Shown one piece after another: positions 1-64,000 of a DNA stretch of 64,000 nt. Source of the stretch: a virus; IMG/VR virus record IMGVR_UViG_3300024999_000053, positions 1 through 64,000 of that record. One strand, given 5' to 3'. The notes below the pieces were generated by a model. That model did not search any database. It was not told where the DNA came from and saw only the letters and a program-made list of their open reading frames with translations. A program made the position numbers and the translations under genes. Positions within the stretch are counted from its first letter, which is position 1, and every line of letters starts with the position of its first letter.

Positions 1-1
1 A

Positions 2-124
2 ATGGTTTTAAAAGCAGGAGAAGCAAGGGAAAATGTTGCAGTGCCTTTCGGTAAATTGTACTACAAAGCAGCTGCAGATACATCTGCTTTAAGAATTGAA
101 GGATTGGCAAAAGCAGAATTCTAA
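2..124 (+). CDS. Probable 3' end of a hypothetical phage protein (may begin before the window)
   Basis: Open frame MVLKAGEARENVAVPFGKLYYKAAADTSALRIEGLAKAEF* followed by a hairpin at ~137-169. Confidence 0.5.
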   Translation: MVLKAGEARENVAVPFGKLYYKAAADTSALRIEGLAKAEF

Positions 125-195
125 TTTGTAATTTGAGTAGAGAGTCTATTAATAATATGATTCTCTACTTATTTAATTGTGACAGGTTGTGAAAC

Positions 196-1374
196 ATGAA
201 TATTAGAAAAAATTGGATAAGTAGTGACTCAAATTATTCTTCTAAAGAAGAAATTGTATCAGACGTAAAAGAAAATTTTGATATTCGTAGATATTATAGC
301 GCAGAAGGCAAAAGTGTAATAATTGATAATGTTACAACACAAGTAATAATTCAATCACATTTAAATCCATTAAATGAGGGGAAATATGATAAGAAAATTC
401 ATATGCCAATTGAAGCAGTTGTCAATACTGGATCAATTGTAGAATGGGAAGGTAATAAGTGGATTATAGTAAGCAATATTGATAATTTACAAGCATATAA
501 AACTGCAAGCATGATTAAATCCAACAACACACTCCAATTCTACTCTTCCACCTCAACTCTCCATCAAATCCCCTGCATAATCTCAAAAGGTTCAATTTCC
601 CTAGATGAACAAAAAATAATATCAACATTAGATTCAGAAATTGCAGTACAAATAAGTTATACCGATGTTACTAGACAAATTCCAATGAATTACGTGTTCA
701 AAATTGGATTGAGGAATTATACGGTAGTAAACATTGATGATATTACTGTGAATGGTTTGCTGATTTTGAGAATGGTATATAGCGAGGTTGAACAAGTAAT
801 TCCATCATATTCTCTTACTATATTAAATGGAGATTCAATTCAAGTCAATGAAAATGATCCATTAACTATTAATGCACAAGTAAAAATTGATGGGGTAATT
901 GCTTCTCCTACTCCTAATTTAATTTTCAGCAGTAACGATATTACAAAAGCAACTATAAATGCAACTACAGGAGTTGTAACAATTTTAGATGTTGGAAATG
1001 TTGTATTTAGTTGTAAGATAGAAAATGACTTAACTGTGATTAATACGATTAATGTTGAGATTGTGGAAGTTCCTATTGAGAATAAAACTGTAGAAATCAG
1101 TGGTAGCACATCAATAATCAAGACATACACTAAAGAATATCTATCAGTATTCAAAAACAATGGTTTATCTATAGTTAAAGAATCATCTTTCTGGTTAACA
1201 GGAATTGATAATTTACCAACTACATTAGCAATTATTACATCACAAAATGCAATTAATAATACTTGCATAGTTAAGGGAAATAATTTAGGTAGTGTAAAAT
1301 TATGGTGTAAGAGCGTGGATGAAGAAATTATTAGTCAAAATGGAATGGTAATACAGGTAAAGAGTTTGTTTTAG
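196..1374 (+). CDS. Virion head-closure/neck protein with Ig-like (Big_2) domain
   Basis: 392 aa; N-terminal VNTGSIVEWEGNKWIIVS typical of SPbeta-like head-tail joining proteins; FSSNDITKATINATTGVVT Ig-like motif; upstream of tail genes. Confidence 0.6.
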   Translation: MNIRKNWISSDSNYSSKEEIVSDVKENFDIRRYYSAEGKSVIIDNVTTQVIIQSHLNPLNEGKYDKKIHMPIEAVVNTGSIVEWEGNKWIIVSNIDNLQAYKTASMIKSNNTLQFYSSTSTLHQIPCIISKGSISLDEQKIISTLDSEIAVQISYTDVTRQIPMNYVFKIGLRNYTVVNIDDITVNGLLILRMVYSEVEQVIPSYSLTILNGDSIQVNENDPLTINAQVKIDGVIASPTPNLIFSSNDITKATINATTGVVTILDVGNVVFSCKIENDLTVINTINVEIVEVPIENKTVEISGSTSIIKTYTKEYLSVFKNNGLSIVKESSFWLTGIDNLPTTLAIITSQNAINNTCIVKGNNLGSVKLWCKSVDEEIISQNGMVIQVKSLF

Positions 1375-1418
1375 GAGTGATTAGGTGAATATAAATTGTA
1401 ATTTAAAGAAGGTGAGAA

Positions 1419-1898
1419 ATGAGTAGATTTGCAGAACTTGGTGAAAACAAATTTACAATATTAATGAAATTACTTAGTAAACCTGAAATTGTAAAATGTC
1501 TTGTGAGTAATGAACAGAATTTCTTAGATGTTCAATTACCTGATGATTTTAATATTCCATCTTTGATTTACTCTCAAATATATCCTTACAAATACATACC
1601 CACAGTGCAAACAGAACCAAATACATTTATAACAATGTCTTTTGGTTATAAACCAGAAGGATTAATGTTTAAGAATGGGGCTATATGTTTTTATATTATA
1701 ACTCACAATTCATTGATTCGTACATCGTATGGTTCTTTAAGATACGATATGATTTTAAATTATATAGATGAAGTATTTTCTGAATCAAGAGAATTAGGCA
1801 TAGGTAAGTTACCATTTTATGATATGAATGATTTTCCTGTAAATGAAAATTATTCAGGTGCTTATATTGCATACAAATCTACTGAATTTCAATTTTAA
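1419..1898 (+). CDS. Putative tail terminator/completion protein
   Basis: 159 aa; IYPYKYIP and LRYDMILNYIDEVF motifs; RBS GAAGGTGA; synteny. Confidence 0.55.
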   Translation: MSRFAELGENKFTILMKLLSKPEIVKCLVSNEQNFLDVQLPDDFNIPSLIYSQIYPYKYIPTVQTEPNTFITMSFGYKPEGLMFKNGAICFYIITHNSLIRTSYGSLRYDMILNYIDEVFSESRELGIGKLPFYDMNDFPVNENYSGAYIAYKSTEFQF

Positions 1899-1915
1899 AG
1901 TCAGGTGAAATAAAT

Positions 1916-2620
1916 ATGGATGATATAACATTAGCATCGAAGTTTCTTAGGGGTAAACCAGTTAGTTTAGGTTTGTTCAAACTCTATCCATTAACTTTAG
2001 ATGAAATTTTTGATGATATTGGATTTAATGAATATAATAGATATTTGAGTATTTTATGTATTGATTCTGAAACTATTAAAGAAATGTTGAACATGGGAAC
2101 AGAATCAAACATAGAACCTTTTGAATATTTATTTGCATCTGCTTTTCATCAAGAAGAATCTAAAGAAATAATTTGTGTTGGATTAGGTTTATTTTTTAAA
2201 GAAGAGGTTTTTGTAAAAGAAGGATATTTTCAAATTGGTGAAAATCAAGAAAATATTTTATATCAAAATAATTTTAATTTCTTTATTGATATTTTAAAAC
2301 AACAGAATTGTATTAATGGAGAAAATAGTAAAGTTAAAACAGAAAATGATGCACAGAAGAAATTTATGGAAAAGTTAAGAGAAATGAGAGAAAAATATAA
2401 AAAGCATCAAAAAGAACAGGATATTACAGATATTATGAGTGGGGTTTGTAGTAAGCATCCAAGTATTAATGTTTTTAATGTTGGTAATTTAACTATGTAT
2501 CAACTTATAAATGCTTATAAGGCTTTAAATTCGATTGACTCTTATTTTTTGAACTATGATGCTATGTTGGCTGGAGCGGAAGATATAAAGTTGAAACACT
2601 GGGCAGAAAAGTTAGAATAA
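1916..2620 (+). CDS. Conserved virion morphogenesis protein (tail chaperone-like)
   Basis: 234 aa; C-terminal NLTMYQL...AMLAGA..KLKHW seen in large Bacillota siphophages; between terminator and tube gene. Confidence 0.5.
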   Translation: MDDITLASKFLRGKPVSLGLFKLYPLTLDEIFDDIGFNEYNRYLSILCIDSETIKEMLNMGTESNIEPFEYLFASAFHQEESKEIICVGLGLFFKEEVFVKEGYFQIGENQENILYQNNFNFFIDILKQQNCINGENSKVKTENDAQKKFMEKLREMREKYKKHQKEQDITDIMSGVCSKHPSINVFNVGNLTMYQLINAYKALNSIDSYFLNYDAMLAGAEDIKLKHWAEKLE

Positions 2621-2710
2621 TAATCTTGGAGAAATTGCACGTTTAGGCGTGTGTTTTTTATATATCTCTATAAGTAAAAAATAAATAAAATTAAGAAAGA
2701 AGGAATAAAA

Positions 2711-3493
2711 ATGAGTTTACAATTTGGGATCAAGGAAGTTTTAAATTACACAGCTTTTGATTTTACAACTGGAGCACAAAAGTTCTATGTTGACTATGCT
2801 TCCGATACTAGTATTACGTCAAAAGCAGATCGTTTAGATTTGCGTGGGGGACAAGGAAATTATAAATTGCTAAGTTTTGACCATACGAAAGATATGAGTA
2901 TGACTACGAAAATGCCATTGGTGGATCTAAATGTTATTGGAATGTTGACTAATAAGGCTGTATCTATCGGAGCTGTAAATATTCCTATTAGAGATACATT
3001 AACTTCTGCTTCACAAATTATTACATTAACTCAAACTCCTGTTGCTGGTACGTTAAAAATTTATTTACTAAACGGGCGTGATGTTGGAGTTGAGCAAACT
3101 TTAGGATTACCTGCAACAACGGTAAATACCTATTCTATTTCTACAAAAACTGTAACTCTAAATGTTACCACTGCTCCAGACAGTACTGTTTTTGTTGCCA
3201 CCTATTCTTATTCAGCCCCTGCTACTACTAGTACAACTACATTCACTGCTGATAAATTTGCTGGATACGTTCGTATAGTTGGAACTGGATTAGTAAATGA
3301 TCAAGTTACTGGTGCTCTTGTCCCAGTTGTATTTGATGTTAAAAAAGCAAAAGCGAAAAATGACTTTACAATCACTATGAATAGCACTAGTGCTACAGAA
3401 CTTTCAGTTGATTATGACCTATATGCTGTAGACGTGGCAAATGGAAGTGGTGGAATTGACAAGGTTTATGTAACAATGCACGCATTGCAGTAA
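2711..3493 (+). CDS. Major tail tube protein
   Basis: 260 aa, Thr/Ala/Val-rich; FGIKEV and LRGGQGNYKLLSFD motifs; strong RBS; synteny. Confidence 0.7.
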   Translation: MSLQFGIKEVLNYTAFDFTTGAQKFYVDYASDTSITSKADRLDLRGGQGNYKLLSFDHTKDMSMTTKMPLVDLNVIGMLTNKAVSIGAVNIPIRDTLTSASQIITLTQTPVAGTLKIYLLNGRDVGVEQTLGLPATTVNTYSISTKTVTLNVTTAPDSTVFVATYSYSAPATTSTTTFTADKFAGYVRIVGTGLVNDQVTGALVPVVFDVKKAKAKNDFTITMNSTSATELSVDYDLYAVDVANGSGGIDKVYVTMHALQ

Positions 3494-3501
3494 TAGGAGG
3501 G

Positions 3502-3738
3502 ATGGTTGATGATATGAATCCAATACAACTAAAGTATTCATCTTCAGCATGGCCCTTTGATGGTATAGAAATGAACAAAGTATATCAGCTTGGGAAAGAT
3601 GAAAATGGGAATTATATATCTGGTCATGGTATAAAACAATATTATGCTTATGAATTAATTCAGATGATGTTTTCTCCCATTGGAGAAAAACAAACATGGG
3701 AGGAAATTGATAATCCAGTTGTAAAGAAATATAAATAA
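3502..3738 (+). CDS. Hypothetical protein
   Basis: 78 aa ORF with RBS AGGAGG directly after the tube gene. Confidence 0.6.
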   Translation: MVDDMNPIQLKYSSSAWPFDGIEMNKVYQLGKDENGNYISGHGIKQYYAYELIQMMFSPIGEKQTWEEIDNPVVKKYK

Positions 3739-3783
3739 AAAATTTGGTTTCTTATAAATTTGCGCGAGTTTATAAGAGTAATT

Positions 3784-3836
3784 AATAGAGATTATAACTC
3801 TGATTTATAGTCTCTATTCCCATTCCCTTATCAGAG
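3784..3836 (+). promoter_or_regulatory. Hairpin whose loop (CTCTGAT) is complementary to ATCAGAG overlapping the RBS of 3852
   Basis: 14-bp stem 3784-3797/3805-3818; loop 3798-3804; complement 3830-3836. Confidence 0.55.
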
Positions 3837-3851
3837 GAGGAGAGATGACAA

Positions 3852-5483
3852 ATGTTAATAACAAAAGAAGTAACTATAGAAATAACAAACAGAAACAAAT
3901 CTTATTATAATAAATTAGGCCATAATTGTTTATCTGGAGATATTATACATATAAAAACAGAAGATTTACATAAAGGTTCTAATTTGATAGTAGAGAGTTT
4001 GTGTGATTATTGTTTAAAAGAAGGAATAGAAACAATACTTCCAAAACCATATCGTAGGTATAATAAAGAACGTGAAAAATTTCCATCAGATACTTGTTAC
4101 AAACATAGGTACGAAAAAGAGAATGATAAATTAAAGTATAATAATGATAATGGATTATTAACTATCAATGATAGAAGATATTTTACATTTAAAGAAAATA
4201 GGCTGAAAGAATTAAAAAATCATATAGATGAATTTGGCACAATAACAAATATTGAAAACATTAATCGTCTCTTATATGGTGAAATATTACGCAATAAAGA
4301 AACTCCTACATCATTAGTGGAAGAGATGGGATACGATGTTATAAAAATATGTGGAAAATTACCTCCTCATTATTTTGATGATTGGGAAAAATTAGAATTT
4401 TATCTTAGAAAATTAATTAAACAAATTGACAGATTCCCAACACAAGCAGAGATACTTAAAGAATTAAATATAGGACAACAGCATATTGGTCGTCACGGTG
4501 GAATGCAAGGTATAAAAAGAAAATTGAATTATATTGATGAAAGTGATTTAATTGATGATTCTGGATACTATAATTCTTCTTCCTATGAGTATATTTTTAG
4601 TCAGTGGATTTTAAATAATTCTCCTGTCAAAGTAGAAAGAAATGTGTTGATATCGGACAATACAGAAGAAGATGGTAATTATAATTGTGACTTTGTTTTG
4701 ACATTACCTAACGCTACAAAACTATGGATAGAAATTTGGGGAGGGTATAGAAGTAATACCAAAGATCAGTTTCATAATTATAATGATACACATGACACTA
4801 AAATGAAATTATATAATAAATATCAACATAATTTAATATCAATATATCCTGAATTCTTTGATAATAGGAAATACGAAGATATACAAACTGCATTATATGA
4901 ATTATTTAGTGATAAGATAGAATGTATACATAAATGTATTGATGTTGAGAAAATAATTCCATACGCTATAATTGATGAACAGGAATTAATAAATAAATTA
5001 TTGTCATATTCATCTATAAAAGGATATTTACCAAGAAGTAAAATTATGAGGCATAATAACGATAGATTAATGAAAGAAATAACAAAAAGATATGGAACAT
5101 ATGGTAAATTTTCCGATAAGGTAGGAATACCTATGGAATTTAAAACTAATAAATTTTGGAATGAAGAAAAAATATTAGAATACTTTGATTTACTTCATGA
5201 CAAATATAGTAAATTATTAAATAGACCTGAAATTCAAAAATTAAAAGACGATTGTAATTTATGTAAAGATTTAAATGGAATTGTTACTATTCTTCATAGA
5301 TATGGAGGAGGATTTATAAATTTACAACTTACATATTTATCAAAAAATATTACAAAAATAAACTCAAATGATATTAATTATCTTGATAAAGTCATAAACA
5401 AAAAATCACAGGGTATCAAGCCAGAACATCAACTCCTAGCAAAACAAATCCTAGAAAAATACAACAACCAACAATCAGCATAA
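3852..5483 (+). CDS. Free-standing putative homing endonuclease, PD-(D/E)xK-like
   Basis: CDYC zinc knuckle; SSYEY...CDFVL...IEIWGG nuclease-like core; paralog of 51520-53223. Confidence 0.6.
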   Translation: MLITKEVTIEITNRNKSYYNKLGHNCLSGDIIHIKTEDLHKGSNLIVESLCDYCLKEGIETILPKPYRRYNKEREKFPSDTCYKHRYEKENDKLKYNNDNGLLTINDRRYFTFKENRLKELKNHIDEFGTITNIENINRLLYGEILRNKETPTSLVEEMGYDVIKICGKLPPHYFDDWEKLEFYLRKLIKQIDRFPTQAEILKELNIGQQHIGRHGGMQGIKRKLNYIDESDLIDDSGYYNSSSYEYIFSQWILNNSPVKVERNVLISDNTEEDGNYNCDFVLTLPNATKLWIEIWGGYRSNTKDQFHNYNDTHDTKMKLYNKYQHNLISIYPEFFDNRKYEDIQTALYELFSDKIECIHKCIDVEKIIPYAIIDEQELINKLLSYSSIKGYLPRSKIMRHNNDRLMKEITKRYGTYGKFSDKVGIPMEFKTNKFWNEEKILEYFDLLHDKYSKLLNRPEIQKLKDDCNLCKDLNGIVTILHRYGGGFINLQLTYLSKNITKINSNDINYLDKVINKKSQGIKPEHQLLAKQILEKYNNQQSA

Positions 5484-5630
5484 AAACAATTATAAACAAT
5501 TGCAAAGTCTATAATTGTTTTTATTAACATCAAAATAAGGAGAGAAGCAGAAGAAATAAAAACTTCTCTTTTCTCCTTATTTTTTTACTATTTTCATCCA
5601 TCAACCAGTCTCTCCCACCCTCATCTCCAA

Positions 5631-5689
5631 TAAATCACTGATTTTATGTTATTTATTGAACTCTGAAAGTGGCTTATAGCAAGGGTTTT
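5631..5689. repeat. Repeat copy A (CTGAAAGTGGC-N4-AGCAAGG), candidate recombinase site
   Basis: CTGAAAGTGGCTTATAGCAAGGGTTTT at 5663 matches CTGAAAGTGGCCTGTAGCAAGGATTTT at 9961. Confidence 0.5.
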
Positions 5690-5793
5690 GGAAATAGAGG
5701 GTTATGATAATTTAATATTTTGTGATTGATTGAAGGAGCATAACTTTATTAATTATGCTCTTTTTATGTATTACAAAGTTGTGATGCAAATTT

Positions 5794-5994
5794 ATGGTGA
5801 AAGGAAGTGATAAAGTGACAGAAAAAGAAAGATTTGTATACATTTATAATCCAGAACAAGCTTCATTCTATATGTCCCAAGGAATTATAGCAAAAGCGAC
5901 AGGCATACATCCGACCACTAAAAGAATATGGTATAAATTTAGTTTTCAGGAAAGCTCAGATGTCTATGACAAATGGTGCAAAAAAATTAGATAA
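5794..5994 (+). CDS. Small DUF5659-like protein (likely start GTG 5815)
   Basis: YIYNPEQASFYMSQG...IWYKF pattern resembles 11553, 47282, 54021. Confidence 0.55.
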   Translation: MVKGSDKVTEKERFVYIYNPEQASFYMSQGIIAKATGIHPTTKRIWYKFSFQESSDVYDKWCKKIR

Positions 5995-6049
5995 TTTTAT
6001 GCGTGAATCATAGTAATAAATAAATTAAATGTGAAAGAAGGAATTAATA

Positions 6050-6919
6050 ATGGAAAATAAAAGCATTAGCAAATTAGTAATCAAAGGAACTGTAAAAGTA
6101 TGTGGGATTGACGTTCAGAATGTATATGGTGGATTTAGTAAAGATCAGAAAGTTATGTTGGTAAAAACTGTTGCCGAACTACATAAAAGACCATTAGGAA
6201 AAATAAATGAATTGATTAATAACCACATAGAAGATAAATACTTTAAAGAAGGTATTGATTTTATTGACTTAAAAAACTCAATCCTTTCAAAGGACTCACT
6301 TTTAGAATTAGGTTTTACTAAACAATCAATAGGAAATTCCCGTAATATATATCTTTTATCCCAACAAGGTTATACTCTTTTACTTAAATTACTTGATACC
6401 AAACTAGCAATGAAACAATATAAGATAGTAATTAGAGATTATTTTAAGTTGAAAGAATCAAAAGGATCTATTCTATATCTTACTCAAGCAGAATTAGATC
6501 AATTAGTGGTTAGAAAAGATGGAACTATTAGAAGAAATAGAGAAGTTCATTCTATATCTACATTTATCCAAAATGGAGAATTACCAAATAATAGAATATC
6601 CTACGCTAAAATTACTAATCTTACATATGATATTTTATTTGGTATGTATGCTAAAGAAATAAAAAAGTATTTAGATTTAAGACAACAAGATAATCTTAGA
6701 GACTTTCTTTCTACTCAAGATTTATCAATAATTAGAGAAATTGAAGATGAAATACATTGGATGTGCAAGAAGGGATATACTTGGAGAGAAATTTATAGAG
6801 ATTTAGTAAAAGAATATCCTAATCAGGTTGAACCAGTTAGAGCAGAGAAATCTATTAAAGAATTAAAAAGGTATAAGATGATTGCTGTTGAAGAAAGCGT
6901 AATTAAGAGATTGAGATAA
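6050..6919 (+). CDS. ORF6N-domain antirepressor-like DNA-binding protein
   Basis: GGFSKDQKVMLVKTVAELH...INELIN...IDFIDLK...IYLLSQQGY. Confidence 0.7.
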   Translation: MENKSISKLVIKGTVKVCGIDVQNVYGGFSKDQKVMLVKTVAELHKRPLGKINELINNHIEDKYFKEGIDFIDLKNSILSKDSLLELGFTKQSIGNSRNIYLLSQQGYTLLLKLLDTKLAMKQYKIVIRDYFKLKESKGSILYLTQAELDQLVVRKDGTIRRNREVHSISTFIQNGELPNNRISYAKITNLTYDILFGMYAKEIKKYLDLRQQDNLRDFLSTQDLSIIREIEDEIHWMCKKGYTWREIYRDLVKEYPNQVEPVRAEKSIKELKRYKMIAVEESVIKRLR

Positions 6920-7025
6920 TTTATTAGTTTGTTGTGATGAATTTATAAATAATTAAAATAAAAATAATTACAAAGGTGCGACTTTAAATGTCGTGCCTTT
7001 GTTTTGATATTGGAGATGAAAGAAA

Positions 7026-7223
7026 ATTAAAAATCAAGTATTAATTACATTAGATAAAAAAACATTGGATGAATATAATAAATACTACTTTACAAAATAT
7101 CCAAAAAGACGTACTCCTCCTATTATTAAACCAATACCTCCGTCTTTAAACGCATATATTGCAATGATTCGTATGGCACAAAGTAATTTAAAGAAAAAAT
7201 ATAAATTAAAGGATGGTGTTTAA
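7026..7223 (+). pseudogene. N-terminal fragment of a RusA-like resolvase gene
   Basis: Reads LDKKTLDEYNKYYFTKYPKRRTPPIIKPIPPSLNAYIAMIRMAQSNLKKKYK; PSLN motif; ends where the intact RusA gene begins. Confidence 0.55.
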
Positions 7224-7806
7224 AATTAAAAATGTATTAAAATTAATATCCCCTATTCCAGTCTCAGTGAACCATTATCTAAAACCAAGACCATTTATTG
7301 CTCATGGTAAACCAATGGTTACAATGTATGAAACAGCAGAAGCAAAAAAATATAAGAAAGAATTCACTAAATACATAAAGGAACAAGTTAAAATTCAACA
7401 ATGGAATATAATTCCCAATAAAACACAACATTTTTATGTAGATTGTGTTTTTTATTTTGACAGAATTGATAAAGATGCAAATAATTACTTTAAATTGCTT
7501 TTAGATTCAATTACAGAAACACAATTAATATGGTTAGATGACAACACCTCGTTGGAAAGAGTTAATGGTATATTCTATGATTCAAAAAATTCACACATAG
7601 ACATCACCATTTATCCTGTTGATTATATAGGAATATTTCCTACAATCACACATTTAGAAGAGTTTGAATCTAAATGCATCCAGTGTAAACGATATAAAAA
7701 TAATTGCAGTATTATAAATAAGGCAGTCGAAGGAAGAATCCAAGGAGATATTGTTGATTTAGTTTGCAGTAAATTTAAAAACGTTGCCAGAGGTGATGTA
7801 AAATGA
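7213..7806 (+). CDS. rusA: RusA-family Holliday junction resolvase
   Basis: PVSVNHY...DKDANNYFKLLLDSI...WLDD catalytic pattern; C-terminal Cys cluster. Confidence 0.75.
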   Translation: MVFKIKNVLKLISPIPVSVNHYLKPRPFIAHGKPMVTMYETAEAKKYKKEFTKYIKEQVKIQQWNIIPNKTQHFYVDCVFYFDRIDKDANNYFKLLLDSITETQLIWLDDNTSLERVNGIFYDSKNSHIDITIYPVDYIGIFPTITHLEEFESKCIQCKRYKNNCSIINKAVEGRIQGDIVDLVCSKFKNVARGDVK

Positions 7807-8747
7807 TATGGACAAAAGAAGAAGAAATATTTTTAGTAGAAAATGTTAGTAAATTATCTGTTTTAGAATTAGCAACAGCATTAAATAAAACAGAGGCAAC
7901 AATTAGAGGTAAAAAATCAAGATTGGGTATTAAAAGTGGAAAAAGGAACTTGATTTCTAAGGATGAAGAGGTTTGTATAGTTGATTGGTACAGCACACAT
8001 CCTAATGCATTAGATTTGGATCAATTGTCCGACATTATGAATAGGACAGAAACTGAAATTTGTCGTGTAGCTCGTAGATTAAATTTAACAAATGTAAATA
8101 GAATAACCATAACTGAGGATGTAATCATTGCAAGAAAAGAAATAAAACGACAAAATCACATTCGCAGTATTAATCAATTCATTGAATTAGTAAGAACAAA
8201 TCATCCGAAAGGAATGCTTGGAAAAAACCACACTGATAAAACAAAGCAAATATTATCTACAAAGCATAAGATAGTATGGAAAAACAAAACAGACGAAGAA
8301 AGAGCTGTGGTATATAGTAATTTTAGCAGAGGTAGAGAGAAATTAAAAGGGATGCCCAGATCAAAATACTCTAAGACTGGTGGAATTAGAGAAGACTTAA
8401 ATAAATATTTTAGAAGCAAATGGGAAGCTAACATTGCACGTACATTTAATTATTCAAATATAGTTTGGGAATTTGAACCTAAAAGATTTTATTTCAGTGA
8501 TATTAGTGATGGAATAGAAAGTTATTTGCCAGACTTTTATCTTCCTGAATTAGATATTTGGATAGAGGTTAAGGGTTGGATGAAGGATTTAGATAAATTA
8601 AGAATAAATAAATTTAAAGAATTTTATCCAGTAGAATATGAAAAGATGGTATTAATTGATGAAAAATTATACATACAAATTGGTAAGAAATTAAGCCATT
8701 TAATACCAAAATGGGAATTTAAAAATAATAAAGCAAAGGTAAGTTAA
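7803..8747 (+). CDS. Free-standing putative homing endonuclease (HTH repeats, NUMOD3, PD-(D/E)xK)
   Basis: WTKEEE repeat; MLGKNHTDKTKQILS NUMOD3; RSKWEAN...YLPDFYLPELDIWIEVKGW. Confidence 0.7.
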   Translation: MIWTKEEEIFLVENVSKLSVLELATALNKTEATIRGKKSRLGIKSGKRNLISKDEEVCIVDWYSTHPNALDLDQLSDIMNRTETEICRVARRLNLTNVNRITITEDVIIARKEIKRQNHIRSINQFIELVRTNHPKGMLGKNHTDKTKQILSTKHKIVWKNKTDEERAVVYSNFSRGREKLKGMPRSKYSKTGGIREDLNKYFRSKWEANIARTFNYSNIVWEFEPKRFYFSDISDGIESYLPDFYLPELDIWIEVKGWMKDLDKLRINKFKEFYPVEYEKMVLIDEKLYIQIGKKLSHLIPKWEFKNNKAKVS

Positions 8748-8864
8748 GCATTTGTAGATGCAGGAGTTTTTAAAGATGATTGTGGAGAGTTTTTGAAGTT
8801 ATATTTTAATGAATTTAAATATGACAAGTTAAATCCAAGAGTAGAAATGTTGTTGGAGTGGTAA
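8748..8864 (+). pseudogene. C-terminal fragment of a RusA-like resolvase gene
   Basis: Start-less frame AFVDAGVFKDDCGEFLKLYFNEFKYDKLNPRVEMLLEW* begins at the base after the endonuclease stop codon. Confidence 0.6.
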
Positions 8865-8897
8865 TAGACAATAAGATAAAAGGAAGTGAATTAATAC

Positions 8898-9914
8898 ATG
8901 GCAGAAGTAGCAGATAAACTACCACCAGTTACAGACGAACAATGGCAAAAGTTAAATAAATTCAATCGTAAAATTACAGAGGAATTTTTAGAAGAGTCAA
9001 CTTCACTTAGTCCAAAAACTATTCGCCAATACAAATCTGCGTTGCAAATATTTTTCTTTTGGGTTTATGAAAATTGTGATGATAAATCTCTATTAGAAAT
9101 CAAGAGTAGAGATTTTCTTAAATATCAAAATTTTCTTGTAAGAAGGGGAATGTCATCTTCGGGAGTTAGATTAAAACGGGCAGCAATTAGTTCTTTAAAT
9201 GGATATATAATTACATATTACGAGGAAGAATATTCTACATTCAAAAACTTTATCACTAAAAAAATTTCTGCACCTCCAATGAATGATTTACATATAAAAC
9301 AACCAATGAATGCAGAAGAATGGGAATTATTATTAAAGAATCTTAAAGAACGTGAACAATGGCAAAAATTAGCATATTTGCAGTTTACTTATTCGACAGG
9401 CTGTAGAAGAGCGGAGTCGAGACAGTTACTTAAAGAAGTAGTTGATTATCCTCCTATCATTAAGGAAAAGATTATTAAAAATGAAGATGGAACAGAAGAG
9501 ACAAAAACAGTTACATTTTATACTACATCTGATATTCGCTGTAAAGGAAAAGGGGTTATTGGAAAAATAAGGAAACTACAATTTTCTAAAGAAGCTCTAG
9601 ATGCAATTAATAAATGGTTAACTTTTAGAGGAGAAGATGATTGTCCATATGTCTTCGCAATAAAAAGGGACGGTAGATATCAGCAAGCAGGAGAAGGACT
9701 ATTTAATGACTGGTGCAAGGATGATTTTAGTAAAGTTATTAATAGAAGAGTCCATCCTCACCAACTTCGTGAGCAAAGGGCGACGAACCTTGTAATTCAT
9801 GAAGGGAAAAATATAAAATCTGTACAGGCGTTATTAGGCCATGTCAGTTCGGCAACTAGTGAGATTTATGTGATTAGGGATAATTCAGATGATGTTGAAG
9901 ATGCATTTAGTTAA
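8898..9914 (+). CDS. Tyrosine recombinase (positionally like SPbeta YomM in the tail region)
   Basis: Catalytic set TGCR, KGK, HPHQLR, LLGH, SEIY. Confidence 0.9.
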   Translation: MAEVADKLPPVTDEQWQKLNKFNRKITEEFLEESTSLSPKTIRQYKSALQIFFFWVYENCDDKSLLEIKSRDFLKYQNFLVRRGMSSSGVRLKRAAISSLNGYIITYYEEEYSTFKNFITKKISAPPMNDLHIKQPMNAEEWELLLKNLKEREQWQKLAYLQFTYSTGCRRAESRQLLKEVVDYPPIIKEKIIKNEDGTEETKTVTFYTTSDIRCKGKGVIGKIRKLQFSKEALDAINKWLTFRGEDDCPYVFAIKRDGRYQQAGEGLFNDWCKDDFSKVINRRVHPHQLREQRATNLVIHEGKNIKSVQALLGHVSSATSEIYVIRDNSDDVEDAFS

Positions 9915-9929
9915 ATAAGTGCATCCTTC

Positions 9930-9987
9930 GAAAGGACATTTTCATAGGATATTTAACATCCTGAAAGTGGCCTGTAGCAAGGATTTT
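9930..9987. repeat. Repeat copy B, just downstream of the recombinase gene
   Basis: Matches 5631-5689. Confidence 0.5.
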
Positions 9988-10082
9988 AGTATTTTTAATA
10001 TTCCATAAATATAAAAATTTAAGATAGATAAAGGTGTTTTTGATTTTTCTTAAAAACACAAATTTTAATAATAAAACTCAAG

Positions 10083-10275
10083 AACTACTTAGAGAGTAGT
10101 AAAAACTATTCTAACACATCTTCCATCTTATTTTTATTAGTAAGAAACTGCGAAAGAGGAGAGTTAGATTCGTTCTGACTTTTCTCTAAGTAGTTTTATT
10201 TGCATAAATAATTCTTCGCAGTGTTATTTATGAATCAGAAATTACTAATAAAAAATAAGAAAGAAAAGGATGTGT
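10083..10275 (+). promoter_or_regulatory. Large structured leader with alternative pairings that sequesters the RBS
   Basis: TCTTATTTTTATTAGTAA (10126-10143) pairs 10242-10260; ACACATCTT pairs AGGATGTGT (RBS); AACTACTTAGAGA pairs TCTCTAAGTAGTT. Confidence 0.5.
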
Positions 10276-11457
10276 ATTAAAATGGAAAATAAAAATGAAT
10301 TATCGGTGTTCACAAGTGAACAATTTGGTCAAGTTAGAATTATGACTATTGATGGTGAGGATTATTTTAATCTTTATGATATTGGGTTTGGATTAGGTCA
10401 TATAAAAAAGAATGGAAAAGGAAAAGAATATTTAAGGAAAGATAGGATTGAAGATGCATGTGTAAAGCTTGATATAAAGGGAGTGTCCGTCACGGACACA
10501 AACTATAATATTACCAAAGATGTAGATTTTGATAATACATATATATCAGAAGATGCATTTTATGATTTATGTCTTGATAGCGAAGCTAAAAATGCACGAT
10601 TATTTCGTAAATGGATTACACTAGACATCCTCCCTTCTCTCCGTAAGCGTGGCGTATATATTATGGAGAATGCAAAAGACGAAGTTGTTGATAATGAGAA
10701 ATTATTTGGTAAACGTAGATTAAAGAATACTTTTGCTAATGCAGAAGTGCATGATGTTGAAAAACTATATGATGATTGTATTAACTATATAAATGATCAA
10801 TATAATACAAAAGACAAAATAAATATGTTGCAAAGTATTTATAATGGATTAGGTGAATTAAACTTCAAGTTATCTCAAGATGCGGTTAGAAATGTAGGAA
10901 AGTGCTATGACGTTTCGTTGTTACAACATAGAGTTTTACAAGATAAGGCAAAATATCAGAATAAAAGAAATGGTGGAATTAAGAGTTCTAAAACAAAAGA
11001 GATAGATAAAAGGGGAAGATTGATTTACGAACAAGATGAATTAATTAAAGAGCAACAAAACAAACTGGATTTTTTAGATCCTGATATTGAAGAATTTACA
11101 GTTATACCAAGACATGGGTTTTCAGTAAATTATATGACAAAAACAATAGTTGATAATAATGGTAAATTGAAAACAATAACATCAGATGAATATAGAAGAT
11201 GGCAAAATAACTTTCCAAATGAAATTATATCTCATGAAGAACATATTAATTGGAATGAAAAGATTTATATATGGCTAAGATTTGATGCTATAGAATCTAT
11301 GGATTGTGACAATATGTGTAAATCTGCAATAGATCAAATCGCAAGACAATATAATGCCAATGACGGGAATGTACAAATTAGAGAAGCAACGATAAATAAA
11401 GTTGTAAAGTCATATGGTGAAGGAAGAATTTTTTACATCATTAAGAATGTAGAATAG
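10270..11457 (+). CDS. Bro-N domain protein with RusA-like C-terminal domain (likely start 10282)
   Basis: FTSEQFGQVRI...ARLFRKWITLDILPSLRKRG Bro-N; C-terminal FSVNYM...MDCDNMCKSAIDQI; paralog of 61630. Confidence 0.7.
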   Translation: MCIKMENKNELSVFTSEQFGQVRIMTIDGEDYFNLYDIGFGLGHIKKNGKGKEYLRKDRIEDACVKLDIKGVSVTDTNYNITKDVDFDNTYISEDAFYDLCLDSEAKNARLFRKWITLDILPSLRKRGVYIMENAKDEVVDNEKLFGKRRLKNTFANAEVHDVEKLYDDCINYINDQYNTKDKINMLQSIYNGLGELNFKLSQDAVRNVGKCYDVSLLQHRVLQDKAKYQNKRNGGIKSSKTKEIDKRGRLIYEQDELIKEQQNKLDFLDPDIEEFTVIPRHGFSVNYMTKTIVDNNGKLKTITSDEYRRWQNNFPNEIISHEEHINWNEKIYIWLRFDAIESMDCDNMCKSAIDQIARQYNANDGNVQIREATINKVVKSYGEGRIFYIIKNVE

Positions 11458-11459
11458 GA

Positions 11460-11509
11460 AACTAATAAAAGGAATCATAAACACAACGATATGATTCCTT
11501 TTATTAGTT
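11460..11509 (+). terminator. Long hairpin/terminator
   Basis: AACTAATAAAAGGAATCATA...TATGATTCCTTTTATTAGTT, 20-bp perfect inverted repeat. Confidence 0.6.
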
Positions 11510-11552
11510 AATTTAATAAGAAATTTTAAAATTAAAGGAGTGTCATTTAATT

Positions 11553-11828
11553 ATGGAAAAAGTTACATTTAGATATTCTGATTCTAACTTTTGTGCTTAT
11601 TTAGTTTATTTAGGTTTTGAAATCATTGGATTTGACATTGTAGAAAAACGTGGAAATAAAGCAAAAGTATTTCTTCATTTTGAAGGAGTTAGAGAAGAAT
11701 TAATTGATTTATTTAACAAATTCCATACCAATGATATTCAAGTTAACCCTAATACATTTGGAAAGTCAAAAAACACTGTATTAAAAATAGTTAAAGAACA
11801 TTTACACAAATATATAAACAATAAATAA
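11553..11828 (+). CDS. Small DUF5659-like protein
   Basis: SDSNFCAYLVYLGFEI...KVFLHFE. Confidence 0.55.
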   Translation: MEKVTFRYSDSNFCAYLVYLGFEIIGFDIVEKRGNKAKVFLHFEGVREELIDLFNKFHTNDIQVNPNTFGKSKNTVLKIVKEHLHKYINNK

Positions 11829-11858
11829 TTTATTATAAAGTAAGGGAGGCATTTAATT

Positions 11859-13337
11859 ATGCTAGTAATCAAGAAAAAGAAACTAAGAGTTAGTGATGTT
11901 GTAACAGGAGAACAAATAAAAATATGGAATTTAGGAGACATCATAACAATAAAAGCAGGTACAGGCGTAGGCAAGAGTTGGTTAATCAAAAATATACTTT
12001 ATGCTATTGCAAAAGGTGAAAATAAGAAAATATTAATGCTTATACATAGGAGTAATTGTACAGAACAATTTATTGATGAAATATCAAGGGACAATAAATC
12101 AGATGTAATAGATATAAAGACTTATCAAAAACTAGAATACAAAGAGTTAAAATCATATTTTAATGATTTAAGTGAATATAAATATATTGTCTGTGATGAA
12201 TTTCATTATTTCATGTCTGATGCATCTTTCTCAAAAACAACAGATATGTCATTTGATTTGATATTAAGTCAATCATCAGCAATAAAAATATTCATGAGTG
12301 CCACTGGAGATCAAATGAAGAGATTTATCAATGACAATAAAGGAATAGAAACAATAGACTATGAATTACCTATTGATTTTGATTTTATTGAGGATTTATC
12401 TTTCTTTCATAATGATGAAACTTTTGATATGTTTATGGATGAAATAATTACAAGAAATGAGAAAGCAATTTTCTTTATTCAGTCTGCAAAGAAAGCATAT
12501 GAATTGTGTAAAAAATATAAAGATTATTGTTTATTTAATTGTAGTAAGCATAATAGTGATTATTATAAATATGTAGACAAAACAAAGATTAAGGAAATGC
12601 TAAAGAATGAAAAATTTGAGGAATTAATCCTAATTACAACGACATGTATGGACGCAGGGGTTAATTTAGTTGACACTGAAATAAAGCATGTAATATGCGA
12701 GGTTGAAGATACTGGAGTCCTAGTGCAATGTATTGGAAGAAAAAGAATACAAAGTGAAGATGATAAATTTCATCTATACATAAAGATAATCAACAATAAT
12801 TCATTAGGTGGCAAAGAAACTCAGTTAAAGAAGAAAATACACATGGCTAATTTTCTGAAAGAGCATACTGTCAAGGAGTTTATAGAAAAATTTCCAAGAC
12901 AATATGATTATTCAAATATGGTTTATGATAATATTGTCTTAGAAGATAATATGTGTACAAAGAAAGTAAATGAATTAATGTTTTTTAAATGTGAGGAAGA
13001 TTTAGCAGAAATATTAACTATAGTAGGATATGGAAAATATGGATATTGTAAATACCTAAAGGAGATTTTTGGTATGGATGAATATAGAGTTATTGAAGAA
13101 GATGATAAAACAGATGAATTAATAAAGTATTTGGATAAAATTATTGGGAAAAGATTGTTAAAAGAAGATCAAAAGGAATTGATTGATATTGTAAATTTAA
13201 GAGATTCTAGAAATAGACAACAAAAATCAATAGGACAATTAAACGAGTATTTTAAAGCAAATAAATTAAAATATTTAATTATATCTAAGAAAAGTGGTTC
13301 AGTTAGATATTGGGAAATTATTAATGATATTGTATAA
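11859..13337 (+). CDS. SF2 (DExH) helicase with short basic C-terminal domain
   Basis: Walker A AGTGVGKS, motif II CDEFH, motif III SAT, motif V TTTCMDAGVN, motif VI QCIGRKR. Confidence 0.85.
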   Translation: MLVIKKKKLRVSDVVTGEQIKIWNLGDIITIKAGTGVGKSWLIKNILYAIAKGENKKILMLIHRSNCTEQFIDEISRDNKSDVIDIKTYQKLEYKELKSYFNDLSEYKYIVCDEFHYFMSDASFSKTTDMSFDLILSQSSAIKIFMSATGDQMKRFINDNKGIETIDYELPIDFDFIEDLSFFHNDETFDMFMDEIITRNEKAIFFIQSAKKAYELCKKYKDYCLFNCSKHNSDYYKYVDKTKIKEMLKNEKFEELILITTTCMDAGVNLVDTEIKHVICEVEDTGVLVQCIGRKRIQSEDDKFHLYIKIINNNSLGGKETQLKKKIHMANFLKEHTVKEFIEKFPRQYDYSNMVYDNIVLEDNMCTKKVNELMFFKCEEDLAEILTIVGYGKYGYCKYLKEIFGMDEYRVIEEDDKTDELIKYLDKIIGKRLLKEDQKELIDIVNLRDSRNRQQKSIGQLNEYFKANKLKYLIISKKSGSVRYWEIINDIV

Positions 13338-13343
13338 ATAAAG

Positions 13344-13580
13344 TTTGGGACAATTCATGGAATAGTCTTTAACAGCCTTATCCAAAAATTGTCCCAAATA
13401 ATTATAAATCATTATTCATGAAGTAATTTTGGGACACCAAAATTTCTGAAATGATCCTCGATGGAAATCGCCCTAGTAAAAATAATATAATAAATATCAT
13501 AAAACATATATTAATCAAATTGGGGGAAACGTAATTTTGTGCCAAAATTCCGATAGCATTTCCCCCAAACCCCCCTTTGC
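13344..13580. other. Helicase-linked non-coding element: inverted repeat plus conserved hairpins (origin/ssi-like)
   Basis: TTTGGGACAATT/AATTGTCCCAAA 13344-13398; TCATGAAG-hairpin-CTGAAATGA 13416-13454; GTAATTTTGTGCCAAAATTCC 13531-13551. Confidence 0.55.
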
Positions 13581-13733
13581 CTATGATATTTTATAATTCT
13601 TTCATATTTTCTAACTAAACCAATAAATAAAATTAATGTCGAAACAAATCACATTAAATTCATTGTATCTTCCTCCTTTTTCATATATACTACTTTACAA
13701 ATAAAGAATAAAAAGTAAGAGGAGGAAAACAAT

Positions 13734-15443
13734 ATGAAAAGAAATCAATTCCCTAAAAAACTATTAACCACAATTTCCACAATCACATTATCAGTTGCCC
13801 TATTATTCACATCAATCACTCCAATATTAGCTTCTGAGGTGAATTTGTCACCTCAACATCAAGTATCAAATTTAAATTCACAACAATCCCTTCTATCAAC
13901 AAAAACAGTAAAACCAACAAAAGTAACATTAGATTCCAAAACATTGCAATTAAATGTAGGAGATAATGAAACTTTAACTCCTACTATATCACCTTCAACA
14001 GCCACAAATCAGTCAGTTACTTGGAAATCAAGTAATACTAAAATTGCTTCTGTTGATTTAGATGGTGTAATCACAGGAATTAAAAAAGGAAGAGTAATTA
14101 TCACTGTAACAACGGTTGACAGCAAGAAAACTGCTAAATGTGTGGTTACTGTAAAAACTGCTCCAATCATAAATGTCACAGGTATTAATTTAAATGAAGA
14201 AAATATATCCATGAATGTTGGAGATAGTGATATTTTGACTGCTACAATTACTCCAGACAATGCTACTAATCAAAATGTAACTTGGAGTTCTAGCGATGAA
14301 TCAATTGTAACAGCAAATTCAGAAGGTGAAATAGAAGGTATAAGTTCAGGAGATGCCACTATTACAGCAACAACAAAAGATGGGAATAAGAAAGCAACTT
14401 GTGAAATTACTGTAGTTGCTGTAGAAGATGATACTCCAATTGTAAATGTTGAAAGCGTTAGCTTGGATAGAAAAATCATATCTATGAAAGTTGGAGAGAA
14501 TGAAATATTAACTGCTACCATAAATCCCAATGATGCCACTAATAAAAATCTAATTTGGAATTCTAGTAATGAATCAGTATTGACAGTTGATCAAAGTGGC
14601 AGAATAGTAGCAGTAAGTTCTGGTTCATCGGATATCACTGTCACATCTATAGATGGTAATAAGACAGATATTTGTAAAGTTACTGTAGAGAGTAATGAAA
14701 TACCATTAACTATTAATTCAATTGCAGATATTACTCAATCTATTAACCAAAATGATTCATATTCTCCTCCAACAACTGTAGAAGCTTTAATGAGTGATAA
14801 TACTAAAAAACAAGTAGGAATTACTTGGAATACTACAACCATAAGTTCTTTGTTATCTAATTCAGTAATTAATGATAATGATTTAACAAATGATTTTAAC
14901 AAGGAATCATTAGAATCTTTAAAATCATTAACTAAATCAAATTCTATATTTAATGTTGAAGAAAAAGAAAAAATGGAAAACAAAATTAAAGAAGAGGAAT
15001 CAGATTTTAAAAATTCATTGGATTTAGATGTAAATGAAACTAGAACACAATTATCATCAACTCTTACAATTGATACAAGTAAATCTGGAATATTTACTTA
15101 TTATGGGAATGTTAATGGATATGATAAACAAGTAAAATTAACATTGACTATAAAATCAATTAGTTCTGTGAAGTTTTTCCCATTATTATCTGATGTACCA
15201 ATGCCAGTAGGGTATGATTATAAGAAAGTTTCAGTAACTAGTGGTACTGTATTTTACTATTATGATATGAATGCTTTTAGTTTTTTGACTTTTTCAGAAT
15301 CAATAAAACCTTATGGATGGACATATTACAAAAGTGATTATGATAATCAAGGACTTTCTATTTTCTATTTTAGAAAAGGTAGTTCTTTGATAGGAATGGC
15401 ATGGATCGGATATGATAGAGTAATTTATGGGAAGATTCGTTAG
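13734..15443 (+). CDS. Secreted/surface protein with three Big_2 and one Big_4-like Ig domains (moron)
   Basis: Signal peptide; three ATNQ/K.VTW.SS repeats; TIDTSKSGIFTYYGNVNGY; own RBS and downstream hairpin. Confidence 0.8.
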   Translation: MKRNQFPKKLLTTISTITLSVALLFTSITPILASEVNLSPQHQVSNLNSQQSLLSTKTVKPTKVTLDSKTLQLNVGDNETLTPTISPSTATNQSVTWKSSNTKIASVDLDGVITGIKKGRVIITVTTVDSKKTAKCVVTVKTAPIINVTGINLNEENISMNVGDSDILTATITPDNATNQNVTWSSSDESIVTANSEGEIEGISSGDATITATTKDGNKKATCEITVVAVEDDTPIVNVESVSLDRKIISMKVGENEILTATINPNDATNKNLIWNSSNESVLTVDQSGRIVAVSSGSSDITVTSIDGNKTDICKVTVESNEIPLTINSIADITQSINQNDSYSPPTTVEALMSDNTKKQVGITWNTTTISSLLSNSVINDNDLTNDFNKESLESLKSLTKSNSIFNVEEKEKMENKIKEEESDFKNSLDLDVNETRTQLSSTLTIDTSKSGIFTYYGNVNGYDKQVKLTLTIKSISSVKFFPLLSDVPMPVGYDYKKVSVTSGTVFYYYDMNAFSFLTFSESIKPYGWTYYKSDYDNQGLSIFYFRKGSSLIGMAWIGYDRVIYGKIR

Positions 15444-15712
15444 AATTGATTTGGGAGTATTGTGTTTTTGATTTGAATTGAAATTTGACCTCTGATTTGT
15501 TTCAGAGGTCATTTATTATGGATTATGATGTATTAAGCAAGCGTGAGGATTGCTTGTGTTGAGTCAGAAATGTTTGTTGGTATGATTGTAAGGGTCGGAA
15601 TGATTTTGTGGATTAGAATGGATTATTAATAAAAGAACTAAAGAAAAGAGACTTCAGTGGAGTGAAGTCTCTATCAAATTATATAATATTTTATTTATGT
15701 ATTTTATCTATC

Positions 15713-16576
15713 CTATCCCAAAACAACTAAATTCTTACCTTTCTCCTTTCTATCTAACAAGATATCATAAATATAATCAATTCCAATTGTCTTAACTCTA
15801 GTCAATTCTGAATCAATATCATCTCGATCATTATTGTCACAAGAAATATTAAAGTAATTCTCAAAGCCTTTATTTGGCAAATTTTTATATCTACCTTTAA
15901 TTTTATTTTTGCTAATAATGCCACAATCTCTAAGAATACTTGGTAGGGTTTTCTTATTGACTTTAATTTTACTCCCTTCTTCTTTGCTTCTAGTGCTTAA
16001 CATTTTAGAAACTTGCTCAAATGTATATGTACCTTCAGCATCAAGAAATACTCCATACTTATCAAGTTTTGGTTGCGCTTCTTTTAGAAGTTTATCTTTT
16101 TGTTCTAGTTCTAATGCTAGTCTTCCTGCTTCAAATAATGCTTCACCATAAGTTTTAGGAATTGATTTGAATAATTCTTTTCTCATGGAGAAGTAATTAT
16201 TGATGAGTTTGTTGTATTGTTCCCATGCAAACTCATCATCTAGAATTTTAAGGAGTTTTGTATAGCCTTTTTCTGAGAGTATGTAGATGTTTGAAGCTCT
16301 ATTTATTGAATTTTGACTAAATATTCCGTGGTTCATTAGAAGAACCTCGAATTCTAAGTCCTTAATATCAATAATATCTACATTATCTTCGAATCTGGTT
16401 CTATTAGAATTGATTTGTTTGTTGATATATTTTAGTTCTTTACCGTGTAATATAGCAATATCTTTAACTAACATGCTTTTCTGATTCTCACCAAATCCTC
16501 CTTCAATTCCGTTAAACTCCATACCGTCAACATTTTGGACTCCTAATAATTTTAATTCGGTTGTCATTGTTGTCAT
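15713..16576 (-). CDS. ORF6N-domain antirepressor-like protein
   Basis: IEGGFGENQKSMLVKDIAILH...IYILSEKGY; PKTYGEAL linker; KilA-C-like tail. Confidence 0.75.
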   Translation of the reverse strand: MTTMTTELKLLGVQNVDGMEFNGIEGGFGENQKSMLVKDIAILHGKELKYINKQINSNRTRFEDNVDIIDIKDLEFEVLLMNHGIFSQNSINRASNIYILSEKGYTKLLKILDDEFAWEQYNKLINNYFSMRKELFKSIPKTYGEALFEAGRLALELEQKDKLLKEAQPKLDKYGVFLDAEGTYTFEQVSKMLSTRSKEEGSKIKVNKKTLPSILRDCGIISKNKIKGRYKNLPNKGFENYFNISCDNNDRDDIDSELTRVKTIGIDYIYDILLDRKEKGKNLVVLG

Positions 16577-16800
16577 GTTTTTAATTACCTCTTTCTTTTA
16601 ATTAAATTATTTTTGTATTATTATGACTTACAAAGTTGTTGAAATTTTTACCTTATGTATCTATCGCTCAAGGCCCATCTCTTATGATAATATCACCTCC
16701 TTTCTATATTGTATTTTCTATTTGTATCTCCTTCGTTATTATAACATGGATAAGTTGGATTTGTAAAGTATAAAATAAAATTAATTAGGAGGTTAACTAA

Positions 16801-17232
16801 ATGAAAGTTGGACACAAAGTCACAAATTATGATATTACTCTTACTGATAAAGATATTGCTATTCTAATAGAGTGCATCCAAAAAGCAAAATTAGATAATT
16901 TTAGACATCAAAATCATGCTGAATCATTATTAGAGGATTTTGTTGGAATTTTTCTTGATGAAAATTATGAAAAATATGTTGGTAGATATTTAGAATTAGT
17001 TGGAATATATTTGAAGTATAATCATAAGATTGAAGATGATAAGATTGAAAAATTGATAGAGAAAACAAGAGAAGAAATTGAAGATGATAAAAATTATGTA
17101 TTTCATTATGATCCAGAGGATTATGCAAGTAGTTTATTTGAAACTGAATGTAATAACATTGAGGATATGCCAAAAAGATTGAGATTTCGCAATATTGATG
17201 AATATGATAATGATAATGATGAAATGCAATAG
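16801..17232 (+). CDS. Hypothetical protein; C-terminal half similar to 17936-18184
   Basis: EDDKNYVFHYDPEDYA versus KNDPSYVFHYNSKYWS. Confidence 0.6.
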   Translation: MKVGHKVTNYDITLTDKDIAILIECIQKAKLDNFRHQNHAESLLEDFVGIFLDENYEKYVGRYLELVGIYLKYNHKIEDDKIEKLIEKTREEIEDDKNYVFHYDPEDYASSLFETECNNIEDMPKRLRFRNIDEYDNDNDEMQ

Positions 17233-17272
17233 GTTTGTTGTATGTTTATTGTAAAGCAATAAATAATATTAT

Positions 17273-17301
17273 TTGACATATACGATTATTTATGATATAT
17301 T
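17273..17301 (+). promoter_or_regulatory. SigA-type promoter for the DUF3990 pair
   Basis: TTGACA-17-TATATT with TG extension. Confidence 0.55.
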
Positions 17302-17385
17302 TATTGTAGATAATTTATTTTGACCAATTAATACATATAGAAAATAAATAATTTACATTATGAGAAACGCGATTAAAAATTATTA

Positions 17386-17964
17386 TTGGAGAGTTTTATG
17401 CCTAAATTTAATGAAATAAAGAAAGTTTATCATGGAACAACTAGTAATTATGCTGAGCAAATACTTAGAAGGATTAATATAAAACGTGGAAGTCCTTGGG
17501 CTGATTTTGGTCAGGGATTTTATACCACATCGAGTTTTATACAAGCATTAAATTGGGCAAGAAAAAGGCGTGATTGGTATAATTTATTTAACCCTAAAGA
17601 ATTAGTTGATGGAATTATTATGTCTTATAAATTGGATATTGAGAATTTAGTTAATCTTAATGGATTAATATTTAACCATCAAGGACATGAATGGGCGAGA
17701 TTTATTCATAAAAATAGATCAGAAAAGATAAGTTTTACTCATGATAAAGATTTTGTTTATGGTTCGGTCGCAGACGGTAAAATTGATGAGTTGATTAAAA
17801 GTTTAGATTCTGGTATAATAAACATGAGTGATTTCAAACAATTAATTGATTCAAAAAGATATGGTTTTAATGATCAATTATCTTTTCATACAGAGTTATC
17901 TATACAATGTTTAAAATTTATTAAGGAAGTGAAATATGATGATCAGAAAAAAGTATCTAATTAA
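17386..17964 (+). CDS. DUF3990-family protein (predicted ADP-ribosyltransferase-fold toxin)
   Basis: VYHGTT...DFGQGFYTT...QALNWA...WARFIHKNR...DFVYGSVADG...QLSFHT. Confidence 0.75.
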   Translation: MESFMPKFNEIKKVYHGTTSNYAEQILRRINIKRGSPWADFGQGFYTTSSFIQALNWARKRRDWYNLFNPKELVDGIIMSYKLDIENLVNLNGLIFNHQGHEWARFIHKNRSEKISFTHDKDFVYGSVADGKIDELIKSLDSGIINMSDFKQLIDSKRYGFNDQLSFHTELSIQCLKFIKEVKYDDQKKVSN

Positions 17965-18184
17965 AGAGGTTGATAGTAGGAAATATCGTGAAAACTACAT
18001 TAATGAAGTATATTCATCCTTAAAGGAGTTTGGTTTAGGTAAAAATGATATAAGTGTATTAATGGGTAAATTTAAAGACATGATTAAGAATGATCCTTCT
18101 TATGTGTTTCATTATAATTCTAAATATTGGTCAGATTATATTATTGAAGCGAGTGGTATAAATAAGCAATTAATGATCGTATAA
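17936..18184 (+). CDS. Small partner of DUF3990 (putative antitoxin)
   Basis: Overlaps the toxin 3' end; own RBS AAGGAAGTG. Confidence 0.55.
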   Translation: MMIRKKYLIKEVDSRKYRENYINEVYSSLKEFGLGKNDISVLMGKFKDMIKNDPSYVFHYNSKYWSDYIIEASGINKQLMIV

Positions 18185-18388
18185 GATTGTACGATAATAG
18201 AGGGTTTTGTTTTGAAGTGCTTGTGTAATTAATAAATAAAATTATTTGACGTTGTTTATGTGAGTATGATATAATTTATCTATATAATTGATTCGAGTCT
18301 CTTCTATCTATTAATACATATACATATGCTTTATATTTTGTTAAGGCATGTGAGTTTGTGAATATGGTATAATATATAGGAGAAGGGA

Positions 18389-18601
18389 TTGATGGTTGTG
18401 GATAAAGTAGTTAAAAATAGATTGGGAGAGATATTGGGAGAAAGAGGCATATCTCAAACTTGGGTATCTAAAAAAACAGAAGTTACAAGACAAACAATAT
18501 CTAATTTAATTAATCATAGATTCTGTCCAAGTTTAGAATTAGCTTTTAAAATATGCGATGCTCTAGGTTTAGAATTAACTGACGTATTTTATTACGAATA
18601 A
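18389..18601 (+). CDS. Cro/CI (XRE) HTH regulator
   Basis: KNRLGEIL...SQTWVSKKTEVTRQTISNLIN...PSLELAFKICDAL. Confidence 0.85.
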   Translation: MMVVDKVVKNRLGEILGERGISQTWVSKKTEVTRQTISNLINHRFCPSLELAFKICDALGLELTDVFYYE

Positions 18602-18630
18602 TATTAGTTAAAATATTTTCATATAATGTA

Positions 18631-18659
18631 TTGACATAGTATACACTAACCCTTATACT
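18631..18659 (+). promoter_or_regulatory. SigA-type promoter
   Basis: TTGACA-17-TATACT; homologous copy at 25018-25047. Confidence 0.6.
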
Positions 18660-18730
18660 AATATTAGTTAAGGAATACAAATTAATCGGCCTTAACATTT
18701 TAGAAGTATAGAGGAGAGTGCTATATTTAT

Positions 18731-19168
18731 ATGGAAAAATTATATTGCATCAAGGATTCAAACAACCGTTTTGGTGGTCATATCAATATCTGCTCAAATT
18801 CTATGACCAAACGCAATGTTGATTGGAAATGGGACTACTACTCCACTGAAATTCCAATGACAGCAATTATCAATGGTAGAGAAGTTGTTGAACTTAAAAT
18901 CCAGAAACTTGAAGAGTTAAATGCTTTGGCAAAATATGATTTAACTTTTGAAATTGCTGAATTTACTCATGAGCAATGGGAAGTTATGATTGATGACTGT
19001 CATAAGAAATATGTGGTATTGGGTGTAGATCCTATGATGGTGAGTCATTATACCTCTTCAATTAAAATGAAGGATATTGAGAAAGGCTGTATTGGAGCAC
19101 ATCGAAGAGCAGTGAGGGATATTTATAGGAAGTATAAAACAAAGGAATACATAGTACAGTTGGTGTAA
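18731..19168 (+). CDS. Hypothetical protein
   Basis: 145 aa ORF with RBS GAGGAG. Confidence 0.65.
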   Translation: MEKLYCIKDSNNRFGGHINICSNSMTKRNVDWKWDYYSTEIPMTAIINGREVVELKIQKLEELNALAKYDLTFEIAEFTHEQWEVMIDDCHKKYVVLGVDPMMVSHYTSSIKMKDIEKGCIGAHRRAVRDIYRKYKTKEYIVQLV

Positions 19169-19169
19169 T

Positions 19170-19364
19170 ATGGGAAAATTGATTCAATTCCCTTGTAGAG
19201 ATGAGTATGATGTGTGGTATTGTGAGTATTGTGAGTATGAGGAATATTATGAGAATGGTAATGAGTTTGAGGATATTAATCAAGATTATGAAGTTTTAGT
19301 TAAAGAGAATTTTATTAGAGGACTTGTCAGGAAATGTTTGATGTTTGTTTTGGTTAGATTGTGA
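19170..19364 (+). CDS. Small acidic hypothetical protein
   Basis: 64 aa; follows previous stop by one base; MGKLIQFP start. Confidence 0.45.
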   Translation: MGKLIQFPCRDEYDVWYCEYCEYEEYYENGNEFEDINQDYEVLVKENFIRGLVRKCLMFVLVRL

Positions 19365-19433
19365 TTATTATGGTTTGAATATTATGGGGATTTCACTATC
19401 CCCTTCCTCCTTTAATAATATTTTATTTATTGC

Positions 19434-19462
19434 TTGACACCATTGTTCTATCCATGTATAAT
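19434..19462 (+). promoter_or_regulatory. Consensus SigA promoter overlapped by an inverted repeat
   Basis: TTGACA-17-TATAAT; TTCTATCC...GGATAGAA spans the -10 box. Confidence 0.65.
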
Positions 19463-19587
19463 GGGATAGAAAGGGTGGTGAGATATATGCCTAGAGATCC
19501 AACGGATATAGGTATGTAATTTAGTCAGGTTGTATAAATCGATAAATAAAATAATATTTAAAATGGAAAGAGGAATGATTAAATAAT

Positions 19588-20403
19588 ATGAACGAATTAA
19601 CGATTAAAGAAGTAGATTTTAATGGTGCTAGTTTGTTAGCGATTCAGAATAAAGATGGTAAAATTTATGTTTCTATAAATCATGTCTGTAATGGTTTGGG
19701 ATTAAATTCTCGTAAACAAAGAGATAAAATTAAAGATCATTTAACATTGTCAAAGGGGTGTACCGAGTGGGGCATACCTTCAAATGGTGGAATACAAGAC
19801 ACTTTTGTAATTGAAATAGAATTTCTTCCCTTGTGGTTAGCAGGTATTAATCCAAAATTAGTAAGTGAAAAGGTAGTTGATAAATTAGTTGAATATCAAC
19901 TCAAGGCAAAAGATGTTTTAGCAAAGGCATTCCTTCCAGACATTGAATCATTTATTCAAGATTATCTCGATATGGACGAAGATGAAAGAGGAATTGCATA
20001 TTTTAAAGAAAAGAAACAAAGAAAAATGCTAGAACTTCAAAATCAAGAGTTAATTCCAAAAGCAAGAAGTTTTGATCAATTGATTGGAGCAAATGGAAGC
20101 CAAAATATGAATTCCGTTGCAAAATCATTTAATGTGGGTCGTGGAAGACTATTTGCATTTTTACGTGAAAAAGATATTCTTATGACCGGAAGTAAAAACG
20201 ATAAAGAAAAACATAATGTGCCTAGACAACAATATCTTGAACAAAAGTTATTTGTAGTCAGAGAATATACAATTCCTGATGCAGATGGTGAAATTGTTAA
20301 CAGAGTGCAAACTTTGGTAACTAGTAAAGGGATTGAATTTATTGATAGATTGTTGAAGAAAGTTAATTATAATTTAGATAGTTTTGGTGATTTGGATGAT
20401 TAA
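19588..20403 (+). CDS. Phage antirepressor (P22 AR N-terminal + KilA-C/ANT)
   Basis: VDFNGASL...FLPLWLAGI...YQLKAKDVLAKAF; LFAFLREKDIL...TLVTSKGIEFI. Confidence 0.85.
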   Translation: MNELTIKEVDFNGASLLAIQNKDGKIYVSINHVCNGLGLNSRKQRDKIKDHLTLSKGCTEWGIPSNGGIQDTFVIEIEFLPLWLAGINPKLVSEKVVDKLVEYQLKAKDVLAKAFLPDIESFIQDYLDMDEDERGIAYFKEKKQRKMLELQNQELIPKARSFDQLIGANGSQNMNSVAKSFNVGRGRLFAFLREKDILMTGSKNDKEKHNVPRQQYLEQKLFVVREYTIPDADGEIVNRVQTLVTSKGIEFIDRLLKKVNYNLDSFGDLDD

Positions 20404-20625
20404 GTTGGTTAGATTAGTAATACGAATATAAATAAATACAAATACATAAATATATTGTTTTGATTTTTTATTGTGAATGTGAATATTTTAAGAATCCACT
20501 GGTTTTGGTGGATTCTTTTTGTTTGTGCGAGCATAGATCAAAATGAACTATACTCAATTTAAGTTAATTTAATTTGATAGTTTTAGCAAATCATTGGACG
20601 CTTTGATTTTGCTATTAAATATGTG

Positions 20626-20743
20626 GAAATGATTGCTCCAACTGTCATTTCTTTTTAGAGAGTAGGAAACTACTCTCTGTTTTTGTATTTGTTGGAGAAT
20701 AATTAAGGGGTAATAAATTATAAATAAAATTAGAAAGTTGGAG
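20626..20743 (+). promoter_or_regulatory. Hairpin loop CTCCAAC complementary to two GTTGGAG copies, the second being the RBS
   Basis: Stem GAAATGA/TCATTTC 20626-20651; complements at 20691 and 20737. Confidence 0.55.
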
Positions 20744-20753
20744 GATTGTAAAG

Positions 20754-23639
20754 ATGAATCAAATAATTACAAAAGAAGTTCAAGAGGTTATCGATTATGT
20801 ATTAAAGCATGAATCAGATTTAAATTTTAAAGTTTGTAAAACATGTGGGCGTAGCTTACCAGCACATGAATGGTTTTATACAAAACACGAAGGATGTAAA
20901 TTCGGAGTTTTGTCAAAATGTAAAGAATGTGTAAACAAGGGTTATGTATTTTATGATTTAATCCATCCTTGGTATAATACAGATGAAGAGTTTATTATTA
21001 ATTTTCGCAAAATGTCTATAGAACAATTGGTTAAATATTATAATAAATCATCCTCTACTATTACAGTTTATGCTAAAACTTTAAAGTTAAATAAACCAGA
21101 AATTAATACACAATTAACAGAAGAAGAAATAATTTTCATGTATGAATCTTTATTAAATAATGAAATTAAAGTATTTACAAATGGAATATATAACTATGAC
21201 AAATATATAGTTATTTTAATAAAATATATGATAAATAATATTTTAAAATGGGATAGGGAAGATATTTGTCAAAATTACTCTTCAAAAATATACAAGAAAA
21301 ATGGATTAAGTGGGATGCTTGGCATTGAGAAATTTAGCATATATGAATACTTAATAAAATCATTTCCTGAATATGATATTAATCCTTGGGAGTTAAGATC
21401 ATCTAGTGTCGGAAATGGATTTTGGACAGAAGAAAATGTGAATAAATCTCTTAACTGGTTAAAGATAAAACTACTAGAATATAAAAATATTGACAACATA
21501 AATTTTGCGGGAACGTTTGGATTTAATAATTTATTAGAGAAATATAATCTACTTGGTTTATGTTCTGTGAGATTTAATGCTAGTTTTGTTGCTTTGTTTG
21601 AAAAGATGTATGGTGAAAAATTTTCGAAAGAAGAGATGTTGAAGCATAATTATAAATTTGATATAAATACAGATTGCAACTCTATAAGTGCAGAAAGTAA
21701 AATATACAAATTGACTGATTCATATTACGATCTTGATGATAGAGGAAAGACTTTAATTAATGAAATAGTTAGATTTTGTAATAACGAAGGAAGATTTCCT
21801 ACTGAAAAAGATATGGCAAGGAAAAATGGATATATTGCTAGACCTCAGTATTACAAATACTTTAAAGAAAATACTTTTAAAAAGGTATATGATTATATTT
21901 TTCCATTTTATGATTTTTCACAAGAAACAGACGTAGATAAGTTTAGGAATATCTGTGATGGCAGAAACTATAATGCTATTTATATACCTCCTGTAAAAAT
22001 TAAGTGTACTAGATGTGGAGAAATTAAACAATTTAATGAAGATAATTTTTCTAAAGGGGAATTGCAAAAATTTGGTTTAAAATATATGTGCAAGCAATGT
22101 GAAACTGAAATAGCATATGAAAATAATTTGGCAAAGTTTGCTACAAGAAATAAAATAAAATCTTCTGATAAGAATAATATTATTGTATGGTATAATGCAT
22201 ATTTGAAAAACGGATTCAAGCAAATGCCTAATTTTTGCTACGAAGAAAACAATATGATTAAAATTATAAGACATATTATAATAAATAAAATAAAATTAGA
22301 TACAAAAGATAAAATATGTAATGTTAGTTTTTTAGGACGTAAACAATTTGATGAATATAGAATTGATATGTCTATACAAAGACTTGGAGGTAAATTAAAA
22401 GCACTTCAAACATGCTTTCCAGAACTTAATATTACTGAGGATGATGTATTTCCAGAAACATACACAGAAGAAGATATGAATAATATTATTCATGAATGGA
22501 TAGATAACAACACATTTACAGTATTTGATTTATTAAAAAAAGGTATATCATATACATATAGCAAAAAAATGAATGCTATGCTTTCTGTAAAATTTCATAG
22601 AATGGGTTTATCAAAATCAGATATGATTATGTGGTATTGTAAGAGAAATAATATATTTCATCCTTTATATAATCGAGAAATTATTAAATGGGATTTTGAA
22701 GAAGTGACAAAGGGGTTTTGGGAAAGTAAGGAAAACATGATTGAAAGAGTACAATATTATTGTGAACATGAGTGTGAAGCAACCATTTTAGATTCCATAA
22801 GCGACAATAATTTGTTAAAATTGTGGATATATAAATACTTTAGACAAGAAGATATAGGTAAAATGATTCCATATACTAAAAAGGGATATTCTTTATATAC
22901 TATTCTAATAGAATCGTATCCTGAAATTAACGAAAATAATTTATTATTTGATTGGGAATGGCATCAATTTGAGAAATCAGATAAACCAACCCTTTTAAGG
23001 ATATTAAGAGAGTTAGTAGAATTTAGATTGGACAAATATATAATTAATCCAATAATAGATATTCCAGTTTATATTAACAGAGCTTTTATTGCCGTTGTTT
23101 ATCCAAAATTTCAACATCAGATAGCTAAAAAACGTTTTGATACCTACTATCAATGGTGCTGTGAAGCATTTCCAGAATACGCTAGTAATTGGAAACCAGA
23201 AGATTTTGGTTTATGTGTTGCATTTGATGGAACTAGATGTGGTAGCATTGAGGAAAAAATGGTATATGAATTTTTTAAAGTAGAAACATGCTTAGATATA
23301 GAAGCTATTGGATTTAAACATAGTGGCGAACATGTTTTTATTTTACCTGACGACCATGAGGATAATAAATATTGCCCAGATTTTGTCGCTCAATATGTCA
23401 ATAAGAATGGAAGATTGTTAGAAATTGAAAAACCACTTTACATTGAATATTATGGGTGGTATGTAGAAGATAATAATTCCAAAATGTTCGTAGATTATGT
23501 AAGTAAAACAAACAGGAAAAATGATTATTATAGAAATAATGGAAATATATTATTTTTAGACATTTATCCATGTGATTTGAAAAATAATTTTAAATTGCTC
23601 AAAGATAAGTATAATAAACTTATAAAAACATTAAATTAA
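20754..23639 (+). CDS. Very large putative endonuclease with Zn-finger and helical repeats
   Basis: Two CxxC...CxxC fingers; repeated FPE...W..GFW units; C-terminal SIEE...YCPDF...IEYYG. Confidence 0.55.
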   Translation: MNQIITKEVQEVIDYVLKHESDLNFKVCKTCGRSLPAHEWFYTKHEGCKFGVLSKCKECVNKGYVFYDLIHPWYNTDEEFIINFRKMSIEQLVKYYNKSSSTITVYAKTLKLNKPEINTQLTEEEIIFMYESLLNNEIKVFTNGIYNYDKYIVILIKYMINNILKWDREDICQNYSSKIYKKNGLSGMLGIEKFSIYEYLIKSFPEYDINPWELRSSSVGNGFWTEENVNKSLNWLKIKLLEYKNIDNINFAGTFGFNNLLEKYNLLGLCSVRFNASFVALFEKMYGEKFSKEEMLKHNYKFDINTDCNSISAESKIYKLTDSYYDLDDRGKTLINEIVRFCNNEGRFPTEKDMARKNGYIARPQYYKYFKENTFKKVYDYIFPFYDFSQETDVDKFRNICDGRNYNAIYIPPVKIKCTRCGEIKQFNEDNFSKGELQKFGLKYMCKQCETEIAYENNLAKFATRNKIKSSDKNNIIVWYNAYLKNGFKQMPNFCYEENNMIKIIRHIIINKIKLDTKDKICNVSFLGRKQFDEYRIDMSIQRLGGKLKALQTCFPELNITEDDVFPETYTEEDMNNIIHEWIDNNTFTVFDLLKKGISYTYSKKMNAMLSVKFHRMGLSKSDMIMWYCKRNNIFHPLYNREIIKWDFEEVTKGFWESKENMIERVQYYCEHECEATILDSISDNNLLKLWIYKYFRQEDIGKMIPYTKKGYSLYTILIESYPEINENNLLFDWEWHQFEKSDKPTLLRILRELVEFRLDKYIINPIIDIPVYINRAFIAVVYPKFQHQIAKKRFDTYYQWCCEAFPEYASNWKPEDFGLCVAFDGTRCGSIEEKMVYEFFKVETCLDIEAIGFKHSGEHVFILPDDHEDNKYCPDFVAQYVNKNGRLLEIEKPLYIEYYGWYVEDNNSKMFVDYVSKTNRKNDYYRNNGNILFLDIYPCDLKNNFKLLKDKYNKLIKTLN

Positions 23640-23661
23640 TAATTGAAAGAAGGAAATAAAA

Positions 23662-24153
23662 ATGGCAAATAAAAAATTAAATCAACAAACTATATCTAAA
23701 GTATCCACAAAATTTAATGAGAGAATATCCTTAACGGTCACAGATCGTTTTGGTGAATCCTATACTATTGAAATAAATAAATATTTTAAAAAAACGGAAA
23801 TTCAAAAGATGATCGTAGATTATTTTTCTTTTAAGGAAGAATTGAAAACAATAGTTATTGATTTAGAATTAGTTAGAAATACAGCATTTCTATTTCCTGC
23901 ATTATTGGTTAAATATTTTTCAAATGTTCCTCTTTCAGATGATCTTGTAGAATTAATATCGGGGACAGAAACACTTATGGATATTGAGGTATTTGATCAT
24001 ATAGTAGGAGCATTACCTCAAGAAGAAATAGAGAGAGTGAATACTTTAATAAAAACAATGACTGACAATATTCCATTGATGAATAAAATGTTGGGCAATG
24101 AAAATGAAAGTTCTAATGAAGAACAACTTATCGACACAGAAGTAAAAGAGTAA
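23662..24153 (+). CDS. Putative tail assembly chaperone
   Basis: 163 aa acidic helical protein; position ahead of tape measure as in SPbeta-like phages. Confidence 0.45.
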   Translation: MANKKLNQQTISKVSTKFNERISLTVTDRFGESYTIEINKYFKKTEIQKMIVDYFSFKEELKTIVIDLELVRNTAFLFPALLVKYFSNVPLSDDLVELISGTETLMDIEVFDHIVGALPQEEIERVNTLIKTMTDNIPLMNKMLGNENESSNEEQLIDTEVKE

Positions 24154-24157
24154 TAGT

Positions 24158-24622
24158 ATGCAAGTTAATCAAATTAATTTACATAATCTAATGTCTAGTG
24201 CTGAATTCAAGAAAAAAGTAGATTATATTAGAGGAGTTGGCGAGCAGAGGTTATACGAAGCAATTTGGGATAATATATACGCCACGTATACGCCTCAATA
24301 CTACACTCGTACCTACGAACTTTTAAATAGCGTTTCCTCCTCGGTAAAATATAATACTACTTCAGTTGAAATAAAAGTATTTTGTGATTCAGAAAAAATG
24401 AATCATTTTAGTGTTGTTGATGGTCAGCCGACATACGTTGCTCCTTTAATGAATTATGGATTCTCATGGAATGGTTGGGAAGATCAAAGTCCTCCCGACT
24501 ATTTCCATAATCGTCCAGAATCAAAATTTATTGAAAAAGCAATTGAGAAAATACAAAGTGATATGCAAAAAATGCTTTTAGATGCTGTAGTGGTAGCGTT
24601 CAATAGTAATAGATATAGGTAA
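24158..24622 (+). CDS. Putative tail-completion (HK97 gp10-like) protein
   Basis: IYATYTPQYYTRTYELLNS and RPESKFIEKAIEKI motifs. Confidence 0.55.
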   Translation: MQVNQINLHNLMSSAEFKKKVDYIRGVGEQRLYEAIWDNIYATYTPQYYTRTYELLNSVSSSVKYNTTSVEIKVFCDSEKMNHFSVVDGQPTYVAPLMNYGFSWNGWEDQSPPDYFHNRPESKFIEKAIEKIQSDMQKMLLDAVVVAFNSNRYR

Positions 24623-24790
24623 AGGTTCCTTTTTTATATAATTAAGAAATAATTAATTGATTTTTACCTAATAAGCGTGATATAATAATTTCATAAAGTA
24701 ATTCAAGTCTCTTCCTTTCTTTTAGATACATATGTTTAACGCATATGAATTTTGGTATAATAGGTTGGATGAGAAAGGGCGGTTTGTGGA

Positions 24791-24988
24791 ATGGTTAAGA
24801 ATAGACTAAAGGAAATAATAGATAATAAAGGGTTGAAACAAAATTGGTTGGCCGAACAGGTTGGGGTTACAAAGCAAACCATGTCTAATTTAATTAATAA
24901 TAGATACACAACAAGTATAGATATTGCTTTTAAAATATCAAGGGCTTTAGATATGGATTTTAAGGATATATTTTATGAAGAAGATTAA
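24791..24988 (+). CDS. Cro/CI (XRE) HTH regulator, paralog of 18389
   Basis: KNRLKEII...QNWLAEQVGVTKQTMSNLIN...IAFKISRAL. Confidence 0.85.
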   Translation: MVKNRLKEIIDNKGLKQNWLAEQVGVTKQTMSNLINNRYTTSIDIAFKISRALDMDFKDIFYEED

Positions 24989-25096
24989 ATGCAGTCAGTT
25001 TATTTTCTAAAATAGTATTGACATAACATACTATGCCCCCTTATACTAATAGTAGAGGAAATCAATCCTCAAAAATTAGTAAAGGGGTCTTGAGTA

Positions 25097-25579
25097 GTGC
25101 AACAAGAAATCAATGTTCAAGAAATGGCGTGTTTATTAAAGGGGTATCAAGGGAAACGTGTCTCGGTAGGTATTGATCCAATTTGGGCAGAGAATACATA
25201 TCAAAAATTTTCATTTGATATGGGTGGGCCTGATGACAATATCATATTTCATGATATGCAAAAAGATGTACCGCAAGAATTGCATATCATTAAGGAAAAT
25301 ATTGAAAAGATATTATATATGGCGAGTGATTCTAGATTTGATTCTACTTTTAGTATATTTCTAAAAGATGGGCAAATTGATTTTTGTTTGGATGAAAAGA
25401 AGATTAGGTGTTGCAAATGTAGAGAATTGATTAATATTGACCCAATGGCAACTATATGGAGTATTAGTGGATGTGGAAATTATGGATCAAAATTTGAAGG
25501 AGAAAAACTCAATCTAAGCCTGTGTGATAATTGTCTTGGAAAAATCCTTGGATACGAGGATGGTGAGACAAGTGAGTGA
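25097..25579 (+). CDS. Hypothetical protein with C-terminal Zn finger
   Basis: CCKC...LCDNC. Confidence 0.6.
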   Translation: MQQEINVQEMACLLKGYQGKRVSVGIDPIWAENTYQKFSFDMGGPDDNIIFHDMQKDVPQELHIIKENIEKILYMASDSRFDSTFSIFLKDGQIDFCLDEKKIRCCKCRELINIDPMATIWSISGCGNYGSKFEGEKLNLSLCDNCLGKILGYEDGETSE

Positions 25580-26312
25580 TCTGGTGCTGTTTAAATCCGA
25601 GAATTTCCAAGGGATTGAGTGTGACTTTTGGAAGAACGAAAATGATGATGTGTTTATGACTAGCGAACAATTAGGTATGGTGCTTGGTTTTTCTGATCCA
25701 TCAAAAGGTGTAAGTAATTTAATCAATAGAAAACTTAAAAATGGAGAAAACCCCAATGAATATTTAAAAACCAAAGAATTTTCAGCTATCCTCGCCATGA
25801 GGACACCTTCTGGCATCCAAGAAACCAGAATATTTAATGAGGATGGAATTTATGAGGTAGCTTTTTTGGCAAGAACCGAAAGAGCAAAAGAGTTTCGTTC
25901 TTGGGTTAGAAAAATTCTTAAAGGACTTCGTAAAGGCGAATTAGAATTATTAAGAAAGCAAATCGAAGAAGATAAGTCAAAGGTTTTACTATATGACCAA
26001 GTGATGTCTTCTAAAACCAATAAGACTATGATGATTGTTGCTAAAGAATTGAAATTGAGTGGAAGGAATAAATTATTTAGTTTTTTAAGGTCTGAAGGAA
26101 TATTAATGTCAGGTAAAGGGAAACAAAATTTGCCTTATCAACAATTTATTGATGCAGGATATTTTGAAGTAGTAATTAAGATTAAAATTATTGAGGGAGA
26201 AGTTGTGGATATACCTGTTACATTAGTGACGAGTCGAGGAATGGACTATATATTTAAAAGGTTAGAAAAGAGCAAAGAAAAAGGCTTGCAGTTGGAACTA
26301 CAAGCTATGTAA
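25572..26312 (+). CDS. Bro-N + KilA-C antirepressor (start adjusted to GTG 25572)
   Basis: FNEDGIYEV...AKEFRSWV; RNKLFSFLR...NLPYQQFIDAGYF...TLVTSRG. Confidence 0.85.
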   Translation: MSDLVLFKSENFQGIECDFWKNENDDVFMTSEQLGMVLGFSDPSKGVSNLINRKLKNGENPNEYLKTKEFSAILAMRTPSGIQETRIFNEDGIYEVAFLARTERAKEFRSWVRKILKGLRKGELELLRKQIEEDKSKVLLYDQVMSSKTNKTMMIVAKELKLSGRNKLFSFLRSEGILMSGKGKQNLPYQQFIDAGYFEVVIKIKIIEGEVVDIPVTLVTSRGMDYIFKRLEKSKEKGLQLELQAM

Positions 26313-26450
26313 GAATTCATGCAAGAAAAGTATACCACATCTAAAGGAAAGAATCAATAATAGGTTCTTTCCTTTAGATATTAGCACGCTTCTAAATTGG
26401 TAAATTTGGGCATACTACTTCTTGAAACAATCTTTAAGGGGTGGTATAAT

Positions 26451-26648
26451 ATGGGCAAGAAGAAAATTTCTCCTAAAAAAAGAAGAGAGGGTGGTTTTAT
26501 GGGTAAAGTAATTAAATTTATTAGCAAGTCTCCAAAAAACCGCAAAGAACTTTCTAAAAAAGAAATACAAGATGCAGCAAAAGAATTATTATATGATGAT
26601 GATAAATACTTGGAGAAAGTATACAAAGAAATACTAAAAGAAATGTAG
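26451..26648 (+). CDS. Small basic protein, putative antitoxin
   Basis: Directly upstream of the PemK-like gene. Confidence 0.45.
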   Translation: MGKKKISPKKRREGGFMGKVIKFISKSPKNRKELSKKEIQDAAKELLYDDDKYLEKVYKEILKEM

Positions 26649-26697
26649 GTGTGTCACTACGTCCTTTATTGAAAAGATTGACTACAACTCTTTAGTT

Positions 26698-27372
26698 TTG
26701 TCTGGATTTGAATATGTTGAGAAAATGCCAATTGGGTTTTTTGAGTTTTCTAATCCGCATGATAAAGGATTGGCATTAAACCAAAAAATTGATTCGTCTT
26801 CTTTTGGAGGTACTCTGCAAATAAAAAATGATGGATTTAAGCCTATTGAAGATGAAAATGGTAATCTAAAAGCCCCAGAGGTTTGTATTGTTTCTAGAGC
26901 TAAAGCAAGACCAGTTTTAATTTTTCAAGATATAGATTTTAATGAAAAGTATCATGATAATGTTTTTGTAATTCCTATTCAAACGTTACGGAAGCCGAAC
27001 AAAGAAGAATATTTAGGCACAAGAGAAGATATTGATAGATATGAAAGTCGTTTACAGTATTATGAAGATGTGATCAATAAAAGTGATAAAGTTTATGATC
27101 AATATTATTTCCCAAAAACATTAGATAGTGGCGAAATATATGAACAGGTTTTAAGACTGAGCGATGCCAGATTTATTCACAAATCTTTTTTAATTAAACC
27201 TTTGCCTGAAAATGGTTTAAATGGAGAGGATCTAAAAGAAATTAATGTTAGACTAAGCAAAATGCTTAATATTAAAAACATAGAACAATGTTCAAAGTGT
27301 GAATATTCTTATGCAATTGATAACATAAAAAAGATATTAACTCGAATAGAGCGACTAGGAAAGAACGCTTAA
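26698..27372 (+). CDS. PemK/MazF-like endoribonuclease toxin (start uncertain)
   Basis: KARPVLIFQ...VFVIPIQT...VLRLSDARFIHKSFL. Confidence 0.6.
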   Translation: MSGFEYVEKMPIGFFEFSNPHDKGLALNQKIDSSSFGGTLQIKNDGFKPIEDENGNLKAPEVCIVSRAKARPVLIFQDIDFNEKYHDNVFVIPIQTLRKPNKEEYLGTREDIDRYESRLQYYEDVINKSDKVYDQYYFPKTLDSGEIYEQVLRLSDARFIHKSFLIKPLPENGLNGEDLKEINVRLSKMLNIKNIEQCSKCEYSYAIDNIKKILTRIERLGKNA

Positions 27373-27468
27373 GACCTCCCCTTTTGGAGGTTTTTGTTTT
27401 GTGGTTTGGGTTGGTTTTTGGATCATAAGTATAAAATAAATATTGAGGTGAACAAAAGGACACTTTAT

Positions 27469-27960
27469 TTAGTGTCCTTGTTGCATATCGTTAATTCTCT
27501 TAAAAGCGTTTTTCATGCCAAATTTATTACTATAACCATCAAATGAAAATATAGCAAAATTATCATCTTTGAAAAATATTGTTAAATAGTGTACTAGTTT
27601 GGTTATTTTTTTTGTTCCTACCCCACTCATTCCACCGACAACAGCTCCAACTCCACCCATCAGGATTGCACCTAAAACAGCATTGGCAACAACATTTCCA
27701 TTATTTTGTTCTACTAATTCTTTAGACGATATTGTTTCTAATCTATCAATTTTAGAGATTGGTATAATAATATCATCTACTTTGATTGTGTATTTATTAA
27801 AAGATATTTTAACATCTATCCCTTTATTTAACCTGCTCATTCCTTCAATATGTTTAAATGGCATTGATCTGACTATTCCGCTATATCTTTGATATATATA
27901 CCATAAAGAAAAAATTAAAAAAATAAATTCAATAAAAAATATAACCATCATATTCAACAC
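27469..27960 (-). CDS. Membrane protein, possible superinfection-exclusion moron
   Basis: N-terminal TM helix; AVLGAILMGGVGAVVGG glycine zipper; antisense, just before the tape measure gene. Confidence 0.6.
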   Translation of the reverse strand: MLNMMVIFFIEFIFLIFSLWYIYQRYSGIVRSMPFKHIEGMSRLNKGIDVKISFNKYTIKVDDIIIPISKIDRLETISSKELVEQNNGNVVANAVLGAILMGGVGAVVGGMSGVGTKKITKLVHYLTIFFKDDNFAIFSFDGYSNKFGMKNAFKRINDMQQGH

Positions 27961-28060
27961 TCCTTTTGTTTTTAATTTTTATCAATATATTACAATTATA
28001 TAATTTTTAGACTATTATATCAAGTTTTATTTATCCCAAAGAGAGGTGAGGTGAAATTAA

Positions 28061-29644
28061 TTGGCTGACAATTTAGGATTAGTCATACAGGTTAACTATG
28101 CAAGTAGTCAAAACAATATTGACAAAGCTATTGAAAAATTACAAACATATGTAAATGGCAAAAATTTACATATAGCTTTTGATTCTACATCAATCAAAGG
28201 ATTAGACCAAATCAGTAAGGCAATTTCTCCTTCTATTAATCAGGTTAACAACCTTAATTCTTCTATGCAAACTTTAGGAAGAACAATGGACAATGTTAAT
28301 AAAAAATCTGTTATCGAAACAAAAAATAATGGGATATTAACAGAGATTAAAGAAATAAAAGAATTGGAAAATGCTTTTGGTCAATTAACTAAGGTAACAG
28401 AAATATTTAATGCTAAATCAGGTTCTAAACAAATTAACGAAGAGACAATTAATTTAAAAAGACAGCGAGAGGCTATTGATGCATTAAACGCATCTAAAAG
28501 TAAGATGCAACAATCGCTAGACCCATTTAAAATAAATCCTGCATTGGCAACAGAAGTTCAACAATTGTCTCAAAAAATTAAAGAATTAGATATGTCGAAT
28601 GTATCTAAAACCAATGTCCAAGAAATAAGAAATCAAATAACTACACTGACACAATTAGCTAGAGAAATAGAAAATGTTAGAAAAGAAGAAGAGCATCTTG
28701 CAAAAGAACAGTTAAAGCAACAACAACAAGCTGAACAGAATATTCAAAGACAGCAACAGTTATATGCAGGACTTTTTAATCAAACAGAAAGATCAATACA
28801 GCAACAAGCTAGATTACTTAATACAAGAATGCAGTCGGCTTTAGGTTTGGGAAACAATATCAGTAATAACCTAACTCCTGAGAGTTCAAGAGTATTAGAG
28901 CATCAATTAGAGAGATATCGAAATATTATTAGACAATTTCAAGCAAATAATGAAATTGGGATAACTATAAGACCAGAGCAATTGACACAATTGCAAAATC
29001 TTGAAAATCGTATTAGAAGATTTTATGAAACAGTTAGACAAGGACAAAATGATTCTCATGGTTTTAATTTTACTCAATATGAACAATTTACAAGATTAAA
29101 TCCTGCTATTACAAATGCTACTCATGCACAACAATATTATAATACTTCTCTATTGGAAGGGCATAGATTAATTGCTTCTAATATCCAACAGACTGAACAG
29201 TATATACGTGTTACACAGCAATTAAGAAATGGCAGTCAACATTTAAACTTAGGTGTTTATATTGATAGAGCAACTGGTCAAATGTATCAGTTTAATGAAG
29301 CTTTAAGAGATGGAATGACTCGAAGTTGGGGTCTTGGAGAAGCAATGAGCACCGCAGCCACAAAGGCTATGGTTTGGTCGGTTGTAATGGGTGGAATGTA
29401 CGGGTTATTAAATGTCCTCCAACAAATTCCAAAAGCAATTATTGAAATAAATACCAGATTAGTAGAAATGTCTAAAGTAATGTCTTCTGATACTGATTAT
29501 GGTGTATTAATGGATAATCTTGCTAAATCGGCTAATGCATATGGTAGAACAATAACTGAGACACAAAATGCAGTTATTGAATTTGGGAAGCAAGGATTTG
29601 AAGCAGCCCAAGCCACTGATATGGCAAATACGGCACTTTTGGGT
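28061..29644 (+). CDS. Tape measure protein, exon 1
   Basis: Coiled-coil, ends in TP901-like core EFGKQGF...MANTALLG; frame closes 18 nt into intron 1. Confidence 0.85.
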
Positions 29645-30062
29645 AGATTATGTGCTCCCTAATGCGGTAACGTATTAGTGAAAAGTTGGCTTGTTCGGGA
29701 AAACTCCAGAGATGGACAATTCCGAGGATAATTATATTAATAATCGCGCTTAAATTGTATATGATTTGGGAATGTGATATTTACAAAGACATCGAAAATA
29801 TGATGTCTTTTTTTGTTTGTGTAAGTATGGTTATATATTTAAGGCGATTATAAATAATTATCTGTAGAGACTGAGAGGATATATGGTAACATATGTCCCA
29901 TGCCAACCACCCTTACAACCTCTAGCAAGGGTGAAGATACAGTCCGAACCACACCAATAATCTAAAAAAGAAAGTGTGGAGTTAGGTAGAAATGCCTAAC
30001 CGCTATAACATTTATGTTGTAGTCAGTAATCAAAATGATTTTTTGATGAAAGTAACAGTCTG
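29645..30062 (+). ncRNA. Group I intron 1 (418 nt, no ORF)
   Basis: Exon ends in U; IGS UGUGCUC pairs GGGU and 3' exon GCA; P TTCGGGAAA, Q AATTCCGAG, R GTAGAGACTG, S AAGATACAGTCC; terminal G; removal restores LLG|ANV. Confidence 0.88.
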
Positions 30063-30178
30063 GCAAATGTGACGGGTTTAAAAACGGCTGAAATGGCTCA
30101 ATACTTAACCGCTACTATGGCACAATTCAATGTCGTAGCAGAAGATAGTGTTTCAATAGTAAATAAAATAAATGAGGT
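30063..30178 (+). CDS. Tape measure protein, exon 2 (116 nt, absent from ORF track)
   Basis: ANVTGLKTAEMAQYLTATMAQFNVVAEDSVSIVNKINE(V), the otherwise missing piece of the conserved core. Confidence 0.88.
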
Positions 30179-30495
30179 TAGTAAATTAGCCTCCTAGTAT
30201 GGTGACATATTAGTAAAAATTCTTAAACTGCTGGAAATCCCTTAGAGACTTATAAACTACAACGTAGATGGAAACGTCAAGCGTGAATGTTTAAAAATTA
30301 TAAGTATTGGGTAATCAGCATCGAAATCCCTTAAATGGGAGACGTTCAACGACTATAATAGAAGTGGTTTATTGATTTATAAACCATAAGGTATAGTCTG
30401 AACTTTATGGAAACATAAAGAAATAGAAAGAAATTTCTATTCGCCACTACTATATAGTGGTCAATACCTTTTAATAAAGGGAAAGTAACAGAATG
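30179..30495 (+). ncRNA. Group I intron 2 (317 nt, no ORF)
   Basis: IGS AUUAGCCUC pairs GAGGU and 3' exon UGAU; P TGCTGGAAA, Q AATCAGCA, R TTCAACGACTA, S AAGGTATAGTCT; ends GAAAGTAACAGAATG; removal restores NEV|DNNFAV. Confidence 0.9.
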
Positions 30496-33400
30496 TGATA
30501 ATAACTTCGCTGTGACTTCGCAAGGTTTGGCACAAAGTTTGGCGAAAGCTGGGGAATCCGCGCAGATTTATGGTGCAACACTTGATGATGTTATTGGATA
30601 TACCACGGCAATTCAGACCGCCACAAAAGAGTCGGGAAATGTCATCGGAAATTCGCTTAAAACTACGATTTCTCGAACATTTTCGACAGATTCCGAGAAA
30701 GTATTAGCTGGAGTAGGAATTGCGATAAAAGATATATCAGGAAATGTAAGAGATGTCAATCAAATCTGGGGAGAATTAGCTGTTAAATTCAAAACGCTCT
30801 CTAGTGAGCAAAAACAGCAAATCGGACTTACAATTGGGAGTCGTTATCATTTAACACGGTTTTTAGCCCTTATGGATAATTGGCAAATAGTTACAGATGC
30901 CACCACAACATCACAACAGTCTTTATTCTCTGCTTTAGAGGAAAATAGAAAGCATTTAGGTAGTTTGGAAGCTCAGATTAATAAAGTAAAATCAGCAGGT
31001 CAAGAGCTTTCATATGTACTAGGAGAAAGCGGATTAAAATATGTAATGTATGGAGTTTTAGCAGGAACAACTTTGCTTGTTAATGGGTTAACAGAATTAT
31101 CCAATATGGGAGCAGGAGGCACAATCGCAATAACCGCTCTTGTACTAACTATGGGTGGATTATTAGCTAAAACATTAAGTCTTATTCCTGCACTTAATGC
31201 TGCAACTGTAGCTTTAAAGGCTTTTACGATAGCAACACTTACAAATCCGTGGATAATATTTGGAACTGTTGTTTTGGCTACAATAGTTAGCATTGTTTCA
31301 TATTTTGGACACGCTAAACAAGTAAGAGAAGAGCAAGAAAAATTAAACAAAACACTAGGTGACTCAACAAAAAGTTTTAATGTTCTTGCTGAATCAATAA
31401 ACAAAATAGGTGCTCCTACTCTTCAAAATATTAATGATATTGAAGCTCAAATTAAACGTTATGACGAATTAACTGAAGTAATACTTAAATCAAAAGAAGC
31501 TGAGTCTAAAAAAAGAGTTAAGACAATTGATCCTCGCACAATGCAAGTATCATTACAAAAGAAAAATATCCCAGAAGAAGTAATTGATCTTGCGGCAAAT
31601 CTTCGTATTGATGTTGGGGCATTTAAAACTTATGATGCATTGCTTTCAGAAATTACAAAAAAACAGAAAGAACTTGCTGATTCTACTGAAAAAGCCAAGA
31701 AAAATTCTACTGAGTATCAAGCACAGCAAATTAAACTATCTCAAACAAGTTTGGATGTTGCCAATAATACAAATGATTTAGTTAATGAGTATAAAGAATT
31801 GTCTATTATTACAGAAAAAAATGAGCAACAGACCAAACGTTACTCAGAAGTTAAGAATATGCTTTTAGCTATGTTTCCTGCTGAATCCAAAAATGGTCAA
31901 ATTATTATTGCTCTTTTAGAGGAAGAATCTAAGAAAAGAGTAGAACTTGCAGAAACAACAATGGCAAAATCTAGAGAACAATTGATAGCCAATGTTAAAT
32001 CTCAACAAATTACTTATGAAACTGCCGTAAAAAACATGGCTTTTTATCAGGCAGAAATAGATATGTTACAAGAACTTTGGTCTGCTCGTTCTAATAATAC
32101 TGGAAGCACAGGAAATTGGAGAATAGCTGAAGATTTAGGAATGGCTCAATCTAATTTTGTAGAAACAAAAAAAGAAGTAAATTCGCTATCAGATTCTATT
32201 AGTAAAATGAATGATGTTCTTAATTGGAAACCTGCTTCTGTTGCTGGTATTGGAGATAAAGACAAAAAAGATTCATCTTCAAAAAAAGATAAACCTGCTG
32301 ATCCATCCTATACAGACCCAATTGATGCTTTAATCAGAGAATCAAATGCTCAAGCAGAATTATCAAAAGCTAAAAGTGAAACTATTACAAAAGAACTTGA
32401 GCAAGCAAAAGCATCAAAAGACTATGGTTTAATTTTGGTTAAAAACAATGAACTTATAGAAAATCAAAAGAAAGCTATTTTGGACTTAAATGAAGCTCAT
32501 AATAAGATTAATGCTTTAAAAGATTCATCAATTTTATATTCTAAATTTGGAGATACTTCTCGTTGGTTTGACTCAAATAATGAAGCTTCAACTCAATATT
32601 ATTCGGAGTTAAATTCTGCATCTGCCGAAGTTCAAAAAACAATGGAAGCAGAATATACTCATATGGAAAAACTTCGTAAAGCTTGGGTAATAAACACAAA
32701 CGAAATAAAATTAGCAACAGAGGCTCAAAAAGAATTCGCAAAACAATCTCACGAAGATTTGTTCAAAGGAATAGAAGAACAATCCCAAGCTTTATCCTCT
32801 GCTGATGTATCCAAACTAGAATCCTCCTTTAAAAACCTAGACATCGAATCATGGATAGAATCAAACATCACAGCAACATCAGAATGGGCAGACGTAACAG
32901 CCTCTCTCCAAGAAGAACTAGCAAAATTAGGTAATCCAACAACACTAGAAGGTCAGAAAAAATATAATGAACTTTTAGAAGCTTCTGCTACTAAGGCGGC
33001 AACTGCATTAAAAGCACAGCAAGAATTAGAGAAAGCTAAAGAAAAAGCTGGTCAAGATGCACTGTTTGAACAAGCCGATGAAGATATCAAAGATATTATG
33101 TCTCAAATTGATGATGTAGACCAAATGCAAAAATTAGGAGCAGGTGGATTCTCTTCTCAAGTTCCTAAGATCAAAATTAACATTATTCCTGATATAGATT
33201 TGGATAGTGTAGATGAAGCTATACAAAAAGTTGTAGATGAAACAAAAAGTGAATTTACGTTCAAAGCACCTACTACTTTTATTAATGTTATTAATAATGA
33301 GTTTACTAATGCATTGTCTAAAGCTCAAGATAATATCATTGATCTTAAACAAAATATTAAAAATTTAGGTGAAATAAAACCTGAAAATCAAGGCCAGGTT

Positions 33401-36400
33401 GATGGGTTTTTAGAGCAATGGCAAGAAGAACTTGATAAGTTATCTAATAAGGCGAAAGACACTAGGGAAAGTCTGAAGAAGTCATTAGACGCTAAAAGTA
33501 TTACAGAGGAAGAATTTAATTCCCAAACTCAGGCAGTCAATAATGCAGAACTAACCGTATTGGCAATTCCTAGAATTGAAATGTCAGCAGAGTATCAAAC
33601 AGAATTGGAAACTCTAAAAAAGGACTATGATAATATTCCTGTAACTGTTGATACAGTTGAAGCAAATGAAATAATTTTAGCATTAATAGCAAACGCTGAA
33701 AAGTTGATTACGGCAAACATTGATTCAGCAGTTGCTAGTCAAGTCATAGCTGATTTAACAAAATCTGAAATTAAAACCATTTATATTCAAACTGTAACTT
33801 CTTCGTCAAGTGAGGATTCAGGTGATAGTGGAACTCCTGCAAGAGCAACAGGAGATAGTAATTTTGTCGGGGGAAAGGTAATTGTTGGAGAAGAGGGAAA
33901 AGAATTAATCTCTGAACCAGATGGCACAACCTATTTATCAGGCGATAAATCAGAATTAAGAGATTTACCTAAAGGTACAGTAATCCTACCTAATAGAAAA
34001 ACTGAGAATCTTCTCAAATCTTTAGGTGTTCCTGCTTATTCCAGTGGTACAGGTGATATTAAACTTGAAACTCTTATTGACTCTCAGACAGAAGATTTAG
34101 AAAAAGTCAATAAATTAATCAAGAGTACTGGGAATGCAATAGCAAAAGTAGAAAACAGTATTAAAAAATATATTAATCCTGATGGAACTGTTAATGATAA
34201 ATATGCATCTGATACTAAAATTGTGGATAAGGTTAATATTGCCAATGCAACAATTAGTAATCAAGGTGTAAATCTTAAAACTTATCAAGACCAATCAGAC
34301 AAACTAGTTAGTTCTATTGCTGAATTAAAAACAAAAGTCGATTTATCAAGTGTCGATTCATTAGTTACTAGATTAAAGTATATCAATGAAGGTATAGATG
34401 AAAATAGCAAAGTTATTAAAACATCTACAACTGATCTTGCTAAATACGTTGATAAAGACGGCAATATCAAGAAGAAGTATTTAGATACTGAAAAATCTAC
34501 TGATAAGCAAAAAGCAAGGAATGCAGAAGTTGCTCAAATAGTAGTAGATGACAGGAAAAAGATTGAGAATGCGGCAACTAGTAAAAACACGCTAACCAAT
34601 CAAAAAGAAACTACTTCTACTGTATTAGGTAATCTTAGATTTGATCAAGCTAACGATACTAAACTTGCGCTCTATAGTGAAGCATTGGAAAAAATTGATG
34701 CTGGAATCGTAAAAGTAACTGATTCAATGGAAAAGTATAAAAACGAAGATGGTAGTTACAAAGATAATGCTACTACAAGGGCTGGAAAAGCTAAACTTCA
34801 AGAGTATTATGATCAGGAAAAATCAATTCAACTTTCAATGAAGCAAATTATTACAGATAAATTCAATGCTGAATATGAAGGTTATGACAAACTTCAGAAA
34901 AAATCTGAAACACAAGTATCTGACTTGCAAAAGATTCTAGAATATCAAAAACTTATAGGTGCAAGTGTTGAAGACCAACTTGAATCAGAGCAAAGTATTT
35001 TAGAAACTAAGGAAAGCGAACAAAAATCTCTATTAGCCGAACAAGCATCCTTAGAAGCAAAGAAAACTACTATTGTTGAAAAAGCAAAAGCTGATTTATC
35101 AACAGCAAAACCTGATGGTTACACGCAAGCAGATTTAGATAGTCTGTTGGAACATAATAGTGAGTATAATTTAACTATTGATAAACTTACTACAGTCCAT
35201 TCTCAAGTATTAGATTATAAAAATTCAATAATGCAAGTTTTGCAAGAAATTGGTCAAATTAGAGCAGATGCAATAATAAAACCTTTTACTGATTCTATTG
35301 CTCAATCACAACACAGTATATCTATTCTTGGAAATCTTGATACTCTTGATGAAAAGAAAAAAGCTTATGAATATACTCAAGAAATTGGTGAAACTCTTCA
35401 AGATGAAAGTGAAAAGATTGCAAAGAGAATTTCTGAGATTCAGATTAAACTTAATAATTTAGATCCTAGCAAAGCACCTGAAGAAATTGCTAAATTAAAA
35501 GCAGAACTTGATAAATTAACATCTACTCAATATCAACTTGAGATTGAAATTATTACTAATCTTGATTCTGTAATTTCACAACTCAATAATCTCGATGTAA
35601 GTGGAATTCAAGAAGCGTTTGATGCTGGAGAAGATTGGCAAAGTATTATTCCTATAACTTTAGAAGGTCAGAAGAAATATAATGAACTGTTGATACAGCA
35701 AGCAGAAAATCAACAAGCCGCAACTAAAGCACAAGAGGAATATAATAAAACCTTAGAAAAGACAAAATTAGACCAACTTTTATCAAATGCTGACGGTCAA
35801 TTAAAGGATATTAATGATGCTATTAATTTAGTTGATCATTTTGTTTCTTTGGGAAAAGATGGTACTAGTAAAGAAGTTCCTACAATTGATTATGTTAATG
35901 ATACTCCTCATATTACTCCTAAAACTCCTGAACAAGCTGGGGCAGAAGTTGAAAATCCTGCAAATAAGACAGATTATGTCCCTCCAAAAACTTTTGTTGA
36001 TTTTATAAATAAAGAATTCTCTGATGCACTTAAAACAGGAAATGCACAAATTGCTGGATTTAATGCTGAAATTGATGCTTTAGGGCCAATTACTGAAGAG
36101 AATGTTGGAAAATTTATTGCACTAACTACAAAAATTAGTGATGTTGGAAAAGGATTAAATCAGACTTATTTGGATGCCAGAAAAGCTGTTGAAAATGATA
36201 CGAGCCTTAGTGAAGATGAGCGAAATACAAAATTACAACAAATTGATGCATCTAATATTTCAATATTGTCTAAACCTCAAATACAAATTACATCTGATGC
36301 TAAGCTTGCTCTTAAAACAGCAGGGATAAATATTGCAACGGGTATTATTGAACCATATACAGATGCAATATCTAAATTAGATCCAACTGCAGATATAGCA

Positions 36401-39400
36401 AAAATTGCAGAACAATATGCTACTGCTAGTGGAATCACTATGGCAAAAATTGATGAACTCAATAAGGAACTTAACGACCCTGCAACAACTGAAGCCAGAA
36501 AAATTGTTATCACTGCTGAAATTGGTCAATTAAAACTAGATTTGCCTAAAATGGATGCAGGAATTCAAGAAGCAGCAACTGCAATGGCAAATAGTGTTCA
36601 TGCAGAATTTGATAAAAATGCAGAAACTATTCAAGTTGATATTCTGAAGTTAGATCCAACAAGTCAAAAAGAGGAAATCACTAAATTAAACGAAAAACTT
36701 GTTGATGAAATAACCAAAGCAAAAGCCGCAGTTGTAACAAAAATGGATGAACTCAATGATGAATTGAATAATCCTAACACAACAAAAGAGCGAAAAGTTG
36801 TCATAACTGCGGAACTAAGTGCATTAAAGCTCGACTTGAAGAAACTTAATACAGAAATGGCAACTGTCCAAGCAGAAATTGATAAGACCGCAAAAGAAAC
36901 TTCTACTACGATTAAGGTTAAGAGTGATGTAACTAGTGCTAAAAAGTCTATCAAAGAAGTTGAAAATGGAAAATATAAAGCAAGTGTAAAAGTTAATGCA
37001 GAAACAACTGAAGCACAGAAAGCTATTGATGCCTTAAAGAAAGATGCAACTGCTACTATTACTGTTAATGTTGTAGAGGGAACAACTAAATCTAGTAATA
37101 AATCTTCTAATAATGCCTTTGCAAAAGGAACTCTTTTTGCTCCTGAAGGGGAAGCCATTGTTGGTGAAAAAGGCAGAGAGATAATTTCTGAACCTGATGG
37201 AAAAACATATCTTAGTGGAGATAAAGCAGAATTAAGATATTTACCAGAAGGAACATCTGTAATTCCAAATAAAGAAACTGAAGAGTTTCTTAAATCAATG
37301 GGAATTCAAGGATTTGAAGATGGAAAAGGAAAATCTCTAGCTGATTTATTTAAAATTGCTGGACTTAGTGATGTTTCTCAGTTAGGAAATCTTTCTACAT
37401 CTGCTTTACTAACATTAAAGCAAGGTCTTTATAAATATCTGATTGAAACCGCAGGTACATCAATTACAGAATTAACTACTAAATTGAATGCTCCTGAAAA
37501 TATTGATAGTGTTAACGAAGATGGAACAGTAAATTATAAAGACAATGAAGCAACTCAAGCAATTGTTTCAGAAATTAAAACAATTCAAGCAGCAGAAGAA
37601 TCTGCACAAACAGCAATAAAAGCATTAATAGTTGAGAAATATGAAGCTGAATGGGCAGGATTTGATAAGTTACAAACAAATGCAGAGTGGGAAATCAAAA
37701 GTGCAGAAAATAATTTAGAATATAGCAAATTAATTGGTAAGAACAATGAAGATATTGTTGCACAAGAAGAAGCTATATTAGCACAACAGAAAGCAAAAGA
37801 AGCGTCTTTGCTTGCACAACAAATATCTTTAAAAGCACAAAGAGATGGGTTTGCAGTTGATTCATTAGAATATAATACCTTGGATATTAAACTCAAATCT
37901 GTAACGGACGCTCTAGGCACAGTTAGAACCGATGTTTATAATACTGCATCTGAAATCGCCAATCTAAAATTTGAAGCAATAATTTTTCCGTTTAAAGAAG
38001 TTGTTTCTGATTTAGAAGTTCTCTCTAATTTTTTAGATGAAGATAATTTTGCAGGCAATTTAGATAATATACGTGGTCAAATAGTTGCTGTATCTTCTGA
38101 AATTTATGAGATTAAAAGTGAACTTTCTAAAATTAGTAATGATTCATCCTTATCTCCTGAAGAAAAAGCAAAGAAAATTGGGGAATATACAACTAAACTT
38201 GAAGAAGCAGAAATTGCTCTTAATAACTTAGCAAAGTCTGAAAAAGATTGGTTAAATAAACAATTATCAGATACTTTTGACAAGCAATTAGAAGCAGTTG
38301 AGAAAGTGCTATTTAATGGTTCAACTGAAAGTGAAGCTCAAGAGGCATTGCAAGATAAAATTGATTTACAGAATAAATTTATTTCTGGTGCTGAGAAAGA
38401 TTTAGAAATTAGTAAAATCAGAAATAGAATTGTTGCTGATGAATTAACCTTAACTGCTGAACAAACTGCTTTGTTGGATAGTCAGGGAGATATTGAAAGA
38501 ACATCATTGGAGAGACTGGGTAAACAACTTGATATTCAACAAGCATTACTTAAAGTTGAAAATCTAAAAGGTCAGAAAACTATTCAGCAAATGACTAAGA
38601 ATGCTGATGGTAATTGGAATTTTGAGTATGTTGCAGATCAGGATGCTATTTTAGAAGCAGAAAATGATTTAGCTACTAAGAGAGTTGATTTAATCACATG
38701 GGAAAGAGATCAAATAAATTCCATTGATAAAGAAAAATTAGATGAAAAAGGCAAATATCTTAGTAAATTAAAGGTAATTACAGATAAGGCCCAAAATGGA
38801 GAGTATGATTCATACGAAGATTTTGCTAATGATATGAGTGCTTTAAATCAGAAATATCTTGGTGGAATGGGAACTGTAACTGCTACTGAATGGCAAGGTA
38901 TTTTTGACTCAACTCAAACCAATATATCTAGTATGCAGACTGCTTTTACAACTTATACAACTGAAATTGAAGCATTAGCAACAAGAATGAAATTAGCATA
39001 TCAGGATATATTAGATGCTCAAGAATTAGCTAAAAAAGTTGTGGAATACGATCCTCCTGCTGATGTTAAGATTGTTGGTACTCCTAAATATAGTGAACCA
39101 GAACCAAATATTGATTTTGCCGTTGGAATAAATGACCCAAATTCTCTTCATGTTGATGATTCTACTGGTATAATTGTTAATTTCACGCCAGAAGAAGCAA
39201 CAAATATGAGTAATTGGGCTTTTAACCAAGTAAGTAAGACAGGAGAAAATCCAACAGCAGAAGATTATATGGAAGAATTTGATCTTAAGAGGTTTAAAAG
39301 TGGAGGATATACAGGAAATTCTGAAGGAATGGCATATTTAGACGAACAAGAAATTGTCTTGGATAAGTCTGATACTTTTAATCTTTTAAAATCAGTTCAA

Positions 39401-39670
39401 ATAAATAAGTCGATATTGGATTCTCTAGAAGGATTTGATTTTAAAAGTGTAATGGGCTCTATCACTAATATTAGAGGATTGTCTGATATCTTCAAAGCAC
39501 CAATAGATATGATGAAAAGTATTGGTAGTCTTGTGAAACAGACTAGTCAGACAGTAGAAAATCATTTTCATATCAACAAACTTGAATTGCCAAATGTTAA
39601 TAATCAAAACGGAGTAGACTCGTTAATTAACGGTCTCAACAGTTATGCAATTCAGTATTCAAAGAAATAA
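30496..39670 (+). CDS. Tape measure protein, exon 3
   Basis: DNNFAVTSQGLAQSLAKAG...ESGNVIGNSLKT core; hydrophobic segments; long coiled coil. Confidence 0.9.
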
Positions 39671-39760
39671 AAGTACAATTTGATATGGTTTGTGTTTTAA
39701 AGAGTTAGATGATTAATTTCTTCTAACTCTTTTTGATAAATAATATAAGGGAGGTTTGTC

Positions 39761-40693
39761 ATGGCAAGAGGTCAAGGAAGAATTTCAGATAATGAATTAA
39801 ATTCAGGCATAATAAATGAATTAGATGCTAAAGCATTACAAAGTGGTTTAGATAATTTGGCAGGAACTGGACGAACAACAGAAACGGTAAAAGGTGTTAA
39901 TGATGCCCTTGTGTCGCATTTGGTAGATTATGCACATCATTACGCTTCCGATGGTGGCAGTACAGATGATTACGCAATTACGCCTAACCCTCCAATAACT
40001 GCATATGTAGCAGGGCAAACGTTTAACGTCAAGGCTAACACGGATAATACAGGGGTTGCAACGTTAAACGTTAATACCTATGGCGCGAAGACTATTAAGA
40101 AAAATCACAATGAAGATTTAGTTACAGGGGATATTGTTGCAGGGCAGATTTTTACGGTGGTTTATGATGCAGGAGACGATACTTTTCAGATTACGAGTGG
40201 AATAACAAGCAAAACATGGAAAGAAATATTTAACGGCACACTCACCGATACGCCACAATTTGATATATTAATCCCTTCAAATTTTAATAGGGTAAGGATT
40301 AAGGCCCAAACTAAGGCCTCAACAACTACTAATGCTACTTTATCATTAAGGTTTAATAATGATAGCACAGCTAATCACTATCAAGCTTGTGTCGCTACTG
40401 AACAAGGATCTATGAATAAAACTGGAATTGAATTATATTCATCAGGTTTTAGTGCTTATTCTTTACCAAAATCCGACAGAGGTTATTTAGCAATGTTAGA
40501 CTTAGAAATACAAGTTGACAATAAAGCGGAACTTGTCGGTATATGTTCTTTTATAAACACAACTGGTTCCTATGTTTGCCCAGTTAGTGGGTTGTGGGTA
40601 AACCAAACAGATAGGATAGCTACTATTAATTTAGTTGCGTCTGTAAACTCTATAGGAGCAGGAAGTAAAGTTAGTGTTTGGGGGTGTGAATAG
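39761..40693 (+). CDS. Tail fibre-like protein
   Basis: DGGSTDDYAITPNPPITAYVAGQ...NTGVATLNVN...GDIVAGQIFTVVYD module; followed by a chaperone-like gene. Confidence 0.65.
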   Translation: MARGQGRISDNELNSGIINELDAKALQSGLDNLAGTGRTTETVKGVNDALVSHLVDYAHHYASDGGSTDDYAITPNPPITAYVAGQTFNVKANTDNTGVATLNVNTYGAKTIKKNHNEDLVTGDIVAGQIFTVVYDAGDDTFQITSGITSKTWKEIFNGTLTDTPQFDILIPSNFNRVRIKAQTKASTTTNATLSLRFNNDSTANHYQACVATEQGSMNKTGIELYSSGFSAYSLPKSDRGYLAMLDLEIQVDNKAELVGICSFINTTGSYVCPVSGLWVNQTDRIATINLVASVNSIGAGSKVSVWGCE

Positions 40694-41157
40694 TGCAAAT
40701 AACTGACGAAAAAGGGGTTTGGGAAGTAGGCGGTAATGTACGTTATTTAATTTCTGGAACCGAGACAGAACTGTGGAAACAGGAAAGCCAACAACTTCCT
40801 ACTCTTTCCGAAATCCAGCAACGGAAAATTCTAGAGCTAAACACAGGCTGTAATCAAGATATTTTAAATGGGTTTCCATCATCTTGCACAGGCGTAGAAC
40901 ATCAGTACAATTTTGACCTAGAATATCAAGCTAATATGAATCAAAGAGCTACGATGTTCTTACTAAAACCAACCATGACTGAAACATGGTGGCCTACTAA
41001 AGACATGGGGGTACTCACTCACACTAGAGAACAGTTTGTGCAACTGTGTGAAGACGCTGACAAAATTAAGGACGCAAAGATACTTAGGTATTTTGGCATG
41101 AAGGCACAAGTTGAAGCATGTAAAGAGATTGCTGATGTTGAAGCGATTGCGTGGTGA
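40693..41157 (+). CDS. DUF4376-like tail fibre assembly protein
   Basis: KILELNTGCNQDILNGF...HTREQFVQL...VEAIAW. Confidence 0.65.
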   Translation: MQITDEKGVWEVGGNVRYLISGTETELWKQESQQLPTLSEIQQRKILELNTGCNQDILNGFPSSCTGVEHQYNFDLEYQANMNQRATMFLLKPTMTETWWPTKDMGVLTHTREQFVQLCEDADKIKDAKILRYFGMKAQVEACKEIADVEAIAW

Positions 41158-41161
41158 GTTA

Positions 41162-41377
41162 ATGAGCAACTATCCGTATAGAATATTGTTAGCAATCGAT
41201 CAGTTATTCAACGCAATCCTTGGAGGGGATGAAGACGAAACAATCTCATCCCGAATGGGTAAGCATGTAGTGAAAAAGGATAGTAGATTGTGTAAATTTA
41301 TCTGCTCTTTACTTAATAAAATCGACCCCAACCACTGCTCAGATGCGATTGAAAAAGATGAAGGATTACCGATGTAG
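41162..41377 (+). CDS. Small conserved phage protein
   Basis: LLAIDQLFNAILGGDEDETISSRMGK...DPNHC. Confidence 0.65.
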   Translation: MSNYPYRILLAIDQLFNAILGGDEDETISSRMGKHVVKKDSRLCKFICSLLNKIDPNHCSDAIEKDEGLPM

Positions 41378-41489
41378 TTATGTCGTAGTAGACAATCAAC
41401 TGTTCATTAAGCAAAAATAATATTTTATTAAAGAGAGTATAAAAACTGTACTCTCTTTATCTATGTAAAAAAAGAAACGAGGATATTTA

Positions 41490-42254
41490 TTGGATAATTA
41501 TGGTATAATATATTCTGCAAGAAACTTAATAAACAATAAACGATATATAGGTCAAACTACTTGTTCATTAGAGAAAAGAAGAAGAGAACACATCAATTCG
41601 ATTGGTCAACAAAAATATATTTTTCAAAGAGCAATGAAAAAATACGGTGTGGAAAATTTCATATGGGAAGAACTTGACTATGCCGATTCTCCAGAAGAAC
41701 TTGATTATAAAGAAACATATTGGATTGACCACTTTGGAACATATGGCAATAATGGGTATAATATGACTGTTGGTGGTCAAAAAATTCATAAACCATCAAA
41801 AGAAGAGCATATTAAGTATTTACGCACACAGCATGATGATAGAAGTCTCTTAGTATTTGATAAACTTGGTAACTTTATTGAAGAATCTGATAATAGGTTT
41901 TTATTTTGTATAGAGAATAATATAACTACATCGGATGCTAATCAATCATTAACAAATAGGAGACCATCAGTTGGTGATTTTATTCTTATTTATAAGGATG
42001 ATTTTACAAAAGAAAATCTAGATGATAGATTAAAAAGAGTTAGAAACACAAGAGAATTTGTAGTATTTGATGAAAATAATAAATACATAGGCACTTGGTC
42101 TAATCAGACTTATTGTAGCAGAGATACAAAAGCGCATAGGGGAAATATTAGCAGATGTTTAAGTGGAACTTTAAATAAAACTCACGGATATTATTTTTAT
42201 TATTTAGATAATTGTCCAGAAGAATTAAAGCACCTGATTCCACAATCTGACTAA
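41490..42254 (+). CDS. GIY-YIG homing endonuclease with NUMOD1-like repeats
   Basis: GIIY...YIGQT...R...E...GYNMTVGG; ISRCLSG. Confidence 0.85.
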   Translation: MDNYGIIYSARNLINNKRYIGQTTCSLEKRRREHINSIGQQKYIFQRAMKKYGVENFIWEELDYADSPEELDYKETYWIDHFGTYGNNGYNMTVGGQKIHKPSKEEHIKYLRTQHDDRSLLVFDKLGNFIEESDNRFLFCIENNITTSDANQSLTNRRPSVGDFILIYKDDFTKENLDDRLKRVRNTREFVVFDENNKYIGTWSNQTYCSRDTKAHRGNISRCLSGTLNKTHGYYFYYLDNCPEELKHLIPQSD

Positions 42255-42312
42255 GTTAAAAGCAATAAATAATTATTTTACTAATTCCTCCCAATTAATA
42301 TTTAATAAAGGA

Positions 42313-42588
42313 ATGATAAAAACAATGTCAAATAAACAAGAAATTTTAATGGAATCAATTGATATATTGATTGCTGAAAGATTAAAAAACTTCAAATATA
42401 ATTATTATGTTGAAGGAGTTGTCATAGAAGGTAACTTAGATGGGACATATAATATTCGCATCAATAATGAAATATCAACCTTATATGCAAGAGAAGGATT
42501 GTCATTGCAAGTAAACGATATAGTTATGATTTTAGTAATTAACAACAATTATAGTCAAAAAATAATAGATTTTGTCAGACCATATTAG
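42313..42588 (+). CDS. Small tail-tip protein (OB-fold-like)
   Basis: EGVVIE...DGTYNIRIN...LQVNDIVMILV; synteny. Confidence 0.5.
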   Translation: MIKTMSNKQEILMESIDILIAERLKNFKYNYYVEGVVIEGNLDGTYNIRINNEISTLYAREGLSLQVNDIVMILVINNNYSQKIIDFVRPY

Positions 42589-42606
42589 AAAGTAGGTGAA
42601 AAGTAA

Positions 42607-43647
42607 TTGGCTCTAACAAAACCCATATTAACATCTCCGATAATCCCTTTCCCTGCAACAGAAAATCACATAATAAAATTTAGTTCGTCTGGTTCACAAG
42701 TTGTTTATAATGAGATAGAAATTTACACTAGTATTACTAGTCCTCCTGATATACCAATATTTTCAGAAAAAATACAATCGTTTGTTTTTGAACATTTAAT
42801 TCCATTAAATACTCTTACAAATAACACAGAATATAAAGTTCGTATTAGAACATACGATGTGACAAATATAACTTATTCTTCATGGTCAGATTGGGTTGTA
42901 TTTTTTTGTTTTTCTATACCTGTTGTTACTATTGATAATATAATAGATGAAACAATAAATAATCAAACATTTACATTTAATGGTTCATGTACTACACAAG
43001 ACCCTTTAAATTCTTATAAGTATTTATTGTATGACGAAAATCAAACATTAATTCAAGCATTTAGTGAATTATTTGATGGATTACTTGAACAAGAAATTAC
43101 TGGATTAGACAATGGGGAAAAGAAATATTTAGAATTAAAAGTAATTACTGATAATAACATGGAAGGTACTTCTGGATTAATAGAATTTACTCCCATATAT
43201 ATTCAACCACGTTTAGCTTCCGCAATTAATTTAGAAAATTATTTAGAACAAGGAAGTATAAAAATAACTGCCAATATAATTCAAATTATTGGTCATAACA
43301 TAGGAAGTATATCTTATGAAAATGATGAATGGGTAGTAATACCTAATGGAAGTACAGTTTATTTTGATATGACAAATGGTTTTAGTTTAAGCAAAGACTT
43401 TACATTGGATATATGGTGCAAAGGATTAACAGAGGATTTAGTGTTTTTGAAACTTATGTCTGATTATGGATATATAGATTTTATATACTATGAAAATAAA
43501 ATTCATTGTTTTAAGCATCTTTATAATAATGGAATTATTCCCCATTATGCTTCAAATATATTGGAATTTATTTTAACAGATAATATATATATTCATATAG
43601 AACAAATTAATGATGCATTGAGTTTGCAAATAGGAATCATTGCATAA
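42607..43647 (+). CDS. Tail-tip protein with FN3-like N-terminus
   Basis: LTNNTEYKVRIRTYD...SSWSDWV. Confidence 0.55.
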   Translation: MALTKPILTSPIIPFPATENHIIKFSSSGSQVVYNEIEIYTSITSPPDIPIFSEKIQSFVFEHLIPLNTLTNNTEYKVRIRTYDVTNITYSSWSDWVVFFCFSIPVVTIDNIIDETINNQTFTFNGSCTTQDPLNSYKYLLYDENQTLIQAFSELFDGLLEQEITGLDNGEKKYLELKVITDNNMEGTSGLIEFTPIYIQPRLASAINLENYLEQGSIKITANIIQIIGHNIGSISYENDEWVVIPNGSTVYFDMTNGFSLSKDFTLDIWCKGLTEDLVFLKLMSDYGYIDFIYYENKIHCFKHLYNNGIIPHYASNILEFILTDNIYIHIEQINDALSLQIGIIA

Positions 43648-43663
43648 AGGTAGGTGAAAAATA

Positions 43664-44545
43664 TTGATAATTTCTTATGATTTTTTTGGATATGAAGATG
43701 GCACTCTATTCGATTCCAATGTTAGTTTAGGAACGTATAATCGTCTTGAATTAAAGAATGGTAAATTTGATGAAGTAAAAATAGATGAAGAAATATTGGC
43801 ATATGATTCTGGGAAAAAAGAATGGGGTTATTATACTGTTTTTAAGGCAGAATTTAAAAATGACCTTGAAGCAGGTAATGTGAATTTAAATGGCGTACCG
43901 ATTATAAAATTTAAACTTCAAAAAAGAAAATCAACAGAATTATTATGGCAAGATGTAAAAGAATTTGATTTTGATATTAATATACAGCAATATGTAATAA
44001 TAGATAAATTTGTAGAGTCGGGTGAAACTTATGAATATTCATTGATGCCAGTTGGCGCAGGAGAGATTTATGGAGATAGATCAACTCTTAGCGTAGATTG
44101 CGAATTTGAAAATACGTGGATTTTTGATAAAGATATAATTTATCAATTATTATATAATCTTGAATATTCAGAAATTGAGAATATACAAAAATCAGTCACA
44201 TTTGAAACATTGGGTTCACAGTATCCAATCATTGTTGATTCTGATTTAGATTATAGGCAGTCGAGTATAAAGGCAATGCTTGTTAGTAATGGAAGTATGA
44301 ATGGAAATATTGATGTTAAACAAGAAAAATTAAATAGAAAACAAATAGTAAGTTTCTTGAAAAGTCGTCAACCTAAAATATTAAAAGATGGTGGAGGTAA
44401 TTATATATTAGTTAAATTATCTAATGTTAAAGAAATGCCAAAAAATGAATTTAATCAAAGATTATATGATATTTCATTTTCATGGACAGAAATTGGTGAC
44501 GCATTAGATGATAAAACGTTAAGACAAAACAATTTGTTGGATTAA
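43664..44545 (+). CDS. Distal tail-like protein
   Basis: ETLGSQYPII...QPKILKDGGG...ISFSWTEIGD. Confidence 0.55.
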   Translation: MIISYDFFGYEDGTLFDSNVSLGTYNRLELKNGKFDEVKIDEEILAYDSGKKEWGYYTVFKAEFKNDLEAGNVNLNGVPIIKFKLQKRKSTELLWQDVKEFDFDINIQQYVIIDKFVESGETYEYSLMPVGAGEIYGDRSTLSVDCEFENTWIFDKDIIYQLLYNLEYSEIENIQKSVTFETLGSQYPIIVDSDLDYRQSSIKAMLVSNGSMNGNIDVKQEKLNRKQIVSFLKSRQPKILKDGGGNYILVKLSNVKEMPKNEFNQRLYDISFSWTEIGDALDDKTLRQNNLLD

Positions 44546-44558
44546 GGAAGTGTAAAAA

Positions 44559-45815
44559 ATGTCTACACAGCAAGAATATAATTTATTGTTGCGAAATACA
44601 AGAAAATTAAAAGTAAAAATTGATTTATTCAATGAATTAGAAAAGAAAGTTGGAGGTCTTGAAGGAGTATGTACTGGTGGTTCTGTAAGTTTACAAGGAG
44701 ATAGCAATTATCGAAGAACTTGCAATATTGATTTAGTTTTAAATGATAGTAGTTTATTACCATCTCCAAGTTCAAAAATATGGTTAAACAAGAGAATGCA
44801 AATATTTATTGGTTTAACTGATTTTGACGATACTATTGTGTATTTCAATATGGGAAAATATGCAATGAATAAAGTGTCTTTAAAATATGGTATGGTAGAT
44901 AAAACAATATCTTTAAGTAATCTTGATTATATGGCATTTTTAGATGGTATATTGGATGGACACATACCAAATAAAGTTGTAATTCCAGAAGATGTGCCAA
45001 TTTCTCAAGCAATTAGAAGCGCAGTTCAAATTTTAGGTAAAGTGAGTAAAGTATTAATTGATACTTTAATAATTGATGGTTTAGAAGCAACTATACCTTA
45101 TGAATTAGAATTTAGTGCAGGAAGTACCGTATATGACATAATTAAGAAACTGGCAGAACTATATAAAGGGTGGGAATTCTATTTTGATGAAAATGGATAT
45201 TTTGTATTTAAGAAAATACCAGACAGAAAAGATGACCCAATCATATGGGATTTTAATCAAGATAAAATGAAGTTAAATATTGATTTTAATAATGATGTTG
45301 ATTTTGAGAATGTGAAAAATTCTATATACATATGGGGAAAAGTGATGTCAAATGCTTCTCAAGCAACTTGGGTATATAGAAATAGATGGGCAAGAGATAC
45401 GACAATTATAAGAGATTCTTTAACAGATAAAATTAAAGGAGATATTTGTCATGTAAATGATGAGAATAAGTCATATTTGTGGAATGGTTCTGCATGGCAA
45501 TTATTAGACTTTACTGTAATTCCTAAATTTAACATTGAAAATATTAGTGAGAAAAAATATTCAGAAACAGATGATAATTTGTTTAATGAAAATCAGTGTA
45601 AAGTTAAATCAGAATATAATTTATGGTTGTATAGTAATTTTAATGAAAGTATAAGTGGTAACTGTATTCCAGTTTACAAATTAGAGATAAATAAAATAAT
45701 TGCATTATCTGTAAATGATATTGGAATTGATGGTAATTATGTGTTGAATTCATTAAGTATACCGTTGGATGTAGGAGGTTCGATGGGATTTTCAGCATCG
45801 AAAATGTACTATTAA
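44559..45815 (+). CDS. Tail hub/Tal-like protein (DUF5048-like)
   Basis: RRTCNIDL...IWLNK...WEFYFDENGYFVFKK...KNSIYIWG. Confidence 0.55.
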   Translation: MSTQQEYNLLLRNTRKLKVKIDLFNELEKKVGGLEGVCTGGSVSLQGDSNYRRTCNIDLVLNDSSLLPSPSSKIWLNKRMQIFIGLTDFDDTIVYFNMGKYAMNKVSLKYGMVDKTISLSNLDYMAFLDGILDGHIPNKVVIPEDVPISQAIRSAVQILGKVSKVLIDTLIIDGLEATIPYELEFSAGSTVYDIIKKLAELYKGWEFYFDENGYFVFKKIPDRKDDPIIWDFNQDKMKLNIDFNNDVDFENVKNSIYIWGKVMSNASQATWVYRNRWARDTTIIRDSLTDKIKGDICHVNDENKSYLWNGSAWQLLDFTVIPKFNIENISEKKYSETDDNLFNENQCKVKSEYNLWLYSNFNESISGNCIPVYKLEINKIIALSVNDIGIDGNYVLNSLSIPLDVGGSMGFSASKMYY

Positions 45816-45847
45816 TAAATAATAATTAAAAATAAGGAGGATATGTA

Positions 45848-47191
45848 GTGAGTTATAACAGAAGCACTTTTCCAGAGCAAATAGATTCACTCCCAGAATT
45901 ACTATCGCTTTCGGCAGATCAATATGTTAATGCTGAAAGATATAGAACTTTATTAGTTAAAACCAATAAAACTCCTGATGAAATAATAGAACTTAATCAG
46001 TTATCAATAACATTAAAAAATTATATTATAGATCCAGAGACTTGGAATAAGTTTTCTGATATTTGCATTGGATTAGAAACATTTTTTAGTTCTGAAGTAC
46101 AAGGATATATAGATACTAAACAAATTGCATTTGATTCAACAATTACAGAAAAAACAAATCTATTCGATGTAAAACTTAATCGTTTTACTTTTCTAGATGA
46201 ATATAATCCAATTACTCAGTATAGGATTTGGAACACTTTGTCTTACCAAGGCGAGTCGTATCTGTGCATATTAGATTCTCTTGGTAATTTACCGACTAAT
46301 ACTACATATTTTAAGAAAATAGCTCAACGTGGGGCACAGGGCGAAGTTGGTGCATCGGGGACTGGTCTTCGTTTCAAGGGTGCTTGGAGTGGATCAACAT
46401 CATATCTTGTCGATGACGGAATTCAGTACCTCGGAGCTTATTTTGGTTGCTTGCAAGACAATATTGGGCAAGAACCTAATCCTAATCAAGCTACAGCATA
46501 TTGGGCATTAGCTGTTGGTAAAGGTCAATCTACTGGAACCGTAGAATTGAAAAATGTTGTAACTGTGAGTAATATAACAAGTAATATTCCTATAGGTATT
46601 CCTGAATATAATCATTTAACAGATTCATTAACAGTGATTAAAAATACCACTGTTTTAACTGAAGGCGTAACAGAAGATTACGTAATTAATGCTAATGGAA
46701 TTTCAATTGATAATGTAGATGGATTATTGGATGGAACAGTAACACCTATTAGATTTGAATTTAAAGTATTTAAAAATTATGTTTTAGATTTAACATTTTC
46801 TGATGGGAATATGATACAAAATGATACCATTGGAGATGAAAAATTAAAACCTGATAATAAAATTGGATCAATTGCTACTTTAACAACAACAGATAAGTCT
46901 AGTGTTGTAAATGCAATAAATGAGACATCAATTAAAATCTCTGGTTTATTGGAAAATTATAACACATATTCAAGCAATATTGATAGTAATGGTATTTTTA
47001 CGATAGTAGATTACAAGAGAAGTGATACAACCTTACATCTCAATTCTACATTAAGTGGTGGGACTTCGCCAAACTATGTTACTGATACATGGACTTATTA
47101 TGAATTAGATGGCACTACAGTTAGTAGCACTTTAGTTTGGACATTGGGTTATGATTCTAATGGAAATTTAATTAGTAGAACACATCCATAA
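45848..47191 (+). CDS. Tail fibre/baseplate protein with CBM5/12-like repeats
   Basis: STFPEQIDS start; collagen-like RGAQGEVGASG; GAWSGSTSY...EPNPNQATAYW. Confidence 0.55.
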   Translation: MSYNRSTFPEQIDSLPELLSLSADQYVNAERYRTLLVKTNKTPDEIIELNQLSITLKNYIIDPETWNKFSDICIGLETFFSSEVQGYIDTKQIAFDSTITEKTNLFDVKLNRFTFLDEYNPITQYRIWNTLSYQGESYLCILDSLGNLPTNTTYFKKIAQRGAQGEVGASGTGLRFKGAWSGSTSYLVDDGIQYLGAYFGCLQDNIGQEPNPNQATAYWALAVGKGQSTGTVELKNVVTVSNITSNIPIGIPEYNHLTDSLTVIKNTTVLTEGVTEDYVINANGISIDNVDGLLDGTVTPIRFEFKVFKNYVLDLTFSDGNMIQNDTIGDEKLKPDNKIGSIATLTTTDKSSVVNAINETSIKISGLLENYNTYSSNIDSNGIFTIVDYKRSDTTLHLNSTLSGGTSPNYVTDTWTYYELDGTTVSSTLVWTLGYDSNGNLISRTHP

Positions 47192-47281
47192 AAACACAAA
47201 TATATAAAAAATGAATAATTTTAAAATTTGAGCAGATTAATTAATCTGCTCTTTTATTTTGTCTAAAAAGGAGTGTTAAAA

Positions 47282-47449
47282 ATGAATGTATATAATTGTT
47301 TTTCTCAAAAATTAGCCGGATTTTTGTTAATGAATGGATTTTCAATTACAGGAATTAAGTCAGATTTAAAAAATACGGGAAGAACTATTTATCTATTTCA
47401 AAATAGTGAATTACTCCAAAAAGCTATTGCTAAATATAAAACTGTTTAA
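47282..47449 (+). CDS. Small DUF5659-like protein (55 aa, not in ORF track)
   Basis: MNVYNCFSQKLAGFLLMNGFSITGIKSDLKNTGRTIYLFQNSELLQKAIAKY; RBS AAGGAG. Confidence 0.7.
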   Translation: MNVYNCFSQKLAGFLLMNGFSITGIKSDLKNTGRTIYLFQNSELLQKAIAKYKTV

Positions 47450-47524
47450 TTAAGGAAGGAAGGTTGTTTAAAAATATCTAAAATAAGATTTATTCCTATA
47501 AAAACATATGAAGAATATGTTGAA

Positions 47525-48325
47525 GTGTTTAAAAGCAATTGTGAAGAATTAGGAAGAACAATAAAAGTCAGTGAATTAAGAAAACATGAATTTGGTTTGC
47601 CAGATAGTAATTGGTTTGTTAGAAACTGTCCTGATTTAGATGTAAAATTTTATAGAGATTTTATTGAATATTTAGGATATAAAAATCCACATAGAAAATA
47701 TACTTTTGAGATTGCATATGAAGAATTTGCAAAAAGAGGATTAATATTATTACCCCAAGAATATAAAAGTTGTGTAATTCCTTTAGCATATATTTGTCCT
47801 AAACATCCAAATATTATTCAATACAAAACATTAAATAATTTAATATTTGGAAGTAATTTAATAACTGAAGGAGGATGTTATCTTTGTTTTCTTGATAGTC
47901 AACGAGGGTCTGGACATAATTCTTGGAAAGGCGGTTCTTCAGCATTGAATCCATATTTAAGAGACTTTATTAAAGAGTGGAAAAAAGAAAGTGCGAAAAA
48001 TTGTAATTATAAATGCATAATTACAGGGAAAATATTTGATGATATACACCACTTATATTCTTTCAATAAAATATTAAAAGAAATAATTGAAGAATCTAAT
48101 TTACCGATTTACACAACTATAAGTGACTATACAGAGGAAGAATTAAATTTATTAAAGGAGACAAATATAAAAATACATAATAAATATCCTTTGGGTGTAT
48201 GTTTGTGCAAAGAAGTACATGATTTATATCATAATTTATATGGAGATGACAATACTCCTGAGCAATTTGAGGAATTTAGAGAAAGATATAATAGCGGTGA
48301 GTTCAATGTGAAGGTTGGTGAATAA
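47525..48325 (+). CDS. HNH-type homing endonuclease
   Basis: WKGG...YKCIITG...DIHHLYSF...GVCLCKEVHDLYHNLYG. Confidence 0.75.
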   Translation: MFKSNCEELGRTIKVSELRKHEFGLPDSNWFVRNCPDLDVKFYRDFIEYLGYKNPHRKYTFEIAYEEFAKRGLILLPQEYKSCVIPLAYICPKHPNIIQYKTLNNLIFGSNLITEGGCYLCFLDSQRGSGHNSWKGGSSALNPYLRDFIKEWKKESAKNCNYKCIITGKIFDDIHHLYSFNKILKEIIEESNLPIYTTISDYTEEELNLLKETNIKIHNKYPLGVCLCKEVHDLYHNLYGDDNTPEQFEEFRERYNSGEFNVKVGE

Positions 48326-51300
48326 ATGATTAATATTGAAAATGTTTTAAGAGATCATGGTATTGGAGTAGGAATATCAAAACAGAAATATTTAGATATG
48401 GAACGCAGAGCAATTAATGGAGAAGCGATTGCCGATATTACTGATCGAACCATTGGAGCCAGTGGATTTTTTTATGACCTGTTTGATAATACAAATGATC
48501 ATTCTTGTGGAGTAATGGACAATCGTAAAACCACAGCATCACAAGTATTATCAGCAGGAACAACAATTCTAACTGATAAAGTCAATGATGCTACAGGTGG
48601 AGATTCTATAAATGGATTTCCTACTGGTTGCGAAATAACACTCCAGCAAAAGAATGATGATGGAGTAACCGAAACAAAAGAATATGTTACTGTTACAAAT
48701 GGTGGAGTGAGTGAAGAAAGTGTTGTAATTGATAGGAGTGTTCCTACTACTGTTGTTGCTAGTGCTTACACAACATCTAAGGATGCCCGTCCACAGATTT
48801 TGAGTAATGGGTGGATAGTTAGTGTTGTAAAGGATACTAGTGTTTATCTACAATTTTATGTAGACAAGCAAGATGGAAATGGTTTTATACCATTATGTAA
48901 TTTATCCAATGTCTCGACAGATGTATCTATAGCATCCAATGGTACATTTATTTATGTGATTAAGACTTATGGGACAGTGGTTAGAAGTTATTATTTTGAT
49001 GCAACAATAGTTAGTGGATCTATCACAGCAACTGAAATTACCATAGATACCCAATCCTCCTTCGGTACAGGTTGCTCCCTAATAATAAACCCAACAGGCA
49101 CAGAACTACACGCCACATGGTCATCCAAAAATGCCACATATCCCAATTCATTCAATATTCGCTATGCAAAAGGCACTATATCTGCTGTAGATGGTAGTGT
49201 AAGTTGGGGTAGTGTTGAGCAGGTATCGATTCAGAATAATATTAACGTTAATCTTACAAATCCTTGTATTACAATTAAAGATAATAAACCTATAATTGTA
49301 GTTCAGCAACTAGCTGGTTCTAATTATTTTATTTCATGCTTTGTGTGGAATGGATCTTCTTGGTTAGGTGGTCCTGGTTCTTATGATATTCAAGACTATA
49401 CAACCTATGCCCAATCTTCACCAGACGCAATCTGCGATGAAAACGGGATTTTATGGGTAACGTGGCAAGGAAAAGATGCTACTCATCCTGATGTGGATAA
49501 TATTCATTGTAAATATTCTTCGGATGGTGGAGTAACATGGGTCAATGCAAATGGTGCTACTGATAAATTAACAATTGGAAACGTTTATCGTATGCAGAAG
49601 CCTTCAATTACATCCGATAAAAATGCTAACGTGTATATTTTGTTTAATGAATACAAGGGAGCGAATATATTTCAAGTTAGTAAGATTGTTTATGATGGAA
49701 CTGTATGGAGTAATATTACAACTTTAACATCAATATCAACTCAGAATGCAAACTATCCTCCGAATCCATCAACATGTAGTAATTATAATGATTTTACAGA
49801 TGCTATATCTGTATATAGTAATGTCAATCAAGATACTTCAACTGGTTCAGTTCAATTCCGTGGCATCTTCTCTCAAACATCTCAAGTCCCTCACCTAGAA
49901 ATAACACCATTGCAGCACTCCTATAAAACTAATGTTTTAATTTATCGTAGTTTAGGTAATGTTGATACTGTAAATGGGAGATTAGGGTTTAGTGATGGGT
50001 TTCAATCCACAACAACTTATGATCGTTCTACACCTACAACTGTTGTAAATTCTGCTTATGATACAAGTGGTAATGGCGGTAGGAAGTTGGTTAGGTTGAG
50101 TAATGGGTGGCTGGTTTGTGCGATGTATGATAGTCCAAACAACTCTACTAAATTTTATGTGTCCAAAGACAATGGTGCTACATGGAGTCAACTATGTATG
50201 CTAAATGGTCAATTTAATGGCTTCTCTATAACTTCTTATGGAACTAAAGTACACATGATTGCTTCATATCAAGGAGCAGTAGCAACCAATAGGAGTTTGA
50301 GTTTTGATGCGACAACAGTAACAAACATAGATATGGTAGGATCAACTGTAATTATTGATAGTGGTCAGACAATGATGGGTGCAAATTCTATTACAATAGA
50401 CTCCCTCGGCAATCTCCATGCTTGTTGGTCGTCAAAAAATTCGACATATCCCAATAGCTTCAATTTAAGATTTTCAAAGTCGGTTGATGGTGGGGCTACT
50501 TGGAGTGCTGTGACTCAGGTAACTAATGCTAACACAAGTACATTAAACTGGGTAAATCCTTGCATAGTTATTAGGAATAACTTACCAATCATAATATTTG
50601 AACAACAAATGTCTGGTTCGTATGCTATAAACTGCAATTACTTTAATGGAACGACTTGGTTAACAGCAAGCAATGGTACCGGAATACAACTTGTTCAATT
50701 AGCATACACTCAATCCGATCCATCCTCAATAGTTAAAAAATACGGTTCAAATATTGGTCGTATCTGGACTGCATGGCATGGATTAGATTCCACTGATACC
50801 ACAAAACAAAACGTAAGAGTTAATTATTCAGATGATTCAGGAACAATATGGAATACAGCAACTAAAATCACTACAGGTAACACAGTTGACCGTAAAAACG
50901 TTTCTCTCACTGAAGATACAAGTGGAAATGTCTATGCTGTTTATGAGGATAATGGAACATTAGTTTATCAAGTTTGCAATAATGGAACAACTACTTTTGG
51001 AGGATTAACAACTATCGGAACAGGGACTAATGTGAGTGCATTAGATAATTCAAGTGAAGTAAGCTTTACTAAACCATTAATTGTTTATATGAGTGCTAGT
51101 ACAGTTAAATTTTATGGGTTGTGGGAGGATATTGTAATTTTGCCACTTTTAGAAGAAGATATCAGATACGCCATAACTCCACCTGAAGCAGTCCCCTCAG
51201 TAACGTCATGGATAAATTATGATCATAATGCTAATTTCTCAATTGATACAAAAATATCACTTGTTTCCTCAGCATCAAATGAGAATTATGGTACACCTAC

Positions 51301-51460
51301 AAAGACTTATACTAAAGTGGTCGATGTAAATACTGATGAAGATCAATATGCATATATGGCAAGTAGTAATGATAAAATTACCCAAAGAATAACAATGACC
51401 AGAACTAACACAGGAGATGACACTTTTGGAATTACTAAATTATTGGGAGCAATAGGATAA
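48326..51460 (+). CDS. Receptor-binding/tail protein with two BNR (Asp-box) beta-propeller units
   Basis: SSDGGVTW, SKDNGATW, SVDGGATW, SDDSGTIW; duplicated WSSKN.TYPNSFN.R. Confidence 0.7.
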   Translation: MINIENVLRDHGIGVGISKQKYLDMERRAINGEAIADITDRTIGASGFFYDLFDNTNDHSCGVMDNRKTTASQVLSAGTTILTDKVNDATGGDSINGFPTGCEITLQQKNDDGVTETKEYVTVTNGGVSEESVVIDRSVPTTVVASAYTTSKDARPQILSNGWIVSVVKDTSVYLQFYVDKQDGNGFIPLCNLSNVSTDVSIASNGTFIYVIKTYGTVVRSYYFDATIVSGSITATEITIDTQSSFGTGCSLIINPTGTELHATWSSKNATYPNSFNIRYAKGTISAVDGSVSWGSVEQVSIQNNINVNLTNPCITIKDNKPIIVVQQLAGSNYFISCFVWNGSSWLGGPGSYDIQDYTTYAQSSPDAICDENGILWVTWQGKDATHPDVDNIHCKYSSDGGVTWVNANGATDKLTIGNVYRMQKPSITSDKNANVYILFNEYKGANIFQVSKIVYDGTVWSNITTLTSISTQNANYPPNPSTCSNYNDFTDAISVYSNVNQDTSTGSVQFRGIFSQTSQVPHLEITPLQHSYKTNVLIYRSLGNVDTVNGRLGFSDGFQSTTTYDRSTPTTVVNSAYDTSGNGGRKLVRLSNGWLVCAMYDSPNNSTKFYVSKDNGATWSQLCMLNGQFNGFSITSYGTKVHMIASYQGAVATNRSLSFDATTVTNIDMVGSTVIIDSGQTMMGANSITIDSLGNLHACWSSKNSTYPNSFNLRFSKSVDGGATWSAVTQVTNANTSTLNWVNPCIVIRNNLPIIIFEQQMSGSYAINCNYFNGTTWLTASNGTGIQLVQLAYTQSDPSSIVKKYGSNIGRIWTAWHGLDSTDTTKQNVRVNYSDDSGTIWNTATKITTGNTVDRKNVSLTEDTSGNVYAVYEDNGTLVYQVCNNGTTTFGGLTTIGTGTNVSALDNSSEVSFTKPLIVYMSASTVKFYGLWEDIVILPLLEEDIRYAITPPEAVPSVTSWINYDHNANFSIDTKISLVSSASNENYGTPTKTYTKVVDVNTDEDQYAYMASSNDKITQRITMTRTNTGDDTFGITKLLGAIG

Positions 51461-51519
51461 ATAAAATAAAATAAATTTATTATCAGAGACAGGAAATTAT
51501 TTCCTGTCTCTGTATATTA

Positions 51520-53223
51520 ATGGAGGTGTTAGTCAGTTTGCTATTGACAAAATTTCTTGAAACCACATGGACTCCATCGAATAGAATCCATCTTGAAAAC
51601 AAAGGTTATAAATATAAATATCGAGGAAAAATATTGATAAAAATTGAAGATTTACCATTAAAAAGTAGTAAGAGGGTTGATGTGTTGTGTGATTATTGTG
51701 CGGAAGAGGGGAAAGAAACTATAACATCAATATCATATTCTGATTATACTAGAAGAAAGAATGGGAAAGTTAATAAAGATTGTTGTTTTGCGTGTCAACC
51801 CAAAAAGAATAAAGAAATTAAAAAGTATCTATTTGAAAACAATCAACTTTCTTCTTCTAATTCAGGATATTGGAGTTTTAAAGAAAATAGATTAAAAGGT
51901 GTAAAAAATTATATTGAAAAATATGGTACTATTATTATGGTTTCGTCATATCCTGAAACTATCGCACTTAAAGACGCTTGTTATAAATTTAATGAAACCC
52001 CATTACAACTTGCATTGGAATTGGGTTATGATATTAATAATATATATAAAAAGTTAATTACTAAAAACAAAAATATATCTGATGATATTAAAATTTGGTT
52101 TAATGAGCCTAATAATATAATCGAAACAATCAAACCATTACTATTAAAATATAAACGCTTTCCAACTATAAATGAAATTATTAATGAGACTAATATTACA
52201 AAGAATATAATTGAAAAACATGGTGGTTCTAAAGGGCTTAGAAAATTATTAAACTATAATGATAAAAATGATTTGATAGATGATAGGGGTTGTTATAATA
52301 AATCTACATATGAATATATAACTGCTCAATTTTTAATTCATAATGATGTATCTTATCTTAGAGAGCAACGTCCTTTTCGTAATAGAAAATACCGAAGTGA
52401 CTTTCAATTTATTTTAAATTCAGGTGAAATTATTCATGTCGAGGTATGGGGTTATTCTTTAAATAATACTTATAAAAGAGGTATTGATTATAATAAGAAG
52501 AGAAAAATTAAAGAATCTTTATATGATAAATATAATTTGAAACTTATATCTATTGAATCAGAATTATTTTTATTAAGTTATGATGAGATTCAGAAAGAAT
52601 TATATAATATTTTTAAAGATATTTTAAATCTATCCTTAAAAAATATAAAACAAGAATATATAATACCTCCAAATAAATTAACAGATTCAGAAATAATTTA
52701 TAATTTAAAATCTATCAATAATGATAATAAATTTCCTCCTATTCAGCAAATTGTTAAATTGGGATTAGGTTCTTATATAAGAGAAATACAGAAAAGATAT
52801 GGTAATATTTATTATTTTTTAAAAAAACATAATTTATTATCAAATAATTTTTATTACCCTAAAGAATATTGGAACGATGTTAATAATTTATTTGATAATA
52901 TGAGATATATGATTAAGACATATAATAGAGTATTAACTAGATGGGAAATTAATAAATTTACTAAAAATGATTATATTTTGAGTTTAGGTATTCATCAAAT
53001 TATGGTAAAACATTTTGGTTCAATTTTAAATTGTAAATTAGAATTTTTCTCATTATTTGTTTTAAAAGAATTGAATCCGTTACCTGAATATGAAATTAAT
53101 TGGTTAACTGAAATAGTTGAAAAACGAGGTAATTATAAAAATAAAGCAACTCAAGAACAAAGAGATTTTGCAAACAAAATATTGATACAATCTAAATATA
53201 ATAATATTAGAAAGGTAGGTTAA
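51520..53223 (+). CDS. Free-standing putative endonuclease, paralog of 3852
   Basis: LCDYC; FKENRLK; DLIDDRGCYNKSTYEY; SDFQF...HVEVWGY. Confidence 0.6.
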   Translation: MEVLVSLLLTKFLETTWTPSNRIHLENKGYKYKYRGKILIKIEDLPLKSSKRVDVLCDYCAEEGKETITSISYSDYTRRKNGKVNKDCCFACQPKKNKEIKKYLFENNQLSSSNSGYWSFKENRLKGVKNYIEKYGTIIMVSSYPETIALKDACYKFNETPLQLALELGYDINNIYKKLITKNKNISDDIKIWFNEPNNIIETIKPLLLKYKRFPTINEIINETNITKNIIEKHGGSKGLRKLLNYNDKNDLIDDRGCYNKSTYEYITAQFLIHNDVSYLREQRPFRNRKYRSDFQFILNSGEIIHVEVWGYSLNNTYKRGIDYNKKRKIKESLYDKYNLKLISIESELFLLSYDEIQKELYNIFKDILNLSLKNIKQEYIIPPNKLTDSEIIYNLKSINNDNKFPPIQQIVKLGLGSYIREIQKRYGNIYYFLKKHNLLSNNFYYPKEYWNDVNNLFDNMRYMIKTYNRVLTRWEINKFTKNDYILSLGIHQIMVKHFGSILNCKLEFFSLFVLKELNPLPEYEINWLTEIVEKRGNYKNKATQEQRDFANKILIQSKYNNIRKVG

Positions 53224-53226
53224 TTT

Positions 53227-53640
53227 ATGGAGATTAAAACAGATTTGGGATATGTGAGCGTTGAGTCGCTTTTTGTTCCAGATACATTAGAAGAGTATAA
53301 AGTTTGGAAGAAAAATAAGATTAATGAGGATTACTTGTCTACAGTTAAGTCAGGTTTTCAATCTTCGACTTCAGGAACAGAGTTAATTTATGGATATGCG
53401 GATTTAGATCAAATGAAGTGGCTTAAATTATTCACAAGTGTTAATAGTGGTATTGTTCAATATCCTGTTCCGATTTTTACAAAAGATAATACTATGGTGC
53501 TATTAGATGAAAATCAAATCAGACAATTATTGATTGATATTAATATTTGGGAGTGGGAAAATCAAACAAGATTGCATCAAAAATGGTCAGATGTTGATGC
53601 TTGTGAGACTATTGAAGATACTCAGAATATAAATTGGTAA
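53227..53640 (+). CDS. DUF4376-like tail fibre assembly protein
   Basis: Resembles 40693 (GFQSS...ACETIEDTQNINW). Confidence 0.55.
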   Translation: MEIKTDLGYVSVESLFVPDTLEEYKVWKKNKINEDYLSTVKSGFQSSTSGTELIYGYADLDQMKWLKLFTSVNSGIVQYPVPIFTKDNTMVLLDENQIRQLLIDINIWEWENQTRLHQKWSDVDACETIEDTQNINW

Positions 53641-53653
53641 GGAGATAATTTAA

Positions 53654-53854
53654 ATGATTACAATATCAGAACATAATAATTTAGAAAAATCCAAAAGATT
53701 CATAGGAACTAAAAAACATTCAATGCAAACAAATATTGAATGTCCAAAATGTCATAATGAATTAAAACTTGCTAATAATTCTACTTATTTAAGTAATCCT
53801 CCAAAAAGACAAGTAAAGTGTGTATGTGGGTATGTAGATTATATTTTAGCTTAG
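53654..53854 (+). CDS. Small zinc-ribbon protein
   Basis: CPKCHNEL...SNPP...CVCGY. Confidence 0.6.
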   Translation: MITISEHNNLEKSKRFIGTKKHSMQTNIECPKCHNELKLANNSTYLSNPPKRQVKCVCGYVDYILA

Positions 53855-54020
53855 AGTCAAATTGGTAAGATAAATAATAATCCCAGAAAATACGGATTTG
53901 ATGGTATATTTAGGAATTCAGAATCAAGTTATAGACTGATTACAGATGGAGAGGATTTTATGAGAATTCTCTCTTTTTATTATGTTCAAAAATAAATAAA
54001 TTAAAAAGGAATGATGTTAG

Positions 54021-54188
54021 ATGATAATCAAATCCAAACGAGTGAAAAGATTTTTATATAATTTAGGGTTTGAATTTACTTTAACAAATATTAATGGTAA
54101 AGAAGGATATTTATTTCAAGAAAGTCCAGAATTAAAAGAATCAATAGCATTCTATTATAAAATAAGAAAGACTTTTGAAAATAAATAA
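54021..54188 (+). CDS. Small DUF5659-like protein (55 aa, not in ORF track)
   Basis: MIIKSKRVKRFLYNLGFEF...YLFQESPELKESIAFY. Confidence 0.6.
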   Translation: MIIKSKRVKRFLYNLGFEFTLTNINGKEGYLFQESPELKESIAFYYKIRKTFENK

Positions 54189-54222
54189 CCTCTTTAATTA
54201 AAGAGGAGGTCGAAAGACTAAT

Positions 54223-54897
54223 ATGAATTATGTAAGCGATTTAATAAAATTAAAAGACATTGAACGATGGGTAGAGGGCTATATTATTGCTATAAATTCA
54301 CCAACTGGTTCAGGAAAAACTCATTTTATTAAAACCGTATTAAAGGATTATTGTAAGATTAATAAGAAAACTATACTCCTATTGACAAATAGAGATATTT
54401 TAAAAGATCAATTTATTCATGAATTAATAGAAGATGATAAAGATGGAATAATTACAGTTAAGAATTATCAAAGTATAGAAACAAAAATAATGTATGATAT
54501 ACCTATCGATGATTATGATTATATAGTATGTGACGAATATCATTATTTCTTCAATGACACCTTTAATTTTTGTACAGATATGTCTTTAAATTATATTTTA
54601 GGGCAAACTTCCAGTATCAAAATATTGCTTAGTGCTACATCTACTGTTCCTATTAAATATTTAGAAGAAGTTAAAAACATTGATATAATTAAATATTCAA
54701 TAGAACCAGATTATAGTTACATAGAAAAATTATACTTTTATAAAAACGATGACGTAATTCTTAAACTGTTGAATGAATTACCGGAAAACGAAAAAGTAAT
54801 ATATTTTACAAAAGCAAAAACGTCTTATGATTTTAGTAAACAAATTGAAGATAGTGCTTTTAAAATAAAAAAAATTTTACAACAAATAATATTTTAA
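54223..54897 (+). pseudogene. Truncated SF2 helicase (N-terminal half), paralog of 11859
   Basis: SPTGSGKT, CDEYHYF, SAT present; motifs V and VI missing. Confidence 0.7.
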
Positions 54898-54970
54898 AAA
54901 ACTCTGCAATATGTTATAATTAAGGAAATACCACAAGAAAACAACTAAAATTAATGGGGGTATATAAAAT

Positions 54971-56377
54971 ATGGCAGACAAAGAAAGTGATGTGGAAAGT
55001 AGGAAAATATTTTTAGAAGAATTACCAAGAAGAGGTAAGACTTCTCAAATTGATTGGAAAAAATCAATAGGATCTAAAATAAAGTTTATTTTTAATGATG
55101 TTCAAGGTGAATTGCCCGTTTTAAATTATATACGAGAAAAGGGCGTTGGTTTTATAATTACTGAGTATAATGATTGTAAAGATTTTAAAATATGTACTAG
55201 TAGTTTGTCAAAATGCCTTATTGGTGAAATAATTAGAACGCAAACAAAGCAATATAGTTTTGATATTGGAGACATTGTTGAAAATGTTAATCTTGGTAAA
55301 CTAGAAATTTTAGAACAAATACGACTATTAAGATATAATGGGTATACACAGAAAGGTTACAAATATAAATGTTTAATATGTGGAAATATTGATGAAATAA
55401 GTGAATCAGATTTAAATTTAAATAAAGGTTGTAATGTTTGCTGTAAACCTTCGAAAAAAATACTTAAAGGATATAATGATTTATGGACTACTCATCCAGA
55501 TATAGCTAAATTATTAAAATTTCATGAAGTAGGGTATGAATTATCGTATGGGTCATCTAATACAGAAATATTTATATGTCCAAATTGTGGACTTGAAAAA
55601 GATATGCGTGTATCTAGTTTACTTACGCAAGGGTTATCATGCTCTAGGTGTGGAGATGGTATCCCATATCCTGAGAAGTTCCTATTTTGTACTATACAGC
55701 AATTAGATTTAGAATTTATAACACAGTTAAATAAGGTAGTATTTGATTGGTGTGAAGATTATAAATATGATTTATATACAAGTAAAAATAAATGCATTAT
55801 TGAGGTTCACGGAAGACAACATTATGAAGAACATAAAGGAAGCAGTTGGGGTTCACTAGAAGAAATTCAAGAAAATGATTTAAATAAAGAATGGTTGGCA
55901 AAAAGTAATAATATTAAAAATTACATTGTATTAGATTGTCGAAAGTCGGAGTTAGAATGGGTTAAAAACAGTATAATGAATAGTAGACTTCCTAAGTTAT
56001 TAAACTTCAGAGAATCAGACATTGATTGGATAAAATGTCATGAGTATGCTTGTAATAGTTTAGTTAAAGAATCATGTAAACTATGGAATGATGGTATTAA
56101 AAGTACAACAGAAATAGGGAAAATATTGAGATTAGATAAGTCAACAATTCGCAAATACTTAAAACAAGGCACAGAATTAGGTTGGTGTGATTATGATCCT
56201 AAATTCAAAAGAGTGGTAATATGTTTAAATACAAATGTTGTATACAATTCCATTGCAGAGATATCAAGAATATTGAATATAAATGTTAGTAATATATGTG
56301 ATTGTTGTAGTGGTAGGATAAAGTCGGCGGGAAAAGACCCTATAACTAGTGAAAAATTAGTATGGAAATATTTATAA
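54971..56377 (+). CDS. Zinc-ribbon / Vsr-like putative homing endonuclease
   Basis: Several CxxC; NDLWTTHPDIAK; PE...YKYDLY...IIEVHGRQHY; NUMOD1-like tail. Confidence 0.7.
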   Translation: MADKESDVESRKIFLEELPRRGKTSQIDWKKSIGSKIKFIFNDVQGELPVLNYIREKGVGFIITEYNDCKDFKICTSSLSKCLIGEIIRTQTKQYSFDIGDIVENVNLGKLEILEQIRLLRYNGYTQKGYKYKCLICGNIDEISESDLNLNKGCNVCCKPSKKILKGYNDLWTTHPDIAKLLKFHEVGYELSYGSSNTEIFICPNCGLEKDMRVSSLLTQGLSCSRCGDGIPYPEKFLFCTIQQLDLEFITQLNKVVFDWCEDYKYDLYTSKNKCIIEVHGRQHYEEHKGSSWGSLEEIQENDLNKEWLAKSNNIKNYIVLDCRKSELEWVKNSIMNSRLPKLLNFRESDIDWIKCHEYACNSLVKESCKLWNDGIKSTTEIGKILRLDKSTIRKYLKQGTELGWCDYDPKFKRVVICLNTNVVYNSIAEISRILNINVSNICDCCSGRIKSAGKDPITSEKLVWKYL

Positions 56378-56640
56378 TGACATTAGAAGACAAACTTGAT
56401 AAATTAGTTGGAATAAAAATGTTTAAAGATGGTCAAGAAAAGCTTATTAGTTTTATGAGAGATGAATTATTCAATGGAATAACTGATAGACATGGAACTG
56501 TTAAAATTAATACTATTAATGGATATTTTAAAGACAATAATATTCCTTATGAAATTGAAAGTAAAAAAGAAACAATTAGAAAAGATGCCAATTATAATAA
56601 AAGATATTGGATTTTGTGTAAAAAGATATATGAATTATAA
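56377..56640 (+). CDS. Stand-alone C-terminal domain of the helicase (start coupled via TAATG)
   Basis: LDKLVGIKMFKDGQEKLI...INGYFK.N...ESKK...RYWIL aligns with the last ~75 aa of 11859-13337. Confidence 0.65.
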   Translation: MTLEDKLDKLVGIKMFKDGQEKLISFMRDELFNGITDRHGTVKINTINGYFKDNNIPYEIESKKETIRKDANYNKRYWILCKKIYEL

Positions 56641-56643
56641 AAT

Positions 56644-56870
56644 TTTGCATCCAGATTGGTTGATTTACTATAAGCGTATATTTACCAATCTGGATGCAAA
56701 TAAGAAAATTAATTATAATACAATCTCATGAAGGAATTTTGGCACAAAATTACTGAAATGACGCTCCGCAAGACTAATGTTAAATTAATTATCTCATGAC
56801 ATGTCAAAGGAACGTGCGGTCATTCACAAGTTCATTCCCTTACTAAATATTCGCTATCGCTCATATTTAG
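56644..56870. other. Second helicase-linked non-coding element
   Basis: 17-bp perfect IR TTTGCATCCAGATTGGT 56644-56700; TCATGAAG-hairpin-CTGAAATGA 56726-56761; TTCGCTATCGCTCA. Confidence 0.55.
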
Positions 56871-56971
56871 GATTTGATTATTTAATTAAATGATTTGTTT
56901 TCCTGAGAGAAGAAACATAAAATCTTCTCTCTTTTATTTGTTTTCATTTAAGTTTAGATTGGAGGTGAAAA

Positions 56972-57451
56972 ATGCAATACAAACCAGCAGATATTCTAGC
57001 GTGTCATTCGAATTCATTTATAAGCAAATTTATAAGATTTCTAACCAAATCAAAATATTCACATCTTGCAATAATTATAAATGAAAATGAAATTGTAGAA
57101 GCAGATGGTATAGTTGGACATATTCGCTACAGAAATATTAGTGATTATAAAAATTATGCAGATGTATATTCTTGTGATTTGACTGATGAGCAAATAAATA
57201 ATATATGTGAATATGCTAAGTCAAAAGTTGGTCAAAAATATGATTATTATTTGTTGTTTGTAATGTTTTGCAAATATGTGTTTGGTGTGAAAATTAAGAT
57301 TAGAGATTCTGAGTCAGATATTTGTAGTGAATTGGTCAATGATTCCTATATGGAAGGAGCTGGAATCAGATTAAGTAAAAAGAGATTCCCTATACCAGAT
57401 GAGGTTGTTGGGAATGAGAATAATTTGTTGAGATTTGTTGGGAAGGTTTGA
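56972..57451 (+). CDS. Permuted papain-like (YiiX/YebB, NlpC/P60 superfamily) enzyme
   Basis: KPADIL...SKYSHLAI...VGQKYD...ICSELV. Confidence 0.8.
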   Translation: MQYKPADILACHSNSFISKFIRFLTKSKYSHLAIIINENEIVEADGIVGHIRYRNISDYKNYADVYSCDLTDEQINNICEYAKSKVGQKYDYYLLFVMFCKYVFGVKIKIRDSESDICSELVNDSYMEGAGIRLSKKRFPIPDEVVGNENNLLRFVGKV

Positions 57452-57479
57452 TTAAATTACAAAGGAGGAATAAATAATA

Positions 57480-58871
57480 ATGCAAAAAGATTTTTCAAAA
57501 CGTCCATTCGGATTAATAAGTTCTCCACCTGATGATAGAGATTATTCTTTATCAAAATTAATGTCAGTTGTTGGAATGTCTACACCAATTGAACCTGAAC
57601 CAGATATATTTGAATATGAAGTGCCAGATATTAAAGATCAAGGAGATATCTGGCTTTGTGTTAGTGCGTCTGGATGTGTCCAGAGGGAGATAATTGAAAA
57701 ACAACAGACTGGTGAATATAAAAAATTATCAATAGGATTTAACTACACCTTTAGAGAAAATTGGGATCTTCAGGAAAAGGGTTTGCGTCTTAGAGAATAT
57801 TTAAAGGGGTTAGTAAAGTATGGAATACCTGAATATGAGTATTTTCAAATACAAGATAAAGAATACCCTTTCATTAAAGAGGAATTAGGTAAGGTAAATT
57901 TACCAAGTGTATTAAAAAATGCACATGAGCATCGCATCACAGCTTTTGCCAACATAAAACAAGAAGAAATTAAACTAGCTTTAAGAACTCTTGGCCCAGT
58001 TTTAGTTAGTATTAGTATATATACTTCTTTTGGATATATCTCAGCAACTAATCCAATTATTCCTATACCAGATGTAAAAAAAGAACGAGTTTTTAATGGT
58101 CATTGTTTATTAATAATTGGTTATAACAATCAAACTAAACTATTTAAAATAGCTAATTCGTATGGTAAAGGTTGGGCAGATAATGGATGTTGCTATGCAA
58201 GTTATGATTACAAATTTCAAGAATTGTGGAGTATTACAGACCTTGAAAAACCAAATTACACCCACGACTTCAAATTAAATTTCACAACAAACAAAACTCA
58301 AACTACTCCTAATAACACAATTAATCTCTCATTTTCAACATTCGATTCAATCACACCTTTAGGAACTCAAACTATTGAATGTAGAATGCAATGTGGAAAT
58401 TCATCATCTCAATATACATATACCACCAATTCAAAAGGAATAGTTAATGAGAATATAGTTCTTAATAAAGTAGGAGTAACAAAAATCACATGTTCTTGGA
58501 AATCTCCAGATAATAAAATTAATACAAAAACTATAAATGTATTAGTAGAACCAAAACAAATCAATCCTATTACTCCTATTGAACCTAAGAAAATTTATTC
58601 ATTATCTATTTCATCAGACAAAAGCAAATGTAATGTTAAATATATATTTTATATTACAATTAAAACATCAGCACCAAATCAATTAATTTCATTAAAAACT
58701 ATTAGGTCAAATGGTAAAATTCGTAATACTACTGAGAAAACAGATAATAAAGGTGAATTTGAGATGGGATTTGCTGAAGGTGTTGTAGGGATATTTAAAC
58801 AAGAAGTAAGTTGGAAAGATGGTAATAATGAAATTAGAAGTGCAAGTGTAAATGTTAATATTGTAAAGTAG
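57480..58871 (+). CDS. C1 (papain-family) cysteine peptidase with C-terminal beta domains
   Basis: PPDDRDY; DQGDIWLC; GHCLLIIGY; NSYGKGWADNG. Confidence 0.8.
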   Translation: MQKDFSKRPFGLISSPPDDRDYSLSKLMSVVGMSTPIEPEPDIFEYEVPDIKDQGDIWLCVSASGCVQREIIEKQQTGEYKKLSIGFNYTFRENWDLQEKGLRLREYLKGLVKYGIPEYEYFQIQDKEYPFIKEELGKVNLPSVLKNAHEHRITAFANIKQEEIKLALRTLGPVLVSISIYTSFGYISATNPIIPIPDVKKERVFNGHCLLIIGYNNQTKLFKIANSYGKGWADNGCCYASYDYKFQELWSITDLEKPNYTHDFKLNFTTNKTQTTPNNTINLSFSTFDSITPLGTQTIECRMQCGNSSSQYTYTTNSKGIVNENIVLNKVGVTKITCSWKSPDNKINTKTINVLVEPKQINPITPIEPKKIYSLSISSDKSKCNVKYIFYITIKTSAPNQLISLKTIRSNGKIRNTTEKTDNKGEFEMGFAEGVVGIFKQEVSWKDGNNEIRSASVNVNIVK

Positions 58872-58908
58872 GATTAGATAAATAATATAAATAATATGAG
58901 GTGAAATA

Positions 58909-59613
58909 ATGAAAATCTGTATAAATGCCGGACATGGAGCAAAAGGAGTTAATAATTCAAGTTCAAATGGAATTGACCCTGGAGCAATTGGCCCATCAGG
59001 ATATCAAGAATATATTGAAACAAAAGAAATAGCTTATTTAGTATCTACAAAATTAAAATTCAATGGAATTGAAATATTAGTAGTTCAAGATGGAGATTTA
59101 TGGGATGTAACAGAAAAATCAAATAGTTGGAAGAGTGACTATTTTGTTAGTATTCACTGTAATTCTTTTTCAGCAGATTCTCATGGGGTAGAAACTTTTT
59201 CATTATCATCGACGGGAAAAGGTCGAGTATTAGCAGAAAAAGTGCATAAGGAATTAGTTCCTGCTACCAATTTATTTGATAGAGGTTTGAAGACTGCCAA
59301 CTATCATGTTTTACGTGAAACAGATTGTCCTGCAATATTAACAGAAATTGGATTTATTTCTAATTCTACAGAAGAAGCATTAATGAAAGATTCTACATGG
59401 GATAATAAGGTTTCGAGTGCAATAGCAAGAGGGATTTGTAATTTCTTAGGGATTATTTATAAAGAAGGAGTTGTAAATAAAGTGTCAGATATAACAACAA
59501 AAGATGATAAAGATGTATATTTATCAGTACGTGTTCTTGAAAGTAAAGCAGATGAAGTAATAAAGCAGATTATAAAATTTGGCTATGCTTGTAAAAGATT
59601 AGAACTTGCTTAA
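58909..59613 (+). CDS. Endolysin, N-acetylmuramoyl-L-alanine amidase (Amidase_3)
   Basis: INAGHG...DPGA...E...FVSIHCNS...VLRET.CPAILTEIGFISN. Confidence 0.9.
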   Translation: MKICINAGHGAKGVNNSSSNGIDPGAIGPSGYQEYIETKEIAYLVSTKLKFNGIEILVVQDGDLWDVTEKSNSWKSDYFVSIHCNSFSADSHGVETFSLSSTGKGRVLAEKVHKELVPATNLFDRGLKTANYHVLRETDCPAILTEIGFISNSTEEALMKDSTWDNKVSSAIARGICNFLGIIYKEGVVNKVSDITTKDDKDVYLSVRVLESKADEVIKQIIKFGYACKRLELA

Positions 59614-59650
59614 ATAATTATTTCTATATTCAGTTGTCATATGTATAGGT

Positions 59651-59760
59651 GGCAGATATTACTGAATTGCCCTCAGTTTTTTATCTGCCGAATCCTGATT
59701 GTAATGTTCGTAGCACTACAACCATTAATTCATTATAACATATAAAATAAAGGAGGGCAA
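59651..59760 (+). promoter_or_regulatory. Hairpin with loop TTGCCC(TC) complementary to GAGGGCAA at the RBS of 59770
   Basis: GGCAGATA/TATCTGCC and ACTGA/TCAGT stems; complement at 59753-59760. Confidence 0.5.
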
Positions 59761-59769
59761 ATATTATTT

Positions 59770-60246
59770 ATGGATAATATAGCGAAAGAGGTGTTAAATG
59801 TGGACGAAAATGAAATTAAAGAAGTTTTACAGAGCCATTCTGGTAAAATCATAGACTTACAAACTAAGACAAACATACATGAAGAAAAGATTTGTGGATT
59901 AGATAATAAAATTATTAATCACGGTGAAAAACTCCATGAACTTGAGTTAAAAGACATTGCGTATGAAACTAGATTCAATTCTCTGGATAGTACCTTAGCT
60001 AGAGTTGAAAATACTACATTGCAAAATTTACAAACTTCTAACCTCTTAATAAATACAATTAGTCAAATTGCTATTGGAAATTCAACAGGTAATACAGAAA
60101 TAAAAAAACAGGAAATATTAAGTGATACAGAAATAAAAAAAATAAAATTAAACAACAATTTAAGTATGGCATTAAAAATTATAGGGATTGTAAGTTTGCT
60201 AATAACTTCATTTGTGGCTGTTAAATATGGAATTACTATTAAATAA
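59770..60246 (+). CDS. Coiled-coil membrane protein (XhlA-like lysis accessory)
   Basis: Coiled coil plus C-terminal TM helix; between endolysin and holin. Confidence 0.5.
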   Translation: MDNIAKEVLNVDENEIKEVLQSHSGKIIDLQTKTNIHEEKICGLDNKIINHGEKLHELELKDIAYETRFNSLDSTLARVENTTLQNLQTSNLLINTISQIAIGNSTGNTEIKKQEILSDTEIKKIKLNNNLSMALKIIGIVSLLITSFVAVKYGITIK

Positions 60247-60270
60247 ATAAAAGTAAGGGAATGATTCTAT

Positions 60271-60501
60271 GTGAACAAATTAAATAAATTCATAAATTGG
60301 ATTACATCAAAAATAACATTAAGAATTACAACCGAATTAAAAGAAGAAATTTTAAAACAGAATGAAAATATTTACATGTTACTTAAAGAAGAATTGGCAA
60401 TTATTAAAGAACAGAATCTTTCAAACACAAAACAAGTAGCAGAGATATTAAAACAATTAGATGTACTTGGAAGGATGTTAAGAGGCAAGGGATTTAATTA
60501 A
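60271..60501 (+). CDS. Hypothetical coiled-coil protein
   Basis: 76 aa ORF in the lysis region. Confidence 0.5.
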   Translation: MNKLNKFINWITSKITLRITTELKEEILKQNENIYMLLKEELAIIKEQNLSNTKQVAEILKQLDVLGRMLRGKGFN

Positions 60502-60522
60502 AGTATAAAAAAATTAAGGAGA

Positions 60523-60924
60523 ATGATTAATATGGATCAAACTATTTTATACCTTGGAATCAGTTTATTAGCACTCGTTACAATAAATATAATTCTAGGA
60601 TCAATTTCGTCCCTCTTCCAAAAGCAATTTGATAAAACAAAATTATTTCAAGGAATCATAAAGGGAATAGTGGTAACAGCGTGTTTTGTGGCAGTTATTT
60701 ATGTCGGAAAATTGACTCCTAATATAATCGTTGTCAATGTAAATGGAATTAATGTTGATTTATTTACCGCAACGCATATGCTAATGCTTTCGTCTTATAT
60801 TTTCTATGGCAAAGAGGTTTTAGTTAAATTATCTAGTTTTGTTAGTGGTAAATATAAAACAGAGGAAATTGCAACAACTGATGATACAGTAAATAAATCT
60901 ATTACAATTGAAGGAGAGAAATAA
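60523..60924 (+). CDS. Holin
   Basis: Three hydrophobic segments, charged C-terminus, near endolysin. Confidence 0.65.
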   Translation: MINMDQTILYLGISLLALVTINIILGSISSLFQKQFDKTKLFQGIIKGIVVTACFVAVIYVGKLTPNIIVVNVNGINVDLFTATHMLMLSSYIFYGKEVLVKLSSFVSGKYKTEEIATTDDTVNKSITIEGEK

Positions 60925-61500
60925 AAATGACAATTATAAAAAATATTATTAACAAGATTGATAAATTATACACAAATTTCTGCATCGCTTTATATTTTGG
61001 TGCAAGAAGGATTTTATTGAAACTTGATTTAATTGAGTATTAACAAAACCAATAACCCATAATAATAAATTTTAAACAACCTTTAAGCGTTTCAAATACA
61101 AGAGTGGTATAATCTTATACAAAAACTATTTGCTACGCTTAGAGGTGTATTGTGGTTTCTATAACCCTTGTTACAGTAGGGTTTTATGTGGCAACAAATT
61201 AAAAAAGTAATTGAGGTAAGTTAAATATTATGACTTATATTTATTCTGTGGTGGTTGGTATTTTGATTTATAGTATTTATATTATTCATCTATCTATGAG
61301 AGAATCATAAATCCGAGCAAATTCCAGTTTTAATGGATAGGTATAGACTAGGTAGTAAATCGAAGTAATCAAGAGCAAATGAAAGTATAAGAGAGGTAAA
61401 ATAGGGTATAAAACGTAATTTAGGTTAATTTGATAATATTTAGTTGGTTTTGGAGAGATGGTTTTATGATCATCTCTCTTTTATTATTGATAATTTTACT

Positions 61501-61622
61501 AAATGGCTTTTATGGGTAGCTCCCATATCAAAAAGAAGGTGTCCTTTCCTTCGCCATTTAGTTTTTATATTTTTAAATTAAAGGACAAGAAAAAGTGAAT
61601 AAAAATAAAAAAGAAAAGGACG
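61501..61622 (+). promoter_or_regulatory. Three-way-junction leader; loop TGTCCTTT complementary to the RBS
   Basis: P1 AAATGGC/GCCATTT; P2 TATGGG/CCCATA; P3 GAAGG/CCTTC; AAAGGAC at 61580 and 61615. Confidence 0.6.
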
Positions 61623-61629
61623 TGTTAAA

Positions 61630-62751
61630 ATGGAAAATGTATTAACAAAAGTTTATGAAGAACAAGAAGTAGCATTCAGAGAAAACAATGGACAAAGTGA
61701 AGTAAGAATTGATGAAGTGGCTAGATTTTGTGGTTGGACAGAAATTGCAAAAAGCGGAAATGAATGCATTAAATGGGCAAGAGTCAATAAACATTTAGTT
61801 GATTTAGGAGCGTCGACAGTAGTGGCGACAGGTGATTTTATTCCAGAATACATTATGTATCCACTTATAGGTAAAGCAAAAAATGATAGAGCAACACAAT
61901 TTATGTTATGGGTAGGAAAGGTATTAGTAGAAATTAGACAGAATGGTGCTTATATTTCTCCAAATATAACAGAAGAGCAAGAAATCAAGTTAGATAAATT
62001 CTCGACAAATAAAAAGATGAAGAATACATTCAAAACTTGTAATATAGAATCGATAGAGAATGAATATCGTGAATGCATGATGTATCATAAAAATAAAGAT
62101 GGTAAAGAGAAAAATGGTATTCAGAATATAATAATTAATGCTTTAAGTGACAGAAAACAAACATTAATAGATAGTGGCAAAGGGTCTTTTGCTTTAGTTT
62201 TAGCAGAAGTTGTGAATACAATCTCAAAAAAGAAAACTGAAACTAGCAATAAGAGAAATGGACAAACAATTAGATATAAGAATGGAATTATAGATAAGCA
62301 GACACAAATAATCAATGAAAAGGATGAGGAGTTAAATAATTTAGAAAGTAAACTGAATTATTATGAACCAGAAGACTATGAATGGATTGAGTTAAATGTC
62401 CATCCATTTTCTCATAATTACATGACAAGCGCAGCAAAAGATTGGAATACTGGAAATCCAAAAATCGTCAAGAGTGAAGGATATTACAAATGGCAAAATA
62501 AATTTCCATATCAAGAACTTCCTACATTTGATGATTTAGGAATAGATTTTAATAAAAGAGTTTGTGCTTGGTTTAGATTTGTTGCAAAATCAACTTTTGA
62601 CCCAACTAATTGTTCAAAAACTGCATTAGATACTATATGTAAGTATTACGACGTAGATGATAATAAAATAGAAATGATGGAGTGCAAGAAAATAAATAGT
62701 TGTAAAGAATTTTGGGAAGGAAAAATCTATATAGCATTTAGGAATCAATAA
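61630..62751 (+). CDS. Bro-N-like protein with RusA-like C-terminal domain, paralog of 10270
   Basis: FIPEYIMY.L..KAKNDRATQFMLWV.KVL..IRQNGAY; HPFSHNYM...FDPTNCSKTALDTI...DDN. Confidence 0.7.
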   Translation: MENVLTKVYEEQEVAFRENNGQSEVRIDEVARFCGWTEIAKSGNECIKWARVNKHLVDLGASTVVATGDFIPEYIMYPLIGKAKNDRATQFMLWVGKVLVEIRQNGAYISPNITEEQEIKLDKFSTNKKMKNTFKTCNIESIENEYRECMMYHKNKDGKEKNGIQNIIINALSDRKQTLIDSGKGSFALVLAEVVNTISKKKTETSNKRNGQTIRYKNGIIDKQTQIINEKDEELNNLESKLNYYEPEDYEWIELNVHPFSHNYMTSAAKDWNTGNPKIVKSEGYYKWQNKFPYQELPTFDDLGIDFNKRVCAWFRFVAKSTFDPTNCSKTALDTICKYYDVDDNKIEMMECKKINSCKEFWEGKIYIAFRNQ

Positions 62752-62769
62752 TACATAAATAAAATAATA

Positions 62770-63099
62770 TTGAATAACGAGGGGTTGTCCGATCTGGACA
62801 ACTCTTTAATAATCAATAAAAGGAGAAATAAAACAATGCACACCTATTTAAAATTAAATGAAGAAAAGTTAGATTTATTGATTAAAGTATTACATGATTC
62901 ACAATATGAAACTGAACATGAAAAGGTCATAGCAAATGAATTATATGAGAAATTTAGACATTTGTGTTTAGATAATTTTTATAATCTTGGTGAAGGTTGG
63001 GATGATGAAGAGGAAGATGTGGATGAGAATTGTGAAAATGATTTATCTCTTGTGAAGAAAAAGGATATAGCAGGTTATGATGATGATTTGGGTTGGTAA
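62770..63099 (+). CDS. Hypothetical acidic protein (likely start ATG 62836)
   Basis: RBS AGGAG precedes MHTYLKL. Confidence 0.55.
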   Translation: MNNEGLSDLDNSLIINKRRNKTMHTYLKLNEEKLDLLIKVLHDSQYETEHEKVIANELYEKFRHLCLDNFYNLGEGWDDEEEDVDENCENDLSLVKKKDIAGYDDDLGW

Positions 63100-63243
63100 T
63101 ACTTGTCCAATTTAATTATGTACAGATAGAACGCATATCCTATTAGTAAATTAATAAATAAAGTTAACAAATAAAATATTTCAATAGAAATTGAGACATT
63201 TCATTAATTTGAAGTGTCTTTTATTTGTGTTGAAATAACACAT

Positions 63244-63340
63244 AAGCAGACTAGGATAGGCCATCCGAAAGAAACACTCGCCTTAGTGTTTTTGTCTGCT
63301 TCTATTTTTTAATAATTAAGGCAAATAATAAAAGAAGGCG
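63244..63340 (+). promoter_or_regulatory. Three-way-junction leader; loop CGCCTT complementary to the RBS
   Basis: P1 AAGCAGAC/GTCTGCTT; P2 GGAT/ATCC; P3 AAACACT/AGTGTTT; AAGGC at 63318 and AAGGCG at 63335. Confidence 0.6.
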
Positions 63341-63348
63341 GTATAAAA

Positions 63349-64000
63349 ATGATTAAATGTATGTTAGACAGAAAGACTTTTGCAAAGAAACCAAATGGAT
63401 TTGAATCTAGTGGAATCCAACTAAGATTAATTAAAACAGAAATAGAAATTGAAGAATTAGCAAATTTATTGTGCAATGGAGCAACATTTAAACCTGCATA
63501 TCTTAATGGTACTAAAAGTAAAGATTGGATCAGTCAACAAATATTTGCTTTAGATTTTGATGAAGGGACTACTATTGCTAAAGAGTTAGAAAGATGTAAG
63601 GAGTTAAATATTAATCCAGTATTCGGGTATAAAACATTTTCTTATACAGAATATAAAGAGAAATTTAGACTAGTATTTTGTAATAATGAAGTAATAACTG
63701 ATGTTGAGATAAGGAATGACTTTCAAAATCTATTAATTAAATTATTCTCTAATAGTGATAGTGTTACTTTTGATCCTACTAGACTATTCTTTGGAGGTAA
63801 AGGGTTAATAGAGTGTAATTATAATAATAAAATAAATGTTAAAGAAATAATGGAAAATAATAAAGATTTATTAAATGAAATAAATAATGATAATAATAAA
63901 TCTCTTTCTTCTTCAAATAAATCATCTAAGGGTAAATTGAGCTTTCTCAATACTAATACACTAAACTCTTCTTCTATTAGTATTGCAGAAGCTCACACTC
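63349..64000 (+). CDS. Primase-polymerase (AEP-like) replication protein, 5' part; runs off the window
   Basis: Open to the end; QQIFALDFDEG (DxD), YKTFS...KFRLVF, DPTRLFFGG. Confidence 0.65.
   Translation, partial: MIKCMLDRKTFAKKPNGFESSGIQLRLIKTEIEIEELANLLCNGATFKPAYLNGTKSKDWISQQIFALDFDEGTTIAKELERCKELNINPVFGYKTFSYTEYKEKFRLVFCNNEVITDVEIRNDFQNLLIKLFSNSDSVTFDPTRLFFGGKGLIECNYNNKINVKEIMENNKDLLNEINNDNNKSLSSSNKSSKGKLSFLNTNTLNSSSISIAEAHT

What the first reader, a model, noticed from the sequence alone, without database searches (positions are those of the whole stretch)
11553..13580. Repeated module: small gene + SF2 helicase + cruciform + conserved DNA hairpin element
Seen: the same order occurs at 11553-13580 and 54021-56870. 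Within 7 bp of each helicase C-terminal stop lies an inverted repeat of 55 or 57 bp whose arms differ between copies, then TCATGAAG-[hairpin]-CTGAAATGA (13416-13454; 56726-56761). GTAATTTTGTGCCAAAATTCC (13531-13551) is the exact reverse complement of 56733-56753, a stem with a GCA triloop. Established: GNA-triloop hairpins are stable in ssDNA and act as enzyme recognition signals; herpes UL9 is an SF2 helicase with a C-terminal origin-binding domain; RSF1010 uses opposed ssi hairpins. Inference: a self-contained origin module or helicase-driven mobile element in which the variable C-terminal domain recognises its own inverted repeat and the conserved hairpins are priming or nicking signals. 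I do not recognise it as a described system.
Basis: partly seen in the sequence, partly recalled or inferred. Interest (0 to 1): 0.82.

Follow-up and report, generated by a model that had tools for sequence, protein, structure and literature searches.

The report
Phage helicase with its own palindromic origin
A family of phage helicases always carries a matching palindromic DNA site right after its gene, most likely a private start site for DNA copying; one of the two copies here is broken by a selfish nuclease gene.

Summary
A homing-endonuclease gene replaces its middle, leaving a 224-aa N-terminal piece and a 92-aa C-terminal piece.

The window is the first 64 kb of a 118-kb phage record. 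A three-tier palindrome of 53-68 bp follows the stop codon of this DExH (SF2) helicase across Bacillota phages and prophages. A covariance model finds it in 24 of 24 viral loci and 35 of 47 genome loci. It finds nothing else in 270 kb of phage and prophage DNA.

The arms vary but stay complementary, with no strand bias. The middle arms co-vary with the last ~70 residues of the helicase. Between two otherwise near-identical elements, exactly this tail plus the palindrome is swapped. The tail looks winged-helix-like and is predicted to form a dimer.

The TCATGAAG...CTGAAATGA hairpin opens a ~200-nt hairpin-rich unit. In 40 metagenome loci it follows one of four gene types, each with its own repeats, including SF3 primase-helicases with iterons.

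Best reading (~0.5): an initiator-helicase plus cognate origin cassette, working like SaPI Rep-ori or herpes UL9-OriS. A role with neighbouring YonO-like RNA polymerases is not excluded. Earlier scan notes describe similar modules elsewhere, mostly with primase-helicases.

The parts
11553..11828 (+). Small ORF (91 aa) directly upstream of helicase 1, weakly DUF5659-like
   Evidence: Pfam DUF5659 at E 0.0019, below the curated cut-off. It clusters with the upstream ORFs of L005, L008 and L009. The hhalign match to the larger small-ORF family is weak (probability 2.2%).
11859..13337 (+). Intact SF2 DExH-box helicase (492 aa) with a C-terminal domain of about 70-100 aa
   Evidence: Pfam ResIII, DEAD and Helicase_C; phrog_16. 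Invariant G36/G38/K39/S40, D113-E114-F115-H116, S147-A148-T149 and Q290/G293/R294/R296 in 16 relatives. AF2 mean pLDDT 84.7. Foldseek finds generic SF2 helicases.
13344..13398 (.). Palindrome 1: outer arms TTTGGGACAATT/AATTGTCCCAAA, A-rich spacers, imperfect middle arms and an AT-rich centre
   Evidence: Covariance model R1 scores 45.5 bits, E 2e-6, with a similar score on both strands.
13416..13454 (+). hp1: TCATGAAG-stem-loop-CTGAAATGA, the first hairpin of the conserved non-coding unit
   Evidence: The same element occurs in 40 metagenome loci.
13455..13476 (+). hp2: small hairpin CGAT-GGAA-ATCG (allele A of three)
   Evidence: Alignment of 38 distinct units.
13520..13568 (.). Nested hairpin TTGGGGGAAA...TTTCCCCCAA. 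It encloses the inverted hp1-like hairpin (13531-13551) and a CGATAGC word
   Evidence: Similar GGGGG...CCCCC elements follow the palindrome in L013, L024 and L160.
54021..54188 (+). Small ORF (55 aa), member of the commonest small-ORF family upstream of these helicases
   Evidence: 38 of 64 upstream small ORFs form one phmmer cluster that includes this one.
54223..54897 (+). N-terminal fragment of helicase 2 (224 aa; RecA1 domain with Walker A and DEYH)
   Evidence: 39% identity to residues 11-222 of helicase 1. 87% identical to residues 1-213 of the intact homologue in L241.
54971..56377 (+). Homing-endonuclease-like gene (468 aa) replacing about 183 codons (the RecA2 domain) of helicase 2
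   Evidence: phrog_4538, phrog_9084 homing endonuclease and phrog_559 HNH endonuclease. Weak Pfam I-HmuI NUMOD-like match. Paralogues elsewhere in the record (cluster c4). L241 has no such gene.
56362..56640 (+). C-terminal fragment of helicase 2 (92 aa): a complete C-terminal domain with its own ATG, overlapping the endonuclease stop
   Evidence: it aligns over the whole C-terminal domain, including the invariant W. 88% identical to L241.
56644..56700 (.). Palindrome 2 (17-bp outer arms TTTGCATCCAGATTGGT)
   Evidence: Weak R1 match, E 0.17. The same outer arms follow the intact L241 helicase.
56726..56761 (+). hp1, copy 2 (stem AATTTTG, loop GCA)
56762..56890 (+). Rest of the conserved non-coding unit: hp2, the TCATGACATGTCAAAGGAACG box, a variable hairpin, and a hairpin (56843-56871) with the conserved loop TTCGCTATCGCTC
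   Evidence: Alignment of 38 distinct units. The last stem changes on both sides: CTAAACAT/ATGTTTAG, CTAAATAT/ATATTTAG, CTAAACTT/AAGTTTAG.
56905..56944 (+). Hairpin GAGAGAAG/CTTCTCTC followed by a T-run, terminator-like by eye. It closes module 2
   Evidence: Read. The consensus scan did not list it; its loop is longer than the scan allows.

Best explanation
Each module is a replication-origin cassette. The DExH (SF2) helicase acts as an initiator. Its C-terminal domain is winged-helix-like and probably dimeric. It reads the middle arms of the palindrome that lies directly after its own stop codon.

Proposed mechanism: two-fold binding, perhaps together with extrusion of the outer arms as a hairpin or cruciform, exposes the AT-rich centre (consensus close to AGCTCTATATAGAGC). 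The helicase core then opens it so that the phage replication machinery can enter.

The C-terminal domain and the palindrome are exchanged between phages as one unit. In the phage population of this window, whole initiator-plus-repeat cassettes of four kinds alternate in one slot. That slot is closed on its 3' side by a constant, hairpin-rich unit of about 200 nt that starts with TCATGAAG...CTGAAATGA. The role of this unit is unknown (candidates: priming or loading signals, or a small RNA).

Module 1 is intact. Module 2 is a decayed copy whose helicase was gutted by a homing-endonuclease gene, though its C-terminal domain, palindrome and hairpin unit survive.

Shown here: anatomy, conservation, covariation, the cassette swap and the genomic context. 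Inferred: DNA binding, dimer formation, melting and replication.
For: 1. The palindrome is tied to the gene.
- It starts -35 to +76 nt from the helicase stop in relatives down to 28-31% protein identity, including the cultured Psychrobacillus phage Perkons.
- Model R1 finds it in 24 of 24 viral loci and 35 of 47 genome loci at E <= 0.1. Forty of these sequences were seeds and match by construction; 23 non-seed loci also match. Only 3 hits lie elsewhere.
- In 270,289 bases (the whole 118-kb record, three 40-kb prophage regions, a 16-kb element and two small phage-collection loci, L148 and L149) it hits only the site after each helicase.

2. The pairing is conserved while the sequence changes.
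- 77.9% of cells pair, against 56.2 +/- 1.2% in shuffles.
- 236 cells changed on both sides, against 96.7 +/- 7.9.
- Slid controls give 33-48%.

3. No strand bias, as expected for a DNA-level site.
- G.T 48 versus A.C 35, p = 0.19.
- Plus-minus-minus fold energy averages -0.24 kcal/mol, p = 0.73.

4. A natural swap. L025 and L026 are about 100% identical across the helicase gene. Identity drops to 32-60% only over the last ~60 codons plus the palindrome, then returns to 92-100% right after it.

5. Co-variation over 703 pairs.
- Middle-arm similarity tracks identity of residues 431-492 (Spearman 0.42; partial 0.37 with the N-terminal and middle segments of the helicase (residues 1-320 and 321-420) held constant; 0 of 300 permutations reach it).
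- It does not track the N-terminal part (partial 0.06).
- The signal peaks at residues 421-490.

6. The C-terminal domain.
- It folds as helices plus a beta-hairpin (pLDDT 81.6).
- Its best, weak matches are winged-helix DNA-binding domains.
- Two copies are predicted to pair symmetrically: score 0.61, best of 3 controls 0.00, runs agree in at least 90% of contacts, partner pLDDT at least 77. That mark was reached by 20 of 30 proteins solved as pairs and 1 of 23 solved as single chains. The model supports binding but does not show it.

7. The same slot holds known replication gene types. In 40 loci with hp1, the gene ending upstream is:
- this helicase family in 18
- a second SF2 helicase in 9
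- an SF3 D5_N/DUF5906/Pox_D5 primase-helicase in 4; AGTAACAAGT iterons around an AT-rich centre were examined in one of them
- a ~400-aa phrog_36702 protein in 6
- out of view in 3
All 30 non-SF3 cases in view have their own palindrome -29 to +20 nt from the stop.

8. In the 16-kb integrative element L201, the helicase is the only recognisable DNA-replication enzyme.
Against: - Nothing here shows binding, melting or replication.
- The C-terminal codons and the palindrome are adjacent. Plain linkage therefore explains part of their co-inheritance, and only one clean two-sided swap was found.
- The outer arms, the best-paired part, track no part of the helicase (rho <= 0.19) nor the small upstream protein (rho -0.17). 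Yet they fall into a few recurring types, which this reading does not explain.
- The module sits at the early/late boundary. It lies directly before terminase and portal genes in 8 of 71 loci and within 3-4 kb of a YonO-like RNA polymerase gene in 19 of 71. This fits a transcription role equally well.
- Prophage G002 also encodes a separate replication-initiator-like protein (phrog_1835/428).
- L022 has a second, near-identical palindrome 1.2 kb upstream of the helicase, in the divergent promoter region, which looks operator-like.
- SF2 helicases are not usual replicative helicases.
- The fold matches of the C-terminal domain are weak (best E 0.065; best Z 4.3).
- G.T exceeds A.C slightly, so an RNA hairpin is not excluded.
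Confidence: 0.5

Rival explanations
1. Late-transcription switch. The helicase is a site-specific activator or promoter-opening factor. It could serve a sigma-less YonO-type single-subunit RNA polymerase, or the host polymerase. The palindrome is its entry site, and the hairpin-rich unit is the leader of the late transcript.
For: - A YonO-like gene lies within 3-4 kb of the helicase, upstream or downstream, in 19 of 71 loci. The family assignment rests on phrog_8308, which also rings in the B. subtilis control, and Pfam RdRP PF05183.
- In 8 of 71 loci the next genes are terminase and portal.
- The YonO promoter and any helper factors are unknown, and its late transcript starts with an unannotated non-coding RNA (passages of PMC5467207).
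- The site is single-copy, as expected for a single late promoter.
- L022 has a second copy in a promoter region.
Against: - The 118-kb record has two modules but no phrog_8308 match, although the record is only 72% complete.
- 52 of 71 loci show no YonO-like gene nearby.
- In this phage population the same slot holds primase-helicases with iterons, which are replication genes.
- Downstream genes vary and are often on the other strand.
Confidence: 0.2
2. RNA-level element. The palindrome is a 3' hairpin of the helicase mRNA, acting as a stabiliser, an RNase III-type processing site or an unusual terminator. The hairpin unit is a 3' UTR or small RNA.
For: - Its position right after a stop codon is typical of such elements.
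- It has about 20-25 pairs with internal loops.
- The hairpin unit always has the orientation of the upstream gene.
- The unit contains GNRA-type loops and stems that change on both sides.
- The folds are far more stable than shuffles (z -5.2 and -3.5).
Against: - No T-run follows the palindrome, and the terminator scan finds nothing there.
- No strand bias in wobble pairs or in fold energy, for the palindrome or for the unit (mean 0.51 kcal/mol, p = 0.59).
- The centre is often a perfect palindrome through the would-be loop.
- The arms fall into discrete recurring types.
- The specific co-variation with the protein's last 70 residues is not expected for an mRNA hairpin.
- No Rfam family matches.
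Confidence: 0.12
3. Selfish mobile cassette, or a packaging or recombination site. The helicase with its palindrome moves as a unit by homing or site-specific recombination. Alternatively, the palindrome and GC-rich hairpins are a cos/pac or recombinase site.
For: - There are two modules in one genome in different neighbourhoods.
- Cassettes alternate in one slot.
- Endonuclease genes repeatedly sit in or beside these helicase genes (window copy 2, L239, L010, L207).
- A tyrosine recombinase gene lies upstream in several loci.
- In 8 of 71 loci the site lies just before the terminase genes.
Against: - The palindrome follows the helicase whatever lies downstream, so it is not tied to the terminase.
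- Two packaging sites in one genome would be harmful.
- No target duplications or empty sites were found.
- Cassette exchange is also usual for phage initiator/origin modules, so mobility does not contradict the origin reading.
Confidence: 0.08

Closest known systems
SaPI / PICI Rep-ori modules (self-loading initiator helicases of Staphylococcus aureus pathogenicity islands)
   Same: - The origin lies immediately downstream of the helicase gene.
- Repeats on both sides of an AT-rich centre point in opposite directions.
[quoted passage not shown]
- Protein and origin are matched pairs.
(Passages of PMC9371898.)
Related phages of this window carry such an SF3 module with iterons in the same slot (L058/L209).
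   Different: - The core here is a DExH SF2 helicase, not an SF3/AAA+ hexameric helicase.
- The site is one three-tier palindrome rather than 6-12 short iterons.
- No adjacent primase gene.
- Nothing has been tested at the bench.
Herpes simplex virus UL9 (origin-binding protein) with OriS
   Same: - An SF2 helicase with a separate C-terminal sequence-specific DNA-binding domain, working as a dimer.
- A palindromic origin with inverted boxes around an AT-rich spacer.
- A hairpin form of the origin takes part in activation.
(Passages of PMC12543377.)
The UL9-OriS structure 9hgi_A is among the Foldseek matches of the helicase model (rank 34, E 8.7e-8), but so are many other SF2 helicases.
   Different: - The match covers only the shared SF2 core.
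- The C-terminal domain here is ~70-100 aa and winged-helix-like, not the ~315-residue UL9 domain with its RVKNL motif.
- Here the site abuts the gene's own stop codon.
- The hosts are bacteria.
RSF1010 oriV ssiA/ssiB (opposed single-strand initiation hairpins read by the plasmid primase); details recalled, no call
   Same: In module 1 and in 4 of the 38 distinct units compared (W1-type L224, L211, L223, L237), the same hairpin appears once on each strand about 85-110 nt apart.
   Different: - Most units (33 of 38) have a different hairpin at the second position.
- No primase recognition is known.
- No strand preference was detected.
Lambdoid O-protein/ori and other phage initiator-origin cassettes (recalled; search listing of PMC6022878 and PMC7466680 only)
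   Same: The specificity domain of the initiator and its binding sites are inherited and exchanged together as a mosaic module.
   Different: In lambda the origin lies inside the O gene, and O is not a helicase.

Membership tests
SF2 DExH/DEAD-box helicases | Walker A (motif I), DExH (motif II), SAT (motif III) and motif VI arginines, in two RecA-like domains | tested here: met
   Pfam ResIII, DEAD and Helicase_C. Invariant GxGKS, DEFH, SAT and QxxGRxxR in 16 relatives. Foldseek matches to many SF2 helicases at E ~1e-8. Copy 2 keeps only the first RecA domain.
SaPI/PICI Rep-ori replicon | SF3/AAA+ self-loading hexameric helicase core | tested here: not met
   The core is SF2. The SF3 type occurs in the same slot in other phages, not in this window's modules.
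SaPI/PICI Rep-ori replicon | Origin immediately 3' of the helicase gene: repeats in opposite orientation around an AT-rich centre | tested here: met
SaPI/PICI Rep-ori replicon | C-terminal winged-helix domain that reads the repeats | tested here: inconclusive
   The topology is helices plus a beta-hairpin. Best matches are winged-helix domains but weak (E 0.065; Z 4.3). Co-variation with the middle arms supports reading. No binding data.
SaPI/PICI Rep-ori replicon | Autonomous replication driven by the pair | not testable with these tools
   Needs a replicon assay.
Herpesvirus UL9/OriS | SF2 helicase with a C-terminal origin-binding domain homologous to UL9 (RVKNL motif) | tested here: inconclusive
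   Only the SF2 core matches 9hgi_A. No UL9 chain appears among the C-terminal domain matches. No sequence match to any solved chain at E <= 1.
Herpesvirus UL9/OriS | Palindromic origin with an AT-rich spacer, bound by dimers | tested here: inconclusive
   The palindrome with an AT-rich centre is present. A C-terminal homodimer is predicted (score 0.61, best control 0.00) but not shown.
Intrinsic (rho-independent) terminator | Short GC-rich stem followed by a T-run | tested here: not met
   No terminator-like site at either palindrome or at hp1. A-rich rather than T-rich sequence follows.
Any curated RNA family (Rfam 15) | Match at the gathering score | tested here: not met
   Only a group I intron at 30169-30420 passes. 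The two regions give only sub-threshold microRNA/snoRNA-type hairpin matches.
RSF1010-type opposed ssi signals | The same hairpin on both strands, flanking the origin, read by a dedicated primase | tested here: inconclusive
   Opposed identical hairpins occur in module 1 and in a minority of relatives. Primase recognition is not testable.

The most novel reading that the evidence does not exclude
The helicase is the missing start factor of YonO-type single-subunit, two-barrel RNA polymerases. Its winged-helix tail docks on the palindrome, the SF2 motor melts the AT-rich centre, and the sigma-less polymerase starts there. The product would be the late transcript and/or the primer that fires the origin. 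The palindrome would then be the unidentified YonO promoter or entry site, and the hairpin-rich unit its leader RNA.
Probability: 0.13. Interest if true: 0.85.

Novelty: new variant of a known kind. Interest (0 to 1): 0.62.

Why it matters
If the origin reading holds, Bacillota phages, prophages and small capsid-encoding integrative elements share a widespread replicon type. At least 688 protein clusters match at E <= 1e-5. This replicon would be built on an SF2 helicase rather than on DnaB-, SF3- or lambda-O-type initiators. That makes it a bacterial-virus counterpart of herpesvirus UL9/OriS.

Practical consequences:
- The palindrome gives a simple sequence rule for predicting origins and incompatibility or specificity groups in uncultured phages.
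- The natural swaps of tail plus palindrome give ready-made specificity pairs for testing how a winged-helix tail reads DNA.
- The alternation of four initiator cassettes before one constant hairpin-rich unit shows how replication modules are exchanged in a natural phage population.
- The repeated neighbourhood with YonO-like RNA polymerases offers a testable lead to the still unknown promoter and helper factors of that enzyme.

Tried and rejected
Searches that gave nothing:
- Rfam over the whole window and both regions: no family for these elements.
- tRNA/tmRNA scan: none.
- Sigma-70 promoter and terminator scans: no enrichment, and no terminator at the palindromes.
- Nucleotide search of phage records with module 1: no match.
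- Protein search of phage records with the helicase: only 2 records. A YonO-like query did not reach SPbeta, so I could not compare the mapped YonO start site.
- Related loci for the helicase-2 N-fragment in viral contigs: none confirmed. The intact relative came from the metagenome pattern scan instead.
- Sequence search of solved structures with the helicase: nothing at E <= 1.
- Protein atlas for the 280-aa neighbour c1: only unnamed clusters.

Weak or negative tests:
Only 3 (L058, L104, L107) carry the hairpin. The rest are unrelated, mostly coding, matches.
- Strand-bias tests meant to separate RNA from DNA were all negative.
- Outer-arm similarity against any helicase segment or the small upstream protein (rho -0.17, 996 of 1000 permutations at least as high): no link.
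- Fold searches of the C-terminal domain are weak. I call it winged-helix-like only.
- hhalign of the module-1 small protein against the commonest small-ORF family: probability 2.2%. Whether the two small genes are one family is undecided.
- RNAalifold on the palindrome alignment predicted only the outer stem. The three-tier structure used afterwards is my own reading of the sequences.
- R1 missed Perkons although its palindrome is clear by eye.

Other limits:
- Sequencing runs: no RNA holder listed.
- Literature: searches found no description of this helicase-palindrome pair. The Perkons paper (passages only) discusses another helicase and mentions no palindrome. Supplements were not seen.
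As a result, the 618-aa ORF at 63349-65205 and four of the six ~400-aa proteins were judged by eye only.
Full report
What the window is. It is the first 64 kb of a 117,963-bp virus record that is estimated to be 72% complete. G+C is 24-35% in 2-kb windows. The annotated genes include a tyrosine recombinase (8898-9914), Bro-N and antirepressor genes, RusA, a tape-measure gene and tail genes. So this is a large, probably temperate, phage of a low-GC bacterium. Runs labelled groundwater metagenome hold the stretch.

The observation. The two palindromes are 55 and 57 bp long and begin 6 and 3 nt after a stop codon. TCATGAAG-hairpin-CTGAAATGA occurs twice in the window, twice in the whole record, and never in shuffles. 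The 21-mer of copy 2 recurs exactly, inverted, at 13531-13551.

One correction is needed. Helicase 2 is split into a 224-aa N-terminal piece and a 92-aa C-terminal piece. A 468-aa homing-endonuclease-like gene sits where about 183 codons (the second RecA domain) should be. An intact relative without that gene exists (L241).

The palindrome is a family trait.
- Helicase relatives were collected from viral contigs (24 loci, 46-94% identity) and from genomes of many Bacillota (47 loci). Those genomes include Desulfosporosinus, Clostridium, Bacillus relatives, Paenibacillus and Lachnospiraceae.
- Two phage records were added, including the cultured Psychrobacillus phage Perkons at 31% identity.
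- By eye and by folding, almost all have a 53-68-bp palindrome at the helicase stop, sometimes reaching into the last codons.
- The plan is constant: outer arms of 8-12 bp, an A/T spacer of 3-5 nt, middle arms of 6-8 bp, a short GC clamp and an AT-rich centre close to AGCTCTATATAGAGC.
- A covariance model built from 40 copies finds the site in 24 of 24 viral and 35 of 47 genome loci. Seeds match by construction; 23 non-seed loci also match. Only three hits lie elsewhere.
- The 12 misses are: two loci with too little sequence (L168, L195), one partial helicase (L191), two with a palindrome visible by eye (L177, L185), two with a different palindrome (L179, L180), and five without a clear one (L188, L189, L190, L193, L196).
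- In 270 kb of whole-element sequence the model hits only the site after each helicase.

DNA site or RNA hairpin?
- Pairing is strongly conserved while sequences change: 77.9% paired against 56.2% in shuffles, and 236 against 97 double changes.
- There is no strand asymmetry. G.T is 48 against A.C 35, p = 0.19. Fold energies of the two strands do not differ, p = 0.73.
- The centre is often a perfect palindrome.
- No T-run follows, and the terminator scan finds nothing.
- This favours a two-fold symmetric DNA site, possibly one that extrudes, over an mRNA hairpin. It does not exclude the latter.

Link to the protein.
- Pairwise identities show mosaicism: the last ~80 residues often have a different history from the rest.
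- L025 and L026 are about 100% identical at the DNA level across the helicase gene. Identity falls to 32-60% only over the last ~60 codons plus the palindrome, then returns to 92-100% immediately after it. This is a clean two-sided swap of exactly the unit "tail + palindrome".
- Over 703 pairs, middle-arm similarity follows tail identity (Spearman 0.42; partial 0.37; 0 of 300 permutations reach it). The signal maps to residues 421-490.
- The centre follows the helicase core.
- The outer arms follow nothing in the helicase and do not follow the small upstream protein either.
- The tail is predicted as three helices plus a beta-hairpin. It matches winged-helix domains only weakly.
- Two copies of the tail are predicted to form a symmetric dimer: score 0.61, best of 3 controls 0.00, runs agree in at least 90% of contacts, partner pLDDT at least 77. 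That mark was reached by 20 of 30 solved pairs and 1 of 23 single chains. This supports binding but does not show it.
- The whole helicase model (pLDDT 84.7) matches generic SF2 helicases, among them the herpes origin-binding protein.

The hairpin element. hp1 is the first part of a unit of about 200 nt. The unit consists of:
- hp1
- a second mini-hairpin in three alleles with GNRA-type loops
- an AT spacer
- a TCATGACA(A/T)GTCAAAGGAACG box
- a variable hairpin
- a hairpin with the conserved loop TTCGCTATCGCTC, whose stem changes on both sides

Only close relatives have this unit. It was found in 3 of 119 loose-pattern hits in viral contigs and in 40 metagenome loci with the strict pattern. 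The unit always has the orientation of the upstream gene.

The upstream gene varies:
- this helicase family in 18 loci
- another SF2 helicase of 654 aa in 9
- an SF3 primase-helicase (D5_N, DUF5906, Pox_D5) in 4; the intergenic repeats were examined in one of these (L058/L209), where about 290 nt carry AGTAACAAGT iterons around an AT-rich centre
- a ~400-aa protein in 6, of which two were scanned and both match phrog_36702
- out of view in 3

All 30 non-SF3 cases in view have their own palindrome at the stop. So the unit is the constant 3' border of a slot in which initiator-plus-repeat cassettes alternate.

In module 1, the inverted 21-mer sits at the position of the variable hairpin. The same arrangement occurs in L224, L211, L223 and L237 only. 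No strand bias was found for the unit. Its function remains open.

Context in more distant relatives.
- In small prophage-like elements the order is scaffold, major capsid, HTH, a 280-aa unknown, small ORF, helicase, palindrome, about 300 nt of structured non-coding DNA, then terminase and portal.
- The 16-kb element L201 adds an integrase and has no other recognisable replication enzyme.
- In 19 of 71 loci a YonO-like single-subunit RNA polymerase gene lies beside the helicase. The window's record has no such gene in the part held.
- The YonO promoter is unknown (PMC5467207, passages). This keeps a transcription reading alive.
- A small ORF of about 55-70 aa precedes the helicase in most loci. 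Thirty-eight of 64 form one family, which includes the module-2 ORF.

Comparison with known systems. The layout works like SaPI Rep-ori: the origin lies directly 3' of the helicase gene, and a C-terminal winged-helix domain reads inverted repeats around an AT-rich centre (PMC9371898, passages). [quoted passage not shown] It is not a member of the SaPI Rep family: the helicase core is SF2, not SF3. Kinship of its tail with the UL9 DNA-binding domain could not be shown: that domain does not appear among the tail's fold matches. Earlier notes of this scan describe similar helicase-plus-3'-repeat modules on other genomes, mostly with SF3 primase-helicases. I found no paper describing this SF2 family with its palindrome (searches; Perkons paper passages).

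Verdict. The origin-cassette reading is the best supported (about 0.5). A late-transcription role (0.2) and an RNA role (0.12) remain possible. I rate it a new variant of a known kind.

Noticed in passing
window 54223-56640; L239; L207; L010: Endonuclease genes repeatedly sit in or next to these helicase genes, and the middle of the helicase is lost. In the window, about 183 codons are replaced. In L239, roughly residues 64-278 are replaced.
   Followed up: partly
window 30169-30420: Group I intron (Rfam RF00028, 72.8 bits) just before the 3052-aa ORF 30512-39670. ORF 28061-29662 matches tape-measure families, so the tape-measure gene seems to be interrupted.
   Followed up: no
L197:15932-19249, L199:16093-18783(-), L013, L015, L017, L024 and others: YonO-like single-subunit RNA polymerase genes (phrog_8308; Pfam RdRP PF05183 on the one scanned against Pfam that matched, L197) lie next to the helicase in 19 of 71 loci, on either side.
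   Followed up: partly
L022:2748-2805 and 5502-5559: Two near-identical copies of the palindrome bracket the HTH / small ORF / helicase operon. The upstream copy lies in a divergent intergenic region, which looks operator-like.
   Followed up: partly
L058:1949-2228 (same record as L011): At least nine AGTAACA(A/G/T)GT repeats in both orientations surround an AT-rich palindrome directly after an SF3 primase-helicase gene. This is a classic iteron origin. The same phage record also carries the SF2 helicase with its palindrome, so it has two replication-type modules, like the window's phage.
   Followed up: partly
window 3852-5483 and 51520-53223: Paralogous genes (543 and 567 aa) with 70-75% identical DNA stretches lie upstream of the two modules. 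The duplicated context may therefore be larger than the modules themselves.
   Followed up: no
window 63349 to record position 65205: A 618-aa ORF with a FALDFDEG motif and a CFGC zinc-ribbon-like motif. PHROGs gives only phrog_25531, of unknown function.
   Followed up: partly
window 13666-13736: The sequence CTTCCTCCTTTTT pairs with the ribosome-binding region AAGAGGAGGAA of the Big_2 gene (13734-15443). This could be a hairpin that hides the start site.
   Followed up: no
L201 (16,182-bp record): A small integrative element carries integrase, HTH regulators, scaffold, major capsid, helicase with palindrome, terminase and portal, in an unusual gene order. It may be a capsid-encoding satellite-like element.
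   Followed up: partly
L013, L024, L160, L170, L172 downstream of the palindrome; window 13520-13578: GC-rich nested hairpins of the form GGGGG...CCCCC, often with a GCGATAGCG or CGCTATCGC word in either orientation, recur after the palindrome in distant relatives.
   Followed up: no

What the first reader, a model, noticed from the sequence alone, without database searches (positions are those of the whole stretch)
29645..30495. Twin ORF-less group I introns flanking a 116-nt exon in the tape measure gene
Seen: two complete group I cores with P1/P10 guides and terminal G. Removing both yields an uninterrupted ~3624-aa frame reading ALLG|ANVTG...KINEV|DNNFAVTSQGLAQSL, matching the conserved tape measure core. 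The introns differ in core sequence but share a four-hairpin 3' domain with CG, TCA(G/A)TA and GAAAGTAACAG linkers. Established: most phage group I introns sit in DNA-metabolism genes; tape measure introns are reported but rare. Inference: tail assembly needs two splicing events; exon skipping would shift frame, so splicing could gate virion production.
Basis: partly seen in the sequence, partly recalled or inferred. Interest (0 to 1): 0.85.

Follow-up and report, generated by a model that had tools for sequence, protein, structure and literature searches.

The report
Two self-splicing introns in tape-measure gene
The tail tape-measure gene of this uncultured phage is interrupted by two small self-splicing group I introns, mobile selfish elements of a kind already described in phage tape-measure genes, so the finding is correct but ordinary.

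Summary
Intron 1 (29645-30062, 418 nt) and intron 2 (30179-30495, 317 nt) flank a 116-nt exon. Removing both gives a 10,875-nt frame of 3,624 aa with no internal stop. That frame aligns without gaps across both junctions to uninterrupted tape measure proteins, and the exons are colinear with intron-less relatives at the DNA level. Rfam RF00028 scores intron 2 at 72.8 bits (cut-off 50) and intron 1 at only 34.2 bits.

Relatives show every state of a homing cycle:
- empty sites;
- intron 2 alone;
- a third upstream intron site;
- one relative (L009) whose intron 1 carries a 280-aa Vsr-like endonuclease gene.

The window keeps only about 20 codons of the end of that gene.

The shared four-hairpin 3' domain is real. 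It is a family hallmark, present in 53 distinct phage intron ends, not something special to this pair.

Multiple group I introns in tape measure genes were described in 2008 (PMC2504315). I found no RNA data, and nothing supports a regulatory gate. Verdict: a new member of a known kind, of modest interest.

The parts
28061..29644 (+). Tape measure gene, exon 1 (528 codons; the start codon is the first TTG of the ORF and was not verified). It ends in GGT, whose U pairs with G in P1 of intron 1.
   Evidence: ORF list and translation. The C-terminal part aligns to tape measure proteins of Bacillus and Mammaliicoccus phages.
29645..30062 (+). Group I intron 1, 418 nt, phase 0, between Gly528 and Ala529. 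Elements: IGS 29651-29658; P2 29659-29678 (GNRA loop); P3 29685-29690 / 29902-29907; P4 29695-29700 / 29720-29725; P5 29705-29716; long P6 29728-29755 / 29837-29861; P7 29868-29873 / 29940-29945; P7.1 29877-29898; P8 29908-29933; terminal G at 30062.
   Evidence: RF00028 at 34.2 bits, below the gathering score of 50, with E 5.3e-5 to 1.2e-6. Element coordinates. The model-free fold reproduces P2-P9.3 with z -7.45. Absent exactly at this site in L004, L005, L006 and L008. Differences from the L009 copy keep the pairs.
29761..29853 (+). Relic of a homing endonuclease gene in the P6 loop of intron 1. The first 13 residues are identical to the stretch beginning 20 codons before the end of the 280-aa ORF of L009; after that come one substitution and a +1 T frameshift.
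   Evidence: L009 ORF 2486-3328. blastn shows the window lacks L009 2488-3252. Relic translation.
29949..30062 (+). 3' domain of intron 1: P9 29949-29979, A, P9.1 29981-30000, CG, P9.2 30003-30022, UCAGUA 30023-30028, P9.3 30029-30047, tail GAAAGUAACAG + UCUG 30048-30062.
30063..30178 (+). Exon 2, 116 nt (38 codons plus 2 nt). It encodes the middle of the PhageMin_Tail domain.
   Evidence: Pfam PF10145 profile positions 46-83, E 0.0076 for the piece alone. Gap-free alignment to Basilisk gp47 and the phi127 tape measure protein. Colinear with L005 3883-4000.
30179..30495 (+). Group I intron 2, 317 nt, phase 2, inside the Val567 codon. Elements: IGS 30186-30193; P2 30194-30213 (GNRA loop); P3 30219-30224 / 30360-30365; P4 30229-30234 / 30315-30320; extended P5 30235-30314; P6 30327-30340; P7 30351-30356 / 30393-30398; P8 30366-30385; terminal G at 30495.
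   Evidence: RF00028 at 72.8 bits against a gathering score of 50, E 1.4e-16. Coordinates. Fold z -6.28. Homologous copies at the same site in L004 and L009. Absent in L005, L006 and L008. The core resembles introns in 217 cultured-phage records.
30403..30495 (+). 3' domain of intron 2: P9 30403-30420, A, P9.1 30422-30441, CG, P9.2 30444-30460, UCAAUA 30461-30466, P9.3 30467-30480, tail GAAAGUAACAG + AAUG 30481-30495.
30496..39670 (+). Exon 3 of the tape measure gene (1 nt plus 3,057 codons plus the stop).
   Evidence: Open frame. PF10145 profile positions 87-198, 51.3 bits against a cut-off of 33.2. tblastn to tape measure genes of 119 phage records.

Best explanation
Two mobile, self-splicing group I introns of one widespread phage intron family have inserted 116 nt apart into the most conserved part (PhageMin_Tail domain) of a very long tape measure gene.

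How it works (inferred from established group I chemistry):
- Each intron folds on the late pre-mRNA and pairs its internal guide with the end of the upstream exon (U.G pair).
- An external guanosine cuts the 5' splice site. The freed exon end then attacks after the terminal G.
- Two independent splicing events give an mRNA for a 3,624-aa protein.
- In-frame stop codons 6 and 7 codons into the introns halt ribosomes before they reach the ribozyme cores.

Neither intron now encodes an endonuclease. Intron 1 descends from a copy that carried a zinc-finger plus Vsr-like homing endonuclease gene in P6 and lost it by a deletion of about 766 nt. The introns are therefore selfish passengers in the late, degenerating phase of the homing cycle. 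They are inherited vertically, or moved by recombination with co-infecting relatives, and they are not a regulatory device.

Shown: sequence, structure, exact junctions, presence/absence among relatives, and the endonuclease relic. Inferred: catalytic activity and the direction of spread.
For: - Rfam matches: intron 2 at 72.8 bits; intron 1 at 34.2 bits over the full model.
- Model-free folds reproduce the helices, with z -6.3 and -7.5.
- The joined exons give 3,624 codons with no internal stop. The product aligns without gaps across both junctions to Basilisk gp47 (E 3e-62) and the phi127 tape measure protein (E 2e-44).
- Intron-less L005 and L008 are colinear with the window's exons to within 1 nt.
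- Among the 11 related loci, site 1 is occupied in 1 (L009) and site 2 in 2 (L004, L009). A third site is occupied in 3 of the 10 loci that cover it (L006, L007, L009).
- DNA contigs of run X1 join across intron 1 (2 contigs) and DNA contigs of runs X1 and X3 join across intron 2 (one contig each); both runs also hold the window's own form at 100% identity across the exon-intron borders.
- L009's intron 1 holds a 280-aa ORF. Its matches: phrog_559 E 7.6e-10 and phrog_1271 E 1.2e-12; zf-FCS E 1.6e-5 and DUF559 E 0.0024; best PDB hit 3r3p 'Mobile intron protein', E 0.0069. The window keeps only the end of this ORF.
- Differences between the window and L009/L004 copies keep the helices. Examples: G.U to A-U in P2, GNRA loops retained, U-A to G-C in P4 of L004.
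- In-frame stops occur 6 and 7 codons into the introns.
- The same behaviour is in print for tape measure genes of B. cereus-group prophages (PMC2504315, section 8 read).
Against: - There is no RNA evidence: no RNA run holds the stretch, so splicing is inferred only.
- Intron 1 is below Rfam's gathering score (34.2 against 50).
- Rfam found no RF00028 match at all in L004, L006 or L009, even at E up to 1. This is despite 88% mean column identity between their site-2 introns and the window's. I suspect a filter effect but could not show it.
- Subgroup assignment (IA) was not tested with subgroup models.
- The record is an uncultured, 72%-complete virus contig, so viability of this very genome is not shown.
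Confidence: 0.88

Rival explanations
1. Splicing as a gate. The two ribozymes make tape-measure synthesis, and hence tail assembly, conditional on cell state (GTP, Mg2+, translation). Exon skipping would serve as an off-switch.
For: - Both splicing events are needed for an open frame, and skipping exon 2 gives a stop at codon 528.
- The two upstream exon ends are alike (GGGU and AGGU), so cross-reaction is conceivable.
- Exon skipping in a three-intron phage gene (Twort) is cited in PMC3073962 (passage read). The original paper was not held.
Against: - Relatives with 95-97% identical protein lack one or both introns.
- Intron-less alleles occur in DNA contigs of two of the runs that hold the window's DNA.
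- Intron 1 carries a decayed endonuclease gene, the mark of a selfish element.
- The same intron family sits at many other sites and in other genes.
- No data on expression were available.
Confidence: 0.05
2. Shield in competition between phages. The endonuclease-less intron 1 is kept because it destroys the target site of the endonuclease carried by co-circulating relatives (L009-like). This protects the tape measure gene from being cut during co-infection, while intron-less phages are cut.
For: - Endonuclease-bearing, endonuclease-less and empty forms of site 1 all appear in DNA contigs of one run, X1. The evidence is joints at 29640>30069 and 29643>30066, a loose end at 29760 identical to the start of L009's ORF region, and the window form.
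- An intron endonuclease acting in competition between co-infecting phages is in print (PMC11620839; I saw only the title and the start of the abstract in a search listing).
Against: - Nothing here shows cleavage, its target or co-infection.
- Co-occurrence in a metagenome is not co-infection.
- The contigs were laid at 85% likeness or more, so they are relatives rather than the same strain.
- This reading adds a benefit to the best explanation rather than replacing it.
Confidence: 0.15
3. Dead introns. One or both ribozymes no longer splice, the tape measure gene is a pseudogene, and the contig is a defective phage.
For: Intron 1 is below the Rfam cut-off, carries a long P6 insertion and has an A.C mismatch in P8 where L009 has A-U. 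There are no RNA data.
Against: - All core helices, the U.G pair and the terminal G are intact in both introns.
- The exons stay open over 3,624 codons.
- Substitutions between the copies preserve pairing.
- The window's form is held at 100% identity in contigs of three runs, at word depths of thousands in X3.
Confidence: 0.04
4. Assembly artefact: the insertions are chimeric joins in a metagenome assembly.
For: The record is a metagenome-derived contig.
Against: - Independent contigs bridge each exon-intron border with 0 differences: X3 records 9 and 10, X1 records 4 and 5, and X4 records 17 and 19 (the last with 10 differences).
- Homologous introns sit at the same sites in other contigs, L004 and L009.
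Confidence: 0.01

Closest known systems
TMP-IVS1, IVS2, IVS3a/b group I introns in tape measure genes of Bacillus cereus-group prophages (Tourasse & Kolsto 2008, PMC2504315; section 8 read)
   Same: - Group I introns lie in frame inside the conserved tape measure gene, at several sites.
- Up to two occur in one gene (E33L, KBAB4).
- Most lack an endonuclease gene.
- Presence is patchy among related phages.
- Stop codons lie early in the intron.
- Related introns differ in P1 to fit different sites.
   Different: - The host here is an uncultured phage only 25-35% identical in the tape measure core to Bacillus phages.
- The two introns are only 116 nt apart.
- The protein has 3,624 aa, against the '>1200' of the paper.
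- The endonuclease seen in the relative is Vsr-like, whereas the paper reports GIY-YIG and H-N-H.
- I could not see the paper's figures, so I do not know whether the sites or the 3' domains coincide.
Staphylococcus phage Twort orf142, three group I introns in one gene with exon skipping (Landthaler & Shub 1999; seen only as cited in PMC3073962, which prints the ORF name as orf182; original not held)
   Same: Several similar group I introns lie close together in one phage gene, which makes exon skipping possible.
   Different: The gene is different. No splicing data exist here, and skipping exon 2 would only truncate the protein.
Group I introns of Bastillevirinae phages (Weglewska et al. 2025, PMC11878797; abstract and section 15 read)
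   Same: - Genes are split by two or three IA-like introns.
- Intron loops hold homing nucleases, including PHROG 559 proteins with a Vsr signature, the family that L009's ORF matches.
- In some cases, CM hits were found on only one side of a loop.
   Different: Those introns sit in the DNA polymerase, terminase, thymidylate synthase and ribonucleotide reductase genes of myoviruses; none is reported in a tape measure gene in the section read.
PDB 3r3p 'Mobile intron protein' (recalled to be the nuclease domain of I-Bth0305I; the name comes from memory, not from a call)
   Same: The nuclease domain of L009's intron ORF (residues 170-236) aligns to chain residues 5-67.
   Different: The match is weak (E 0.0069). 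L009's protein has N-terminal zinc-finger repeats (zf-FCS). The window itself holds only a relic.
Cluster J mycobacteriophage introns in capsid and tail genes (Pope et al. 2013, PMC3706429; passages read)
   Same: Group I introns lie in virion structural genes, are present in only some members of a cluster, and are spliced in late expression.
   Different: The hosts are high-GC actinobacteria. The interrupted genes are minor tail and capsid genes, not the tape measure gene.

Membership tests
Group I catalytic intron (Rfam RF00028) | Covariance-model score at or above the curated gathering score (50 bits) | tested here: met
   Intron 2 scores 72.8 bits, E 1.4e-16. This row is for intron 2 only.
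Group I catalytic intron (Rfam RF00028) | Covariance-model score at or above the gathering score (intron 1) | tested here: not met
   Intron 1 scores 34.2 bits, below 50. The whole model (positions 1-253) is matched, E 5.3e-5 for the whole window. The score is lowered by a 104-nt P6 insertion and a P7.1 insertion.
Group I catalytic intron | P1 helix between the exon end and the internal guide, with U.G at the 5' splice site | tested here: met
   U29644 and U30178 lie opposite G in the guides at 29651-29658 and 30186-30193.
Group I catalytic intron | Terminal G at the 3' splice site, and removal that restores the host frame exactly | tested here: met
   The terminal Gs are G30062 and G30495. 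The joined frame has 3,624 codons with no stop. The exons are colinear with intron-less L005/L008.
Group I catalytic intron | Conserved core P3-P8 with the P3/P7 pseudoknot and J8/7 | tested here: met
   Alignment to the model, element coordinates, and model-free folds that recover P3, P4, P5, P6, P8 and P9. P7 is a pseudoknot, so I read it by eye only.
Group I catalytic intron | Self-splicing with guanosine | not testable with these tools
   No RNA run holds the stretch. A bench assay is needed.
Mobile (homing) intron | Presence/absence polymorphism at a precise site in otherwise homologous genes | tested here: met
Mobile (homing) intron | Intron-encoded homing endonuclease | tested here: not met
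   The window's introns hold no ORF above 55 aa. Intron 1 holds only a relic. The intact 280-aa ORF is in relative L009.
Subgroup IA group I introns | Extra helices P7.1/P7.2 between P7 and P3' | tested here: inconclusive
   Intron 1 has one such hairpin (29877-29898) and intron 2 has none. No subgroup models were on hand, and the definition of the subgroup is recalled.
Phage tape measure protein (Pfam PF10145 PhageMin_Tail) | Domain match above the curated cut-off (33.2 bits) | tested here: met
   Exon 3 scores 51.3 bits over profile positions 87-198. Exon 2 alone scores 16.6 bits over profile positions 46-83. The joined protein could not be handed to the tool.
Vsr-like intron endonucleases (PHROG 559; Pfam DUF559), for the ORF in L009 | Profile match to the nuclease domain | tested here: inconclusive
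   phrog_559 E 7.6e-10 over residues 11-276. DUF559 scores 18.2 bits, below its cut-off of 20.6. PDB 3r3p E 0.0069.

The most novel reading that the evidence does not exclude
The tape-measure core of this phage group is a battlefield. At least three intron sites lie within 132 codons. An endonuclease-bearing form, an endonuclease-less form and empty alleles of the same site circulate together. The endonuclease-less introns persist because they shield an essential tail gene from the endonucleases of co-infecting relatives. Linked to this, the invariant single-stranded linkers of the four-hairpin 3' domain (A, CG, UCAGUA, GAAAGUAACAG) would mark a peripheral domain of a large phage intron family that has not been described structurally.
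Probability: 0.15. Interest if true: 0.55.

Novelty: new member of a known kind. Interest (0 to 1): 0.3.

Why it matters
- For annotation: the gene would otherwise be called as a 533-aa and a 3,052-aa fragment. Once the introns are recognised it becomes one 3,624-aa tape measure protein, among the longest.
- For intron biology: one set of related uncultured phages displays the whole homing cycle at one gene, namely empty site, endonuclease-bearing intron and endonuclease-less intron. It also shows that tape-measure cores are hit repeatedly by one intron family.
- For method: Rfam's single group I model missed close homologues of an intron that it scores at 72.8 bits, and put the other intron under its cut-off. 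Phage introns of this family are therefore probably under-called in viral metagenomes.
- None of this changes what is known about how such introns work.

Tried and rejected
- RNA evidence: no RNA holder was listed for 29000-31500, so splicing could not be observed.
- megablast of 29000-31200 against cultured phages found no match.
- blastn of the 3' half of intron 1 against cultured phages found no match.
- Rfam on relatives: no RF00028 match in L004-L014 at gathering, nor in L004/L006/L009 or L009:1600-4100 at E up to 1. I do not take this as evidence that these introns differ, because they align to the window's. The cause is not known.
- RNAalifold on the MAFFT alignment of 48 3' domains recovered only 6 pairs, because MAFFT mis-registers the variable hairpins. 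I replaced it with a script that anchors each hairpin on the invariant linkers. In that script the CG linker is imposed by the parse. Its independent support is the invariant CGC columns.
- Regional identity between the two introns is not informative: with cheap gaps the shuffles score as high as the real pair.
- The GIY-YIG ORF at 41490-42254 was checked as a possible third intron in a tail gene. It looks free-standing, with its own upstream hairpin and no ribozyme match.
- Earlier notes of this scan on the same genome did not bear on this finding.
- The original Twort paper (PMC22036) is not held.
- Supplementary files of the papers were not opened. Supplementary tables of PMC11878797 and the figures of PMC2504315 may show 3' domains or sites like these.
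- I recalled a likeness between the 3' tail and that of known IA2 phage introns. I did not test it and give no letters.
Full report
WHAT IS THERE

The window is the first 64 kb of a 117,963-base uncultured virus record (CheckV completeness 72%). On the + strand an ORF of 533 codons (28061-29662) and one of 3,052 codons (30512-39670) lie 850 nt apart.

Rfam's group I model matches twice in the gap and nowhere else in the window:
- 30169-30420 at 72.8 bits (gathering score 50, E 1.4e-16);
- 29635-29957 at 34.2 bits (below gathering; E 5.3e-5 for the whole window and 1.2e-6 for a 1.5-kb search).

Reading the sequence with these alignments gives:
- intron 1 = 29645-30062 (418 nt);
- exon 2 = 30063-30178 (116 nt);
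- intron 2 = 30179-30495 (317 nt).

Each upstream exon ends in a U that lies opposite a G of the internal guide (29651-29658 and 30186-30193). Each intron ends in G. Three further pairs (P10) can be drawn between each guide and the first bases of the next exon.

Minimum-free-energy folds made without any model recover P2, P3, P4, P5, P6, P8 and the four 3' hairpins. Their z-scores are -7.45 and -6.28, and 0 of 100 shuffles fold as well.

THE JUNCTIONS ARE RIGHT

Joining the three exons in a script gives 10,875 nt = 3,624 codons with no internal stop. Every other combination stops at codon 528-572.

The product aligns without a gap across both junctions to the uninterrupted tape measure proteins of Bacillus phage Basilisk (E 3e-62) and Mammaliicoccus phage phi127 (E 2e-44).

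Pfam PhageMin_Tail (PF10145) is cut by the introns: exon 2 covers profile positions 46-83 and exon 3 covers positions 87-198.

At the DNA level the intron-less relatives L005 and L008 run straight from window 29643 to 30062 and from 30179 to 30496. The one-base uncertainty comes from repeated letters.

Independent contigs of three sequencing runs bridge each exon-intron border, most with zero differences. The insertions are therefore not an assembly artefact.

RELATIVES SHOW A HOMING CYCLE

A scan of viral contigs with exon 3 gave 11 related loci. I ran tblastn with the joined region, residues 380-760:

| Locus | Identity | State |
|---|---|---|
| L005 | 97% | no intron |
| L008 | 87% | no intron |
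| L004 | 95-96% | intron 2 only, with a different P5 extension |
| L006, L007 | not stated | insertion of about 400 nt at a third site, between residues 435 and 436 |
| L009 | not stated | all three sites occupied |
| L010-L014 | 27-55% | uninterrupted where they cover the sites |

In L009 the site-1 intron matches the window's at both ends but carries about 766 extra bases in the P6 loop. These bases hold a 280-aa ORF. That ORF has:
- zinc-finger repeats (zf-FCS, E 1.6e-5);
- a C-terminal nuclease domain that hits DUF559 weakly (E 0.0024, below cut-off);
- matches to PHROG 559 (E 7.6e-10) and PHROG 1271 (E 1.2e-12);
- a best PDB match to 3r3p 'Mobile intron protein' (E 0.0069).

PHROG 559 proteins with a Vsr signature are reported as intron-encoded nucleases in terminase genes of Bastillevirinae (PMC11878797, section 15).

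The window's intron 1 keeps only the end of this ORF. From 29761, 13 residues are identical to the stretch that begins 20 codons before the end of L009's ORF; then come a substitution and a one-T frameshift. So 'ORF-less' is true, but for intron 1 it means 'endonuclease gene deleted'.

DNA contigs laid on the window at 85% likeness or more show:
- joints that skip intron 1 (X1, two contigs);
- joints that skip intron 2 (X1 and X3, one contig each);
- a loose end at 29760 whose letters equal the start of L009's ORF region.

Empty, endonuclease-bearing and endonuclease-less alleles therefore occur together in one run.

At site 1 both intron-bearing alleles use the glycine codon GGT, while all 4 close empty alleles use GGG or GGA.

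THE SHARED 3' DOMAIN

Both introns end with P9, A, P9.1, CG, P9.2, UCA(G/A)UA, P9.3, then GAAAGUAACAG plus four bases ending in G. This is not special to the pair.

I scanned viral contigs for the two longer linkers separated by 10-30 bases. Of 125 matches (these loci plus the window, L004 and L009), 57 have a P7'-like motif within 200 nt upstream, and 53 of those are distinct.

After anchoring on the linkers, the share of standard pairs in the first four positions of each stem compares with arms re-dealt among sequences as follows:

| Stem | Standard pairs | Re-dealt mean | Re-dealt max (500 runs) |
|---|---|---|---|
| P9 | 197 of 212 cells | 126.1 | 141 |
| P9.1 | 205 of 212 | 114.4 | 131 |
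| P9.2 | 198 of 212 | 170.1 | 178 |
| P9.3 | 194 of 212 | 109.8 | 131 |

- Several pair types occur at most stem positions.
- The P9/P9.1 linker is a single A in 50 of 53 sequences.
- A G lies four bases after the tail motif in 40 of 53.
- The CG linker is imposed by my parse. Its independent support is the invariant CGC columns in the MAFFT alignment of 48 of these sequences (5 long ones were left out).
- The two long linkers are invariant by construction of the scan.

The two introns therefore belong to one large family. What differs between them is the core: a P5 extension in intron 2; a long P6, the endonuclease relic and a P7.1 hairpin in intron 1. Their P3-P8 identity is no better than shuffles. 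P2 is also alike in both, with 8 bp and a GNRA loop.

Intron 2's core resembles introns in 217 cultured-phage records, 132 of them Staphylococcus; none covers 80% of the query. The 3' half of intron 1 has no such match.

TAPE MEASURE CORES ARE A RECURRENT TARGET

Of the 116 loci fetched by the 3' motif alone, 14 hold a tape-measure core. In distant phages the family sits at other places in the core:
- one codon after site 2 (L072, L109);
- at the equivalent of residues 618/619 (L021);
- further downstream (L114).

In cultured phages all 60 listed matches (of 142 records) to the intron-less L005 region were single pieces. I therefore saw no cultured phage with introns at these sites.

WHAT IS KNOWN

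Tourasse and Kolsto (2008, PMC2504315; section 8 read in full) described:
- two introns per gene in some strains;
- most of them without a complete endonuclease gene;
- related introns adapted to different sites through P1;
- a similar intron in the tape measure gene of Lactobacillus phage JCL1032 (table passage).

Several introns in one phage gene, and exon skipping, are cited for phage Twort (PMC3073962, passage; the original paper is not held). The finding is therefore a new member of a known kind.

MECHANISM AND RIVALS

Best reading: two selfish, self-splicing introns late in the homing cycle, with two independent splicing events needed to make the 3,624-aa protein (confidence 0.88). Chemistry and activity are inferred from the family.

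A shield role against the endonuclease of co-circulating relatives is possible but untested. Dead introns and an assembly artefact are both unlikely.

OPEN POINTS
- Rfam gives no match in relatives that clearly carry homologous introns.
- The frame-restoring junction of the third-site insertion has G, not U, before the splice site.
- The partners of the invariant linkers are unknown.

Noticed in passing
L006:3205-3604; L009:~1672-2094; L007:1-119 (equivalent to window 29366|29367, which is empty): A third insertion of about 400-423 nt lies in the tape measure gene of relatives, between residues 435 and 436. It has group-I-like P7 and J8/7 motifs, but the only frame-restoring junction puts G, not U, before the 5' splice site. 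Rfam gives no match.
   Followed up: partly
L009:1600-4100, L004, L006: Rfam RF00028 finds nothing at E up to 1 in relatives, although their site-2 introns align to the window's 72.8-bit intron with 88% mean column identity. Phage introns of this family may be under-called.
   Followed up: partly
window 29642-29644 and the same codon in L004, L005, L006, L008, L009: At site 1 both intron-bearing alleles use the Gly codon GGT, which supplies the U of the U.G pair. All four close empty alleles use GGG or GGA.
   Followed up: no
window 41490-42254: A free-standing GIY-YIG homing endonuclease ORF (phrog_314, E 3.8e-27) lies in the tail module, after a tail-fibre-like ORF (40693-41157). It has its own upstream hairpin, and no ribozyme match lies nearby.
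   Followed up: partly
window 20754-23639: A 961-aa ORF has short endonuclease VII-like and HNH-like matches (phrog_1035, phrog_2340). An Ant-like ORF (25524-26312) sits in the structural block.
   Followed up: no
window 31005-31420: DNA contigs of runs X1 and X3 join 31005 to 31420 (414 nt = 138 codons, in frame) inside exon 3. This looks like a length variant of the tape measure protein in relatives, or a replaced segment.
   Followed up: no
L006:8914-8944: A 31-nt match (90%) to the P7'-P9 region of the window's intron 2, about 5 kb downstream in L006. It suggests a further intron of the family there.
   Followed up: no
L025, L048, L114, L123: Each of these loci holds two copies of the 3' domain motif 0.8-1.8 kb apart, so closely spaced introns of this family are common in viral contigs.
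   Followed up: no
window 28061-39670: At 3,624 aa the spliced tape measure protein is very long. By the usual rule of about 0.15 nm per residue (recalled) it would imply a tail of roughly half a micrometre.
   Followed up: no

Follow-up and report, generated by a model that had tools for sequence, protein, structure and literature searches.

Near its 3' end, the 64,000-nucleotide stretch of viral DNA analyzed here (the window) carries two genes that are each preceded by a leader with the potential to fold into a branched RNA, and in both leaders one hairpin loop is complementary to the ribosome-binding site of the gene behind it. The locus thus raises the question of whether the two leaders, called E1 and E2, belong to one class of RNA, and of how such an RNA might act on translation. 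Comparison with related phages indicates that they are probably a new RNA switch for translation, resembling the c4 immunity RNA of phage P1, because the relatives keep the match between the loop and the Shine-Dalgarno (SD) sequence while the letters change.

Results

Two leaders with the same three-way junction

The E1 leader and its gene comprise the following features.

61452..61487, + strand: E1 hairpin A, a terminator-like stem-loop with a U-run, directly 5' of the junction (terminator scan)
61498..61562, + strand: E1 three-way junction (minimum-free-energy fold and helix parse)
61498-61507 paired with 61553-61562, + strand: stem P1
61511-61527, + strand: hairpin H1, loop TAGCT with the palindrome AGCT within
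61528-61534, + strand: A-rich linker between H1 and H2
61535-61552, + strand: hairpin H2, with the L2 loop TGTCCTTT at 61540-61547
61580..61587, + strand: site 1, AAAGGACA (AAAGGAC(A)), an 8-nt Watson-Crick complement of L2
61615..61623, + strand: site 2, the SD region AAAGGAC, with G-U pairs extending to 61623
61630..62751, + strand: gene for a 373-aa Ant-like antirepressor

The E1 junction is the minimum-free-energy fold of its sequence (-25.6 kcal/mol, z -5.2), with 0 of 200 shuffles equally stable, and the covariance model R1 scored it at 58.4 bits (E 1.4e-11) in a search of its own genome. A U-rich tail follows P1 immediately, and G-U pairs are seen in hairpin A on the + strand. Site 1 lies 50 nt from the start codon and site 2 lies 15 nt from the ATG at 61630; the predicted duplexes with L2 have energies of -9.8 and -9.0 kcal/mol, respectively. 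The motif AAAGGAC has 10 matches in the 64 kb (both strands), 3 of which fall inside 81 nt at E1. The encoded protein matched anti-repressor families of PHROG (best E 1e-10) and gave no Pfam match.

The corresponding features of E2 are listed below.

63179..63188, + strand: box TTTCAATAGA, which opens the E2-type cassette and is conserved in most relatives
63193..63225, + strand: E2 hairpin A, a terminator-like stem-loop with a U-run (terminator scan)
63226..63242, + strand: hairpin B (TGTGTTG AAA TAACACA), a small conserved hairpin just 5' of the junction
63244..63301, + strand: E2 three-way junction (minimum-free-energy fold and helix parse)
63244-63251 paired with 63294-63301, + strand: stem P1
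63254-63266, + strand: hairpin H1, loop AGGCC with the palindrome GGCC within
63270-63293, + strand: hairpin H2, with the L2 loop TCGCCTTA at 63278-63285 and CGCCTT at 63279-63284
63317..63322, + strand: site 1, TAAGGC, complement of L2
63335..63341, + strand: site 2, the SD region AAGGCG plus G, complement of L2
63349..64000 (window end), + strand: gene for a prim-pol-like protein of 618 aa, reaching 65205 in the genome

E2 also adopts the junction as its minimum-free-energy fold (-20.1 kcal/mol, z -3.5; 0 of 200 shuffles equally stable), and model R2 gave 41.2 bits (E 3.3e-7) in the search of its own genome. Its U-run starts 4 nt past P1. Sites 1 and 2 lie 32 nt from the start codon and 14 nt from the ATG at 63349, with predicted L2 duplexes of -8.1 and -10.2 kcal/mol. 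The gene product matched phrog_25531 (E 2.7e-32) and, weakly, a DNA-primase PHROG. The TTTCAATAGA box occurs a single time in the genome. In relatives, the letters of hairpin A vary with its pairing retained, including G-U pairs on the + strand, and the variants of hairpin B likewise keep their pairing through + strand G-U pairs, which argues that hairpin B is transcribed with the leader. A candidate promoter in the TTGAAAT box before E2 was rejected on the same ground.

When the downstream leaders were shuffled, two sites of the observed length appeared in 2 of 20,000 trials for E1 and in 1 of 20,000 for E2, so that chance is a poor explanation of the L2 sites. An earlier, sequence-only reading of this DNA had proposed that both elements share one three-way architecture, and sequence and minimum-free-energy folds agree with it. 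The two downstream complements of L2, the distal one being the ribosome-binding site, were also found where it had placed them (61580, 61615, 63317/63318 and 63335).

A family of leaders in related phages

A set of 32 leaders was parsed from related uncultivated phage contigs. Two further copies were left unparsed, L031 being degenerate and devoid of the P1 5' arm and L013 being cut by the contig end; eight loci (L015, L016, L020, L035-L038, L040) were set aside as duplicates, their upstream sequences being identical. Judged by sequence, E1 and E2 are members of one family of 52-75-nt three-way-junction RNAs in 5' leaders, which extends the proposed single class of cis-linked structured leader RNAs to 32 examples. 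The family is found in a clade of large, low-GC, uncultivated phages, in which the leaders precede early and DNA-metabolism genes. Covariation was observed in all three helices: in the short-type alignment (A9) 96.2% of cells are paired and both partners changed in 12 of 17 pairs, with 0 of 500 shuffles as good, and in the long-type alignment (A8) the values are 84.9% and 9 of 21 pairs. P1 measures 6-11 bp, the linkers from P1 to site 1 measure 7-27 nt, and the leader beyond the junction is predicted to be unstructured. As the reverse strand of E1 and E2 folds about equally well, the + strand is favoured on two grounds only, the G-U pairs of the relatives and the link to the SD.

The junction strands are variable in length and sequence, J1/2 being absent, UA, AC or UUU, J2/3 ranging from UA to UCAAAAA and J3/1 measuring 0-2 nt, and both loops also vary across leaders. 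A ligand-binding three-way-junction riboswitch, with a conserved pocket in the junction or loops, is therefore unlikely, and with it the ligand trigger considered earlier. The U-rich tract that had been described as part of the architecture is present in both window copies; as a constant feature it did not hold, being absent in two leaders (L017 and L006) and weak in a third (L070). Stretches of 4-6 U are found within 3-8 nt of P1 in most relatives, as a rule with a gap to the stem, and the terminator scan called neither junction. Since the tract is not conserved, termination does not appear to be the core function.

The L2 loop varies together with its two sites

L2 is 7-12 nt long. Two non-overlapping Watson-Crick sites complementary to it were found in all 32 parsed leaders, with at least 5 + 5 nt in 31 of them; the exception, L006, has 5 + 4 nt, or 5 + 5 if one G-U pair is allowed. 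Site 1 is located 14-36 nt upstream of site 2, and in 24 of the leaders the distance to the start codon is 12-17 nt for site 2 and 27-53 nt for site 1. The site 1 duplex is usually the longer one (6-8 nt versus 5-7 nt at site 2).

L2, site 1 and site 2 change together across leaders. Among 9 specificity classes, the cognate assignment of loops to sites was the single best of 362,880 permutations. Within the CUC class, position +3 is U-A, A-U or G-C, in both sites, and within the CCUU class position -1 is U-A or G-C. Two leaders, L011 and L073, have P1 and H1 in common with L2 and both sites swapped. Deviations of the SD from consensus mirror L2 exactly, as in GCGAGA, GUGAGA, AAGGCG and AAGGAC. 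As an internal control, no consistent complement of L2 was found in the 110 nt upstream, and the junction strands and L1 had no downstream complement. Thus, structure and loop-RBS pairing are kept despite sequence change, as had been suggested from the two window copies, with compensatory changes in the three helices and in both loop-site duplexes.

Several leaders may coexist in one genome, differing in L2 and in the H1 palindrome (three in the complete 166-kb genome G001, two in the window). The primase leader of G001 and a second one, leader X, have the site 2 core GAGAG in common and differ only at site 1; their cross score (10) compares with 11-12 for the cognate pairings, so specificities within a genome are not fully separate. 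A 33rd copy (L081 6821-6895) has just 4 Watson-Crick pairs plus 1 G-U at a near-consensus SD. Site 1 is followed by a GTG after 7 nt in E1 and by an ATG in L008 and L007. A conserved upstream ORF starting after site 1 was rejected, as many members, E2, L009, L018 and L024 among them, have no start codon there.

Palindromes are a feature of H1. A palindrome of at least 4 nt was present in 13 of 14 distinct H1 apical contexts, and 10 of the 14 contain one of 6-8 nt, with six different palindromic cores, in contrast to L2, for which none of 13 distinct loops has a palindrome of at least 4 nt. The loop TCGCT (L019, L043) is the sole H1 type lacking one, and both leaders in L081 have the same H1 palindrome.

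Distribution and searches for known families

Of 30 distinct homolog loci, 21 have an E2-type copy directly 5' of the primase-like gene, the upstream regions of the other nine (L010, L022, L028-L030, L033, L034, L041, L042) being without a junction. Besides Ant-like and primase-like genes, the genes behind relatives' leaders encode GIY-YIG and HNH proteins (homing endonucleases), a helicase-like protein and a 27-aa ORF. Directly upstream of Ant homologs, no junction was seen in the five loci examined (L001-L005), and the distant cultured-phage homologs in Bacillus phage Deep-Purple and Staphylococcus phage DH2 have no such leader. Tyrosine recombinases are encoded in all four phage records searched for them (G000, G001, G004, G005).

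Rfam at gathering threshold returned only a group I intron in the whole window, and the 2.2-kb leader region gave only chance-level matches at E <= 10 (E >= 0.85). Eighteen related loci yielded only tRNAs, located away from the leaders. A tRNA or tRNA-like identity was rejected, no tRNA model matching at the leaders or in the window region. The Rfam C4 model (RF01695, gathering threshold 45 bits), which scores phage P1 at 68.8 bits as a positive control, had no match at E <= 10 in the 118-kb genome or in the 2.2-kb region. The earlier statement that these RNAs could not be assigned to a named Rfam family is thus borne out, C4 included, and a literature search found no description of such a leader RNA family.

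Neither leader matched GenBank phages in BLASTN, and viral contigs scanned for exact patterns of the E1 hairpins yielded 0 matches. In the 118-kb genome, R1 and R2 found E1 and E2 only, and a structural scan for a branched hairpin with a U-tail returned nothing else comparable. Weaker model matches (window 5522-5589, 11461-11517 and 26621-26699; G004 48742 and 53136) were discarded as plain terminator hairpins or poor folds. R2 found no copy in 151 sampled Clostridia-class genomes or in a Caproiciproducens genome, results that say little because the model is sequence-heavy.

Discussion

Likeness to c4 and to other leader RNAs

In the P1 record (AF234172), c4 is a 77-nt RNA that folds as a three-way junction with element b' in the loop of its 3' hairpin; the 7-nt target a2 is found 4 nt past c4 and the 8-nt target b2 at 11-18 nt ahead of the icd start, with ant1 after icd. 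An excerpt of PMC5320573 describes c4 as a small RNA encoded in sense with its targets, from whose transcript RNase P releases a stable RNA of ~77 nt acting in trans, and a table in PMC2864571 places c4 in Proteobacteria and their phages. By analogy, the leaders described here would be small three-way-junction RNAs in sense orientation on the same transcript as their targets. The order of the helices is the same as in c4, and so is the role of the 3' hairpin loop, which in c4 pairs with 7-8 nt over the RBS of the next ORF; target lengths match, another short target is placed between the RNA and the RBS, and in E1 an antirepressor gene is located downstream. Unlike c4, in which a' (a junction strand) and b' (the loop) serve two different sites, one loop here faces two near-identical sites; further, c4 is closed by a 17-bp stem and contains a UUCG hairpin, with a1/b1 as putative sites upstream, whereas the P1 stems here measure 6-11 bp, H1 has a palindromic loop and an upstream site is lacking. 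Phages P1 and P7 have different c4 loops and targets, which results in heteroimmunity, a point that is backed in part by PMC5320573.

The Ant-like gene behind E1 and the primase-like gene behind E2 correspond in class to the targets of c4 and of the CI immunity RNA of satellite phage P4. The latter controls an operon with replication (primase) genes. Like the leaders studied here, it is a leader-encoded small RNA with one region directed against two sites (seqA/seqB/seqC). An excerpt of PMC4825925 describes this region as complementary to two separate sites on the same transcript. In P4, these sites flank the RNA on either side and transcription terminates prematurely; here both are downstream, and a P4-type layout was rejected in view of the upstream control above. 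Because both sites are downstream and the distal one is the SD, a translational block is likelier here than termination. Translation of a replication or toxic gene is likewise set by short pairing of a hairpin loop or antisense RNA, either at the RBS or 5' of it, in the rep leaders of IncI-alpha and IncB plasmids, with a loop-to-RBS pseudoknot, and in tisB/IstR-1, with standby-site control. Unlike the present leaders, the IncI-alpha/IncB pseudoknot is an activator of translation, for which a leader peptide and a separate counter-transcript are required; the family leaders showed no conserved upstream ORF and no sign of a counter-transcript. Finally, the retroviral DIS dimerises through kissing loops, and the phi29 pRNA is a three-way-junction RNA with intermolecular loops. 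H1 loops of 7-9 nt with a 6-nt palindrome resemble these, and dimerisation is a proposal here.

A possible anti-SD repressor and its rivals

The interpretation that we favour, tentatively and at somewhat less than even chances, is that an anti-SD repressor RNA forms part of the leader and acts as c4 does. L2 would be an anti-SD sequence private to each leader, pairing with the SD of the next gene and with the near-identical site 1, and this pairing would bar 30S subunits from the start region and lower translation. The proteins held down, antirepressor, primase and homing nucleases, would be harmful in excess. The logic would be that of the P1/P7 c4 and P4 CI RNAs, a structured antisense RNA among its short targets, and an antisense RNA encoded in sense with its targets on the same transcript could therefore act on other mRNA copies. 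Two junctions might cooperate, the mRNA's own and a second one, held together by kissing palindromic H1 loops so that two L2 loops would cover site 1 and the SD simultaneously. Repression and action in trans, like dimerisation and RNA processing, are steps that we infer. The most elaborate version, a dimerising repressor module in which the kissing palindrome and twin anti-SD loops clamp the mRNA start at two sites, with a private address (L2 plus palindrome) for each early gene or cassette that is reshuffled between phages, we regard as doubtful. The addresses would then be an immunity, incompatibility or timing code, and the module an independently evolved counterpart of c4/CI in low-GC phages. 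Several findings speak against a c4-like repressor: the incompletely separate specificities within G001, the common H1 palindrome and the weakly paired copy in L081, the TCGCT loop, the single loop where c4 has two elements for two sites and the unmatched RF01695. In addition, the covariation is explicable by cis pairing alone.

That cis pairing is the core of the strongest rival, a two-state switch in which L2 would alternate between site 1, leaving the SD free (ON), and the SD (OFF), with nothing acting in trans; we consider it rather unlikely, if by no means negligible. L2 and both sites are on one molecule in every case, the usually longer site 1 duplex is as expected of a competitor transcribed first, and the P1-site 1 linkers suffice for a pseudoknot. 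Folding kinetics, temperature or a junction-bound factor would decide between the two states; however, no trigger is visible, the variable junction and loops speak against a ligand or a common protein site, and both the palindromic H1 loops and the repeated three-part turnover of specificity on near-identical scaffolds (L011 versus L073) are left unexplained. The decoy or toggle proposed in the sequence-only reading is of this kind, and the sequence data appear to fit it and other readings equally well: site 1 and the SD may both be occupied at once by two loop copies, or site 1 may be a ribosome standby site that also needs to be blocked.

An activating or stabilising element, in which the junction and an L2-site 1 pseudoknot would block 5' decay or hold a standby 30S subunit, appears improbable. 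SD-like stabilisers and activating loop-to-RBS pseudoknots are known (cryIIIA STAB-SD, IncI/IncB rep leaders), site 1 resembles a degenerate start region in E1, L008 and L007, and the remaining leader is unstructured; yet L2 pairs with the SD core itself and not beside it, the SDs are weakened towards L2 complementarity, and the start codon after site 1 is not conserved. We give very little credence to a branched intrinsic terminator or attenuator, in which most transcripts would end at P1 and the U-run, short of the gene, with a secondary part for the loop-SD matches. The U-runs of both window copies and most relatives agree with it, whereas their loss or weakness in three leaders, their usual distance from the stem and the silent terminator scan do not, and the co-variation of L2 with two sites transcribed later would be unexplained. 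An element acting in the DNA or as a protein operator, whether the neighbouring primase recognises it as a single-strand initiation site or origin or an RNA-binding protein of the phage uses it as an operator, is just as remote. The position of E2-type copies right before the primase-like gene in most homolog loci is suggestive of it, but unrelated genes are preceded as well (Ant-like, GIY-YIG, HNH, helicase-like and the 27-aa ORF), no sequence is conserved enough for a common protein site, and L2 is coupled to a site whose distance from the start codon is fixed, which points to a function in the mRNA.

Significance

The leader-embedded antisense RNAs so far known to police their own operon are c4 of P1/P7 and CI of P4, all from Proteobacteria. 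If the c4-like repressor is correct, the same logic would be found in a different and smaller scaffold in large low-GC phages, as a portable cassette before antirepressor, primase and homing-endonuclease genes, and it would offer a compact, programmable translational-control part for Gram-positive hosts. The family is a natural series of near-identical scaffolds with differing loop-target addresses, which makes compensatory swaps feasible. It opens the questions of the minimum number of base pairs for specific RNA-RNA repression, of whether the duplicate of the target serves as decoy, standby site or second clamp point, and of whether the palindromic loop dimerises the RNA. With respect to the last, the predicted fold of one relative (L023) suggests that some H1 palindromes could instead lengthen H1 into a bulged hairpin with a 4-nt loop.

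Two three-way-junction leader RNAs in the window

The window covers the first 64 kb of a virus record of 117,963 bp (29% G+C). Shortly 3' of the lysis genes (Amidase_3 gene at 58909, holin-like gene at 60523), the region carrying the leader RNAs E1 and E2 opens a block of DNA-metabolism genes. The sequence-only reading had proposed that both are three-way junctions, and that their second loop is complementary to two downstream copies, the distal one being the ribosome-binding site (RBS). Minimum-free-energy folding and sequence matching confirmed both proposals. In the following list, P1 is the outer stem, H1 and H2 are the enclosed hairpins, and L1 and L2 are their loops.

Features of the E1/E2 region
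61498-61562 (+), E1 junction, P1 enclosing H1 and H2; minimum-free-energy fold, -25.6 kcal/mol, z -5.2
61580 (+), E1 site 1, complementary to L2, AAAGGACA
61615 (+), E1 site 2, complementary to L2, AAAGGAC
63244-63301 (+), E2 junction, P1 enclosing H1 and H2; minimum-free-energy fold, -20.1 kcal/mol, z -3.5
63317 (+), E2 site 1, complementary to L2, TAAGGC
63335 (+), E2 site 2, complementary to L2, AAGGCG

None of 200 shuffles was as stable as the E1 or E2 fold. The distal site lies 14-15 nt 5' of the start codon, at the Shine-Dalgarno (SD) position, and two matches of the observed length arose by chance in 2 (E1) and 1 (E2) of 20,000 shuffles of the downstream leader. In these two leaders the L2-site duplex energy is -8 to -10 kcal/mol; at the next-best place it is -1.8 and +1.9 kcal/mol. 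No structure is predicted for the remainder of either leader, so that the SD would not be hidden by ordinary secondary structure.

The non-coding stretch of about 700 nt located 5' of E1 contains an extended -10 promoter-like sequence (TG 61105-61106, TATAAT 61108-61113, +) and, 3' of it, a very hydrophobic 26-codon ORF with its own SD (61230-61310, +). This ORF could be a small membrane peptide or type I toxin-like gene, and its transcript would enter hairpin A, a stem-loop 5' of the E1 junction. Between the Ant-like gene and a small acidic ORF of 87 aa lies another, conserved hairpin, GGGGTTGTCCGATCTGGACAACTC (62783-62806, +), which recurs unchanged in the related contig L001 (4151-4174) and gave a weak, sub-threshold Rfam match to 'freshwater-2'.

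A conserved and portable leader family

Viral, genome and metagenome collections were searched for homologs of the gene that follows E2. Among 30 distinct regions upstream of these genes, with the window included, 21 show the same architecture, L013 (cut by the contig end) and L031 (degenerate) being among the 21; the nine regions without it belong mostly to more distant homologs. Further copies were sought with two covariance models (long-H1 and short-H1 types) and by scanning for the box motif conserved upstream. Copies were recovered before other genes (L001, L006, L070, L073, L079, L081-L084 and a second L081 copy at 6821-6895), together with two more in the complete 166-kb record G001. 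A structural scan and the covariance models found none in the own genome beyond E1 and E2.

In the window, E1 represents the type found before the primase homolog in L023, L062 and L068; L2 and the SD region are the same, and all three stems differ by compensatory changes. Immediately 5' of the Ant homologs in L001-L005 there is no junction. Taken together, these two observations indicate that the element is a portable cassette, not bound to one gene.

Covariation of the helices and of L2 with its sites

In the short-type alignment (A9), 96.2% of cells pair and 12 of 17 pairs change on both sides, with 55 compensatory cells; this pairing level was reached in none of 500 shuffles, and slid registers pair at 34-52%. 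The long-type alignment (A8), in which H2 is partly out of register, pairs at 84.9%, with 9 of 21 pairs changing on both sides. Because both alignments are model-fitted, they are biased towards the structure; an independent parse shows the same covariation. G-U pairs occur on the plus strand in P1, H1 and hairpins A and B, the latter also 5' of the junction.

Thirty-two leaders were parsed into P1, H1, L1, linker, H2, L2 and downstream sequence. All 32 contain two non-overlapping Watson-Crick complements of L2 downstream, of at least 5 + 5 nt in 31 of them; in L006 they measure 5 + 4 nt, or 5 + 5 if one G-U is allowed. A 33rd copy (L081 6821-6895) fits less well, site 2 comprising four Watson-Crick pairs and one G-U in a near-consensus SD. 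The L2 specificities with their matching sites ("addresses") fall into at least nine classes: GUCCUUU, GCCUU, UCCUUA, UACUCUC, AACUCUC, AACUCAC, AACUCGC, UGCUCUC and the 12-nt loop of L039, which has a 10-nt SD match. Cognate loop-leader pairing scores 111 and is the sole permutation of 362,880 to reach this value. One off-diagonal cell exceeds the cognate one: the GCCUU loop scores 14 on the G001_Y leader and 12 on its own leader. The cause is a register overlap between the two addresses. Position +3 of the CUC class is U-A, A-U or G-C in both sites, and position -1 of the CCUU class is U-A or G-C. Between L011 and L073, P1 and H1 are identical while L2 and both sites are exchanged together. 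No consistent complement was found for L2 within 110 nt upstream, nor for L1 anywhere in the leader. Structure and loop-RBS complementarity are thus kept despite sequence change, as the sequence-only reading had it, and covariation supports the defining interaction, in which L2 pairs with the SD and a second site.

Site 1 looks as if the entire translation start region had been duplicated and had then decayed (L023, about 1440-1500; window, 61580-61645), a hint that tandem RBS duplication gave rise to the two-site design. In L023, site 1 is followed by the same ATGTTAGTG as at the real start; in E1, by a GTG opening a 16-codon ORF that overlaps the Ant start codon.

The surrounding cassette and the genes behind it

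E2-type copies are preceded by a conserved box, TTTCAATAGA, then by the variable, terminator-like hairpin A with its U-run and the small, conserved hairpin B. Pairing in hairpin B is kept through G-U pairs, from which the transcript is predicted to start upstream of it; the promoter for this transcript was not located. The IMG/VR contig L059 (about 9119-9168, -) has the box and both hairpins, no three-way junction and a consensus SD, AGGAGG, showing that junction and sites are an optional insert in a common cassette.

The protein encoded behind E1 (373 aa) matches antirepressor (Ant) families of PHROG (E 1e-10), and that behind E2 is prim-pol-like. Other leaders precede GIY-YIG and HNH homing endonucleases, a zinc-finger protein, a 27-aa ORF and a gene whose DEAD-helicase match is weak and below cutoff. 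For such proteins it is plausible that translation is low and tightly set. Homing-endonuclease genes recur directly behind leaders (G001, L006, L070, L081). The two additional G001 leaders mentioned above (G001:C1 95025-95855, -; seen as L047) lie 750 nt apart, one before a SegE-like GIY-YIG endonuclease and the other before a 27-aa CxxC peptide. Tyrosine recombinases are encoded in all four phage records searched (G000, G001, G004, G005), making a temperate or plasmid-like lifestyle possible. Two relatives carry tRNA clusters within a few kb of the primase-leader cassette, one of three genes in L007 (5824-6054) and one of five in L014 (172-605).

Palindromic H1 loops

A palindrome of at least 4 nt is present in 13 of 14 distinct H1 apical contexts (6-8 nt in 10 of 14) and in none of 13 distinct L2 loops. 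Six cores were found, AGCT, GGCC, TCATGA, TGATCA, (G)TAATTA(C) and TTGCAA, the exception being TCGCT (L019 and L043). Palindromes differ among the three G001 leaders and between E1 and E2; both L081 leaders have a common one. These loops suggest homotypic kissing, through which two junctions would bind site 1 and the SD together, although some palindromes may simply lengthen H1.

Relation to c4 and mode of action

The E1/E2 family is a real, conserved class of leader RNA, and apparently a new one; no prior description was found in the literature. Rfam scans of the window, region and related loci returned no family for the leaders, nor did the C4 model in the own genome (positive control, P1 c4, 68.8 bits), in line with the earlier failure to name one. 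A ligand pocket is argued against by the freely varying junction strands and loops. L017 and L006 lack the U-run after P1, and in other leaders this run seldom abuts the stem, so the junction is probably not primarily a terminator. Nor do the leaders conserve an upstream ORF behind site 1.

In the annotated P1 record, the c4 RNA is 77 nt long; target a2 (7 nt) lies 4 nt past its end and b2 (8 nt) 11-18 nt before the icd start codon, ant1 following. c4 itself folds as a three-way junction with b' in the 3' hairpin loop and a' in a junction strand. Passages of PMC5320573 describe RNase P processing of c4 and occlusion of the RBS by b', and one of PMC4825925 describes pairing of the P4 CI RNA with two sites, seqA and seqC. 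Our family resembles c4/CI in helix order, the loop's role, target size and placement, and the type of gene under control. It departs from them in using one loop for two near-identical sites, both downstream, in its smaller scaffold and unrelated sequence, and in its apparent low-GC hosts; a table of PMC2864571 lists c4 for Proteobacteria and phages. By this comparison, the family would work like c4 yet is not a member of the c4 family.

The leading reading is that the leader RNA represses translation in the manner of c4. To the c4-like version that could act in trans we give slightly less than an even chance; a toggle acting only in cis is the less likely alternative. We infer every functional step in both.

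Other features of the window

A group I intron (Rfam RF00028, 72.8 bits; 30169-30420, +) lies between an ORF ending at 29662 and a 3052-aa ORF starting at 30512, and may interrupt a structural gene. Numerous 300-400-nt gaps separate the late genes, and in the structural region large intergenic gaps contain unusually long, perfect terminator hairpins of 16-20 bp (5532-5583 and 11460-11509, +; z -6.4 and -9.1).
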